A DNA stretch of 64,000 bases from Parasitella parasitica NRRL 2501 (GCA_025201805.1 MU619281.1:84094-148093), one strand, 5' to 3'. Positions 1 to 64,000 are shown, counted from the first letter of the stretch. Notes: generated by a model from the letters alone, not told the origin. Numbers and translations: made by a program.

Positions 1-2133
1 GTGTTGACTCGGCGCTATCTGGCGAAAACATTTGTATGATGTTTTTATTGAAATCTAGAAAGTTATCTGCAGAAACCATACAAAAATCGCATATAAACGC
101 TGATAGGCTACGATAAAGAGCAACATAAACACTGTCGCATATGCTGTAATTATTTTAACCTGTAAGTTCATCCTCAGCAGTGCGGAGTCATTAAATTTAA
201 AATTGTCTCCAGTATAATGAGGTAGCAAATACCCTAAGAAAGTGCTAATCAGTTATTACATGCAAATTACTCTATTTTACTGATCACTCTGGATAGAAAC
301 ATCACACCGACATGAAACTGTACAGAGAAGTAGAGGTAACATGGGCAAGTACTGCATAGAAGTTTGGTACGATATGGATTTGAGGTATTCAATAATGTTG
401 ATCGCAAACTTTTGGAAGATCTTTTTGTCTTTGCAGCAAGTTTGCTTTCCTCACAAATGCATGGATGGGTTTAGTTTCAAACGTCTATGTTTCTATGGGT
501 AGGTTCGAGTTAGGTTCTAATTGTCGCGCGAAAGTTGTACTTTGTGTTGCAAACTAACATAAAGCTTGCTTTCGGTTTGATAAATAACTAAAAATTCTTT
601 TTGTCTAAGGGAACCTAACTTGTGAAAACGTTTGAAAGCTTGGATGTAACGAAATTAATAAAAGCAATCTGTTGGGAAGATAGTCATTCATACGCACAGT
701 ATCTCTACTTGGCGTTTTTTCTTGTTTGTTTGTGTTTGCATGCATGCATGTGGTTCTTATTCCATTGCTTGTTATATAGCAAGGTTCTCATAGCACGAAA
801 GTATTTTTTTGTGTTGGTGTTCGATAACAACACTTCGCAGAACTATCTGAAGTGCCCATAGATGTGGTGTTTTGTGTTTAGTACTGTAACTTACAGTACT
901 TCTCTGTCGTGTGGATGAAATACTGTATTTCAAAATGGCCATTTACAAAGGCGTCATATATTTGAAGTTTATTAGCTGGGCCATATAAGAAGAGCTTGTG
1001 CACTTTCTTCTGAGCAAGACGACTGAAAGAAAGTTCAAAACCAACCGAATCTAAGGAATCTAAAGGGCATGTCTACTTCTAACTTCGTAAAAGTTCGTAA
1101 AAACAAGACAAGATAAGAATAAAAGGCGAAGGCAATGTATCAATGCTATATACCCTTGGTAAAGTTCTCTTTTGTAAAGCGTTCCTTTCGAAAAGGCGTA
1201 GGACACTAAGGAAAGCAAGATGCACACGTTTCAGAACACAAACAATTAAGTGTGTGTGATCCCTTATTTCTTGTAGGGTTTCTAGTTATTTGGCAGGAAT
1301 CATCATTTGAATTTGTGCTAGTTTCGCATCTTTTAGAGCTTGAAAGGGGAACTATAGAGAAGGATATTGCGATATTCCATATCAAAATTTACGAACGAGC
1401 ATGGAGCTAGCAAACACTTACGGGTGTAAGCCTTTATATAATAGTCGTGGTGGATGGCAGTTTATGATCACTGCATCTAGAAACCAGTGGTTTGGCTCAC
1501 CGCGCTTGTAATTCTACTAATAATCAGGCCAAAGAATGGTGAGATACGAATGAAATCTGCTATAAATGTAGCTAATAAAATAGGAAAATTAAACTAGGTG
1601 TGCTGTGCAACTGAAGATATGGTTGACTACTTGACCAAAAGAGTAGGAAACTAAAAACATAGCTCATGCAATTGATAGCCATGTATTTTTTCCAAAAAGG
1701 CTTGACAAGCCTGCAGCTTACCTTTAGACAAACAAACTGTAGGCAACGGCACCATCAAAAAGGTCAGTCAAGATAATTGGTCTAGTGTCGAATACAAACC
1801 AGATAATGAGCATCATCATGGTTTGGGATACAATTTAGTGAATTAGTCCATCTCCCTCGAAACCAAAAAACTACAAAAGCATGATATACAATATGTATCT
1901 CATAGCACCATCCTATAAGTATACTCCAAATGAAGAAATAGGAATATTTTCAATGAATAAAATGGCAATACATTTTTCCTGGTCAATTTGCCGTAACAAG
2001 CCATGCATTGATTGTTACAGCATATTTTCCGTGGAAACTGAATCTCAAAAATACATATAGTCAACTAAAGGCTCAGTCGTGTTGCAACCAGTCGTGTTGC
2101 AACCTTTCTTTTTTAAAGCAACTCTTTTAAAAA

Positions 2134-2793
2134 ATGTCAAACTATTATTTTGCAATTGTGGGGGCAACTGATAACCCTATATATGAGACTGAAATAGTGC
2201 CATCATCGCGCTCTTCAGCTTTTGTAGATTCGAATAAAGTATGTTAGTCAATAATGGCGCAAAGGTCATTTGGTATTTAACATATTGCTTGTAGCAAAGA
2301 GACGATCATAAACACTTGAATCAATTTATTATTCATGCAGCACTAGATGTAGTGGAGGAATATCAATGGAATACAACAGCCATGTAAATTTATAGTTGAA
2401 AAGAACTAGTCTATTTTTGCTGAACTGAATTTCGTTAGGTACCTCAAGTCTATTGATCGATTCAACGAATTTTTTGTATCTTGTTTTGTTACTGCCGGAA
2501 GTAGGTCTTTTTTTCTGTCTATTTACACGAATAAAGCACTGAATACATTTTCAAACAGGTGTCAAATTTATGCTATTGCATGACCAAAAATCAGAAGACA
2601 GTATAAAGCAGTTCTTTACAGAAGTATACGAGTTATATGTTAAGGTAAACTTACATTTCCATTACAAACAAACAAATGGCTAAAATCAATTTTTATACAG
2701 GTGCTGATGAATCCGTTTTACGAGAAAAACTCAACCATCACCAACCCATCATTTGACAATCGCATCAAACTTGTAGCAAGGCGTTTTCTTTGA
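2134..2793 (+). CDS. TRS20: TRAPP complex subunit Trs20/sedlin (TRAPPC2), 5 exons; absent from the ORF track
   Basis: Manual splicing gives [18 protein letters not shown]...[21 protein letters not shown]...[28 protein letters not shown]...VLMNPFYE...RRFL*, the sedlin signature, with GT-AG introns. Confidence 0.93.
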
Positions 2794-2863
2794 ATAAATA
2801 TCTCCTTTTTCTTTATTTACAGTGTACAAATTATTGTTACTTGTGATATATTACGGATGTTAA

Positions 2864-5443
2864 TTAATTTTCTTCCTCTTTTATTTCTTCCTCGTCGTCA
2901 TCGTCCTCATTATTATCCTCCTCTTCGTGATCCGTGTCCTCGTCAGCATTGTTTGTCCAGACTCGAAGTCTTTCCTTAAAATATCTTTCTAGTCGATTAG
3001 CACATCGTGTGTAATTAGTTGCTTCAGCATTGTAGGCTCTGCAATTGTCGAATATCTTGTAAACATCTCGAATAAACTCTTCCATGGTGCGATATACATC
3101 TGACTCAACATTCTCATCCAAAGTAGTGAGGTCTAATAACAAGCATTTAGAATCCGTTCCTACGCATGGCATCATATATTTACCCATTGGTTCAGTAATA
3201 ACGTCGTAGTAATCCGTTACCTCATCAGCATTGACAGCTTCATGGAATGGCCAGGAATATGCATTTGCTCGTAGTTCGGTCACCAAATGTCTCATTTGAT
3301 TGTAGTGTGGAGGGCGGCGAGGTCGATTTGATCTATGGAAACCGTTAGATGTGATATTGCGAATATGGTAATTATACTTGCAAAGCATCCATTTCTGGTG
3401 TCCAGCCAGATTCTTTGACTCCGGCCACTTTGTACGGGTCGATGCTCCTCTTTCCTTCTTCATTCAGAGGCATTTGAATGCCTGGGTATACTATATGTGA
3501 TGTAGAATATTCTTTCATCTTTTCATAAACCGACTTTTTTTGGATTGCCAGCGTATCATGGACATAGAGGTATTTCACTTTGGGGACAGTTGTGCACTAT
3601 ATAGGCGTCAGTGGATGTCTGCAGCTTAATCCGGCCCATCCTCTTCTTGTTTACCTGCATAATTGTGCCACCTTCGTAATCCTTGATGTAACCAACCCAT
3701 TTCCTTTTGTCTAGAGTGATTTCTGTTGTAAAGCCCTGCTTTTTAAAGTATCCAGTGGCATAGTTGTCTGCATAAGTCAAGTAATGTTTCATATTGGTGT
3801 TGGTAGAAACGTAGTCCTTCAAATGATTCATCAGAAATGAGCCATAGCCCTTCACCTGTTCTGTCGAAGCAATAGCGCAAAACACAATCTCTGCGAATTC
3901 TTGTGGATCAAACGGACGATAGCAGATACCACCAATAACCTTCATCGGCTTTCGTATAAGAGCCATACTTTTATGATTGCGATCATACACTAAGCGTGCA
4001 ATATACTCCTTTGGCATTTTGGGGAGTTGCTTTTGGAAGATGTTTTTGAGGCCTGTCAAAAGAATCATGCTGTCTCGAGCACCATCGTTCTCTACTACTC
4101 GCACTTCGATGATCCCTGTTCTTTCTTCGATCATTGCTGGGCTCTCTTTTTTTGCGACGTTTTTCAGATCACTCAGGACTTTGACTTTGCCTTCACTATC
4201 AAGAATACCGTCTTTTGCATCGAGCACCCCATTTACTTTGAGTGCCTCTTCATTTAACAATCGCTCCCCTTCCTCTGTAACACTCTTAATCCTGGGGATT
4301 TCTTGGCTGAGCAGCGCTCTTTCTGCTTTTGTCACAAGTGCCGTCTCATATTCTTCTTCGTCAATATCCTCATACTCATTGCCATCTTCTTCTTCAGGCT
4401 GAGGCCTAGGCACTGAGTTGGTTTCATTGCCTGATTTCTGACTTGTATCCATTGATTTACCATTAGAAAGCGGCTCTGGTGTGTCGGTAGTTTGACCTGG
4501 AAGCTTATCCAGCTCCATTGCGATTGCAGTTTTCACATTGTAATCTTTAGTATCTTTTTCGGATGCTATGCAGCTTTCTTCCGTTTCCAGTTGTTTAAGC
4601 TCGTCTTCTGCATCTTGAAATTGGTCTTCTCCGTCCTCCTCTTCTTCCTCACCCTCATCTTCTACGTCGTCGTCAAATTCAAACTGGTCTTCCTCTTCAT
4701 CTTCGTCATCTGATTGGTCTTCTTCTTCCTCGTCTTCTTCTTCAAAAGGTTCATCGTCGTCATCTTCCTCTTGATTGACAGGTGCTTCTATCTCCTCATC
4801 ACTATCATTTTCGGAAGGCTTGAATCTTTTAGAAATATCTTCATCTTCCTCATCACTGCTTTCTCTGTGCCTTTTAGATGACTCTTCTAAAATAAAACAT
4901 GTATTAGACGCCTTTTTTTTATAGTTTTGATCTCCAAATATACCTCCATCAATCGATGAAGGCGAAGATGCCTCAGAGAGAAATGCATCGTCTTTTCGAG
5001 CTGCATTGTATGAAAGTTGTCTAATTACTTTGTCAGCAGTCCAAGCTAGACATATACAATAGATTGCATTGAATTTACTTTTTGAGAGATTGTATATCGT
5101 CGTCTGTATAATCATAATCCTCTATTTTCTCCTTTTCCTACAGCCCAGTTTGTTAATTGCTTGCAAAAGAGAAATGTCAAACACTTACCTCTAACAATTC
5201 ATCTATACGCAGCGCGACTCTCAACCGTCTCATAAAGTCTTGTTTACGATCTACATGTTGTTCCGTATCATGTCCACAGAGACAATCATAAGAGAATTCC
5301 ATTGAAAAATTAGGTCGCCAGCCTTGACAATCGCATTGATCGCAAGGCATATGTCTTGCTAATTTCAACAGCTTTTCGCTATCGCTCATGCTTGTAATTT
5401 GAGGAAACAGTTCGTCCAAAGACTCTGGCAAGTCGTTTGACAT
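2864..5443 (-). CDS. GCN5: Histone acetyltransferase Gcn5 (N-terminal Cys/His motif, acidic linker, GNAT domain, bromodomain), multi-exon
   Basis: [55 protein letters not shown] and IKDYEGGT (HAT domain); [23 protein letters not shown] (bromodomain). Start taken at MSNDLP (5443). Confidence 0.96.
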
Positions 5444-6034
5444 GACACTAATACATGAAAAGAAGAAAGTTTGCTTGATCCCCTTTTCGAAAGATTTTTT
5501 TTTTTTTGCATTTATTTTTGCAGTTCCCCTTATTTCTTTTTCAAGTAACGTCATCGTGCCAACACAGAGGTCTGCTTACACCACTTTATGAGTTGCTGGA
5601 TCACGAAGAAACGAAATGTCTACAACGATTACATGCTCATATGAGCCATGTGTAACAATTGGTGCAATACTTGGTCTTGTACATTAGGATCTAGCACAGA
5701 AGCACAGTCCAAAGCATTGATGACTTTATAAAGAGATGGTAGCTTAATAAAGGATTGTTTGGATTTTAGGCATGTTGGCTGCCAACACTCAAAGAAACGA
5801 TCAAAGACGCCTGCAATATTGTGATCGAAATAGATATCGTGCGCTTGATGCATCAACTTTGCTCTTATCGAGTTTTAGGTATTTGATTCGATGGTAGTGG
5901 TGGATGCCTTTTGTTTCCTTCAGCATGTTTGCAATGCTGGCAGTCACCTCATCTAATACCCTTTTGTTGACCACAAAACTTTTTCCAATGCTTGCAGAGT
6001 TCTTTCCTGAAGCAGAAAGTAAAACATTGAAACA

Positions 6035-8191
6035 ATGTCTCTACCTCCTAATAAGCGTAGAAAGGTAAATATTTTGTTGTAATATACGCTGCTCATTTAT
6101 TGATGCCATGATAAGATGCGCCCTAATAATGTGATTGCATTGGAAAGGGCCAAACAAGAATCATTGTTGAAAGAAGCCAAGAGGAAGAAAGGAAAAGGCA
6201 AGGAAGCCTCCTCTAAGAGAGGCACGAACATTAACGCTGAAATGGCCATAAATTCTACAGTAAGTGCTGTTATTTTTTGATCTTGAATATAAATACACAA
6301 ACAATGCTGAACTCCACTTACTTCAGCTTAGTAAAAAGCGTTCTAATCCCATACAAACAGCATCGGAAGCTCATTCTTCTGCTTCAGATTCTGATGATAC
6401 CGATAATGAAGTCAAAAATGAGCACACTAACAAAGTAAAAAAGAGACCATCATCCCAAAGAAGAGTTCGTTCTAGAGCAAAAACGGCGAGTGATAGCGAC
6501 TCTATATCCGGTTCTGATGATGCCGATAGCGCAGAAAAAGCTGCAAAGAGAACAACAGCATTGCAACGTGGCGAAAAGAACAAGCCAGCGCAACTAAAAA
6601 CAACAAAAGGCATTGTATCTGCATCTGATTCTGACGAGACAGATTATGAGCACACAATTAAAGCGGAAGCTACAACAGATGTCATATCTAAGTTTGACAC
6701 TACACCTCAGACTGTAGGCGACCATGCATCAAATTATAATGTTGAACACAAAACATTGAGATATAACCCAGATTCATCAGAAGACGAGACGTCAAATGAT
6801 CCAAACCCAGTATCAAATTCAATCAAAAAGGCTGATGTTATAGCGTCTACCGCTACTGACAATGCGAATGCATCATTAAATAGTAGACAATTTCGCGAAT
6901 CTATCACTAAACGTAACCACCTTGTCGGAAATCGCTTATCATTCAGAAGGACAGGTGAATATGATGCTTCCAAACCACCTGCTGTTAATTTGTCGAAAAG
7001 ACTCAACGACTCCTTCCTCCCGAGCGTTCAGCAAGACTTTTTCGTATCAGAGTCTGACTCAGAGCCCGATTCGGGAGAAGACTATGACACAAAAGAGTTT
7101 CCAACTTGGCAGCAAACACTATCCTGGAATAGAAATCCTGAAGAAGATCCATGGCCCAAACAACGCAAATTTGGGTATTCTGACAAATTGAAGTTAGAAA
7201 AGAGAATCAAAAAAATCTGCCGTGTAAGTTTGGTTCATCAAAGAGCATGTTCCGAACTGTCAGTTTGAACTAAACAAATATGGTTTAATAGAGGGAGAAC
7301 TTGTCCTTTAATGAGGCACAAGAAATTTTCTCTGGTAAACGCAAGCAGCACCTGCGTTTCTTCCAAAAAATAGCAGCTATCTTTCCCAATATTCCACTTT
7401 ATTTGCTGGCTAAAAGACTGAAAGAAACCTACCATATTAAACGAAACAGCACTCCATGGAGTAAGGCTGAAATTGAAATGTTGGAGGGTCTAATCGAGAT
7501 CCACGGCAATAATGCAGAACTCCTGTCTACTCTGATGGATCGCTCACCCAAAAATATCAGTGATTTCATTTTCAATCACAAAAGCTCAACAAAAACTGGC
7601 AATAAATGGTCTCAAGAAGAAGATGAGTTGCTGGCCAAGAGCATGGCTCAAGAGAACAAGAACAATTCTGGTAGAGTCTCATTTCTCAACGTGGAACCTC
7701 TCTTTAAAGGCGAAAGATCACAAAAACAGATATATGCCAGATACTACTATATTCGCCACCGCATCCAGCCAGACGGCACATTGGTTCCAAATAGACTAGC
7801 TACACCCATTGAAGAACTCGAGTATCTGAAAAATTTACTAAATCAAGTAAATGACCATGATCTTGAAGAAGAATCGCAGTTGGATTTTGCAAAGAATAGA
7901 GGCTTTGTGTAAGTGTATTTTTTTTTTTTTTTTTTTTTTNNNNNNNNNNATATTACCTTGATTGACTCATCAGTTTTCGATGTAGAAAACCAAACTTTTA
8001 TCTAAATAGCCGCACAAATGTCAAAGGGTTCGAGAAGATGTGCATCAAAGGTAAAAAGTATTTTTGCATATGAAACTGGTATAAATGCTTTTTCTTTCCT
8101 TCTAACTTGATATTCTATAGATATATTGAAGGAGTTGATTAGTAGACAAGAGCTCATTGTCAAATCTCGTAGAGGAGAAGGATTGTTGTAA
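6035..8191 (+). CDS. Myb/SANT-repeat DNA-binding protein, Reb1/TTF-I-like, multi-exon
   Basis: Myb-like repeats PWSKAEIEML..LIEIHG and KWSQEEDELL...RSQKQIYARY follow a long acidic/basic low-complexity N-terminus. Terminal exons were inferred from GT-AG sites and one intron contains an N gap. Confidence 0.7.
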
Positions 8192-8358
8192 ATATGAAGA
8201 TGTGATGCAGATGGAGATTCTATTGCGTCTAAAAACAAGCCACTGATTGTGTATAACATAAATTTGAATCGCCTTGTGTAAAATAGAGTTTTCTATATTG
8301 AATTGTTGTAAAACATGGTTTTTTTTTCTTCCCTGTTTAACAATTATATCTTTTTGCA

Positions 8359-9915
8359 ATGGTTTATAAATTTGCTAGTCTTTTGGTTATTGCCGCTGCT
8401 GCAATTTCATCTGTTGCTGCTCAGGCTCCCGCTTCTAACTTGATCAATGGCCAATGTGTTACTGCATACAATGCCTCTATGGATTACTTCCCTGAAAAGC
8501 TGGACACCAATGATGACAAGGCCACCTACTTTTCTATTGAATATCACAACAATTACAAAGTTGTAAAGAATAGCCGCACTGGTCGCACTTATGTTTTGGT
8601 TCAATGTGGCACTCCTCCCCCCACTGATGTTAATAATGCCACCGAGATCTATCAGATTCCCATCACAAAGGCCGCTGCTATGGAAACAACCGTTGTTCCT
8701 TATCTCGAGGTAAGTCTTTATTGTGTTTATGGTGTTTGGAGCCAGAGAAATACATGATACCAATGTAGTCCCCCCTGTAGATGATTGGTGCTGCCGAGAG
8801 CATCAAACTCATTGCGGACGGCAGTTTGGTCTCATCTCCCTGTTTCCAAAAGTACTTGAATACGGGAGATATTGTCCAATTGTCTGCTTCTAATGAGACA
8901 CTACAAGCTGAGCAAATCAAGAATGTGCAAGTTCAATTTGGCGTCAATCCTTATGAAGCTGTAACTGATTCCAACAACACTGTCACTACCGCTCAGTCGT
9001 ATGAACCTGATGTATTGGGCGTAAGAAACGATTGCCCATTCCATGCGAAAGATTCTCTAACTTTTTCTTCCTTCTTCAGCGTTCTTCTTGGCTTTCTTAC
9101 TATGCTGCTTTCTACAATCTTGAGTCCGTCGCTAACAACCTCACTCGAACGTTGACTGAAAACTACAACCGACTTAAGGAGGCTGCTGCTCACTACGATA
9201 CTAAGCCTGTTGTTGCCTGGACTACCTATGATGCTCCTAGTCAATACAACAACAACACGGCCAGTTATATCCTTAGCGAAGCTTCATACAAGGTTGGTCT
9301 TACAAACGATGCAGGTAAGCTTTATTTGCTGCGTGAGAGTAAGAACTCGATCATTTAGCTGTTTTGCTAGGCGCCACCATGCTGAATGCTTCTGCAACGA
9401 CATATTCGTCTGCTGCCGACCTCTTACAAGCCATCAGCAGCGTTGATATCTTGATAGATGAAACCTTTATTGGCTCCAACCTGACATCATTCTTGCAAAA
9501 CTACAATATCAGCAAAGCAGATCAGTCCAAGTACAAGTTTTTGGCCAACAAAAAAGTATATCGTGAAGATGGCATCTTGACCGCCTCTGGTGGCTACGAT
9601 TGGTTCGAAGCTCCTGTTGCCATGGCTGATGCTTTGCTGGAAGACATGATAAACGCTGTTAATCCCAGTGCTCCTTCTGAAAACTATGCACGTAACTGGC
9701 TTCGCAATATCGTTCTTGAAGAGCCCATCAAGACTACAACCGAAAGCAATTGCTCATGGGCAGAAGATGCTCCTAGACCCAATCTAGCTACTCAATTCAA
9801 TGGCTCCACATTCACTTTATCAAGTGGCGCATCTTCGGGTGCTGATAAAGCCATAACATTGAGTGTTGCTGGTACTTTAACGTCTGCTTTGGTCACCCTG
9901 GCTTTTCTTTTTTGA
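8359..9915 (+). CDS. Secreted, probably GPI-anchored periplasmic-binding-protein-like protein (CBA1/BtuF/iron-chelate SBP-like), 4 exons
   Basis: Signal peptide; FSIEYHNNYKVV..N...YVLVQCGTP and GGYDWFEAPVAMADALLEDMINAVNP motifs; Ser/Gly spacer followed by a hydrophobic C-terminus. Confidence 0.8.
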
Positions 9916-10104
9916 GCTGATTTCATTATTAGCTAATCAACTAGAATGATATGGACTGGTTCTATTACGATTTTGATTTTTGCATGAATTTAATAATAAA
10001 AACACTGCATCTCTTTACGCAATCACACTCTTTCATAAACAGATAAAAAGGTCACTATAATTGCGGTTCTTTCTTCTTTCTGACAAACGCAAAGTAACCC
10101 CAAA

Positions 10105-10905
10105 ATGCCAGCAAACATGCAGAAACGCATTTTGAACGAGATTAAAGATGTGTATGATGACGAGACAGCAAATTTACTTGTTTATGTTCCTGATGAGACT
10201 AATATATGTAAAAACCATTTACCAATTGTGTCGACATGCCACTTAATACATCTGTTTGTATAGACAACCTTTATGGATCTATTCCTGGGCCACCTGAAAC
10301 TCCTTACAGAGGTAGACTAAACAACTTGTATTAAATGACTCTTCTTGACTATATAAACATCCACAGATGGAATTTTCTTATTAGACATCAAACTACATGT
10401 AAAGTGATGCTAACAATCTTTTTTTTTTTTTTGTCATCAATCTGATTATCTGCTTGTATAGGAGAATCATCCTTTCACACCACCAGACATCAAATTCATT
10501 ACGAGAGTATTTCATCCCAATGTTAGCTCGCAAACTGTATGTATAGCAAGTGAAAAAAAAAAAAAAAAAAAAAGTTGATTAAAACAGCATTTTGGTCATT
10601 CATTAGGGTGCAATTTGTTTAGTAAGAATAAAGAAGTGTAGATTGATATTGAGAGAACCGGCTTGTAATGCTTTATTTAGGATGTTCTAAAAAGCAACTG
10701 GTCTCCTGCCATGACACTAAGACTCATACTCATGTCGATTCAAGCCTTATTGGAAAGTCCTGATCCAAGCTCCCCACAAGATTTCGAAGTTGCCGAAGTG
10801 TTTACATCAAACAAATCAGCTTTTCTCGGGAAAGCAGAGAAATGGGTCAGCGATTATGCCAATATTTCCTTGAATGATTATATCAACTCTTTATTTGATG
10901 ATTAA
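10105..10905 (+). CDS. Ubiquitin-conjugating enzyme E2, Ubc1/UBE2K-like core, 6 exons
   Basis: Spliced sequence: [82 protein letters not shown]. Confidence 0.9.
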
Positions 10906-11466
10906 CCAGCTGCTCACGATATATGGTAGATGTTTCGTAGTGTATTGGATCTATATTGCATTATTTCTCGATGTAAAACTTTCAACATACTAGATAAGAA
11001 TAAAGAACAGCTGTTTGATTCATATATAGCGGTTATAGTATTGTTAGATTTGGTCAGCTTCCAAAGCATTTATGTCATGTGTACATTTGTAAATATTCTT
11101 TCATAATTCGAGCAACAGCGCTTATCAATCGCGCCACATAATTAACATTGCTAAAAGAACACATCCAAGAAAAACAAAAACAAAAAATAAAGATCATTTG
11201 TATGATAAAAACATTGATGAAACCCCAGGGATTTACAGACATTTTTATGCATTATTGGAGATGGGCGTCTAATTACACGTACGCAATTCTTATTTGTATC
11301 GAGACGTTTAGAATTCAAATCTTGGTGGGCAATATGCATTCATTCCTTCATGGTTGATTTTTTAAATGCACTTTGTAGCTTCAAATAACAACTAGAGAGG
11401 ATTAGTAACACGCTCCCTTTTGATTCCAACACAGCGAAAAATTGCACTAAACCTTAATGCGGCTCG

Positions 11467-11475
11467 ATGAGTCAT
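11467..11475. promoter_or_regulatory. Gcn4/CpcA (AP-1-type) consensus ATGAGTCAT upstream of the methyltransferase
   Basis: Perfect ATGA(C/G)TCAT ending about 50 bp before the ATG at 11526. Confidence 0.4.
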
Positions 11476-11525
11476 GCTAAAATCCCCCTCTTGAAACTTT
11501 TTTCGCAAACTCTTTTATCATAGAC

Positions 11526-12371
11526 ATGTCTGCAGTAAACGTAAAATACGAAGGTGGCTCCTACTCCAAGTTTAGGCCTAGCTATTCTGATGAGATTTAC
11601 TCTCGCATTTATGCTTTCCATGATGAAAAGCATGGCAAATATGACCTCTTAGTTGATGTCGGCACTGGCACTGGACAAGCAGCTATCGAATTATGTAAAA
11701 AGTTCAAAAGCGTGCATGGTATCGACTCTCTCGAGGAGCAGATTAAAAATGCTACAAAGAGAGATAACATCGAATACCATGTTGGCCCTGGCGAGGATTT
11801 ATCTCGGTTCGAGGATAATTCTGTTGACATGATCACTGTTGGCACTGCTTTCCACTGGTTTGATCATGCTAAATTCTTCAAGGAAGCTAAGCGCGCTTTA
11901 AAGCAGGGAACTGGAACATTGGCTGTTTTCGGTTATTATTACCCTGTCATTTCCAAGGTCGGTGCAAATGGCAAGGCAGATGGGCTTGCCAAGGTAAATG
12001 AACTTGTCAAAGACCTGTTGGTTAAATTCGATCAATACACCAACCCTAATATTAAATATGTCAAAAGCATGTACCGTAACATTGACTTTCCTTTTAAGGA
12101 ACAAACCTGGTATATCACGCCTAAGTCTGAGGATATCACTAATATCAGTGAATCTGTAGCCAAATCTTTGATGGAAGCCTCCATGGATATGGAAACATAC
12201 AGGAATTACATGAAAACTGCATCTGCTTATGCCAACTACATGGAAGCTCATCCCAACGATGATCCCGTTGAAAAACTGACAAACGACATTAAGCATGCTC
12301 TGAACATTACAGATCAAGACATTGTTCACCTGGAATGGCCCACTTCCTTGGTTTTGGCAAGAAATGACTAA
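11526..12371 (+). CDS. SAM-dependent methyltransferase, trans-aconitate 3-methyltransferase (Tmt1/Crg1)-like, intronless
   Basis: YSKFRPSY, LVDVGTGTGQA (motif I), SVDMITVGTAFHWFD, ALKQGTGTLAVFGY. Confidence 0.88.
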   Translation: MSAVNVKYEGGSYSKFRPSYSDEIYSRIYAFHDEKHGKYDLLVDVGTGTGQAAIELCKKFKSVHGIDSLEEQIKNATKRDNIEYHVGPGEDLSRFEDNSVDMITVGTAFHWFDHAKFFKEAKRALKQGTGTLAVFGYYYPVISKVGANGKADGLAKVNELVKDLLVKFDQYTNPNIKYVKSMYRNIDFPFKEQTWYITPKSEDITNISESVAKSLMEASMDMETYRNYMKTASAYANYMEAHPNDDPVEKLTNDIKHALNITDQDIVHLEWPTSLVLARND

Positions 12372-12515
12372 ATATTTAACGTACAGTTTACATTTTTATT
12401 TTTGAGAATAAAATTAAATGAAGGGGGAGTTTATTAGAAGTAATGCGGGTTGTGTTATATGCTGTGGAGATATATAATAATGCATGCGTGCGCTTGAATA
12501 GCCGTCTAGACGACT

Positions 12516-14213
12516 TTAATTCTTCTTTTCGTTGGTGTTGATATCAGCAAGGTCCATTTCATTGACAACTTGATAGCCGTCTGAACCAGTAACTACACGA
12601 GTGTATTGCAACAGACGAAGTCTTCTAACGAGAATATCGTGCATTTGAACACGTCTATTGGTATTTGACATATTATGGGCATGCAGCAAGACAATAAGCA
12701 GGAAACCTTCGACGATCATAGTGGGAGTATTGCATAGCAATTGACCTGTTGTATTCCATTTCATACCACTGGCGACGCAAATAAGGCCAACTACGACGCA
12801 AAAGGAAAACAAGACAGCCAGAGGATGCGCACATCCTGTTGCTCAATCTTTCGCTGAAGGTTCTCTTTCTAAAGATGTTTTGCTCTGGAAGATACAAGTT
12901 GAGGTATTGGAAAATGGCTTCATCGCTTTCAATGAGGATATCAAAGTTCTCGTCCAGTATTTTATCTTGACGGAAGTAAACGTTACGCAGAACGAACCCA
13001 TCAACAAAGCCAACCAAGCCAGTGTAAGTACCGATAATCAGCCACCAGTTGTCGTCGTAAGACATGACATGGCCAATAGCTGCATGCAATGGGTGAGAAA
13101 TGCGTCTACAAATGTTTACATGTGCATCATTATCAAACTTACCGAACCACACAATGAAGACACATACGGAAATGAAGAGACCAAGACCTGTGCCGATAAC
13201 ATCGCCATAATAATCAATTATGCGAATACCACGGGAGACTGGGTGAGGCTTTATGGACACAATAGGGTTAGGAGAATTGTCACCTGAAGTCTTGCGTAAA
13301 AGTATTTCTAAATCAACATCAGCCTGTTGGATGCATCCAAGGCATTCTTCAAGGTAAAGCATATGTCTGCGACGAGTGTTTTGCAAAAACATGGAAGTAA
13401 AGGTGAGCACAACAGCAACAGCAGTGTTAATATAAAGCTGCCATTCGTCACTGAATCCAAGAGAATGGCCTACGCCAATCCAAGCAAAAATACCTCCCAT
13501 ATAGATCATGAGTGACCAGAGAGAACCAACTGCGTCTGAAGCCCAGTTACAAACAACATCATACGCATTTTCAGTAGGTAATTTGGCAGCATCACCAACG
13601 GAATCTTTGGGGATTTTTTCTGCAAGATCTCTCAATTCACTGGTGCCCAAACTTGGGTTGTTAGCCTGTGTAAAGCGCAAGAGCTTATCAAAAGTAGCGC
13701 TTCTAGAGCGAAGCTGGGCGATAATCGTAAGCAGTCTGTTGCAATGGTTTTGCTGCTGGCGCATCAAAAGTCTGTATACGATTGATTTAGACGTATGGTA
13801 CGTACTTGCAGTGACATAAACACTTACGAGTCAGAATAGTAGCATTGAATACTTGAACCATCCTGCATGGCAATTTGCCATTCATCAGGAGCACCTAGAA
13901 CACCACCAGCAATTGCCCAGCCAACAAGGATAGCACATGTTAAAAGAAACATAAGACTTGAGCCAGCAAATTCTGTAAGGAAATCAAAGGCTTTAGCGCC
14001 TATCGATTTCCTATTTGCTTCATTGTAGATGGAGTCGTTATTTGGCAAATCGCTACCGACAATAGCGATCTCTTGGATGGCATCATTGCTGTTTTTGTTG
14101 ATGAATTGAGTGGGAGCTGCAGACTGCACAGTAAATTGTCTTCCAGGAGAACAAAGGTAATTTCCTATACGCTTGAAGAAGCCTGGCTTTTGCGTGCTGT
14201 TTTCTTGAAACAT
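12516..14213 (-). CDS. FET4: Low-affinity iron/zinc permease Fet4, 3 exons, with an apparent frameshift near 12830
   Basis: DEWQIAMQDGSSIQCY, MRQQQNH, WQLYINTAVAV, WWLIIGTYTGLVGFVDGFVLRNVY and TGQLLCNTPTMIVEGFLL are Fet4 motifs. Confidence 0.9.
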
Positions 14214-15809
14214 TTTTGATGACTTTAATTCCTTCAAAATGCTAAATACGTTTGTATTTATACGTTTTTCATGTCAAACCATCGGAGATCCTTGACATGA
14301 TATTCTGCCGTTCCTTTTTGCTACTTTCAACAATTCGAATTTATCCTACTCGATGAGGATAGAATATAATGGTGTCGTATGTAATTATTTTAATTTTGCT
14401 TGTGCATAGATGGATAATCACTCTGTAATTTACTGTGGCATTTGGCAAAAGTTGTCTTTTCTTTTTGGTTTTTTTTTTGTTTCTGGTTTCTCAGAGTTTG
14501 GTTTCATACATTTGCCGACATATGAATTTAATATTCAGGGCTATCCCATTTTTAAAGTTATCAATACTTGGATCTATGAAATGATAAGGTCTCCTTTATT
14601 CAAAAAGAATGTCTGTTTTTTTTTCTCTTTGTGTTCAAACGAAGTGATTGCAGTATTCAAAATATTGCAGTATTTCTTAGCATTAACAAACTTTATTAGG
14701 TAAATCATTCAATGCACATGTGCTCCAAATGAGTCGATACTTTTACAAGTTGAATTTACCATGCTTATTTGAAGTAAATTGTAGCAGAAATATTGAGCAC
14801 TTAGCTCACAAGAAACCAAGCTTTTACAGACCAACGCCACTACCAGTTGTAATTGTTGCCTAGGATGAAAAATTTTAAAACAAAAATGCTATAAAACGCT
14901 AAAAGTCAAACATATCTACATGAAATGTGATGTAATTCCGGGTAAACTGCAATAAATATTATAAATTGGCCAGCATATGTAGAAACTCAATATTGATCTG
15001 TAGTAGACACAACTGGTTTTGTATTTTACTGATACTAAATGCTCTGGTAAGCAGCTAATATTTAATAGATTGATGATTTAGATGCTTTGATTATAGGCTT
15101 TGATATTGCTTATTTTATCGGACGGTCAGGAAGACGCACTCGTTTATTATCATGCCATCATATCGAAGTGCGGAGATGTTCACGTTGTCATGTTGAAACT
15201 CGTACCACAATGCTGCATTATAAATAACTTGACAATAGAATTGATTTTATTGTTAATTCAAAAATAAGAATCGGTAATCATTCCTCAGTGAAAAGTTGTA
15301 TAGCTTATTATGTGAATCATGCTTCTATCGACCCTTGGCAAAATCAGCAACTTGATTTTTCGATAATTTTTCACATCATTTTGTTTGATTACCGACTTTT
15401 CATATGTGTAGTATTTAATTTGCTGATTGTTCGAACCCCTTTGATAAAGAACATCGTTTGACTGTGTATCATTAAAGAACATTCAAGTTTCAGTTTACTG
15501 GGCACAAAAATTGCATATGCTTACAAAATGATCGTTGCAAAGCTGTGCAATCCGAAAAATATCATAACATGGTTTTTCTATTGATTCGCACAGCTTCTCA
15601 ATAGATGCAAATATCAGAATATCTGCCTGTGTTCAATGGATTTTGATTATCAATGTAGACTTTTAAAACTTTAATTTATTATAAGATGAGTCCAAAATGT
15701 ATCTTTTGGTGTAGTGAGGACATCATCGTAAGTTTTTTTGACACCAATATTCGTTTTTTGTGTCCTGAAACGCAGGCAATTGAATAGGTTTTTCTCTAGA
15801 TATTGTCTT

Positions 15810-15820
15810 TTATCAGATAA
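15810..15820. promoter_or_regulatory. Palindromic double GATA site TTATCAGATAA containing the ATCWGATAA SreA-type consensus
   Basis: Seen directly, about 1.6 kb upstream of the FET4 ATG. Confidence 0.3.
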
Positions 15821-16641
15821 TCTAATAAAAAGTCATATCTGAAATCATGCCCATATAGGCATATTTAACCGTCGATCCATGGCATGAGACATTTGATTCT
15901 ATTTGAAACATAGTCTGAACGATTGTGAAACAGAGTATATAAAAAATGTAATGTTTATGAGGATAAAAAAAGATAATGATTTTTCGAATAAAATATAGGA
16001 TACTTATATGCTTTGAAACTTATTATGTTAGTTATATAGTTGTAGCAAAATATATTCTTAGCAAGTATGCAGTAAAGAATCTTGGCAACACTTGCCAAGT
16101 AGATATACTTTACAGTATTTGGATAGTCTTTGACTTGTACTCTACAACGCGGCTTTGTCATCACCGTTATAGATTCCATAAAGACATCTCACCAAAATCT
16201 TTTTCTTTTCTGCCTTTTTTTCTTTCTTTCAAGAATCGAAGGTCGAGCTTCCTTTGGTGTAAGTCTTTAGTCTGTCCTAGTTTATTGGCGCTTACAAACA
16301 ACTGCCACAGCCTTGACTTATAGAAGGGACAGGGTCTGTTGGTTAGGTGAATAACGAAGAAAGAAGCCAAAAGAATAATTTTTTGGGATTAGGCGTGCTT
16401 TCACGTATTCGTAGTTAATCCTGTTATTTTCATTTTGAGAAGACATGAAAATCACATTTGAAAACGAATGCAAAGAATCATAAAAAAAACTCAAGACATT
16501 ATTATGTCTAATATTTTAAGAACTTAATTGCTTATCCGAATTTACGAGAAAAATATACTTTTACTACTGCACATAGAAAGTTGTATAACATTTCTAAGGA
16601 TTATCGTTTGTTAGATACGGTTTGGTAGTTGCAGATAGACA

Positions 16642-18806
16642 TTATATCAAGTCTTGAGTCACCAAATTTATTACATGGCTCATACAAGGAATTCTTTGAT
16701 TTGAAACAACAAACTTGATGTTCTCGTAGGAGCTTCTCATTAGACGCTCGAGTTTTTCGGCAAGCTTTGTGTTGCTACTGGCATTATCGCAGGTTACGGC
16801 GAAGACTTTCGAAAGCATGCTTGGATCATACGATTGTAACACCTCAAGGATTTTTGTTGCCTGATCGTCACCTTAAAAATTGATACATGTATCACTTGCA
16901 AAAAACAAGCAAACGTCGTATTCCTGCGTATCAGAATGTGTTGATCCATAGAAATGAATTAGGCCTATGGTGATCTGTCTTGGTTTCCATGTTTCTTTTG
17001 ATATGAAATGACTGGTCAAGCCTATGAAATTTTGCCCTAATAATTAATCAAATCAATTGAGTAACCAGCCAATAGAATATGGTTGATATGCAGACTGCTA
17101 TACCTGTTGATGATTTCCAGAGATCTGCTGTCAGTGCGATGCAGTCTTGGGCTATAAGCTCATCAGTTGCTTTTCGTTTCATCACATCAAAATAGTCTAA
17201 GAGTTGATTTTTGATAGTATTTCTCACGGGTAATTTGATCACATTTTTCATCTCAGGGCTTTCATTCGACAAGCAAAAATCCAAGCGTTTTGCTGTTATC
17301 CACGAAGCTCATCGGTAGCTGTTTTTGAATGATGAGGTCCATAAGCACTTTGTAGAAATTGGGCCTTGAATATGGCAAAGCATCCTTGGAAGTTGTTGTA
17401 ACGTTATTGTATACAATTACTGAATCTTCTTCTTGATCATGATTCAGTAAAGACAATAAAACCATGTGCCAATTATATTCAACCAGCTGCAATTTGTTTT
17501 CAAATTGAACATTACTTTCCGAGATTTCCTTGTCAATTTTATCTTGCAAAGTGACATCTAAAATAAACATTTCAATTTTGTTATGAGTTAACTATAAGCA
17601 ATGATTATAACAACCCAAGGCTCAACATTTATTTGTATTTTCGTTCAAATTATGTGATCTTTTCAAATGTCGAGCAATGCCAGATGTTTCTTTGATTCAC
17701 CACTTGAAAAATATTTGAGGCATCCAATTTGGGGTTCTGCTCGATCCACTGTACAAAAGATTGCACCCGGAACACGTAGAGCGTAACTGTATTTCGACCA
17801 CCAGGGTTTTGATTTGGAATTAGCGGCATCGACAGTTCCACTGATAGGTATATCATACAATTGGTTTTGCTTGAGGTCCATGATCTTTCTGCGTGCGTTC
17901 TTGTCATTAGTATTCCACAGTTTTGCTTTTTTTGCTGGGGTATCATCTATGGATGCTGATGGCGATAGGTTGTTTACTGCCGAAAATTGTCTTCGCATTA
18001 CGGAGACGGTGCTAGCTGTGGTGTTGTTGTTGTCTTCTTCGACACCACTCATAATCGATATAATGGGACTGTCCGTGAATGGATCGTTATCGTTGTTATT
18101 CTCGTTATTTTCATTGACTAACTCCCAACTACTATTGGATTGTTGAGTGGTGTAATTGTAATTCATCATAATAGCAATGGTATAACAGAAGTTATTATGG
18201 GAGAAAAAAGAAGTTAAGAGTCTCAAAGCTCAACTTTACTATCAACTGTCGCGTAAAATTATCTGTTTACAATTAGGTTTTTTGTTGTGTGATAGTGTTG
18301 TTTACATTACTGTATACTGATAATAGGTGTAAGGAGAGTCCTTCCGTGCTATTGTAATGTCTCACAAGACATAACACACTTTCTTTAGATACGATGAATG
18401 AGTAACGAACTTTCATTGGTCTCTTTTAAAAAGGTGACATTTGACATTTGACACATCATCTCGAAGTTATCTCGCTTTGTCTTGGTCTTGTTTTGAAGAA
18501 TCTCGACTTTCATCTCGATAGACAAAAAAAGACTCGCAGAAATCTCGAAACGGCTCGCATGAATCTCGAGATAGCTCGCAGAAATGTCGATAGAATCCGC
18601 CTTAATCTCGAGCATGACTTTTAGTGAACTCTCTTTAAACAATGGTGAATGAGTAAAGTGAACCAATAATTATGCACTTGAGCAGATGATGATCTAATAT
18701 TTTATTTTTTTGCACAAAATTACGTTGAAATATCAAGATATCTCGATCTCGACTCGATTGCGTCTTGGCTTGACTCGACTCGGGCTTGACTCGCTGCCAG
18801 ACCTTG
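16642..18806 (-). mobile_element. Degenerate, 3'-truncated hAT DNA transposon (BED finger + DDE transposase) with subterminal repeats
   Basis: BED-like FC..GC..TSGIARHLKRSH across a frameshift, LIIQKQLPMSFVD, LPVRNTIK, IALTADLWKS, VTCDNASSN, RIPCMSHVINL. Frameshifts near 17700 and 17285. CTCG-repeat cluster at 18458-18795; candidate terminus CAAGGTCTGGCAG on the minus strand at 18806. Confidence 0.85.
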
Positions 18807-18972
18807 TTGAAGCTAAATACAAAAGATATTGCTATGCAAAGGCGAGAAGGAAACTAACTTGTCACTACAGAATTGCAGATACTGATCAATTAGAAAAAAT
18901 AGTTAACATTATTGTTACCTGATTTTGAGTTTTTTTTTGAAGCCAAACAAGTTTCATCAGATGTATGTAATA

Positions 18973-19348
18973 GACAATATTAATCCAATAACACCGATCA
19001 GATTAACTGAAGAGTTGGGGTCGAGTCTGGAAAGACTCCAAGTTCAGAGGATTAAGCAGACGCGAGAGTTTCTATCTTCCAAAGTTCCTCAATAGACTTG
19101 GCGGGTTCGTCAGGGAGCAATGTATTCTCCCTCAAGTCATTGGTCTACTACTCATCCGATGAAAGCCAAAACAATGACAATATTAATCCAATAACACCGT
19201 TCAGATTAACTGAAGAGTTGGGGTCGAGTCTGGAAAGACTCCAAGTTCAGAGGATTAAGCAGACGCGAGAGTTTCTATCTTCCAAAGTTCCTCGATAGGC
19301 TTGGCGGGTTCGTCAGGGAGCAATGCATGCTCCCTCAAGTCATTGGTC
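18973..19348 (+). repeat. Near-identical direct duplication of ~173 bp (18973-19145 and 19176-19348)
   Basis: gacaatattaatccaataacaccg...ctccctcaagtcattggtc occurs twice with a period of 203 bp and only a few substitutions. Confidence 0.95.
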
Positions 19349-19558
19349 ATTGTAGGCTAAGAAAGATGAAAAAAAATGCAAATGGAGGTTTGAGTTACAT
19401 GAAAAACCTCATTTGGTTATCAATTTAATCAGTCGTCCCCTTTTCTACTATTTCGACTAATTGCAGCATATTTAGACATGGCCTCCCTCAATGAAAAGAA
19501 TAATCGAAGAGATTGATAAAATCTGATTCATTTACTGAAAACACTTTCTACAGACCAG

Positions 19559-19956
19559 ATGTTGTATGCCAAAAATGCCAAAAACCCTCGTTTGGCCGAT
19601 TTTCTTCAGGATCCACAATGCAAACAAAATTTCTTAGATTTCATTTGCCAATACACTAGACCGCGGGATGCAAAAGTGGCGAGCAAAAGAAAGTGCAAAA
19701 ACTTTAAAAAGTTTGTCGAAGGGGTCAACTGGAAACCGCTCTTAATGCAAGCAAAAGCGCGCCAAAAAGCTCTTACAAGAAGTACAGCAATATTGACTGT
19801 AGCTACAGACGAGGCTGTGAACATGCTTGAAAATCTGTTTAACGTACGTTCAAGTATATTTTGGCTAGCTTTTTTCTTTGTATATTTGTAGACAGGCATA
19901 GATAGAGCAAGTAATGGCCAGGCTGAGGAGCAAGACAATGCTGAATACAGGCATTA
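19559..19956 (+). CDS. Hypothetical protein, possibly TE-associated
   Basis: Protein-like ~95-aa ORF followed by a plausible GT-AG intron and a short last exon; no recognisable domain. Confidence 0.35.
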
Positions 19957-20224
19957 GTGTCGGTTTAACTAGAGTAATTGCATCCATATACCCCATTGCA
20001 GCCCCAAACTTTTTCTTCCTTTGAAGATAAAACATGGCTATCGAGTTGAACTTTATAAGATACATATACATACTGTAAAGAATAGAGGATGATAATGAGA
20101 ATGAGCAAATGCTGGTATGTTATTCATATGCTGTTAGGAAAGGGGGTGGATTGGGCATGAAAATATGACAGAAACTAATATCAAGGATATCAATATGTGA
20201 GTTTGGGTATGGACGTATGGTCAA

Positions 20225-20800
20225 TCATTTGAAGTCAAGCGTAGGTTTAAAGTTTGTCGGAACAACAACATTCAGAATCTTAAATAGATGTTCAGTTGGC
20301 ACTGAAGGTCGCTTCAGTTTGTCAATATCGATCCAAGACTTTTTCACACAATGATTGTTGAATGCCTTTAGTATTCTTTTCAACTTGTCGAGTTCACTGA
20401 TAAACTTTGGTAACGTCAGCAAGGAGCTAGGCACTTCAAACTTCTGAAGAAGGAAGAAAGGGTACAACGCTTCTGATTAAAATGAGCAGAGATAAAATTT
20501 CACGCAAAAACCTTCAAAATATGGTAAGAAAACGATCTACAGATGTCAATTTTTTAAGAGGAATCAACCTTAACAACAACCTGAACACCCAAAGTACACT
20601 TGACCTCACCTCTATCCAATGCGTCTTTACAAAATAAAGCCGTTCTTAATGTGTCTAGATGTGTGTCTTGTTAGTGTTTTTCTGCTGCACTTGCCTTCAC
20701 CTCGCAATACCCAACAGCATATGTCTCATGAAGTGCCATGATAGCGTCGGAACGTAAGTTTGTTGGCTTCGCGCCGTATTCAATGACTTGCTGGTTCAAC
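20225..20800 (-). pseudogene. PD-(D/E)xK nuclease-like fragment of a repetitive-type family
   Basis: Minus-strand translation RSDAIM..VGYCEVK...*...DTLRTALFCKDALD...LGVQVV, then FEVPSSLLTLPKFI..L..LKAFNNHC. In-frame stop at 20671-20673. Confidence 0.6.
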
Positions 20801-23365
20801 CTTTTATTTTCACCAAAAAGAAGTTGTTAGCAATTGAAAAAAAAAATAAAAGGTGTATATGTGCGCATACTGCTTAATGATCACTGGATCCAATAATAAC
20901 ACAAATAATATCGCCTGATACAATGGAAAGGCTGAGATCTTCCAGGTATTCTTGTCACAAATTGCATGTATTGCCTAATGTTTGGTTCTTATTTGGGAAC
21001 AGATATCATTGGCTTGAGATAAAGATTAATGCAACTCCCACGCAATTACCCCGCAAAAAAGTTAGAATATTTTGTTATAAACAAACAGCATGGGAGTACA
21101 ATGAAGTATATTTAAGCCTAAATATATGGTTGAAATGGTCGGTATTTTATGTGTATACAAATTGCACAAGAAATACATTACAGCAGAAGAAAAAAAACAT
21201 ATTAAGATGTGGGGAAAAATGTAATGTGTCACTGGCTAAAATTTTATGAATATATGTGTTTGAGAAATAATTATCCTTTTTGTTGTAACATGTTGCACAA
21301 GGCAAAAGTATGATATCGATATTATACCCACATTGCAAAATGCAGGCTATGTATATTCTATCGAAAACAGCAAACAAGCACAGCCAAGCTACCAGGCGAA
21401 TGTGTAAAAAAAGTGCAAACATTTGAGGCTTTTTACTGCGTTTTTGGTATGATACTTATTTTGCAAATTTTGTCAAATCCCAAAAAGGAATCATCAGCGT
21501 GTGTAATTTTAGTCCACATGATACAGTCCTATTTTATTTTACCCAATTTCTAGCCATGATATTGCAACTCATGCCTGTATAGTATAGTTTGGCCCAAGGG
21601 AAAACTATACGAGTGCACGTCGAACCAATCATCGCTATAGGCGGATATTTAAAGCTTGACCGTGAGTAAAGCAAATCTTGACGATACAAAACGAAGATGT
21701 GTATATGTGATGAAAGAAAGAAGGCACCAGCAAAGTATCACAAGAATGAAAAAAAAAAAAAAAAAGAGCCTGTATTCATATTATGCCCATGCTTTCAAAA
21801 GTCAGGTTTAGATGAAGATCTAAAATAATATACATCATTCAGCATATCAAATTTAAACCCACCCTTGATAATTTCGCACTTGAAACAAAAAGACTAGAAT
21901 CATACTATCAAAGAATGCTTTAGCGTTTGCTAAAAATATGACGAAAAGAAAAAGCTCGGCTTCTAAAATAGTACTAACCAACGGCAATAGCGATCTATAT
22001 GCGAAAGTTTTAGCACAGTTAAAATAAATTGAAGTAATATTATCATTGCATAAACCACAATGTTTTCAGTAGCTATTTTGAAGATTTGCAACCAGGGTTT
22101 ACTAAGATTCCATGTACTGAAGTTGTCCTTATGAGATGTATTCCTTCTTATCTTAATCTATCCGTAATGAGCGACAAATTCGATTAATCATGTTTGACAG
22201 GTTGTTGGATTGAGGTCTTTTCATTTTCACCAAATTCAAGATTAGGACTTCCAGGCAATGCATTAGCTCGTTGACTGTAACAGCAACACAGCGTCGTATT
22301 AAAAAGTTGCAGTTGTTTCAAGCGCAAACCGATATAAATTGATTACTCGGGTCCATTAGTAGGCAATAATTTCCGGAAATAAAGTAACAAATAGAGCATC
22401 ACTGACCTCGCGATCAACCTAATGCATTTCACAACGTGTTGTACTACCAAAAAAAAAAAGAAAAAGAAAAAAAAAGGAGAGTCTCTGCACTATCGTTATA
22501 TAGGAATATAAAGATCAATGTGATAGATTAAATTCTAAACCCTTCCTACTATAAGGGTGCAAGTAAACGAGGCGTGTTTTCATGAGAAGACGTCAAAGTT
22601 GAATATATTTTTTCTAACCATCTCAATTATGGCCTTTACGACGTACCAAAGTATATATTTGTAGAGAGCGTTTTCAGAAGATGGCCGATAAACTGAAGTT
22701 TTGGCCACAATCCAGAGAATAACTAGGAACATCAGTAATAGAAAAACTTGGATGAAGAGCTACTTGATAACCAATGCAAATAAGATAAGAGTAACTTTAG
22801 CACTTAATAGACTCTAAAAGCTCGGGATCTCGCTACATCAGAGCCATTACGGACAATGTACGCGAAAGATAAACAATTGAAGGTGGAGTTCTAAAGGGTT
22901 TGTATTGCAAGATCTGGAGGCCGGACAAACGCTGGTGCAGTACAAAAAGTGACATGTTGAGGATCTTATGAAATTAGATTCTTCTTTTCATCTGAAAAGA
23001 ATCCGTGTTGAGGTTTTTTGATTTTCCCATTTCGCCACTCCATCGTACTCCTTTAACGTGAGGTCCTTTTTTTTTTTTTTTTTTTTNNNNNNNNNNTTTT
23101 TACCTCAATTGTTCCATATTCGCTACAAATCTAAATAATCAATACATCTTTGCTCCATTTAGCACAGGAGGCATTGTATCAAGGGGGGAAACGTGGAAGA
23201 GATAAAAAAAAATTGTTTGTTTACTAAGTTATCAAGCTTGTAGGCTCTGCACAGTTTTTTCCATTTCGAGATGGCCCGGTTTTTCTTGCATTAGTATATA
23301 TAAAGCGCAACACTGGATTATCAATGGTCATGTTTCTCCTTTTTTGTTTACATTTACTTTTAAAA

Positions 23366-23998
23366 ATGTCAAATCTTATTCAAATCGAACCAGCAACAAC
23401 AACAATTCATCATATAAAGGCCGAATCCAAGAGATCAAGCAATCTTTACACTTGTATTTCAAGACTAAGAAAAATGCGAACAGAAATTCGTCGACACAGA
23501 ACATTACCAGCTAACCTTCCATATCAAGAGAAGTTTCTTTTACAAGAAGACGAGGAGCAGGACGTAGATGATTTCAACGAGAAAATTAACATTGTGGATA
23601 CCAAATCCCCTCCACTTTCATGGTCGATTCGTCATACAACGCAATTAGCTTTCCCACCAAGGTTTAATCTGATAGTAAACCATGACGATTTACTGCCGTC
23701 AATTCAGGATCAAGAGTTTGATTCCTCGTCTTCATCCACTTGCTCTTGTTCTTCGTATAGCAAATTTAATCAACAAGACAGCGATGATGGTGAACAAGAA
23801 GAAGCACAACACAATTACGTCTATGAAGATTCTGATGCCTATTCAGCGACCCTTCAAAAGCTATCTGGTATATCTTTTGAAAGTCAAGCCAAACCCAAGA
23901 CCAACACAGCTGTTCTGATTACCTTGTCTCCATGTGCTCTAGCTGCCGCCAACGCTGCTCGGCAAAAGAGGCAAAAGCCTCGAGTATATCATCACTAG
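23366..23998 (+). CDS. Hypothetical intronless protein (210 aa), Ser/acid-rich
   Basis: Clean ORF, aaaaATG start context, TATA-like gtatatataaag at about 23294. Confidence 0.65.
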   Translation: MSNLIQIEPATTTIHHIKAESKRSSNLYTCISRLRKMRTEIRRHRTLPANLPYQEKFLLQEDEEQDVDDFNEKINIVDTKSPPLSWSIRHTTQLAFPPRFNLIVNHDDLLPSIQDQEFDSSSSSTCSCSSYSKFNQQDSDDGEQEEAQHNYVYEDSDAYSATLQKLSGISFESQAKPKTNTAVLITLSPCALAAANAARQKRQKPRVYHH

Positions 23999-24203
23999 GT
24001 TTATTCTCGAAACAATTACTTTTTACATTATATACATACACACTTTACTACATATCATTAGTCTTCATTATTTCTTTTTTTTTTTCATTTTACATATACA
24101 TAGCTCTTTTCTCTTTATATATGCAAACCTATACACACATTTTATTATAAAAAACAGGTGTTGCCTGCAATACACAACTATCAATAATTCGCAAGTGGCG
24201 TTT

Positions 24204-24205
<2 letters not shown>

Positions 24206-24270
<65 letters not shown>
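24206..24270. repeat. Poly(T) tract of about 65 nt
   Basis: Seen directly. Confidence 0.9.
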
Positions 24271-24272
<2 letters not shown>

Positions 24273-25699
24273 CATGTTTGAAGCCAAAACCCTTCTTTGA
24301 GTCAATGTCTGTGTAACCACTTACGGCTGGACAAAATAATCATCTCATGTTCGCAGCCAAGTTTATTTATTTTACTTTGAAGGCGTATGATCTCATGACT
24401 ATAGCAAACTTAATTACAGCTGAATACAAAACGTGTCTCCATATGAAAATAAAACGATCGCTCCATCCCGTACACATATACATTCAGTACATGGAAACAT
24501 ACAACAATGTACGGTAGTACAAAAACTATAGCAATAAAACGATGTAAACAAAAGAAAATCAATCAAACCTAATACGACAATCAAAAACTCGTTTTTTTAT
24601 TCTGTTTTATCTAGATGAGAACCTGATGAAATATAAGCACAACTTGCATGATATATGCCCTATTCTTTTATTCAGGCGAAAACGTCAAATGCATCCATCA
24701 ATTCTAGTTTTCGGATTTACAAATCTGTCAAGGCAATCAGGAACGAGGTTTCACATCACTGCCGTGACAATCGGGAACATCATTCTACATCGTTCAACGT
24801 GATTTCTCTGAAAAAGCTATTAATTTAACATACGTAGACATTAATCTAAATTAATTAGCGCAAATTCTTTGAAAGCTTCGACAGACAATATCATCTTATA
24901 GCCACTTGTATGGTATGTGCATCCCCTTCTTTTTTTTTTTTTTTTTCAAGAGGTGCATGCAGTTGGTGGTGTTTCAAGAAGGCAAGTATTTTTAAATGTG
25001 TGTATATAGATGTGTCTCTGAAAAATTATTAAAGCACATACTCGATTATAGGACAACAGTGTTTGTTTATCGTATTAAAACATATAGACAAATAAAGAAG
25101 AAAACGTACATCCATGTGATGATGCAGAAAGAAAACAGACCTCAACATTAAATCACTGCAAGCAAGTCCTCGTTTTTCATGTATATAAATACTACATGTG
25201 CCTAATAATCTTGTTAAATATGTACATATGTGTCTAGTCATTTGTTGAATTTGCCACTTGACATCATTTTATATCATGGGCTTGGGCAAATGCAATGTGT
25301 TATTTATAGTATCATAGGTATATCAAGGACATGCTGCCACTGCACATGCTCTTTATCAGTGAGCCTCTACATTACGTATACATTTACCAGCACACATGCG
25401 CTTATACATGCTTGATGAAAATGATAAAATTAAAACATCTGCCACCACAGCTTTCAAATATCTCCCTTACAAAAAAAAATTTTTTTTTTTTTACTAGTGT
25501 CTCTGAATTGTTACACACATTTGTCTCCTTTCTATGTATGATACTTTATTTGGGGAGATAGAGACTAATATTACTGTATCCTGCCAGTGATAACGTTGGT
25601 GCATATAAATCGATAAATGGAGTTAACACTAAATCTATCCACGTTTTGAAGTGGCATGGTCGCTTTTAAGCTTTTTGAAACAGATGATAACTGTTGAAG

Positions 25700-25930
25700 C
25701 TCTCACAAAGGTACGGTAGACGCCTTGCGATCAATGATAATATATGGATCATTGGAGCTCACACAGAAGCGATCAAAGACGTCCTTCACAGACAAGGTGT
25801 TCGGTTCATCCATGACAAGATGCGATAGACTCTACAGAATGCTCGGGATCCCGACTTTTGCCAATTGCAGCAACATGTGAGTGCCTTCTGCAGGCAGCAG
25901 CAGAACGTATAACGTCTCCTTGCTAAGCGC
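25700..25930 (-). pseudogene. C-terminal fragment similar to the family at 20225-20800
   Basis: TLYVLLLPAEGTHMLLQLAKVGIPSIL*SLSHLVMD...VKDVFDRFCVSS, with an in-frame stop at 25832-25834. Confidence 0.45.
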
Positions 25931-26325
25931 ATGCTCGCCAATTCGAATTCTCGTATAGCCTGTTGGAGTTGGTAATTTAAAGTACTCTATACTGATGTCC
26001 TGTCTGGTGTTTGTTGCTAATCCGCAATTCTCGTAAGACGCTGTACATACCTATTTTGGCTCTTTTGGTAGATTTCTGGCTTGAGCTCTTCTAAAGGATG
26101 GGCCGCCAATTGCTTTCTCACCACAACTTGAAGGTAACAGTAATCAAACACACATATATATATGATTATAAGAAACATAAGTATAACCCAAGTTTAATCG
26201 TATCTGTTCATCTTGATAGTGAACACATCGTTTGTATACTCTTGTACATACATCACTATTAAGCTTTAAATCGTTTATTAACTGGGTATAAAATATGTAT
26301 ATGGTAAACTTGAACGTCCCAAAAA

Positions 26326-29300
26326 TTATCTCTTTTCTGAAGGAGGAGCAATGATTTTGAAATCATCAATTTTCACAAAGACTCCTCTTTGAGGGAAAGT
26401 TTCAAAATAACGCTTTCCATCTACAGATCCATCGTTGTTTCCAACTGCCAAACATGTTAGTAAAACAAGCATTTAGCATTGTAGGCTTATGCACTTACGT
26501 CTTGACTCCAGCTCTACGCCAACCCAGGTGCCTTTTGCAAACTCAACGTCACCAATGTATTTGATTGTACCTTGTGTTGGTAATGGGCGTCTTAGTAGCT
26601 CGACTTTCTGACCGACAAGCGGTATATGCTTGTATTTGCTTCCCGACTCATCATCACTACTATCACTTGTACTGTAACCTAGACTCCATCTTGATTTGCC
26701 AGGCGATTTGGCTCTGCGATTCTTTCTAGATCCAGCCTTTTGCTCATAATTCAGGCTGCTATTCTGGTTAGATTTAACTCTTACTGGCGTGTCAGGTAAT
26801 GAGAATCTTAGCCGTGTTGGTCTAGGTGCAGGCCCATCTTTATCAGCTTTAGCCGCTAGTGCTATCTCCTTGGATATGGTATCAATGGCTAGAAGTGTGT
26901 CTGTCAAAGACCCTGCAGATCCTTGACGTTGGCAAGATCGATAATGTATATTACTGCCGTTGTTATTACTGCTCTTCAGTCGAATACCTCCCACAGCCTT
27001 CACAATGTCTTCGTTGTCTGAATGATGGCCGTTTCCGTGATAGGGCAATGGAGAATCCCTCCGCAAGATTGGTTCTTGGTTGTTACTAGATGATGTCAAA
27101 GAGTGGGTTCTTCTATGCTGACTATTGTTTTGAGGTTGGATTGAGGCTGTTGCGCTTCCAAGCGACAGTCTCTTTGATGCGGTGGTAGTGTTGGGCGGTA
27201 TGGATTCTTCCTTGGATACAGCTCTTGAGACAGGTGTGTTTGATGCTTTTTTCGGTTTGAAGCTAAACATGGTCGAGAAATCATTCTCCAAAGGCTTATT
27301 CAGTGTACGTGCGGGTACATTAATATCTACCAAAAGAGGACATTAAATACCACTGCATATTATAGATTTATACAAAATAGTACCTTCAGCGATTAGCTTT
27401 AGGATATCCTTGTCAATAGTCGCAAGACCACCTTCAGCTTTAACTGACATCCAGCGCTTCGATAAATACGAGGCACACTTGACTCGCGCGTCCAACAAGA
27501 CGCTGTCCATAGCCACGTTTCGGACCATCTCTTGTCGTCCTCCCAAATCACGCACAATACCCTGGTACAGGATTGCCGCATTGCCATCATGAATGCCTTC
27601 CGTCAGCACCCGAGTCAATACAAATCCTAAAAAGTCGACAGAAAAACCGTACCCGATACCATCAACGCAGGAGAGCAGAATGGGATATTCGACGCAGTAA
27701 TAGTCAAAGTTGTTGGAGATCATGTCTATTATGTAGTACAGAAACTGATTCAAAATGTTTAGGACAGACAACGACCATGTGGGGAAGGGGTCCGCTCCAC
27801 GGAGATGAGAAAGACACAGGTGCAATGAGTGGAGTGCACGAACAGAGTTGTGCTTGCTGATGTTGGCGAACGTGCGCTCTGTCAACTCAGCAATTAGGCC
27901 CAATTCACTAGGCAATGTGTTGCTGGCAGTTGTAATGGACGACAAAGAGACTGACTGAGTGCTGTCCAATGCGTTGACAGGCTGAGGTGTGGAAGATGTT
28001 GCAGGCGCAGCAGTTGTCGTAGCACCAGGAGCTACTGACACTGCCGATGTAACGGGGGGCGGGGTAACAGCAGCTTTATTGTTGAAGATTTGCGATATCA
28101 CCTCTGTCCCGTCCGTCTTTGATGCATCGTTGTTACTAGCAGTTCCTGCTGCTGCTGCTGCTGCTGAAGCAAGTGGCTGCACTGATTGAGAGGAATTAAA
28201 GGAATTGACCAGAATCGCAAACGGTTTCTGAGACCAAAGTGGAGCCAGCGAGTCCAGCGGATCAGCATAAAGAGCGAGCAGCTTGTGTCTCAGCTTTGAA
28301 ACATATTTTTCATTCTTGTCTGCAAACAATAGCATAGAAGGTAGCAACACAGCACACTCGGTGCAGACGCATTTGAACTGATGGCAAATAACAGACATTT
28401 TGATCAACACGGCTTTGCAGATTGTGTCGTAGTGGCCCAGGAAATCCGCTGCGCTAAACACCTTTTGCAGAATACGCAATCCGTGCTTCTTTTCGTTCAA
28501 ACGAGCAATGTGGGGCTGAGACGTTTGGGAAGCAGCTGCAAACGGAGGGAGGATCAGCATATCCGTGTAAAAGTAGTGTAAGATGACTTGCAAAGCCGTT
28601 GATGAAAATATGTCTGATGGCATGTGAACTGATGAAGTGGATGCTTCTCGGAATTCAGTGCAGAATACAGCGTAAAAGTAGGGTGATTGGCTTGCAAGTA
28701 TGAATCGGTGTGCTGGGAACGACACTTGACTGGTGATTTGTTGTCCATTGGGCACATTGAAGATGTTGACCATTACATCGCAGTATATCTCTTCGTCCAT
28801 CATTCGCTTCAGATCACCCGTCCATTGATCGTGGTCCGCAAGAGGACCTACTCCGGATGGAGACGGGATCAATTTAGTGTCCAGTTTCTCCTCCAATGCT
28901 TTAATCTCATGTCGAATGCTATGTTCTACTTCAGACTGCAGACTGGAGCTAGCGTCGTCCAAGGACAGTCCTGCCACATGACTCGATAAAAGCGAAGCAT
29001 CGTCTAAAGGAGCAGAGAATTCAGCAATGTACCAAAAACGGAGAAGCTGGCCGAGTGTTGCATGGGGGATGACACTGCTAATGTCGATTGTGATTGCAGC
29101 AAGCTTTGTTTCCTCGTCTAGTTGAGCCATGTACTTTTTGCGAAATGGTTCAGGGACTCTGGCGATTAGCAGAGCTTGAAGGTCATTAGCCCTTTTTTGT
29201 CTTTTTTTTTTTNNNNNNNNNNNNNNNNNNNNNNNNNNNNNNNNNNNNNNNNTTGCCAACGGTGGAATTACTTGAGCTTACCTCGATGTGCCCATATTCT

Positions 29301-29405
29301 TTTGCTGTTGGGATACTCGAAGCATACATCGGCCACATACTCCTGTGCATTTTCTAATACATTGAATAGAGAATGTTTAAGTGTCTTTGTTGGACGTTCA
29401 AACAT
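26326..29405 (-). CDS. BTB/POZ-domain protein with a C-terminal CAP-Gly domain, 4 exons
   Basis: N-terminal ADVCFEY..RIWAHRALLIAR (BTB-like), a second BTB CDVMVNI..FPAHRFILASQSPYFYAVF..EFRE, and CAP-Gly GTIKYIGDVEFAKGTWVGVEL...GNNDGSVDGKRYF...GVFV. The first intron contains an N gap. Confidence 0.85.
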
Positions 29406-30309
29406 ACAGATCACAGAATAAAATTTGAAAAAGGGATAACAAGAGAAAAAAGAAAAGAAACTCGTTTCTGGTGCTTTATCTATTATTGATCTGTTACACC
29501 AATCTCAAAAGTGGCTGGAAACCTTCCACCACAAAAGCTGATGTTGAGCTGTACGGCATTATGGTAATGGCACGTTTACCTTTGCTGGACTGATAAAACT
29601 TGGATTTTTTTTTTTTACACAGCAGTTGAGCATCCATTTGCGGCTTGTGGCAAATTCATATGGCGGATTGAACACAGTAAAACTCTCGGTAAAATGCTCG
29701 GATGAACGGCAGCCACAGCGCGCATACATGTGTTCCAGGTAGTATCTTGGCATTTTTGACATATTTCATCATATTCTGTTACGCTATTGCGGAATCACCG
29801 CCACAGAAGGCCTATTTGGCTTCGGATATAGTTTCTCCTGAATTTGTAAACGTCTCGCAGTTTATTAATAGTATTCATCATCGACGCTGTATAAATAGCC
29901 CCTTTCCATGTTGCGAAAGAATCAGGTGAGTTTTACTACATAAAAAGCATCATGTTGTTTGTTGCAGAGTCTATTTCATTATACATTTGTACCCTATTAC
30001 ATTTGTCACCTAGAAATTTAGGGGCGCCTCCAATCCATAAAAACAAAAGGAAATAATCCAAAGTCAACATGTATCCATACACTTTTCTTGTGATAAAAAG
30101 CCAATTGACACTGTGACCATCATGGCATGTTTAAAAATGATAAAGACATGCTCTTTGTCTGTGGCACTATACACACTTTATTCTTTTTCAGTGCACGCTG
30201 AAAGCCTGTCTGCAACAGTATCCATTTGCTCCTTGCTCAAAGTCATAGCTCGCCCAAGCTAGTTGGATAGCGCCTTTTTTAGCCAAAATTAATCGGATTA
30301 TCTTTACAT

Positions 30310-30949
30310 AAATACTCGTCCTGTCATCCACAGGGGGCGTCGCCGTAAGGTTCGTATTCGTTGATTCTGTGTCACGCATTGTTTGCATAACCAAGTGCAA
30401 ACCACTGGCATTTTCAAGCTACTCGTAAAACATTTGAGCAATGCGCTGATGCAGAATCCGATGTTTTGCGTGCTCAGCGTAAACTTCGGCCCTGATCGCC
30501 TCATTTGACTATATATCAGGCCTCAGTTAAATTGGTACATGTCGAGCGCTCATAGATTTACTGGTTGTGCCATGGGTGGTGGTGAGTTACAGCGCATATG
30601 TATATATATATATATATATATATGTATATGTGTTGCTTTGAGACCTGTAGCTTATACGCAACACTAACGCTCCTTTCATGTTGCATTGTATTTGGACTCT
30701 ATGGCTTATATGGCAGCACCCGCCTTGGGCTATTCTGTCGATGCAAACGCATTTGTTTCTGCTTTTCGAGCAGCACCGGAAGCTGCCAAAATTACAGTCG
30801 AAGCTATCCTGGCTTTGCCGTTCACTTTCCATGCATCAAATGGCATCCGACATTTAGGAAATGTCCCAAAGTCAAAGGGGTCTACAGCACAGACTATGCA
30901 GTGCTTGCTTCTATTGTACTTGGCACAGCCTACTTGGGCCACCATGTAA
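30310..30949 (+). pseudogene. SDH3: Succinate dehydrogenase cytochrome b560 subunit (SDH3/SDHC) pseudogene
   Basis: RKLRP-(fs)-SPHLTIYQ-(fs)-PQLNWYMSSAHRFTGCAMGG, LPFTFHASNGIRHL-(fs)-KGVYSTDYAVL. At least four indels; an intron is retained. 5' boundary approximate. Confidence 0.8.
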
Positions 30950-31009
30950 CTTGTCAAAGATTTACTATATTTTATTTTATTTTTATCCTGGTTTTTAGTT
31001 ATTTTCTAG

Positions 31010-34000
31010 TCAAGCAGGCCAGCTCGTTGTGAATAATGGGTTTGATCCCATCAATATATCCATTTGAGGTGCGCTAGATGCTCTTGACAAAGTCTCCTTT
31101 GTGCCTTTTAGCCAATTGGCTTTATGTCCTGCTTCGTAGATTTGCTCCAACACTTGACCAAATGTTCCGTTTTCCTTGTATTCGAGATACTTTTTATACA
31201 AAATAAGGGCCTTTTGTAGAGAAAACGTATTTAGATAAAGCCTATATGCATTATTGCAAATAAAGACAACTTACTGTTCGAGCGTCTTCAATACTGTCAT
31301 GAGTCTCAGACTGAATATCTTGATGCAGAAGATGCCATGCCAAAAACCTCAGCGAGATCTTTCTCTGTCGATTACGAATGTGATAGATATCAACTGTATC
31401 AATGATTTGCTCGGGAGGCACGAGTATATCTGCGACAAGAACATTTAAATTACACTTTAAAAACGCAATGTTATAGCAGCACAACTTACTGATAATTCTG
31501 AAATCCTTGTTCAAACCATGCCCTATAAAGATGCAACCCAAGTCCACCAACAGTCGCAGTTTCTTGTATGCTACCTTTAACGGTACGAGAGTATGGTTTG
31601 ACTGCATGCGGTCAAGATCACCAGCCACTATGCCACTGAACTCGGTCAAATAGTCCACGACAGGTTCACTGGTAGCAATGTAATCGTCAATGAACGGCAC
31701 CTGTTCTTTGGGCCCATTGTTGCCGCGCAAAACACTGACGCGAGCCAGCGTTAATGTACTGGGTCGAATCAACGACTTTGTACCATCACTACGGATTTCT
31801 GTTTCTTCTTGCTGCAATGCAACAAATTCAGCATCAATGGCAACCAATGTGCCGGGTTTAGGCATTTCATCTCTTGTCAAGACCTCATGGCGAGGATGAG
31901 CATTGGGCTCCTGCGCAACCGTTAGATCTTCAAACAATAGCGAATAGTCCACTTGAGACGACAACACGTCCAAATCTAACAAACTGTCAAGGTCAACTCG
32001 TGTGTATTGAAGAACAGCAGGCGTCTTCCAGCTTCCCTTGTACGAAAAGACCTCTTCTGTACGGATTTTACGCACCAAGAAGTCGTTAAACAGATACCAA
32101 GGTGTCTCTGGTTCTGATTCGGGCGCTTGATGCGATAATTTAGTATCCTTTTAAAAGCCATAGGCATAAAAGAAACATAAAAACTTACTTTTGATTTGAG
32201 ATACTAAATGTGTTGATTCCTCCTCTGCTTGCACTTGTAAAATAGTCGCGGAAAGTTCATAGATGGCACACGTCTCTGGAGAGCCCTTGAATTCCGGTGG
32301 AATTTCTTTACCCATAGGCAACGCTTTGATCACAAGCTCTGTACCATTGATATAGATGCCGAATCTTTCGGGAAGCCAAGAAGAAGGTATGTTGACGGTG
32401 GTGGTAGTGGCAGTCGCTGTTGCTGCAGCATCCTCATTAATCGATCCCTGATCACTTTCTGTTGTCGCTGGCTCCTGAACAACCGTAGTTGGCCTTGGAC
32501 TGTTAGGCCCATTTTGCCTCCAAATCAACGCCTCCTCGCTGTTGGAAGCCCCCGAATTGATCAGCATGACACCAGGCAGACCGCAAATAATCTTTTTGGT
32601 AGTGGTAGGTTGATACTGATGACAGCTGGCACACCAGGCCTTGGTTTGGTTCTCTCGGTACATGCTTGCTTTCAAAATGCTGGTGAACGATCGCTTTCTC
32701 GATTTCCTGTCATTCTTTTTAGGATACAGCATATCCACGACAAACGGGTATGTAATGCGAGACACCTCCTCTTGGCAGCTGCCGCATTTGCTTTGGCTTT
32801 GCGTCTGCAAGCCAAACAATTGCTGCATTGTAGATGGGATTTCCAGCTCCCCGTCTTGTTTGGTTGCAATATTCCGCACAAGCGCTTTTGAGATTAGTGG
32901 ATTTGCCGATGGGATGTTGGATTCTTGATGAATCTGCTCCATGATGAATCGAGTAAAGTTTTGTATCAATGTCGAAAACGACAGGTTGCGGTTTGGTGTT
33001 TCAGGCTCAAATAGGCCCAGCGCAGACGCCTGAGGAATAGTGCTGAACGCTCTTAAAAAGTTGGTTGCTTGGCAATTCTGGCCCTTTGAGTCTTCCAGCA
33101 TACGAAACAGGAACCCCAACTCACACAACAAGCAGTTGTCCTTGGGACAGGCAATCTTGATGTGGCATTTGGCAATTTTTCGCAGTGGTTTGATGAAATG
33201 CAGCACTTGCAGAAGCGAGTTGCAATACGAATTTCTGATGTGTGTCTCGAGGCCACCGTATTGCGTCGAATTATAGTATCCAAAATCAAAATCATCCACA
33301 CCGAATTTGCTGTATTGAATCTCGACCCGTTGATAATAACGAGGCATGTTGAGCACTGTTGGATCTGCCACTGCTAAATCACCTACTGAGGAAGAGCGTC
33401 TTCCTGAATGGTGAGGACCATCGTCGTCTCCTACAAGCACATTGCTGGCTTGCAGCAATTCTCTTTCCTGCTCTGATCTGAATTTGGGGCCATTCTTTTT
33501 GGCAAGCAGTTTCTTTTTTCGAGGTATTTGGTTTCTATGGATGTTGCCTGGGTTAGGTGCATATCCCACAAAATCAATCGTCTTCATATTTTTCAAAATC
33601 TCTTCATCAATGGGCGCAGGTTGAGCGCCCACTTCATAGACCTTGTTATTTGGCCATACAGAGAGCAACGGTTCAGTATAGTATGGCATGCCCACCGTGG
33701 AGAGTGAACTGTCCTCATTCATCGTGGTTGTGGGCGGTTGAACAATATCAGGCGTGGTTAACGGTAAGGAGTACGGATTGACATCAAAGTCCTCACGGTC
33801 TGCGTACTGATATACAAAACTAGCACCATCTGCAAACACTAGCGTCTGTGCCGAGCTCGATATATCCATTGCCGTGATATAAGTCGATGTCTGTATCTGA
33901 TGAAACTGTGCTGGTGCTGCATAAGACCCCATTATCAAGCTGGAAACATCACACATCTGGAATTGGCCTGTCTGAGATGCCACCAAACAAGTGGTGCTTA

Positions 34001-34842
34001 ATGTCGGGTGCATTTTCAAAAACATGGGTCCACTGGGAAATGGAATGGGAGCCAGCGTTCTCACTGCCATTCGGATATCATACACCTTGACGAGTGGATC
34101 CATGATCAAAGAGCCTTGTCTTTGAGAGAAGCCACATGTCAGTAGCAAGTTACCCGACACATCCAGATCTGATAACGTAGCTGTGTGTGCTTGTACTCGT
34201 TGTTCGACCTTCATTGTTCGAGGATCTCTCAATGTCACTTCCCCCAATAATGAGCCTGCGCAAATGGAACGAGGCAAACTTTTCAGCACAACAATGTTGG
34301 ATGCATTAGCTATTTTTTGAGTTATTGCTCCACGGGCCAAATTGACGACCAGCATGTCGTCTTGCTGTCCTGCAACCAGCAATTCACCATTGGTCAATGT
34401 CGTTGAAGTCATGCAGTGCAGGTTTTGTGTCTGCTCGTTACTATAGTTTACATTAATAACTGTGTAANNNNNNNNNNNNNNNAAAACTGTTGTCTCCTAA
34501 CCTAATATTCCATTTCACTAGTCCTCGTCTATCTCTCATCTGTATGCTTTTGGGACTGAGACTAATTACGCCTCTGTCTGTAACACGTATTTGTCGAACT
34601 TGCTCATCTTTATGCGCTTTCCATGATGTATATCGCTGTAGTCCTTTTCCATAGTATGAACACACTCGACCCTACAGGCGGGTTGGATTATTCGATCGTT
34701 TGTTTGCGATATAAGCACTTACTGAATCGTTACCAACCCACAGCAGCTCATGATAGGGATCCCAACAAACAGCAGAAGCTGGAGACACTTTATTCAAATT
34801 GGTATCGCAGATATGCTGAACTTGGCTCCAAGAACTATCCAT
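31010..34842 (-). CDS. PAN2: PAN2 poly(A)-specific ribonuclease catalytic subunit (WD40, pseudo-UCH, DEDD exonuclease)
   Basis: [86 protein letters not shown]. Confidence 0.96.
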
Positions 34843-35341
34843 GGATGACTTATATGTGTGCGTATATGTGAAAAAGAGTGTTTCCGGTTTTGCTTTCTGC
34901 TTTATAACAAGAGTGACGTCTTAAATCAAACTTCATCCATGACCATCCAAGCTATTCTTATGCTCTTATACATTGATCAAGTGATCCCTTAATGTCCCTT
35001 GGTCCATGTATTAGAGGCTATCTTTAACAGCAAGTTTTTAAACTCTTTCATTACCGTTATGTCGATCTATGCAAGCATAACAAACGGTTTGCTGCTGCTA
35101 AGATGATCTAGCTCATTCCCATTCTGTTGTCATGGAAACCACCCATTTTGACAGCTTTGATTTCAAAACATTGCTATCGTTATCTAGATGATAAACATGT
35201 TACTAGGCAGCCCAATGTTCATAGTTTAAATAAGAAAAATAAAATAAATAAATAGATGAGGCCGAGAGGGGTTGATGAAAAATTAAAAACCAGGTGAAAA
35301 TATATAAAACTTCTTCTCTCCCTTCTTCATACTAGAAAAAT

Positions 35342-36797
35342 ATGGAAAAATACTCAAGATGGAGAGTAAGCAATGATAAAACTGAGATTTAGTTTCGACG
35401 CGCAAACCCATTTCCATTAAAAAAAAACCAATTTAGGATGCTGGTACTGGTATTCAACCTTTCTTGCCTCCAGTTGTAAGTAGGCATTTTGCTTCATCTC
35501 TTGGACCAAATTGACGCTTTACTCCCGCTGTAGCCTCCTCGCACAGATTCTAGTCTTTTAATTACGCTGTCAAATGTCATTCACATCATTGTTGGCCCTA
35601 TTCAGGGTATCATTAAGTTAGTCTTGATCGGTTTGGTCACATTGCTATACATCTTGAGCGTACATGTTATTGGTACATTGCTGGTAAACAAGTATTATGG
35701 CCTTTTTTTATATCTTAAATTTGCCAACTAAGTCAGCATGTTAGACACCTGCAGCTCCTCTAAAGCGGATCTGGTCAAGACTGTTTTCTGCGATTTGCCT
35801 TCGACTTGTATTGTTCCTAAGCGGTTTCTTTCACATCAAGACCGAAACTGTCTCCATTCGCAAAAGGTTGGTTTTGCTCGTTTTCACATGTCAATTCTGT
35901 GTCTATATAAAACACTACTAACTCAGTTCTGTGCATTTCAGTCGTGGTTCTAAAGGGGTCGAGTCGCCAAATATCAAACATGGCGATGTGATTGTAGCTA
36001 ATTGGACTTCATACATTGATATCATCTACCTCGCATCTAGGTAATTTGGCATCATCATAAAGATAATCACATGAAGCTAAATCTTGTCCTTTCAGGTTTA
36101 ACCCTGTGTTTACTCAAGTCTTTATGGACACCAAAAAAATCAAGGTCGTCTCACTTTGGGAAGCTATACGATTAGCTGGCAAGATTCCTGAATCGAAGCC
36201 ATTAAGCCAAGATTCCTTGTTTACAGTTCAAGAACTGTCTCTGAAAGCAAAGAAGGGTAATTGGGGTCCTATCATTGTGTTTGCAGAGGTAAGTTTTGAC
36301 AGACTCCCTTAAAAACTAGTGGCGAGGATATTGACGTACGTTCAGGGCACGACCACCAACGGCCGAGCATTATTGAAATTTGCACCTGTTTTCGAGGATT
36401 ACAAATTAAATCAAAAGGATGGAAACTTTCAAATCATGGCATTCAAGTATGAATACGGCAATATGCCTCCTACATTTACGGTCGGAAATCAATTCTTCCA
36501 CTTTTTCAAGCTGTGTTCTCAGGTAGCTTTGCTTAAAATGGATACATGTCTGAAATTTTCGCTAATTTATAGTAATAGTTCCACAATATACTTGTAGTCA
36601 AATCGCTTGCTCAAGGCGAAGCACCATGCTCACCGAATTCCATCGATTCTAGCGCTTTTGATTCTCAAGATCCAGTAGGAGATTTACTCATTTCTTCGCT
36701 TGGAAATGTGTCAAAACTTAGAAAGACCAACTTGAGTATGTCTGATAAACGTGATTTCATTTCTTATTACGAGTCTCGTCAAAAGAGCAAAAAGTAG
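35342..36797 (+). CDS. LOA1: Lysophosphatidic acid acyltransferase Loa1/Vps66-like, multi-exon
   Basis: Spliced MEKYSRWR|DAGTGIQPFLPP, ANWTSYIDIIYL, IIVFAE|GTTTNGRALLKF. Confidence 0.85.
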
Positions 36798-36820
36798 AAT
36801 AATAAACCTTGTTTTAATTC

Positions 36821-37797
36821 CTAAAATTCAGTAAGGCCCTCCAAAGCCAACGCCTCCAATGTTCTACTAATAGGCTCGGCGGTAAACCGAGTGCTTTGCT
36901 CTCCGTTGTATATGTCGCCTTCACTATCTATCACTGAGGGATCATCATAGAATCTATTTGCAGAAGACTCTCCAATTGTCCTATTCATGTATTCCACTTG
37001 GTCTAGTCCATCCATCATAACGCCATCCACATCCACGTCTACGTCTACTAGATAGGGGTCTTTAGCATGATCACCTTCACTTCTTTGTCTGGTCGAGTTT
37101 TCAGCGATAGCAGTTGAGGAAGAACTAGCTGCACAAACTTCGTCTGCGACAGTTGTTGCAATAGACGATGGCAATAGAGACGAATCTATGTTGATATCGG
37201 CATCGCTACTATTTGCTGGAGATAGTAAAGAGGGAGCATTGTTGCTGTTGCTTTTGCTGTTGCTATTGTCGTTATTGTTGTCGTTATTGTTATTATTATT
37301 GCAATTGTTGTTGCTGTTGCTGTTGCTGTTGCTGTTGTTATTGCTAATACTATTGCTATTGCTATTGCTGTTGTTACTGTCATTGTTATTGTTATTGTTA
37401 TTGTTATTGTTATTGTAATTGCTATTGCTATTGCTATTGTTGTTACTGTTGTTGTTATTGTTATTGTTACTGTTATTGTTATTGTTATTGTTATTGATAT
37501 TGCTATTGATATTGATATTGATATTGATATTGTTATTGCTGTTGCTGTTGCTGTTGCTATTGTTATTGTTGTTGCTATTGATATTGCTATTGTCATTGTC
37601 ATTGTTGTTGCTCTTGCTGTTGTTATTGCTATTGCTATTGTTATTGTTGTTGCTGTTATTATTGCTATTGTCGTTGTTGTTGTTATTACTATTACTATTG
37701 CTATTGTTACTGTTATTGTTATTGTTGTTGCTGTTGTTATTGTTGTTGATGTTGCTGTTGCTGTTGTTATTGTTGTTGATGTTGCTGTTGCTGTTGC

Positions 37798-37828
<31 letters not shown>

Positions 37829-38785
37829 GCTATTAATGTTACTGTTAACGTTGCTATTGTTGTCGCTGTTGACATTGATGTTGGCGTTATTCAAATTGCT
37901 ATTACTGGAGCCTGAGCGATGTCGAGCAGCAGGTGTATTTGGATCAAACAAGTTGTCCAGCAAGTCTAGAATATACCGTTATCATTATGGCTGCAATTAA
38001 CTGCGCACTTCAATACTTGCCATTTTTTCTCTTTTTATAATAATCTTCCTTTTCCTTTTCCTTTTTCTCCTTTAGGTCTTTCAGCTCTCTTTCTTCTTCA
38101 GTCATCATCTCAGGATCCAGAAACTTGAGGCGCAAACTTGTGTGCTTTCTAAAGTTCACTTGACCTCCCCACAACCAAACTGGAAGCGTCGTTGGGATGG
38201 TTACCTCGAAGCTCTTGAAGTTTTCCACAAATTCAAATTCTTCGCTGGATATGACATTTGTATGCAGATTGCGGACAAATTCTCCCAGAGCGCTTGATAT
38301 GCTCCACATTTGTAGTTTCCTCAAGCAGGCTACGACAAGTCCGGTTACGTCTGCGCCATCCAGACAGTGGATATACAGTGGATGATTTGCTGGATCGATC
38401 ATGAGCTAATTTTATTCAGTATTTGCAGATTCATAAAAAAGACGTACAACATTACCTGCAAAGCCATCAGTGTCTTGTTGTATGTCAGTGGTATATTATC
38501 CTCCTTCATCTTATCCACAGTCAGATGTAGCAGACTAATGTTGTTTTCTGTGCAGAATGCTTGCATTTCCGGCATGAATTTCTCAGGGATCAGTGAGAGT
38601 ATAGTCTTTAGTCGTAGTCTACAACATTAGGCGTTTAGCTGCATTTCTTGTTTCGATGGGACTATGTGAAAATACCTCTTTAGAAATCGCTTATTACGTG
38701 GTTTGGGATACCCTCCTCGGAATAAATTCTCTTCAACCATGGTAAATCGAAATGGTGGTATTAAATTGGGTAGTTTTACTGCCAT
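36821..38785 (-). CDS. Siw14/Oca-family tyrosine-phosphatase-like protein (Oca6-like) with an Asn-rich C-terminal insertion
   Basis: LIPPFRFTMVEENLFRGGYPKPRNKRFLKRLRLKTILSLIPE and PLYIHCLDGADVTGLVVACLRKLQMW. Confidence 0.85.
37238..37885 (-). repeat. Coding AAY/AGY-rich low-complexity tract (poly-Asn/Ser)
   Basis: About 650 bp of imperfect trinucleotide repeats, in frame within ORF 36821..37963. Confidence 0.95.
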
Positions 38786-38869
38786 TGTATACAGGTGTAT
38801 TGAGGAAACAACAAGCGTAAAATTGTCTCGATTACCAAAACACCTCTGAATGTGACTTTATTATGTGTG

Positions 38870-40066
38870 TTAGAAATTAAGATAGGGCTTATGGGTTGCA
38901 TTATAGCTGTCAAGAGCATCCCAGAACTGAGAGACAGTGGCTCTGTCCATGTGTCGTTTACTTCTGTGGATCTGTGGGGAGGGGCGCAATATCAGTTGAA
39001 AATTCCTGTTCATTGCACACAGACAACTTACATTTAGTTCAGTAACTGCCCACTCGGACGCAGGAGCATTGACCTGATCAGAATTCCACTTTGGATAGAA
39101 TCCTTTGACTAGATACAAAACATGAATGCGCATCTCTCAGCAAACAGACAAAATCGCTTACCGTTGCTGAACAACTCTACTGGTTTTTCCCACTTCCAGC
39201 CCTTGAATTGCCACAGCTGACCAGCAACAAAGATACAACACACACGATCCCTACAAAATAGCGGCATCAGTATTACAGCCTTGCGGCCCAGAGTTCCATA
39301 TCCTCTTTACCAGTCAGTCTGTTTGAATTGCGCTACTGAATCCACAATGTGATACGGGACAATTTGTCCATTTGCTTTTTTACGCTCCACTGTAACACGT
39401 TCAGGCTTCTTTAAGCCCTCTTCTCTCAGCACTTGCGAGTCCACATATCTGATTCAAGATTACTATTTGTTTTTTTTTTTTCAAGTCTTGAAACCCTCTC
39501 ATTTTTCTTTTTCGCAAAACTTACATCTGCTCCTCCAGGAACTTTTTGATATTGTATAGTGTGAATTTGGCTGTAGGCGCTGCAGGTACGATAACGAGGG
39601 GAATTTTGTCTCTGCTGGAGAGTTTGGATCCCTTTGCTGCGATGGCTGATTTTGTTGGTTTGGTGGCGGCATTAGCTGATCGTTGTCCGGATGAGCCAGA
39701 CTGTGCTACATGCGTATGAATGTTATACATGTTAATACTTGGCTTTTCTGTGCCCAAATATAAAAAAAAAAGTTACCTGACTTTTGTGCAGCATGGGAGC
39801 GTCCTGCTGGAGCGACCTCCTTCCCAAGGACGAGCTGTTTAGCCAAGTTGATAGCATGCGTAAAGTTCTTTGTTCCCTTCAGCACAGAAGACCGGGTCGT
39901 GATCTCTCTTTCTCGAGCAAGGACTTCCTTGACAAGCTTTATGGAATCGTCAGACTTTAACGGCGCTACTTTTTGTTTTTTGGTCGAGCTTTCTTCCAGG
40001 ATGACATCTTCTTGCGATCGTTTTTCTGCGTTATATTAGACACGGCTGCGAATCATCGACGAGGGA

Positions 40067-40097
<31 letters not shown>

Positions 40098-40479
40098 CTT
40101 TACCTTGTTTATTAACAGACGCTACATTGGGCGACTGATCTACTTTGCCGGTAAGGTAATCTAAAATCTTTCTTCTATCGACAATGGAGACGTGTTCGAT
40201 GCCACGGGCACGGCATTCCTTGAAATAGGCAGAGTTGTCGAGCTGTGCGTTCTGAACTAGGAAAATTAATGTCTCCAAGGTATATGTTTCGTTGTCGGCT
40301 GCGTTGGTCTTTTTAAAGTTGGTGGGCGCATCGCGTGGAAAGGTTGTCTTTTCGTTAAACTGGATCGTTTTAGCGTCAGAGATGTTGGTCACTGTTTGTC
40401 CACCTGCGTCGAGTAAAGACACGGGCTTGTTGCTGATGGTGAATTCTCGAAGAAGGGTAAGCGGATCTGCGGTGGACAT
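38870..40479 (-). CDS. CDC73: Paf1 complex subunit Cdc73/parafibromin, multi-exon
   Basis: [77 protein letters not shown]...FWD. Confidence 0.93.
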
Positions 40480-40822
40480 GGCTACTTGTTTTGTTTGACA
40501 AAGGTGAAAACTGCAGCTTGAGCTTTTTTTGGTTTTTTTTTTTTTTTTTTTATCATCTCAAGAACTCTCCAAGTGACGTCTGCTGCTAGCAAGATGACAG
40601 TATGCAGCATTCGATTCTACCGAACATGCAAAACTAAGCAGCTAAAAAACGCCTTGGCCACTTTTTTTTTCTTTAGATATTCAGCTTGAGCTTGTCAAAT
40701 TCTCATGTTATATAATTGTCTCTGAATTAGGGGCAGTGTTGATTGTTGCTATTTCAAGTGAGAGCTCCACGAGTCAGCCAGGCAGCTCAAAAGAAGCTCT
40801 CATAAGAACAGAGCAACTCCTT

Positions 40823-42492
40823 TTATTTCGCCGTGTTCTTACTAATCATTGCAATCATTCTGTTGCCAATAACTGTGCTCTCGGCAAATTGGTCCTTAAA
40901 GAAAGCCGCCGTCTCCTCAAATCGCTTTCTGTAGCCTTCCATACTTCCAAGAGACACAGACTCGGCCCAGCCTCTGGCGCATGTAACAAACTCCATATCA
41001 TCAGGGCGAATATCCTTGCGGTGCAAAGCCGCATTAATGGCATCGTCCAGCATTGCTTGGTTACGAAACAGATACTCTGTAATGCCCCTATGTTAGCTGT
41101 GTTAGATGCATTTCGGCCCGGCGTAACGAAACTGGTACTTTACATCCACATTCTGAATAACGGTGTTTGGCACACCAGGTGCTCGTATGGATTCAATTCC
41201 AACTTGTGCCAACAATCTACCATGGCTAATAATGACAAATGCGAGTTTGGTGTTCGCTGCTCCTTGGGGATCTTCGACAGCGAGAACTCATCCAAGATCT
41301 TGTCGTCCAACAAGATGGGGACATGGTCTTTTTGTAGCCCGCCAAACACAAACTGGCCTGCCTCCTTTACTCGAGCACGGAATTCGTCTTCTTTCTCTTG
41401 AATCATCAATTTAAACAGGTCGGCTACACTCAATGCATACTGTGTGATTTGCTGGTTGGCGATTGGATTCATGATGGCAAGGCCGGCGTACACGTGCCAC
41501 TTGTTGCTGTAGATGCGTAGCGCCACGTTGACCTTGACATTTTCAATTCCACCTGTAAAATGAGGCAATAGCCACTATTACCCTTTGTGAATCAAGAAAT
41601 CCCTCCAAAAAAAAAACTCTCTGCCTGGACTTACAGGAAACTGAGCATTGGCTCTCCATGCGCTGCCCATGGTTAAAAATGCAGCATGTGTCACTGCCTG
41701 TGTGTCTGCTGTAATACGGTCGTGCTCCTTGGCGCTAAGATGCGCAATGTTGGAATTGAAGCAAGATAAAATCTTCAAAACAAGGTCTAGTTTTTCATCG
41801 GTGGCCCGGTGTTTAATGACAATTAAAGGCTGTCCCTTGGGATCTACACCTGGTCCATGCATAGAGTGGCATGAAATAATGTGTACGTCGTCTGGCAGGT
41901 ATTTTTCCAATGCTTCCACTTCGGGTTTTTTGACAGACGTCTAGAGAAAAACAACATCAGCGTGCCTGTTTTCGTATGCGCTGATCTGCTTGCTATACCT
42001 GACCGCCTACAATCGCTCCAATCTTTGTGGCTAAAATTAAAGAGCATGAGCCATGATTCCATGTGTTGCAGCTGTGCAAATACCTGGGCCATATTTCTTA
42101 ACAACGGCGTCAATGTATTCTGCTTCAACAGCATACATGATCCAATCACAACGTCTTGAAATATGATATCCATCAGGAAACACTTTGATACTGGTACCTT
42201 ATTTTTTTTTTACCAAGGAAAAAGGTTTAGTTCAATTCACACCAGATCATTACAAATGTTACAATACCTTCAAAATCCTTTTTTGTGCTCTCGTATTTCT
42301 CTGGAAGATCGCAAATGTTCACACTGTAATCAACGCGCACAATGCCCATCGTTAGTCTTATTCCTCAAATTAACATCATTACAGGAGTTACTTTTTCCAG
42401 CCAGCTTTGGACATGGTTTGAGCATAAAAACGGCCCATTCCACCAGCACCAATTATACCAAGCTCAATCGTTTCTTTTTCTTGTTCGTACAT
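40823..42492 (-). CDS. TYR1: Prephenate dehydrogenase (NADP+), multi-exon
   Basis: LGIIGAGGMGRFYA, CHSMHGPGVDPKGQPL, HDRITADTQAVTHAAFLTMG, GGIENVKVN..RIYSNKWHVYAGLAIMNP, NSHLSLLAMVDCW. Confidence 0.95.
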
Positions 42493-42919
42493 GTCTGTAT
42501 GTAGCAGAGGACAAGAAAAAAAAGAGAAGAAAAAGAACTCTGTGTAGTCATCTCGGGTTGTGCGGGCTGTCAAAAAGGTCATGAAAGAGTCATAACCTTG
42601 CCCAACGCTCCTTGGAATCATCAGCTTGCCATTCAGCACTGTATGCATGCTCTGAATTGTAAAGCTTCAAATGAGCTGATGCTTAAAAGCTGACTCTTGA
42701 AAAAAAAATAGAAAATAGCTGCAGCTATATAGACAGTAGAGGGAATAATCTAAAGTTTATTATCATATACATAATCTAGAGGGATGCAGGGTCATGAAGG
42801 TTGTTGTTACATATGAAAAAGTGAGTAATAAATAGTAAAATTGAAAGAGCTAGTGCCAAGCTTTTTTCTATAATTTGTGTGCATTATATACAGTTGTTTA
42901 GATGGAAATTTTGGCTCGT

Positions 42920-44191
42920 CTATACGATTCGGATATAGCTGTCCTGTCGGATTTCATCATTGCTCGAAATTAGAGCAGAGTCGTCTCTGGGCACATCAGG
43001 GCCAGAACTGGTAATCTTGATATTTCCATGATATGCAGATAATCTTGCTGGAATTGAAGGCGACAGGTGAAAGGAGCCTATTGCTTTAGGGCTATACATA
43101 CAAGTATTCAGATAATTAGTAAGAGCGTCTTATGCAATCCAACCAACGGCCTAAACTTACTTGACTATCACTGTCGTGACAACGAGCGTTGATGCCAGCG
43201 TGGTATCAAACATCAAAACAATGGTCATGGCCAGGTTCAGTTTACGGTATTGCGAAAAATACTCTCTTATAATGCTGTATAAGAATCGAATAATCGAGAA
43301 TGAGAGCAAACAAGTGATGCTGATGGACATGATCATGCGGGCCTATTGTAAAAAGTTAGCAACTTGCACCCTTTTTTCTTTTGATTTTAGTATAAAGATA
43401 ACTACTTTGAAAAGCCCATTTTTGATTTTTTCTACGGCTGCCAAATTGCCCACTTCAATTTGGCTGACCAAAAGCTGTTTCAAAATCTTGATCAGTCGTA
43501 ACCCAGCAAATAAAAGCCAAGCCGTCAATATAAGCCAATACACCAACCATTGGTAGTTTCGTGCATCTTCAAACTTCTGGGCCATTTCCAAATTTCCTTG
43601 CTGTATATAAAGAGCTGTCGCAATAAAGCAAGCATTGGTCGTAATAAACGGCAGCGCAATAAATACAGTGCAAACAACGTCGACCTTGTTGACTGACATT
43701 CTGTACCACCTACTTCCAATCTGCTCATTGCTCTATTATTTGTTCCCATTAGCTTTGTTATGTTTTACGCTATAAGCAACATAAAGTATATGCTTACACT
43801 GCAGATTGTATGAACAAGGCCAAACAAGTAACATGCATACGAACATGTGCAAAATTGCCACGGTAAAACTTTTAACACTATCCATACAATGAATTAGGTT
43901 GCTATAGAACACGAATGTTTACTACGTGGACAACTTACACTCTCTAACAAAGGAATTGGGTGCTGCTGCATCGGTGAGAGTGACGATGGTGTTTAATGTT
44001 CTGACTATATGTAGCCACGTTACTATTGTGTCAAATTATTGATCGATAAGGCCATGTATATTTACGCAAATTAAAGATGATCCCGAACAGCAGCATAGAT
44101 TCGATCGGTTTTGGTCGTAAAAAAAATCTATGTGGAAAATCGAATATAGGCAGCTTCATGTTGACTACTCGATGCCACAACAATCCTGAAC
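42920..44191 (-). CDS. Uncharacterised 7TM membrane protein, array copy 1 (exon 1 probably lost in the N gap at 44192-44406)
   Basis: GLLWHRVV..LPIFDF...RPKPIESMLLFG, LPWQF..CYLFGLVHTIC, GLRLIKILKQ, KNGLFKVRM, TLVVTTVIVNPKA. Same intron positions as the other copies. Confidence 0.8.
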
Positions 44192-46029
44192 NNNNNNNNN
44201 NNNNNNNNNNNNNNNNNNNNNNNNNNNNNNNNNNNNNNNNNNNNNNNNNNNNNNNNNNNNNNNNNNNNNNNNNNNNNNNNNNNNNNNNNNNNNNNNNNNN
44301 NNNNNNNNNNNNNNNNNNNNNNNNNNNNNNNNNNNNNNNNNNNNNNNNNNNNNNNNNNNNNNNNNNNNNNNNNNNNNNNNNNNNNNNNNNNNNNNNNNNN
44401 NNNNNNTTTCTCTCTTTCGGTTTGAAGATGAAAAGAGAAAGGATGAAATGAAAAATAAATGAAATGAGTTAATGAAACATGATTTGTAAGGGTCAAGGAG
44501 GTGAAAACAGACATTTCATTTAGCAGATATACCCTAAAATGGTCTATCATTGTTTGCATTTCGTACAGTTTTTGATTTACATACATGCTAATGTCACAGG
44601 TAAAAATTTCAGTAAAAAAAAAAAAAAAATCGTATAAATATAGTTTATTGAATTATTCATTGTTCTAATATTGAATGTCATCTGATCTAATATCGATGAG
44701 ACAATATGCTGATGGTTTGCTAATAAAAACAATGAATTAAAGTACTGGAGTGTGAAAAAGCCAATGATTTGTACTTTCATTGTGCAGATGCAGATATGTA
44801 GATAAAACTCTGCTTGCTTAAATTGGAAGTCAGGGTTTTTGCTGTACAAAACTAGATGCACCAGTTTTAAAAATGTCTTCTAATAGTACTCTGCTGCTTC
44901 CTTCTCAAAACAAAGAAACAAGAAGAAACACCCGCATTAGTGAGCATTCCTAGAAAAACATCTTGATGAATAGAGTTACCAAGGTTTTTATCTTGGTCCA
45001 CATCAGTTACCTACATCATTGATTGACACAGTAAAACCTGCAAAAGACAAGCCGCAAGGTAAAAAGAGTTCCATCAATCGCAAAACTCACCAAAGAGCAT
45101 AACGAATCTGTTAGACAATGACTCTCCTTGAAAATAAAGAAACGTGGGCTTTTGGTCTTCTTTGGAGCTAGCCGGCATGTACAGTTTGGATACTCATGTC
45201 TCGGGCTATCGACACATTTATAGACGGAACATGCTGTACACTGTCAAGAATGAGTTGCATAATGCTATTTTCGCGCTGAACTGAATTCAGAAAATTAGAA
45301 ACATATGGTACTTTTTCAGTGTATACAGTACACTCTTATCTTCCGATCTTATCGTCCATATCGGAAATAGCCTTTTTTAAAAAAGGCTATAAAAAAGAGG
45401 CTCAATTTGCGCAGCAATAGCTTTTTCCTTTTCCTTTTTCTCTCTCTACAACCGTTCGCGTCCAAACCGACGAGAGAACATAAGCATATTAAGCTCTCAC
45501 TCTCATTTGAAACCATCCTTCTAGTAAGGACAAGTCCCGAAAGATGATGTTGGCAATTCAAGTGTTACTGATCTTTTTGTCTCGAAGTCTTTCGCTTGAT
45601 ATCAGATCTTGAGGTCTGCTATCGGGTCTAGGGTTTAGCTTACGGATTTTTTAAGCTTGCTCTTTTGCCTGATATGTTGTTAGCTTCCTCGCCAAGTTTC
45701 TAAGAAACAATATTATATAAATATATGAAAATGAAAAATAAAGCGATAAATTGTAGCAGAGCAAAAGTAAAATCGATAATGTTTTGAGTATTAAATAAAT
45801 AGTTTAGTAAAGAGGTATATTATATACAAGGTTCACCGTTTTCTGTTGACCAAGTCAAAAGGGGCTATATCTGTAAAAACGTCCTCTACTCCACTATTAC
45901 TACACTATCTGCCAAAGTATCTCGCTTGCGTTCCGTCGCAGTACTTTATGGTTCAATATCTTTTATCGCGATTTTGCGGTATCCATTGCGTTGTGTTCGT
46001 CGTCATCTGCTATATGAATTCATCTATTG

Positions 46030-47081
46030 CTACGGTTCGTACCATACTTTCCATAGCGTCCCACCCCCTGTATATGAATGTGTTACTTGAGTTGCTTTCT
46101 GTCCCATTTTGTGCCCGCAGGTCTAAACCTAGTGCATTTTTTTTTTTCCAGCAACCAGCCGTATTCGCGTGCTTGCATTAGCCTCGACATGTTTGTGGTG
46201 TCCAACAAGAACCCTGATTTTTGATTCTGTTCCAATACCCTCGGCCTACAATCCAACCACCGGTAAATCAGAAGCCACATCTTCAAGCACGACCTCTCCA
46301 AAAGTCTCTGTACATGACGAGAAGGTGAAAATATCAGCCGATACATACGTAGTAGCAAGATCACCGCCTTGCAGATAACCCTGCAAAGGTGACAGGAGTC
46401 TGTCGACGTCTACCACAATCTTTTTGAATAGAGTCAAATGCAGAGCCATGGCATATGGGTGTGATTTATTTGCTTGTAGCTTGTCAGCACTAGCCCTAAT
46501 TCTTTTCGTATAAACCCCTTTTTTTACATACAAGATGACGACAAAAGGAATCGTACCAATTTCCTCTGCGTCTCCTCCCTTATCTTCAATCGATCTGAAT
46601 ACTGATGAAGTGAAACCATTACCGTATTAATTCCTCACGGGGCCATATCCGAAGAGGTTTGAACCTTTTTGTCGATAAGATGTGCCGTGTAGATACAAAT
46701 GGACAGGCTGTATAAGCGCAATAAGAGTAGCCGTATTGAGTGCAGTAAGTGTCTAAGTTTGTGTGATACGAGGGACGCTCTTGTTTTTGAACAAGCATGA
46801 AAATACAGCGCAAATATGAACGGGATTGACGAGGTGGATTGACATGCGGGTCGAATTCAAGCAGTTTTTCTGTAAAACCAGGTCTCCACAGACTCAGCTT
46901 GAGCCCGGGATAAGGCAGAAGGGGAATACTGGCATAAACGTCCATGTCATGTACTTTCGGGCACAAACACGATGACTGTATGACCTGTGGCTTGAAGATG
47001 TTCCCAAAAGCCTTGTCAGCGTCCGCGTATCACCATCGATTTTTAGGCATAGGAATTCTCCGTAATGATAGCGATGCGCAC
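46030..47081 (-). pseudogene. GT4-family glycosyltransferase (MgtA/PimB/SQD2-like) pseudogene
   Basis: VRIAIITEN..KIDG..RTLTRLL, IPLLPYPGLKL, SYHTNL, WPR, GYLQGGDLATTYVSADIFTFSSCTETFGEVVLEDVASDLPVVGL, scattered over three frames with stops. Confidence 0.8.
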
Positions 47082-47856
47082 TATTGTTTGAAGACTTGAC
47101 CCAATCGAGAAGGGCCTGTGTAATCATAACAGAAGAAAAACAACACGATCAAACAAGAGCGATTATTTCACACCCGCAATGCCGCCTTGAATTCTTGATG
47201 TTTCTTGAGTCGACGTTATCGACGGAAAGGCATCGGTCAGCAAATATCTGGCACTTTTCTTAACATATTATGGCGAAGCCCTTGAGTGTGCTTGGCGTTT
47301 GCTGCTTACCTGACCCAAGATCACATTATCGTTTTCTTTTTTATGGATCTGTAAGAGGATGACGGGGAAATTTCTACTCTTTTGTTTGCGATGTATACAG
47401 ATTGTGTTTGTGTATCGCTCATTGTGTGTAACAGATCAGTCTGTAACCGACAAGTGGCTCAACTCCCGATTATACCATCATGTTGTTCTTTTCCAGAGAT
47501 TCCTGTATGCCAAGACTGCTCAGGAAATAGGAAGGCGCTTACGTAGCGAGTGCTAGCTGATTCAGGTAGTGGGTACATGTTTGGCATCAAGTGATGGGCC
47601 TTTTTCCCACTGGAGCAGTGCATTGCCGCCGAGTCAATTGAGGCTGAAGGAACAAGAGTTTGACGCTGTATTAGGCATGAGCAATGTTAGATTCGTTCAT
47701 TATAATGTACCTGGTTTATTTTTACTTTTATTTTTATTTTATTTTTTTGTTGCGGAGTTGCCCAGAACGTAAATGTGTATAAATAAGTACAACGCAATAG
47801 AAAAAGAGCCCCTCTTTCTTCTTCTTTCCACTCTGGAGTATTTTGCAACAGTATCA

Positions 47857-50800
47857 ATGAAATACATCTGTAGCCTTTTGTCTACAATCCTTCTTTTTTC
47901 CATTGTGCAGTGTAAGTGCCCTCTTTGTTCTCTGTCTAGGTCTGATCTATTTACATCTGAATCAAACAGGTCACAGTGTGAACAACAAACAGCTACTGTG
48001 GGTCGAGCCGGTTTCAGCGATAAAACTGGACATAACACCACGCCCTGACCATTTCTTTGCAAAAAGAGACATATCGAAAAACAGCAACTACCAGCCCAAT
48101 GCTCGCTCCCTACAGTACGACGACGTGCTTCGACTGTCCGTCAGCGCCTACAACAAAACAATGTTCCTCCATTTGGCCCCTAATCTCGACTTATTCCACC
48201 CCAACGCCGTTTTCCACAGCAACGGCGTCTCCACAAGAGTCAACCCTGCTGATTTCAGAGTGTATCGAGGCTACGTTATTGACGACATATACTCTGATCA
48301 CTGGTGGATTTCTGGCTTACTGCAGGATGAAAAGGAAATGGAAAATCAACCAGGTGTGTTGGGCTGGGCTAGAATTGTGGTCAGAAATGATATAAAGTAA
48401 ATGGGTAAAAAAAAAAGCACGCAACCAAAATGCTGTATTAACCGCATAAAGTAGACATGATTTGGAACATCCTCTGTTCGAAGGCGCATTCACTGTCTAT
48501 GGAGACACTCACCATATCAAACTGAGGGACAACTATCAGCTAACAAAGCGATCGGACGACGCTGAGCTTGCACACCGAGACGCAGATATGGTCATGTACC
48601 GTGATTCTGACACGGTCCTCAAACAATTGGCTGAGGATTCACATAGTGGTGGCGAATGTGGTTTCGATAGCTTGACTCATATCTCTAAGCGCTCGTACAA
48701 TCCGCTCACCCTCGATTTTGACACAAGCAGCAATTTTGCAGTAAAGAACTCTTACCGCAATATTTTCGGCAACAGCGGTAAAACGCTATCCAAACGAGCT
48801 CCAGCTGGCTGTCCGACTTCCCAAAGAGGTAAAAATACATATAAACATTACACTCATAGACACACAAACAATTAACAGCGTAACTACCAGTGCTTTATAT
48901 GGGCGCAGCCGCAGATTGCACCTATGTAAAATACTACCAATCGGCCGATAATGCTCGTATGCAGATTATCAACGACTGGAATTCTGTGAGCTCGGTTTAT
49001 TCATCTACATTTAATGTCGGTATCGGCTTGATCAACATTACCATTATGGATTCGTCTTGTCCCACCACACCCGTCACTGCGACAAACTGGAACCAAGCTT
49101 GCTCTACCGGCTATTCGATATCATCCAGGCTGAGCGATTTTAGCCAATGGAGAGGACGCATCGGTGATGATGGTGCTGGTTTGTGGCATTTGATGACCAA
49201 CTGCGCGTAAGTAACAACACACTGCTTTTTAGCCGAAAACAAGCCCTCTAACTCGTTTTGGAAACAACAAAGCACTGGTGCCGAAGTAGGAATCGCATGG
49301 ATGAGCCAGGTGTGTAATACAGGTTCGATTAGGTCGAGCTCGACAGGCGAGTATACGTCAGGAACAGGTGTCTCGTCTATCAGTAAGTTTGCTTTCGTCA
49401 ATGTAGGCATGATTCGCTGACCAATGGATCCATAGTTCGGGATGAATGGAAGGTTGTTGCCCATGAAATAGGGCATGGCTTTGGTAAGAAATGGATGAAA
49501 TATTTAATTGATAACAGATAACCAACTTTTTTTTTTTTTTTTTTTAAAAAAAAATTTGTAGGAGCCATTCATGATTGCACTTCTCAGAGTTGCCCATGCT
49601 CGGGGTCAAGTTGCGGATGCTGTCCCTACAGTTCAAGTCAATGTGACGCAGGAGGAAAATACTTTATGAACCCCACCAGCAATGCTTCGTCTGACGCTTT
49701 CAGTCCTTGCAGCATTTCTACTATTTGCTCCAGCATGTCTGATTTTACAAGTTGTTTGGAAGGTATGCAATTTCCAAGCGGCACATGTATATTTTATAAG
49801 CGTCTAACAATATTACGTCTGTAGCCCCTGGATCAAGAAATACCACCTCTTTACAACAATGCGGCAACGGCATCAAAGAATCTGGCGAAGATTGTGACAC
49901 TGGTGGACAAGAAAGTGCTTGCTGTGATCCTAAAACTTGTAAATTCAAAGCTGGCGCTGTGTGCGAGTACGTTGTTTTCATATCAGAGACTATTATCGCA
50001 TATTAATTTCCATGAACAGTGATTTCAACGACCTTTGTTGCAACAATTGTCAGATTAGACCCGCCAATTACACATGCCGTCCTGCCTCCACCGAATGTGA
50101 TATTGCAGAAGTATGCTCAGGTACTTCTGGTGATTGCCCTGAAGACAAGTACAAACCCGACCTCACGGACTGTGGAAATGGCTTAAAGTGTGCTGCTGGT
50201 CAATGTACTTCTCGTGATAGGCAATGCGTGTCTCGTGGCTCTAGTATGAACATTTCAAAGGCATGCAGCGCTGACAGCAGCTGTGCTGTCATTTGCCAAT
50301 CGCCTGGGTCTGCCATGAGCTGCTATCACTTCCCTGGTTACTTTGTTGATGGCACGCCTTGTGGTCTTGGCGGTACCTGTAAATCCGGATCTTGCGATAG
50401 CAGCAACTTTGCTAGCAATGCCAAGAACTGGATTGACAGCCATCTGCAGATTTTCATTCCTGTCGCCATCGTCGTTGGCCTGCTGTTGCTGCTTTGCTTG
50501 TTCCGTTGTTGCTGTTACGGTGGCAGAGGAGGCTATAACAACATTGCAAAGACTACAACCTATGTCATCCCAGCACAGCAGTCGCAGCATTATCCCGCTC
50601 AATACAGCAACACGCAGCCACCTTACTATCCTCCTCCTACTGGACAGCAACCCTACTACCCTCCTAATTCCGGCTGGGTGGATCCAGCACAGTACAATGG
50701 CAGAGACGCAAACTATAGCCCTCAGCAACCTCTTCCGGTTTATACGCAAACTGACAATCACTCTAACGCCTACGAACTCAATAATGCAAATCAATGGCAA

Positions 50801-50962
50801 AGCAATAATCGTGGCATGGCAAGTCCTCCTATTCCTAGCTCTCCAGCACCAGGATATCAACAAATGCCCTCCAGTCCATCACCAGCGCCTGTAAATTCGC
50901 CTCCCGCTCCTCCGACGCACAACAACGGTGGCGCGAGACCATATAATGAGGGGGTCATCTAA
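47857..50962 (+). CDS. ADAM-family zinc metalloprotease (prodomain, M12B, disintegrin, Cys-rich, TM, Pro/Tyr-rich tail)
   Basis: Signal peptide; cysteine-switch-like ECGFD; AHEIGHGFG|AIHDC zinc motif; Met-turn YFMNP; CGNGIKESGEDCD and CRPASTECDIAEVCSG; TM helix IFIPVAIVVGLLLLL. Confidence 0.94.
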
Positions 50963-52261
50963 AATTTCTTATATATAGATTTCCACCACCCAAACCCCTA
51001 GAGCAACTTTATGCTTGTTGTTTTTCATTTCCTTGTATTTTTAGCTTATTTATTTATGCAACTATTCCCTCACTCTTATAAAAAGAAAGAAATACTCTGT
51101 ACAATGCAATGTATAATAAACGTGTACTTATGCGAAGGCAGACTCGCAACAGTTAAAACTTCTGATTGCTAGAAAGCAAATATTAGAGATACAATAAAAA
51201 TTGCTATCTGCATCATTCTAAAATTGATATTTTAAAGGTATAAAGTTTGTTAAGAATTCAAACAGTGATGAAATCATACAAAAACAAAATGGTGGTATGC
51301 TTGAACTCATAACGTAGACTTATTAGCGACGTCTTGGATTTGACGCAAAAAAAAAAAAAAAAAAAAAAAAAAATGAATCGAAAACAAGTTTTGACTTGAT
51401 AACTTATTTGCTAAAAGTACGGCCAGAAAGGTGTATACAGGTAGTTTTTATACAATGGCATTTCTCAGTGATACATGATAAAAATGTATATTTTTCGAAT
51501 GGTCAGGACCCCAAGGATTTATAAAGAGCGCACATTAATGCAATATATAATTATTTATTATCATTTTTTGGCCGTTTATTGTAGATAATACAGTGTTATA
51601 GCAATAGTCTGATGAGTATGATGGCCATTGTTGTATCATTAGATGCGCTTTTTAATAAAGTCGTATCGGGTACTCTTATGTTTCCTGTTTTTTTTACAAG
51701 ACACAAAGAATGGCGCATCATAAATACTGTAGGGTCCCCGTTTGTTTTGAAGAATGACACCCAGGTATATATATGTACATTAGAATCATTCAAGTTGTCA
51801 AGCACTTGATTATGTCCATTGCACAAACAATGAAACTTCAAGCGGCGTTTCCCTTTTAGGTTTTGCATTTTAGCTTCAAGATCAGCGTTATATCTTATAA
51901 TATACCGTAGTAATGGATCAAGATTAATAGAAGAGCCGAGTGTATAGAAACGGTTATTCCTATAATAGTGCGAATACTATGCAATTATATCACGAAGCTT
52001 ATTGAGACAATAGATAATTTACTATTTCCTTTCGTTCACGCATCGGTTATTTGATTTACATATAAAGAAGGATGGCCTCGTCCAAGCGACTCGCTTGACA
52101 TTCGCGTGATATATTATGTGTATGCAGACAAAGGGAAAAAGCATTATTGTCATATGAGGGGTTCATTGGAAAGTCGTTTTCTCTATTTAATGCCAAAGTC
52201 TATTCTGTTTCTACTATCTTCTTCATTTATTCACTCTTTTCCCTTCCTGAACATAAAAATT

Positions 52262-53624
52262 ATGAACCAAAATGACAACAGTGCATCGCATAGCTGCCCC
52301 TTGCAATTGAATACACTGGGTTGCATAAACGATGCACCTTTGCTACACATTTATATTACAAACATAGCATGGTCGTCAGCAAACGCATTGATAGGTAAGT
52401 GAATTTTCTATATATATAGTAAACACGGTGGGACATGGAGTAAGTGATTGACATTTCATTTACAGGCCTTGCTGTGCTATTCTACGGAGTGTTTAAAAAG
52501 AAACTTCCCATCTTTGGCAGTAGAGCTGCCTGTTCTATCAGACCAAGGCCAATTGAGTCTATGCTACTGTTTGGGTCGATTTATAACATGCGTAAATACG
52601 AATATAGTATCAAATGGGTAGAGATACCAGCATACTAATGCGACTACTTATTTAGTCAAAGCTATAGCTCAAGTTTTAACCATCACAAACAGTTACCCAG
52701 ATCCTATCTTCAAATCATGTATGTGCGTATATATAACTGTATTCACACATATGACCTAATAACATTTTACAGTCTTTGAAAACTTACCATGGCAGTTTTG
52801 CTATTATTCATTTGCATGTTATCTGTTTGGCGTTGCTCATACAGTCTGCAATGTAAGTCTGAAATGTGTATGTTTGTGCAGACTTAGTAACAAAAAAAAA
52901 CATTTAGAGCAAAGAAATTATTGGTGATAAACACCGTACATTGCCAGTGATCATCGACATTTTTTTCATCATGTTCACAATATTCCCATTCGTAATCACC
53001 AATACCTGCTCCATTGCAATAGGTGCTTTGAACAAACAGGGCAACTTGGGAACTTCAAAATATACTGACGCACTAAATTACTCATGGTTGCTGTATTCTG
53101 CTATATTAGCTTTGTGGATCCCATATGCTGGATATTTATTGATTAAGGTTTTGAAACAGCAGATAGCTAAAAATGAAAATAGACCCGCATTTGTCCAGAA
53201 TGTCAAAGCTGCCATGTTTAAAGTAAGTACCATACGTAACGGCTAATTTAAGAACGATAAAAGTACTTACTATTCCTCACACAGATTCTCATGACTATGC
53301 TAATTGCCATCGCTACCTTAATGACATCTATAATATTCGAAGTGCTCACGATATTAAAAGTGAATACTTCTCAAAACTACCACTTGACCTTGGCAATGTA
53401 TATCATCAACGCCTTTAATAGTACGTTGGCTTCTACACTAGTTATTTTGGCTATTCTATTCAAGTACGATTTATCACATTGTTTGAACTGTGCTGTTTAC
53501 TAAATCTTTTGATTATAGCCCAAAATTATTGACTCCTTTCGGCTTGCCATCCCCAAGCCGAGAAGAATCTGCTGAACATACTATGGGACTTGACAGTGGC
53601 ACTGGAATGCAAAAAGGCCCATAA
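52262..53624 (+). CDS. Uncharacterised 7TM membrane protein, array copy 2, 7 exons, intact
   Basis: CPLQLNTLGCIN, RPRPIESMLLFGSIYN, LPWQF..CYLFGVAHTVC, GYLLIKVLKQ, STLVILAILFNPK. Frame stays open after splicing. Confidence 0.82.
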
Positions 53625-55425
53625 ATCATCTGCAGATATAACTCACGAAATGTTATTATTGATCTTCTCATCTCCAATATGTATTATAATTCGCACAAAG
53701 AGTTAATGCATGTTAGCTGTAAAGCTATTGCTTCAATTGCACCAACAACACAGATACATAGTTCACCTTGATCAATACATCCATCATGTCTATATACTCG
53801 AGGTAGTATTCAATATTCTCTGATCCACCACTCTGCTAGTGCCTCAATCTCTTGAGATAACATAGTATAGAACACTTGTAAATATGATGTTTCGGACTCG
53901 ACGTCTAAATATTTTTCCCGTAGGTTAGTTTCGAATCATTATTTGTAAAAAGAAAATTAATATAGTATAATAAAATTCATAATGAGCTTTAATTAATGAA
54001 CATGAGGTTCAGGGTTCTTTTTCCTCGATGTATAAAATAAAAAGGGATTGTCCTCACCGACTACTAATTCGACAACCACAAATCAATTATCCTTGTGTTG
54101 TAAATAATGAAATTATTTAATGGTGGTGAGAGACGATTGATTAATCATGCGGGCTTCTTTATTAACCATATCTACTATTTTTTTTATTTATTTTTTTACT
54201 ACAAACGAGCTGGTCACCCTGCCCATTTTGGTGACTTTTGCACCTTCGCTATGCTGCGGTAAAAATCGACCATTGTTTACGCGGGGTCCATCTCGCTCTG
54301 CGAGGCAGCCAGTCTTTAAAATAAATAAGACTTATTGTTTTCAAGTGTATATGTTGTATCTATAAAATCCCATGGTTACCGCTCAGTTGTCATGGCAACT
54401 GTTCCTGATCGGATCCAAGGTTATAAGATATTTTATTTTCGACTCAGCTACAGCATTCTTCAAAACTATCAACCGCTCCTTACCACAGGCTGTTCATTTG
54501 CTGTCTTGGATGTTAGCTTACATCCATTCAAGGATTGGATTAAAAAATAAAGTATTTATAATAAGAAAATAGTATCATATCTATAACAATATGCGATCCT
54601 CTTAGCTTATTTAGTAAAAACGTTTTGTCCACCGTTTTTATTATTATTATTATTATTACTGTTTATCAAGTAAATCAATCATCATCAAGCTTTAGAAGTT
54701 CATTTACATTTTAGTTTGTGCCACATGTAAAATTAATTGTACTCGTTATAATCGTTTTATGATTGCGTGGCGATCGCCTGATTAGTTCTGCTCCAGAAAT
54801 AATGAAATTGGAAAGGGGATGCAAAGGGACTTTTTTTAAAGCAGGCTTTAGCACTGAGAAAACGTTGAGTGATTGCAATTAATTTCTGTAAACCTTGTCC
54901 ATATTTCTTTATCTATTACATTTGAGCAGTGTAAGATCTACCAGGAGCATCTCCATTTTATCGACGTCTGTTTGAAAGCTTTACCCAAAAACAGGAAACA
55001 AGGAACTGTCTTTGTTCAAGAATTGCTGTTAGCTTGTACGCAAACGTGGTTTAGTACTAGAATTACGTGCATAGATCAAAAGTTGATTCATTCATTCGAA
55101 ACTTTGTTTATTTACTATTATAAGCTTACGGTAAAGAGAGTGGAACATACATTCATCAGAAAAACGCGACACCTCTGCTTTCTTAAATTGAAATAAGTAT
55201 TTACAAAGGATTCCCTATACTTTGCTACAAAGAATTTGCAAACTTATTATACTTGCAGTAATCATATTCGCACTGTTAGGCTAAGAAACAATGCACGCCA
55301 TTTAAATGAAGCTTGCATTTATGCTCGAGGTTTCTCTTGCCTCCTTCCTTCCTCTTCTCTCTTTATCTTATTCTTTTTCCTTCTTCCAGCATATCCATTT
55401 GTTTTTTCTCTCGTACAAGGCTAGC

Positions 55426-56890
55426 ATGAATACTACTGAAGACGCCCAAAACAATGATTGCCGTCTATTAGTGGGTATTGTAGGCTGCGTAGACAGAGAA
55501 CCCATGGTGTACATATTTATTTCGAGTATTATCTGGGCATTTTTGCTGGCATTCACAGGTGTGTGTGTGTACAATTTTGATTGTTGATAGTAGTAATACA
55601 ACATGGATTAGCAATAAATTAATCCTTCATTAATACCAAACTATCAATAGGTTTCGCACTGCTATGGCAAAGAGTTGTTATCAAGAAACTACCGATTTTT
55701 GATTTTAGCTCATCACATATGTTTATCATCAGACCAAAGCCGATTGAATCTATGCTATTATTTGGATCAATCTATAATGCGCGTAAATACTCTATAATCA
55801 AATAGCAATTTTGACGGCATTTTAACATTACTATAGTCAGAGTTATAAATACAATATTGCTTCTTACTTGCGGCGCACCCGAGTCCGTTATTAGAACATG
55901 TAAATATATAGTAGACTTGTTCACATATTTAGACTCTAACCGCAATATACAGTTTTGGACTCACTGCCATGGCAGTTTGGTATTTGTGCTTTTTCATGCT
56001 ATTTGTTTGGCATCGCTCATACAATCTGCAGTGTACGTATGTCTCTCATTATTTGACATAATATGCAGAAAAAAACTAACGCATATATATATATAGAGCA
56101 ACCAACTCATTGGGAAAAGCTGGTACAGGAAATCATTCAAAATGGACGTAATTTGTACCCTCTTCATTGGAGTGCCCTTTATCATCCACAACATCTGCTC
56201 GATTGGATCAGCCGCAATTGCCGAACATGAAGTAGCTAAAGCTCTAAAAAATGCAGGGTATTATATCCTGTCAATTCATCTCTGCATACTGGCTTTTTGG
56301 GTTTTCGTTGCTGGGTTACAGTTGATCAAAATTTTAAAACAACATTTACACAATCAAATCGACGCTGGCGATAACGCAGCTATTGAAAAGGTCAAAAATG
56401 GCTTATTCAAAGTAATTAAATTCACGGTAAATCAATGAATATTGAAAATACTCACTGTATATCCCCACAGGTTCGCATGACAATGACCATTTGCATCGTT
56501 TCGTTGTTCATATTCGTACTTCTCAGATTCCTTTATTCCTTCCTAAATACGTATTTCTCACAAAACTACGCCTTAAACCTGGCCATGTCAATTTTGTTGA
56601 CCTATGACGGCATACTGGCATCAACACTGGTTGTCCTGACAGTAGTGTTCAAGTAAGTTTAAGTCTCTGATAAAACCCAATCGCTAGCTAACCTTTCAAA
56701 TATTTAGTCCTAAAGCTTTGAGCTCTTTTAATTTAACTTCCTCAAATCAGAATATGTCTGACGAATCTCAAATTGACAAAAGTGCTTTTACCACGACCAC
56801 AGATGACTTGACACTAATAACAAGTCGTTCTGAAACGCAAAAAGATAGTTGTAATTATAACAGACGATCATTCGATTATTCAAAATCACC

Positions 56891-56897
<7 letters not shown>
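55426..56897 (+). CDS. Uncharacterised 7TM membrane protein, array copy 3, 7 exons, intact
   Basis: CRLLVGIVGCVD, RPKPIESMLLFGSIYN, LPWQFGICAFSCYLFGIAHTIC, GLQLIKILKQ, STLVVLTVVFNPK. Confidence 0.85.
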
Positions 56898-56921
<24 letters not shown>

Positions 56922-58156
56922 CCCTTAATTGTACACATAGAGTTTAATCACATAGTTTGATGCCATCAGAACAGTGCCATTTAACGACTCCGTTTCATTA
57001 GGCACCTTGCACCGCAGCTCACATCAGATGGTGATGAAGTGCTGCATATTAAAGTGAAACTCTGCTGCCCCTGATGAGGTTCGACCGACATTTTGGAATT
57101 TATTATTCAAAATCAATAAACATATCTTAAATATTAGCGTAGTATTGTGGAAAATTTATATTCTTCGCCGAAAATCCATGAGTAGTTAGACCTTAGGGGT
57201 TTCGCCTTTAATCCCATATTTTGTATGAATATGCATTGAGTTTCGAGTAGTCCCTGCATGCATCTCGCCTATTTGCAAACTTTGATTCCTTACACCACGC
57301 ATAACGCTCAATCGCGCTTTCTTAGACACAAAATTATTTTCTATCACGAATCTATACGAAAAACGTTATCGAAGCCTGGCCATATATTTATATTCAAAAA
57401 TCTATGTGGTAGAGAGAGGGAGGGAGTATTAATTTATTTCAAATATCCAATAAGTACTGTTAACCCCCCCCCCCAGAAAGAAGCTACATGATGTGCACAT
57501 ATTCCATCAGATTACATCAAGCATTGTGCTCCAAACAAGTATAGTGAAAATAACAAACCCACCATGGTCCAGTTAGCAATATACTCTTGTCACGGAAAAG
57601 TAGGAGGTGCTTTCAAAACTCGGTAAACGAGACTAAAAGCGCAGAGTATAGCCGACTATACCTTTAATTTTGAAACAATGAAATTAGAGGAAGGAGCCCA
57701 AGGGAGTTCCATTTTACTAAGGAGATTTGATCAACATTTCTACATATAGTCTGTTTGAATGGTATAAGTTTTATTGGTAGCAGTTGATCATTGCCATTAT
57801 AACACTTGGTTGAGTGTGAACGCGCATTATAAAATTTATTATAACACCGAAAAACACTTCGCTAACAATAAAATAAAGTGAACCATAGAATATGTATTCA
57901 AAGGACAAGATGTACGTTTGATTAGAGCAAATGTAAACTATTCAAATCAGGCATAAAAAGGATATAAAAAATTCATGCACATGCTTACAGAAAGTTTTGT
58001 GATTGTATAATCAAAGACGCCAAGCTTTGCATTCTGATATGACAATTGCTGTACTTGCGCTGTTTAACTCAGGTCTTGCAGATCCTTATTTTAGCCAAGG
58101 TATTACTTGTCTCCTTCACTTCATATTTTGCTTTTTTTGTTTCAATCTGAACAAAT

Positions 58157-59581
58157 ATGAATAGTACTGAAAGCGGCTCCGGCAGTGGCTGCATGCTACC
58201 AGCAGATTTTATGGGCTGTATAGATAGGGGCCCTATGCAGTACATGTTAATTTTGAAAACCATTTGGGTATATATCTGGGCAATCGCAAGTATGGGACAA
58301 ACTGAATATTTGATAGCATTAGAAACCAATGAATTGATCCCCCACCCTTGTTATCAAAAAATATAGGTTTTGGTTTGCTTTGGCAAAGAGTTACCTTTAA
58401 GAAACTACCCATTTTTGATTTCAGTTCGCCATATATGTATACTATTATACCAAAACCAATTGAATCAATGTTATTATTCATATCCATATTCAATACACGT
58501 AGACATGCTATTAAAAACTGACACTATCTCGGCGCATTAATATATATATAATTGTGGCTAAAGACTTCCAGTACTACAGTGATCCTCAAGCATGGAAAAT
58601 CTACTTTCGTGATAAGAACATGTGAGCTTTTAACCGCTCATTTTAGAACTCATCATCTAATATATACCGATAAGTAGTGCTGAGAAACTTGTCATGACAG
58701 TTTGGCATTTGTCCATTTTTATGCCATTTAATCGGTATTGCCCATACAGTCTGCAGTGTACGCCTCAAAGCATTTACAGCAAAATATAGTGTAACTAGCG
58801 AGATCAGACAGAGCAACCAATTAGTTGGAAATAACATGAACAAAATATCGCTCAAAATCGACCACATTTGTTGCATCTCCATTCATTTGCTGTATCATCA
58901 CAGCTGTTGTATCAACTTTGTATGCTGAACAGGGCAACGTTCCAAGGGCCAGCTTGATCAAAGGAGTACGCAGTTTTATAATAATGCTGCACATCTTTAT
59001 CTTGGCTTGTTTTATTTTTGTTTTAGTTTTTATTTTTTATTTTTTATTTTTTTTTTTGCTAGATTGCGATTAATCAAGATTTTGAAACGACATTTACGCA
59101 ACAAAACAGAAGCAAACGTTGAATCTGTTGATAAATCTGGATCTCGAAAGAATACAGAATACTTACTATTATATAGGTTCACATGATTATGCTACTTAGG
59201 ATCATTTGTTATTTTCTCAGAATTTTGCATATCCTGCTACTTCGCTCTTTTTCACACAATACTATTCCAACCGTAGCTGCTTGTATTTTTTTGGTCTAAG
59301 ATAGTATTATAACTACAACGCTGCCCATCTTGACTGTTACGATCAAGTAATATTGCCCCTTGATAAATCAACTAAAGTGTTAAATGCATAGTCCTAAAAT
59401 ATTAAGCCCTTTTAATTTGAATTTTTTAAAACAAGAGAAGTTTTTTGATGCTAACGCTACTAGCTCTGATTTTATCTCTCGTGCAGGTGAATCCACTTTG
59501 ATTACTGGCCATTCCGGTGATCTAAAATGGCGATTACAAATTCCATAAACAATCTCCAGAGTCCCTATCATCTCAAGTTTA
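58157..59581 (+). pseudogene. 7TM array copy 4, pseudogenised
   Basis: CMLPADFMGCID and PKPIESMLLF are retained. PWQF has become S*QF (TGA at 58695-58697), with another stop at about 59297, indels and degraded splice sites. Confidence 0.8.
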
Positions 59582-60149
59582 AAAGAAATAACTAGATGTT
59601 ATTATTTAAAGCATAATTCAGTCTGAGAAAAATTACTATAAAAATTTGTGCCAAAATTCACTTAATGGCACAACTAATCTTGTATTACATTTCATCACAT
59701 AGCCCTTCTGGCGCCGTGATGGCGGAAATTTTGTCTTTTTCTTTTAACGCCTTTCGATTAATACGACACTTTTGACATTCTCTATGAATTTTATCAAGTT
59801 AATGAAAATATAACAGTTCTTTTGGTATGTTTTTAACAACTTGGGCACCTTGAACGAACCTTAATCCTAACCCTAAAAAAACCAGATAAAAATCAGGTAC
59901 CGTTTTAAAATAACAGATCATTTCAAGAATAAAAAAGTAAAACAATCTGAGACTGTTGAAGAGCGTATATTATTCTACTTTGCTTTGCAATTTTGCAATT
60001 TTATAAAAGCAATTCATAATAGTCATCAATGTATGCCGATCAAGTGAAAGAGAGGGCCACAGTAAAGGGCCTAATTTATATTGTCTAATGAATAGAAATA
60101 ATATTGCTGAAAATCAGCTAACTGCTAGAAGCTTTGTTGCATGTAGTTC

Positions 60150-60400
60150 CTGCGGATCTCACTCCAACAAATGTTGCCGATCGAACTAATCCGGTACCAG
60201 TAAGCGGTCAATTTAAGGACGCTGCTTACTGTTACACGATCGAATTTTGAAAGCGCCGCTTTCCACAGTATTCTTTATTCTGGACAAAGGAGACAAGCTA
60301 AGAACGGTGGAGGAAATTAACAGTATTGTTTCTGAAAATAATAAATCAAACCTTTATCCTCTTGCACACGAATCAGCAACTACTAACATGGTGCACGGCC
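60150..60400 (+). mobile_element. Helitron RepHel (HUH Rep domain) relic
   Basis: YTIEF*KRRFP then FILDKGDKLRTVEEINSIVS...LYPLAHE..TTNMVHG, resembling the Helitron YTIEFQKRGLPH...DKL...IDxIVSAEIP...MMHGPC region. Confidence 0.75.
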
Positions 60401-60913
60401 TCAAAATTGCAGTTTTTTATTCCCCTCTGAATGTTTATATAAGACCCAATACTACTACTATATGCACATTGATTAAAGTGATCTTGCTATAATTTTGTGC
60501 AAATTTAGCGATGGTAAATCAAACATCTGACTGGATTTGCTCGGAAACAATGAAATTTGAAGAAAAAAGTCTAGGGGGGGACCCTTCTAATGGCCTGCAG
60601 CACTAGGACAACATTGGTGTAGCACATTTCTGTAAAGATTATCATTATTTATACATTAATTATACAAACGAACAGTGCCAGTTTTGTCAATCACAATGTA
60701 TTCAAAAATACTAAATATTCAAGTATTTTCTTCAAAGAATTTAAAGTACTAAGCAATAGGGCTTTTGTTTTGTTTAGCTATTTTCTCCTATGCCAATATA
60801 TGATTTGAAAAATGAAAAAAAATGATAAAAAACAAACGTGATTTTAGTACAAATGAGGATTGTGTACATTTGCAAAAGTCTAGTATATTTGCCTTCCATT
60901 GTCATGTCGCCAT

Positions 60914-60916
<3 letters not shown>

Positions 60917-60982
<66 letters not shown>
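60917..60982. repeat. Poly(A) tract of about 66 nt
   Basis: Seen directly. Confidence 0.9.
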
Positions 60983-60983
<1 letters not shown>

Positions 60984-61296
60984 CAAAGCAAAGCTTTGAA
61001 ATGGAATACATGTGTATTTTTTAATGAGCAACCATGAGTGAATGTAAAAAGAGTTGAAGAGAAGTATGAGGATGTCCATATTCCGTTACACGCTATAATT
61101 CTCTAGTTTTGTAAAATTTAAAGCAAGATGGAAATGCATTGTATTGTAACCACACTTTGCATTGTTAGATTAAGAAAGAGTGTATCCCAATTAGAATAAA
61201 TATTGTTTTTATTTTCGAGATATGTCTTGCCTCCTTCCTCTTTATCCCATCCTTTTCTTTCTTTTTCCAACTTTTATCAAAACTTATATACACTAC

Positions 61297-62738
61297 ATGA
61301 ATCATACTGACCCCAATCAAAGCAGTAGCTGTGGAATATCAGTAGGCTTTATAGGCTGCGTGGACGAAAAGCCTATGGTGTATCTATTTATATCAAATGC
61401 TATCTGGGAAATTATTCTAGCGATCATAGGTGTGTAAGCAATTTTGATGTTGAGATGATAAACTAACATTTTTGCTGCTACAAAAAAAGGCTGGGGATTG
61501 TTATGGCATAGGGTTATCATCAAGAAAATGCCTATTTTTGACTATAGTTCGCCGTACATATTCATTATCAGGCCAAAGCCAATTGAATCTATGATTCTGT
61601 TTGGAAGCATTTACAACATTTGTAAGCTTGGTTTTTTTGAATAATACTTTGACAACGTGTTCACATAGTTTGCAGGCAGAGTTTTGAATACCATTCTCTT
61701 TCTCACTCATGCACCCGAAAATCTCATCAAAGCATGTAAATATTGCTCATGCACTCATCCAAATACATCCAAATATATAACTTACTGACTACAATCTCAA
61801 GTTTTAAAAGAGTTACCATGGCAATTTGGTTGTTGTTCATTTGCGTGCTACCTATTCGGCATCGCCCATACAGTCTGCAGCGTAGGGTTATATTGTCTGT
61901 AAATAGTATGCGCTATACTGACAAGTTTACCCAGAGCAACCAAATTTTTAAGGATAACTGGTACAAACAAGCACTAAAAATCGATATTATTTGCACCATG
62001 TTTATTGCATTGCCATTTATCACCAACAACATCTGTTCTATTAGTAAATTTGTATACACCCAGCAAGGCAACCTCAAGAAAGCTATATTATTTGATAATG
62101 TACTATCGATATTGTGGGCAACGCACATCTTCATATTGTCTTGTTGGATCTTCTTTGCGGGATTACGATTAATCAAGATTTTGAAGCAGCATCTTCGCAA
62201 CCAAATCGAGGCCGAGAATGCCGCAGCTATTGACAAGATCAGAAATGGCCTATTTAAAGTAGATCTACGTCGACATAAAGGGCTATGAAAAATACTCATC
62301 CACTATTGTACAGGTTCGCATGACCATGGCAATTTCCATATCTTGCATGTTGTCATTTATACTTATCAAATGCCTGCACGTCGTTTTGATCAAGCATTTC
62401 GCACATAACCGTAGCTTGACCATGGCCATGTCTACTATCCTGTTGCTAAATGGCACAGTAGCCTCAACGCTGGTAATCTTGACTATGCTAATCAAGTAAG
62501 TTTGAGCCCAGTTAAATTAAATCACTTGCTGACATGTCAAATATACAGCCCCAAAGCGCTGAGTTCTTTTAATTTTTTTTCCTCTGCCCAAGAAAGTTCT
62601 TGTGAATCTAACGCTGATAGCTCTTTCTTGTCCTCTCAGGCAGCAGATGAGTGCACCTTGATTGCAAGCCGAAAAGACAATTACAATATTCAAGTAGAGC
62701 TAGTGGACCAAACCGAAGAAAAGAAAGAACCCTGCTAA
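61297..62738 (+). CDS. Uncharacterised 7TM membrane protein, array copy 5, 7 exons, intact
   Basis: CGISVGFIGCVD, RPKPIESMILFGSIYN, LPWQFGCCSFACYLFGIAHTVC, GLRLIKILKQ, STLVILTMLINPK. Confidence 0.85.
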
Positions 62739-62972
62739 GAGGATTTCCTCTACCTAATTTTAACTCGACAAAAAACACGGCCTGCAACCAGCACAACCTA
62801 CCCTGATAACCTAATTCATAATTTCCTAATAATACATATGGAAGTGAAGCTCGACGAAAAATCGTGGTGGATACTCCCAGCTAATACCGTGCACTTACTA
62901 TAACAATCCAGCCACAAAAGGGTCACATTTATAAAATAAAACAATCCCTATTCCTTTTTTCTTTTCTCAAAG

Positions 62973-64000
62973 ATGAATCGTACACCACTGTTAAAAACTC
63001 TGTTTTTATCAATCTCTACAGGTAAAAGTATAACTCCATCTAAGCTACGGTCGTTGATGACTAAATTTCCTGCTACAGAATGCTTTCAACAGCGATCATA
63101 TGCAATTATGAGCCGAGCAAAACATCGAGCAGGCCTCCCTGTTGCACCAGTAACCTCTACCAGTACAAAGGCACCCAAAAAAGCAACAAGCAGGAATGCG
63201 AAAGCGGCCAAGGATGCTCTGAAATGGCGCACTACAGGATACTTTAACAAACAGCATGAGCATGCAGACGAAAAAACCACGCGGGCTTTATTGAAAAATC
63301 GATTAGAGAATTTGAATTTTCGAAAACCTGCAGACATCAGCGAACGATTGATCAAAGTGCAACCACAAAGCGAGATTGTTCAGCCTGAAAATCCACATTT
63401 ACTCAAAGTTGCTGTCATTGGAGCTGCCAATGCTGGAAAATCAACCTTGATTAACAAAATCGTAGGAGAAGAGGTAAGTCATTTTGACAGCTTCGGATAG
63501 GCAATTAACTGGTATGACAGGTGACGGGCGTATCACCCAAGGCACATACAACAAGAGAAAGGATTTTAGCTGTATATTCTCATGGTAATTATCAGATTGT
63601 ATTTCTAGACACTCCAGGTGTCATTCCTGACCACAATCATGCCAAGATGAATCGAACATTAGCTACTACTTCATGGAGATCTTTGGATGAGGCAGATCAC
63701 GGTATGTTTGCGCAGTGTAGGTCTATTTATGTCCCTGACGAGCTTTTTCCCCTTAGTGATGATTGTTGTGGATGCTGGTCGGTCTATTCAGCCTCAATCT
63801 CGTGCAGCTAAAGATTTCATATTGGATAGAATCAAGGATCTGAAAATTCCAGCTACGTTGGTTTTCAACAAGATGGATCTACTGCACGAGGATCGCAGTT
63901 TATTAGAGCAAGTCGCAGAAGAATACACTAACGGGTATCCTCGCTTCAAAAAGACATTGTATATATCAGCAGTCTATGAAGAAGGAATAGAAAAAGTCAA
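62973..64000 (+). CDS. Era-like (ERAL1) mitochondrial GTPase, runs off the window end
   Basis: Basic targeting-like N-terminus; G1 GAANAGKSTL, G2 VSPKAHTTR, G3 DTPG, G4 NKMD. Confidence 0.9.

Follow-up and report, generated by a model that had tools for sequence, protein, structure and literature searches.

A six-gene cluster of predicted GPCR-fold seven-transmembrane proteins, likely receptors, in Parasitella parasitica

The region described here lies in a 64,000-nucleotide stretch of the Parasitella parasitica NRRL 2501 genome (hereafter the window). We read it, with a probability of about 0.6, as part of a six-gene cluster of a seven-transmembrane (7TM) family that is restricted to Mucoromycotina, has no Pfam assignment, is predicted to adopt the GPCR fold and likely encodes receptors. 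The family is real, lineage-expanded and unclassified; receptor function and G-protein coupling are what we infer for it.

MAFFT alignment of the DNA and transfer of exon borders placed five paralogs in the window, c1 on the minus strand and c2 to c5 on the plus strand. Three of them are intact. The most diverged copy, c2 (52262..53624, 333 aa; 37-40% identity to the other copies), has exons at 52262-52394, 52466-52591, 52656-52718, 52773-52852, 52908-53222, 53285-53463 and 53519-53624. The exons of c3 (55426..56897, 364 aa) are at 55426-55558, 55651-55782, 55837-55899, 55953-56032, 56097-56411, 56471-56652 and 56708-56897, and those of c5 (61297..62738, 366 aa) at 61297-61429, 61490-61621, 61676-61735, 61802-61881, 61935-62258, 62314-62495 and 62549-62738. 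Each of the three genes has an open reading frame spread over seven exons, which are separated by six GT-AG introns of 53-92 nt (53-66 nt in c5), and because their exon lengths differ by multiples of three only, the intron phases are identical. Identity among the three is 37-55%, yet all 18 splice-site pairs are intact and 333-366 codons stay open. When c5 exon 5 was used as the tblastn query, the other copies were recovered at E values of 1e-13 to 1e-35 and c4 at ~1e-8, a likeness that we judge to be far beyond chance. Public annotation covers these genes poorly: c2 and c5 were not found among the public protein models, and c3 is represented only by a truncated 213-aa protein (P0007) whose start is a Met lying within exon 5. 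Among the array spacers, the sole similarity was between two CT-rich elements on the plus strand, one upstream of c3 (55258..55380) and its counterpart upstream of c5 (61146..61268), which are 72% identical.

The preliminary description had reported five diverged paralogs with six introns at identical positions and phases, one copy inverted and one dead, and the gene models, DNA alignment and tblastn results bear this out, including the visible part of c1. The motifs that it named are all present: C-x7-GC, RP(K/R)PIESM, PWQF..CYLFG.xH, LIKILKQ..KNGLFKVRM, an NP after TM7 and a Ser/Thr-rich tail; c3, c4 and c5 also carry an N-x-S/T site at residue 2. Its "five-copy array" holds for the window only, as a sixth copy, c6 (protein P0001, G000:C45:152976-154463), lies ~6 kb past the window end.

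The inverted copy c1 (42920..44191, minus strand) is visible from exon 2 to exon 7 (44191-44066, 44004-43939, 43877-43798, 43732-43406, 43342-43161 and 43091-42920, the last including the stop codon), with 316 open amino acids and GT..AG borders at all visible introns; its public annotation is limited to a truncated 215-aa protein (P0002) that begins at a Met within exon 5. The readable sequence starts with the very first nucleotide of exon 2 (44191), next to an assembly gap of 215 N (44192..44406). Exon 1 plus intron 1 span 193-225 nt in c2 to c5, and a search for exon-1-like sequence beyond the gap gave a best match of E 0.08 over 10 aa (control, 1e-10 to 1e-33). Since the size of the gap fits and no exon 1 was found beyond it, exon 1 of c1 is most simply placed within the gap, most likely together with intron 1. 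The far flank of the gap is CT-rich and resembles the leaders of c3 and c5.

Copy c4 (58157..59548, plus strand) is a transcribed pseudogene. The W codon of PWQFG has become a TGA (58695), the intron 2 acceptor has been lost, exon 5 contains a frameshift and a T-rich insert (about 59019-59055), a deletion has removed the end of exon 5 together with the intron 5 donor, and an additional stop follows at 59297; by these lesions c4 is dead. The expression evidence comes from a single small public RNA-like run (X1), kept as contigs, which shows transcription and splicing for c3 and c4 at least. Intron 6 of c3 (56653-56707) is removed at the modelled joint 56652>56708 and intron 1 of c4 (58290-58366) at the modelled joint 58289>58367; introns 2, 4 and 6 of c4 are read through in the contigs.

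Next, we placed the array in the context of the genome. Parasitella has ~15 family loci, and four of them are pseudogenes (c4 and the loci C66, C11 and C34 elsewhere). In the tree, single-copy Mucor orthologs stand next to a clade (support 100/100) made up of the nine short-type Parasitella copies, although this monophyly could be inflated by long-branch attraction of fast-evolving copies. The short-type gene is single-copy in Mucor and has been multiplied in Parasitella to at least nine open and three dead copies. The proportion of pseudogenes and the lineage-specific expansion fit birth-and-death evolution, as the preliminary description had proposed; with six copies lying on a single contig, a clade of their own and pseudogenes among them, the Parasitella genes show the features of such families. 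The duplicates are old (37-58% identity), and the youngest pair has a dN/dS of 0.53, which is an overall value for one young pair, the old copies being too diverged for dN/dS.

Sequence searches gave 84 representative matches, every named one from Mucorales or Umbelopsis, and so indicate a family confined to Mucoromycotina, across which its motifs are conserved. The relatives are labelled hypothetical throughout, and a few UniRef entries (Mucor, Lichtheimia) carry the automatic name "GPCR family 1/2 profile". The term "orphan" used earlier is right in that the family lies outside every curated family; it is overstated because of these 84 matches and the existing automatic names. Neither the window exons nor 30 full-length relatives matched Pfam (models covered included STE2, STE3, Git3, Dicty_CAR, 7tm_1-3 and PTH11-type), and among the hmmscan matches of the 30 relatives at E up to 10 none was to the fungal receptor classes. 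This agrees with the earlier statement that the cluster could not be assigned to the Ste2, Ste3, Gpr1, cAMP-receptor or PTH11 classes. Pfam, profile and hhalign searches tied the family to no G-protein-coupled class.

To assess the fold we used copy 6 (P0001), outside the window, as a stand-in for the family. Its AlphaFold2 model (pLDDT 79.7, pTM 0.77) comprises seven long TM helices followed by helix 8 (residues 311-322). Foldseek with this model returned GPCRs as all of the best 50 matches (E about 3e-3 to 2e-2). With VIA-align the best 50 solved structures were all GPCR-fold chains (Z 16.6-19.8, 220-289 residues aligned), including MRGPRD, CB1, GPR6, S1P receptors, FZD1, TAS2R, GPR155/LYCHOS and a designed GPCR-like fold; a transporter or enzyme was absent among the best 50. 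Inside segments carry 11.3 K+R per protein vs 1.3 outside, which by the positive-inside rule predicts an outside N-terminus; the N-x-S/T sites at residue 2 of c3, c4 and c5 would fit this orientation. The 7TM topology and orientation expected in the preliminary description are thus those predicted here. Of the outcomes that it had named as refuting (another topology, a structure matching a transporter, enzyme or characterised family, no expressed copy), none occurred, and we concluded that the family is predicted to have the GPCR fold in the structural sense. Conservation follows the membrane side: the cytoplasmic face is kept, with loop 1 the most conserved segment (61% identity), and the outer loops, which are short, are variable (18-42% identical; 18-22% for outer loops 1 and 3).

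Among known receptors, the best structural matches are class A (7tm_1) chains (Z 17-20, rmsd about 4 Å, 250-270 residues), at an identity to the family of 6-11%. Further likenesses to class A are the seven TM segments with an amphipathic helix 8, the predicted outside N-terminus, the Ser/Thr-rich tail, a TM7 that ends on the cytoplasmic side in Asn-Pro, with a Phe in the helix 8 that comes next, and the UniRef automatic name of the Mucor orthologs ('G-protein coupled receptors family 1 profile domain-containing'). However, PF00001 gave no match in the 30 members or at the family loci. Unlike class A, the family lacks DRY (AHT stands near that site), CWxP and the Tyr of NPxxY, of which NP alone is present, and it has invariant motifs of its own (RPKPIESM, PWQFG..CYLFGIAHT). 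The fungal classes (Ste2, Ste3, Gpr1/Git3, cAMP-receptor-like, Stm1/PQ-loop, PAQR, PTH11 and GprK) likewise consist of fungal 7TM proteins with a presumed role in environmental sensing, but at a cutoff as loose as E 10 the corresponding Pfam models matched 0 of the 30 members. PAQR proteins are oriented the other way round, and the PTH11-type (Fung_rhodopsin) reached a TM-score by query of just 0.43 in the ESM Atlas.

The GPCR fold does not imply coupling to G proteins, which several proteins with this fold, GPR155/LYCHOS among them, lack. The members could resemble GPR137, THH1/TOM1/TOM3 or GPR155, 7TM proteins of endomembranes or the vacuole, and act as scaffolds, nutrient or lipid sensors or trafficking regulators, with the conserved cytoplasmic face binding some other partner. 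THH1/TOM1/TOM3 and GPR137 (PF06454, PF27607) are eukaryotic seven-helix proteins of similar size and were the nearest named language-model clusters, with ESM Atlas feature matches of 0.90 (THH1/TOM1/TOM3) and 0.88 (GPR137_N), although these scores rest on at most 165 common features and are under the same-family level. GPR155/LYCHOS matched the P0001 model at Z 16.8-17.5, the class A microswitch motifs are absent, and the tails of c1, c3, c5 and c6 contain [DE]xxxL[LI], an acidic dileucine-type motif; the acidic dileucine is a classical lysosomal or endocytic sorting signal. On the other hand, PF06454 matched no member (hmmscan) and nothing genome-wide at E <= 1. THH1/TOM1/TOM3 and GPR137 are low-copy endomembrane families. 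Housekeeping 7TM proteins of endomembranes usually have few copies and evolve slowly; for them to lie in tandem arrays that include pseudogenes, and to have variable outer loops, would be unusual. On balance we consider an endomembrane role without G-protein coupling doubtful, at somewhat better than one chance in four.

G-alpha docking, which scored above all controls, speaks, though weakly, for a receptor and against such a role. The Parasitella genome has at least 12 G-alpha loci. When P0001 (residues 1-330) was docked with a Mucor Gi-type G-alpha (P0138), the score was 0.48 vs 0.00 for the best of three controls, a value in the weak range, where most passes are wrong if the pairing was not probable to begin with. 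In the benchmark the docking mark was reached by 51 of the 78 solved complexes, as against 2 mismatched pairs out of 108; passes at 0.60 or below comprised only 5 of the 78 solved complexes and all four mismatches that passed (of 180). The docking runs agreed in at least 70% of contacts with a partner pLDDT of at least 73. The score could stem from solved GPCR-G complexes that the docking model has memorised. We infer that the proteins are located at the cell surface and probably act as receptors; coupling to G proteins is plausible at slightly less than an even chance.

Class C was also considered, as Mucoromycotina-specific class C candidates, including the proposed trisporic acid receptors TAR1-3, have been described (Mondo et al., 2017, PMC5705715), and these too are GPCR-like and limited to Mucoromycotina. 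The family might then be a very diverged branch of class C (GABA-B-like) GPCRs in the group of TAR1-3. Compared with human GABA-B receptor subunit 2, the family profile matched marginally and co-linearly in TM7 (E 0.013, 17.5 bits) and also paired TM1 to TM1, although part of the score came from the Ser-rich tail. Against this relationship, hhalign of the family profile with a 207-aa 7tm_3 exon from the same genome gave a probability of 0.2%, and 7tm_3 (PF00003) matched no member and no locus of the family, while finding four or five loci elsewhere in the genome. The 'AKNYRIY' type motif of class C is present in TAR1-3 and the motifs of the family are all absent from them; the short N-terminus of the family is, unlike that of class C, without a large ligand-binding ectodomain. 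A class C origin is therefore improbable. That the copies are functionless decaying repeats, relics or chance ORFs would agree with the four pseudogenes, the missing or truncated public models of c1, c2, c3 and c5 and the dN/dS of the youngest pair, but is very improbable in view of the three open copies with intact splice sites at low identity, the motifs kept across Mucoromycotina, the splicing seen in run X1 and the conservation structured by membrane side.

The receptor reading has a parallel in chemosensory arrays (vertebrate TAS2R/V1R, nematode Sr), which likewise are tandem, with inverted members, pseudogenes and lineage-specific clades, and combine a conserved inner face with a variable outer face; TAS2R was also among the structural matches. 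By comparison, the present family is small (~15 loci) and its duplicates are old. As receptors, the proteins would be seated in the membrane with a short outside N-terminus that has paired cysteines, joined in some copies by an N-x-S/T site. A small ligand would be sensed by the fast-evolving outer loops and the upper helix bundle, and the signal handed on to a single cytoplasmic partner common to the copies, for which a heterotrimeric G-alpha subunit is the most plausible candidate, through the conserved inner face formed by RPKPIESM (loop 1), CYLFGIAHT (inner end of TM3), the basic LRLIKILK...KNGLFKVRM (TM5-TM6) and NP with helix 8. The acidic Ser/Thr-rich tail with [DE]xxxL[LI] might serve desensitisation or endocytosis, and the short-type gene would have multiplied in Parasitella in the manner of chemosensory-type repertoires.

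Parasitella is a pin-mould mycoparasite, and to our knowledge a receptor for trisporoid-type signals has never been identified. It is conceivable, at about one chance in four, that the family is a new class of true GPCRs, born in Mucoromycotina and expanded in Parasitella for sensing hosts or trisporoid-type signals. Mucor circinelloides has twelve G-alpha subunits, the largest reported fungal set, and their cognate receptors are unknown (PMC6936849). If true, the new receptor class would feed the unusually large G-alpha set of Mucoromycotina. These fungi have many G-alpha subunits with no known receptor, and the family is a candidate for a new receptor class in them.

Genes in the window are built as in eukaryotes: exons are short, and introns measure 53-92 nt. 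When the five regions of the array were aligned with MAFFT, blocks of similarity were found to be interrupted by short unalignable stretches, each of which runs from GT to AG. The exon borders of copy 5 (plus strand) were placed by hand at 61297-61429, 61490-61621, 61676-61735, 61802-61881, 61935-62258, 62314-62495, and 62549-62738; the seven exons join into an open frame of 366 codons and are separated by six GT-AG introns of 53-66 nt. Transfer of these borders to copies 1-4 via the alignment produced canonical splice sites in the other copies. Copy 2 (from 52262, plus strand) is open over 333 aa, copy 3 (from 55426, plus strand) over 364 aa, and copy 1 (42920-44191, minus strand) over exons 2-7. 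Since exon lengths differ between copies by multiples of three only, intron positions and phases are identical. The proposal of five paralogs with common introns, in which the visible part of copy 1 agrees with the rest, was thus borne out. Pairwise protein identity among the array copies is 37-55%. Exon 5 of copy 5, used as the sole query, detected the other copies at E values of 1e-13 to 1e-35 (∼1e-8 for copy 4), and on this sequence comparison chance likeness is excluded. Searches with the array copies were run exon by exon, and joined exons were used only for translation, alignment, and the tree. One dead copy had been noted, and copy 4 (from 58157, plus strand) is indeed a pseudogene: the invariant Trp of PWQFG has become a TGA at 58695, the intron 2 acceptor is lost, exon 5 is frameshifted, holds a T-rich insert, and has its end deleted together with the intron 5 donor, and an additional stop is present at 59297.

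The first readable base of copy 1 (44191) is the first base of exon 2, and it borders a gap of 215 N; exon 1 plus intron 1 measure 193-225 nt in the other copies. No exon-1-like coding sequence was detected in the 2 kb past the gap (best match E 0.08 over 10 residues), and the same search recovered exon 1 of copy 3 at 1e-10 to 1e-33 as a positive control. The far flank of the gap is CT-rich and resembles the leaders of copies 3 and 5. Most simply, exon 1 and intron 1 of copy 1 would lie inside the gap.

Public Parasitella parasitica proteins (BD408DRAFT tags) map to family loci at 93-100% identity. This mapping placed a sixth array copy, P0001 (386 aa), on the plus strand at G000:C45:152976-154463 (L001:4883-6370), ∼6 kb past the end of the window, which occupies 84094-148093 of the same contig. 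P0001 is the sole array copy with a full-length public model. The models of copy 1 (P0002, 215 aa) and copy 3 (P0007, 213 aa) are truncated, with a start Met within exon 5 in both cases, and the public proteins retrieved included neither copy 2 nor copy 5; the family is therefore undercounted by exon-poor gene callers. Two other genes lie within the array. An ADAM-like multi-exon gene (47903-50962, plus strand) between copies 1 and 2 encodes a reprolysin propeptide, M12B metalloprotease and disintegrin domains, and then a hydrophobic segment and a tail rich in Pro, Gln, and Tyr. A GTPase gene of the Era/EngA type (MMR_HSR1; 62973-63811, plus strand) is located directly downstream of copy 5, between it and the sixth copy. 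Runs of A occur in the spacers, ∼75 A between copies 4 and 5 (60906-60999) and ∼30 A straight after the stop of copy 3 (56887-56932).

Transcription was examined in X1, one small public run that covers part of the region and whose RNA status is the tool's guess. The comparison took in 6,000 bases, with only a minor part of copy 5 among them, and passed over the A runs as repeats. Contigs of X1 match the region at ≥99% and contain two intron-less joints exactly as modelled, both at GT..AG borders: 56652>56708, which is intron 6 of copy 3, and 58289>58367, which is intron 1 of copy 4. Contigs of copy 4 read through introns 2, 4, and 6, in keeping with the missing acceptor and with decay of the transcript. 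X1 had no contig over the 5' part of copy 3 or exon 1 of copy 5, a result that carries no weight in so small a run. Contigs were also present in the spacer between copies 3 and 4 (57202-57359 and 57563-57772), where no gene is modelled; their possible sources are a UTR, non-coding transcription, or carried-over DNA.

The fold was modelled by AlphaFold2 on P0001, standing in for the array, with an alignment of 30 sequences (mean pLDDT 79.7, pTM 0.77). The model contains seven helices (residues 24-55, 75-99, 110-143, 150-184, 188-234, 237-273, and 282-308), an additional short helix at 311-322, and a disordered tail. A Foldseek search of the PDB returned GPCRs only (Smoothened, endothelin, FFA2, rhodopsin, and others), at weak E values of 3e-3 to 2e-2. 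In an exhaustive VIA-align search the top 50 matches were all GPCR-fold chains (Z 19.8-16.6; 220-289 residues aligned, rmsd 3.5-5.2 Å, identity 6-11%), with Z values exceeding the tool's stated helical-bundle background. With helix limits taken from the model, each protein has on average 11.3 Lys+Arg in inner segments vs 1.3 in outer segments, and copies 3, 4, and 5 carry an N-x-T site at their start. From this charge bias and the N-x-T starts the N-terminus is predicted to lie outside. The seven-transmembrane topology with the N-terminus out and the match to GPCR folds, both anticipated in the preliminary description, are therefore supported by the model and the charge bias. An opsin reading was rejected: the aligned TM7 segments are devoid of Lys and the fold matches do not include a microbial rhodopsin.

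Conservation among seven Parasitella paralogs is highest in cytoplasmic loop 1 (RPKPIESM, 61%), followed by TM3 (58%) and TM2 (56%), and lowest in outer loop 1 (18%), outer loop 3 (22%), and the tail (22%). In Mucor and long-type relatives, which fall outside the Parasitella clade, the N-terminus is longer and contains four cysteines (FWxxC...CHCDWR...C). Only two of these are retained in the Parasitella copies (C-x7-GC); the expanded clade has therefore had its outer cap shortened. The best-supported reading is a receptor-like family of GPCR fold, variable on its outer face, conserved on its inner face, and expanded in Parasitella. Its main rival is a non-coupled role in endomembranes, of the kind represented by GPR137, TOM1, or GPR155. 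ESM Atlas likeness to THH1/TOM1/TOM3 and GPR137 is 0.88-0.90, a value under the same-family range, and a search of the whole genome with PF06454 (THH1/TOM1/TOM3) gave zero loci. An acidic motif, [DE][DE]x[TA]L[ILV], is kept in the diverged tails of copy 1 (43091-42920), copy 3 (56708-56897), copy 5 (62549-62738), and P0001, and in these four copies it matches the dileucine sorting signal [DE]xxxL[LI]; the tail of copy 2 is without it.

Exon 5 of copy 5, run by phmmer against 1.84 billion representatives, matched 84 proteins, which measure ∼390-516 aa at full length, and the named relatives all belong to Mucorales or Umbelopsis and are all "hypothetical". Automatic UniRef names label a Mucor cluster 'G-protein coupled receptors family 1 profile domain-containing protein' and one Lichtheimia member 'family 2 profile 2'. 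Pfam searches gave only noise on single exons of copies 2, 3, and 5, and nothing consistent on ten full-length relatives or, at E up to 10, on a set of thirty. PF00001 (7tm_1) found no locus at cut-off in the whole genome, family loci included. A class C origin could be argued from a marginal co-linear TM7 match between the family profile and GABA-B receptor subunit 2 among PDB sequences (E 0.013, a score to which the Ser-rich tail contributes). This origin is unlikely, however, since hhalign returned a probability of 0.2% when the family profile was compared with a 207-aa class C exon from this genome, and PF00003 (7tm_3), which found four or five class C loci across the genome, left the family loci untouched. 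TAR1-3, the class C candidate trisporic acid receptors of Mondo et al. (PMC5705715), were considered as an identity for the family and rejected because their motifs differ. Krishnan et al. (2012) listed only one Glutamate-type receptor for Rhizopus, and our literature search (Mucor ortholog accessions, Mucorales GPCR surveys, and Parasitella) yielded no publication that deals with this family. We concluded that the family is GPCR-like by its modelled fold and, in agreement with the preliminary description, is assigned to no known class by any sequence method used.

A profile built from 30 relatives and run over the whole 32.8 Mb assembly located ∼15 family loci. The short-type loci are distributed over C45 (six), C193 (two), and C21, C14, C66, and C34 (one each), and single long-type loci are found on C15, C135, and C11. 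Four members are pseudogenes: copy 4, the C66 locus (rearranged, one of its exons being in reverse orientation), the C11 locus (stops within exons), and the C34 locus (a fragment). Maximum-likelihood analysis (LG+C20) united the nine open Parasitella copies of the short type in one clade (support 100/100). Mucor plumbeus and M. lusitanicus have one ortholog each, and these are sister to that clade; copies 3 and 5 pair, and long-type proteins of other Mucorales make up the other half. Parasitella branches are much longer than Mucor branches, and the clade may owe something to a long-branch effect. Array spacers are unalignable save ∼125 nt upstream of copies 3 and 5, which fits old duplications that are no longer datable from their flanks; at 37-55% protein identity the synonymous sites of these copies are saturated. 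The C193 members form an inverted pair 12 kb apart (9710-10914, minus strand; 22195-23361, plus strand), one of which (C193b) has a recent duplicate at G000:C14:340265-341052. This is the youngest pair in the genome (dN 0.06, dS 0.11, dN/dS 0.53). Differences between the two, judged by eye, appear concentrated in outer loop 2 and TM6, and in both PWQFG is replaced by a PRVFA-type sequence. Given the tandem copies, the clade, and the pseudogenes, birth-and-death evolution is a fair description of the family, as had been suggested. That the genes are functionless relics is unlikely, with open copies next to the dead ones.

To our knowledge, almost no receptors have been assigned to the G-alpha proteins of Mucorales. 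The Parasitella genome has at least 12 G-alpha loci, and Mucor, with twelve, has the largest fungal repertoire known (PMC6936849). We docked P0001 (residues 1-330) with P0138, a Gi-type G-alpha of Mucor that is 97% identical to a Parasitella gene on C148 over the C-terminal half; the supplied alignments were not used in the run. Docking scored 0.48, against 0.00 for the best of three controls. Of 78 solved complexes 51 attained the passing mark, as did 2 of 108 mismatched pairs. Among scores ≤0.60 it was attained by only five of the 78 solved complexes and by all four passing mismatches (of 180). Runs shared at least 70% of contacts, with a partner pLDDT of at least 73. Because many GPCR-G protein complexes have been solved, the pass may reflect likeness, not binding. 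The proposed modelling check against G-alpha therefore gave a score above controls but in a range where mismatches also pass, and the support it lends is weak. Coupling to G-alpha is a tentative proposal, to which we would give slightly less than even odds, raised only slightly by the docking.

Parasitella parasitica is a facultative mycoparasite of other Mucorales, and trisporoid signals also steer its host choice; we know of no receptor for trisporoid pheromones identified to date. The family described here supplies concrete genes for this gap in Mucorales signalling: it is Pfam-less, has a predicted GPCR fold, and is Mucoromycotina-wide, with an ortholog that is present once in Mucor lusitanicus, a species amenable to genetics. 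The expansion in Parasitella, with its variable outer loops, would offer a natural series on what is sensed.
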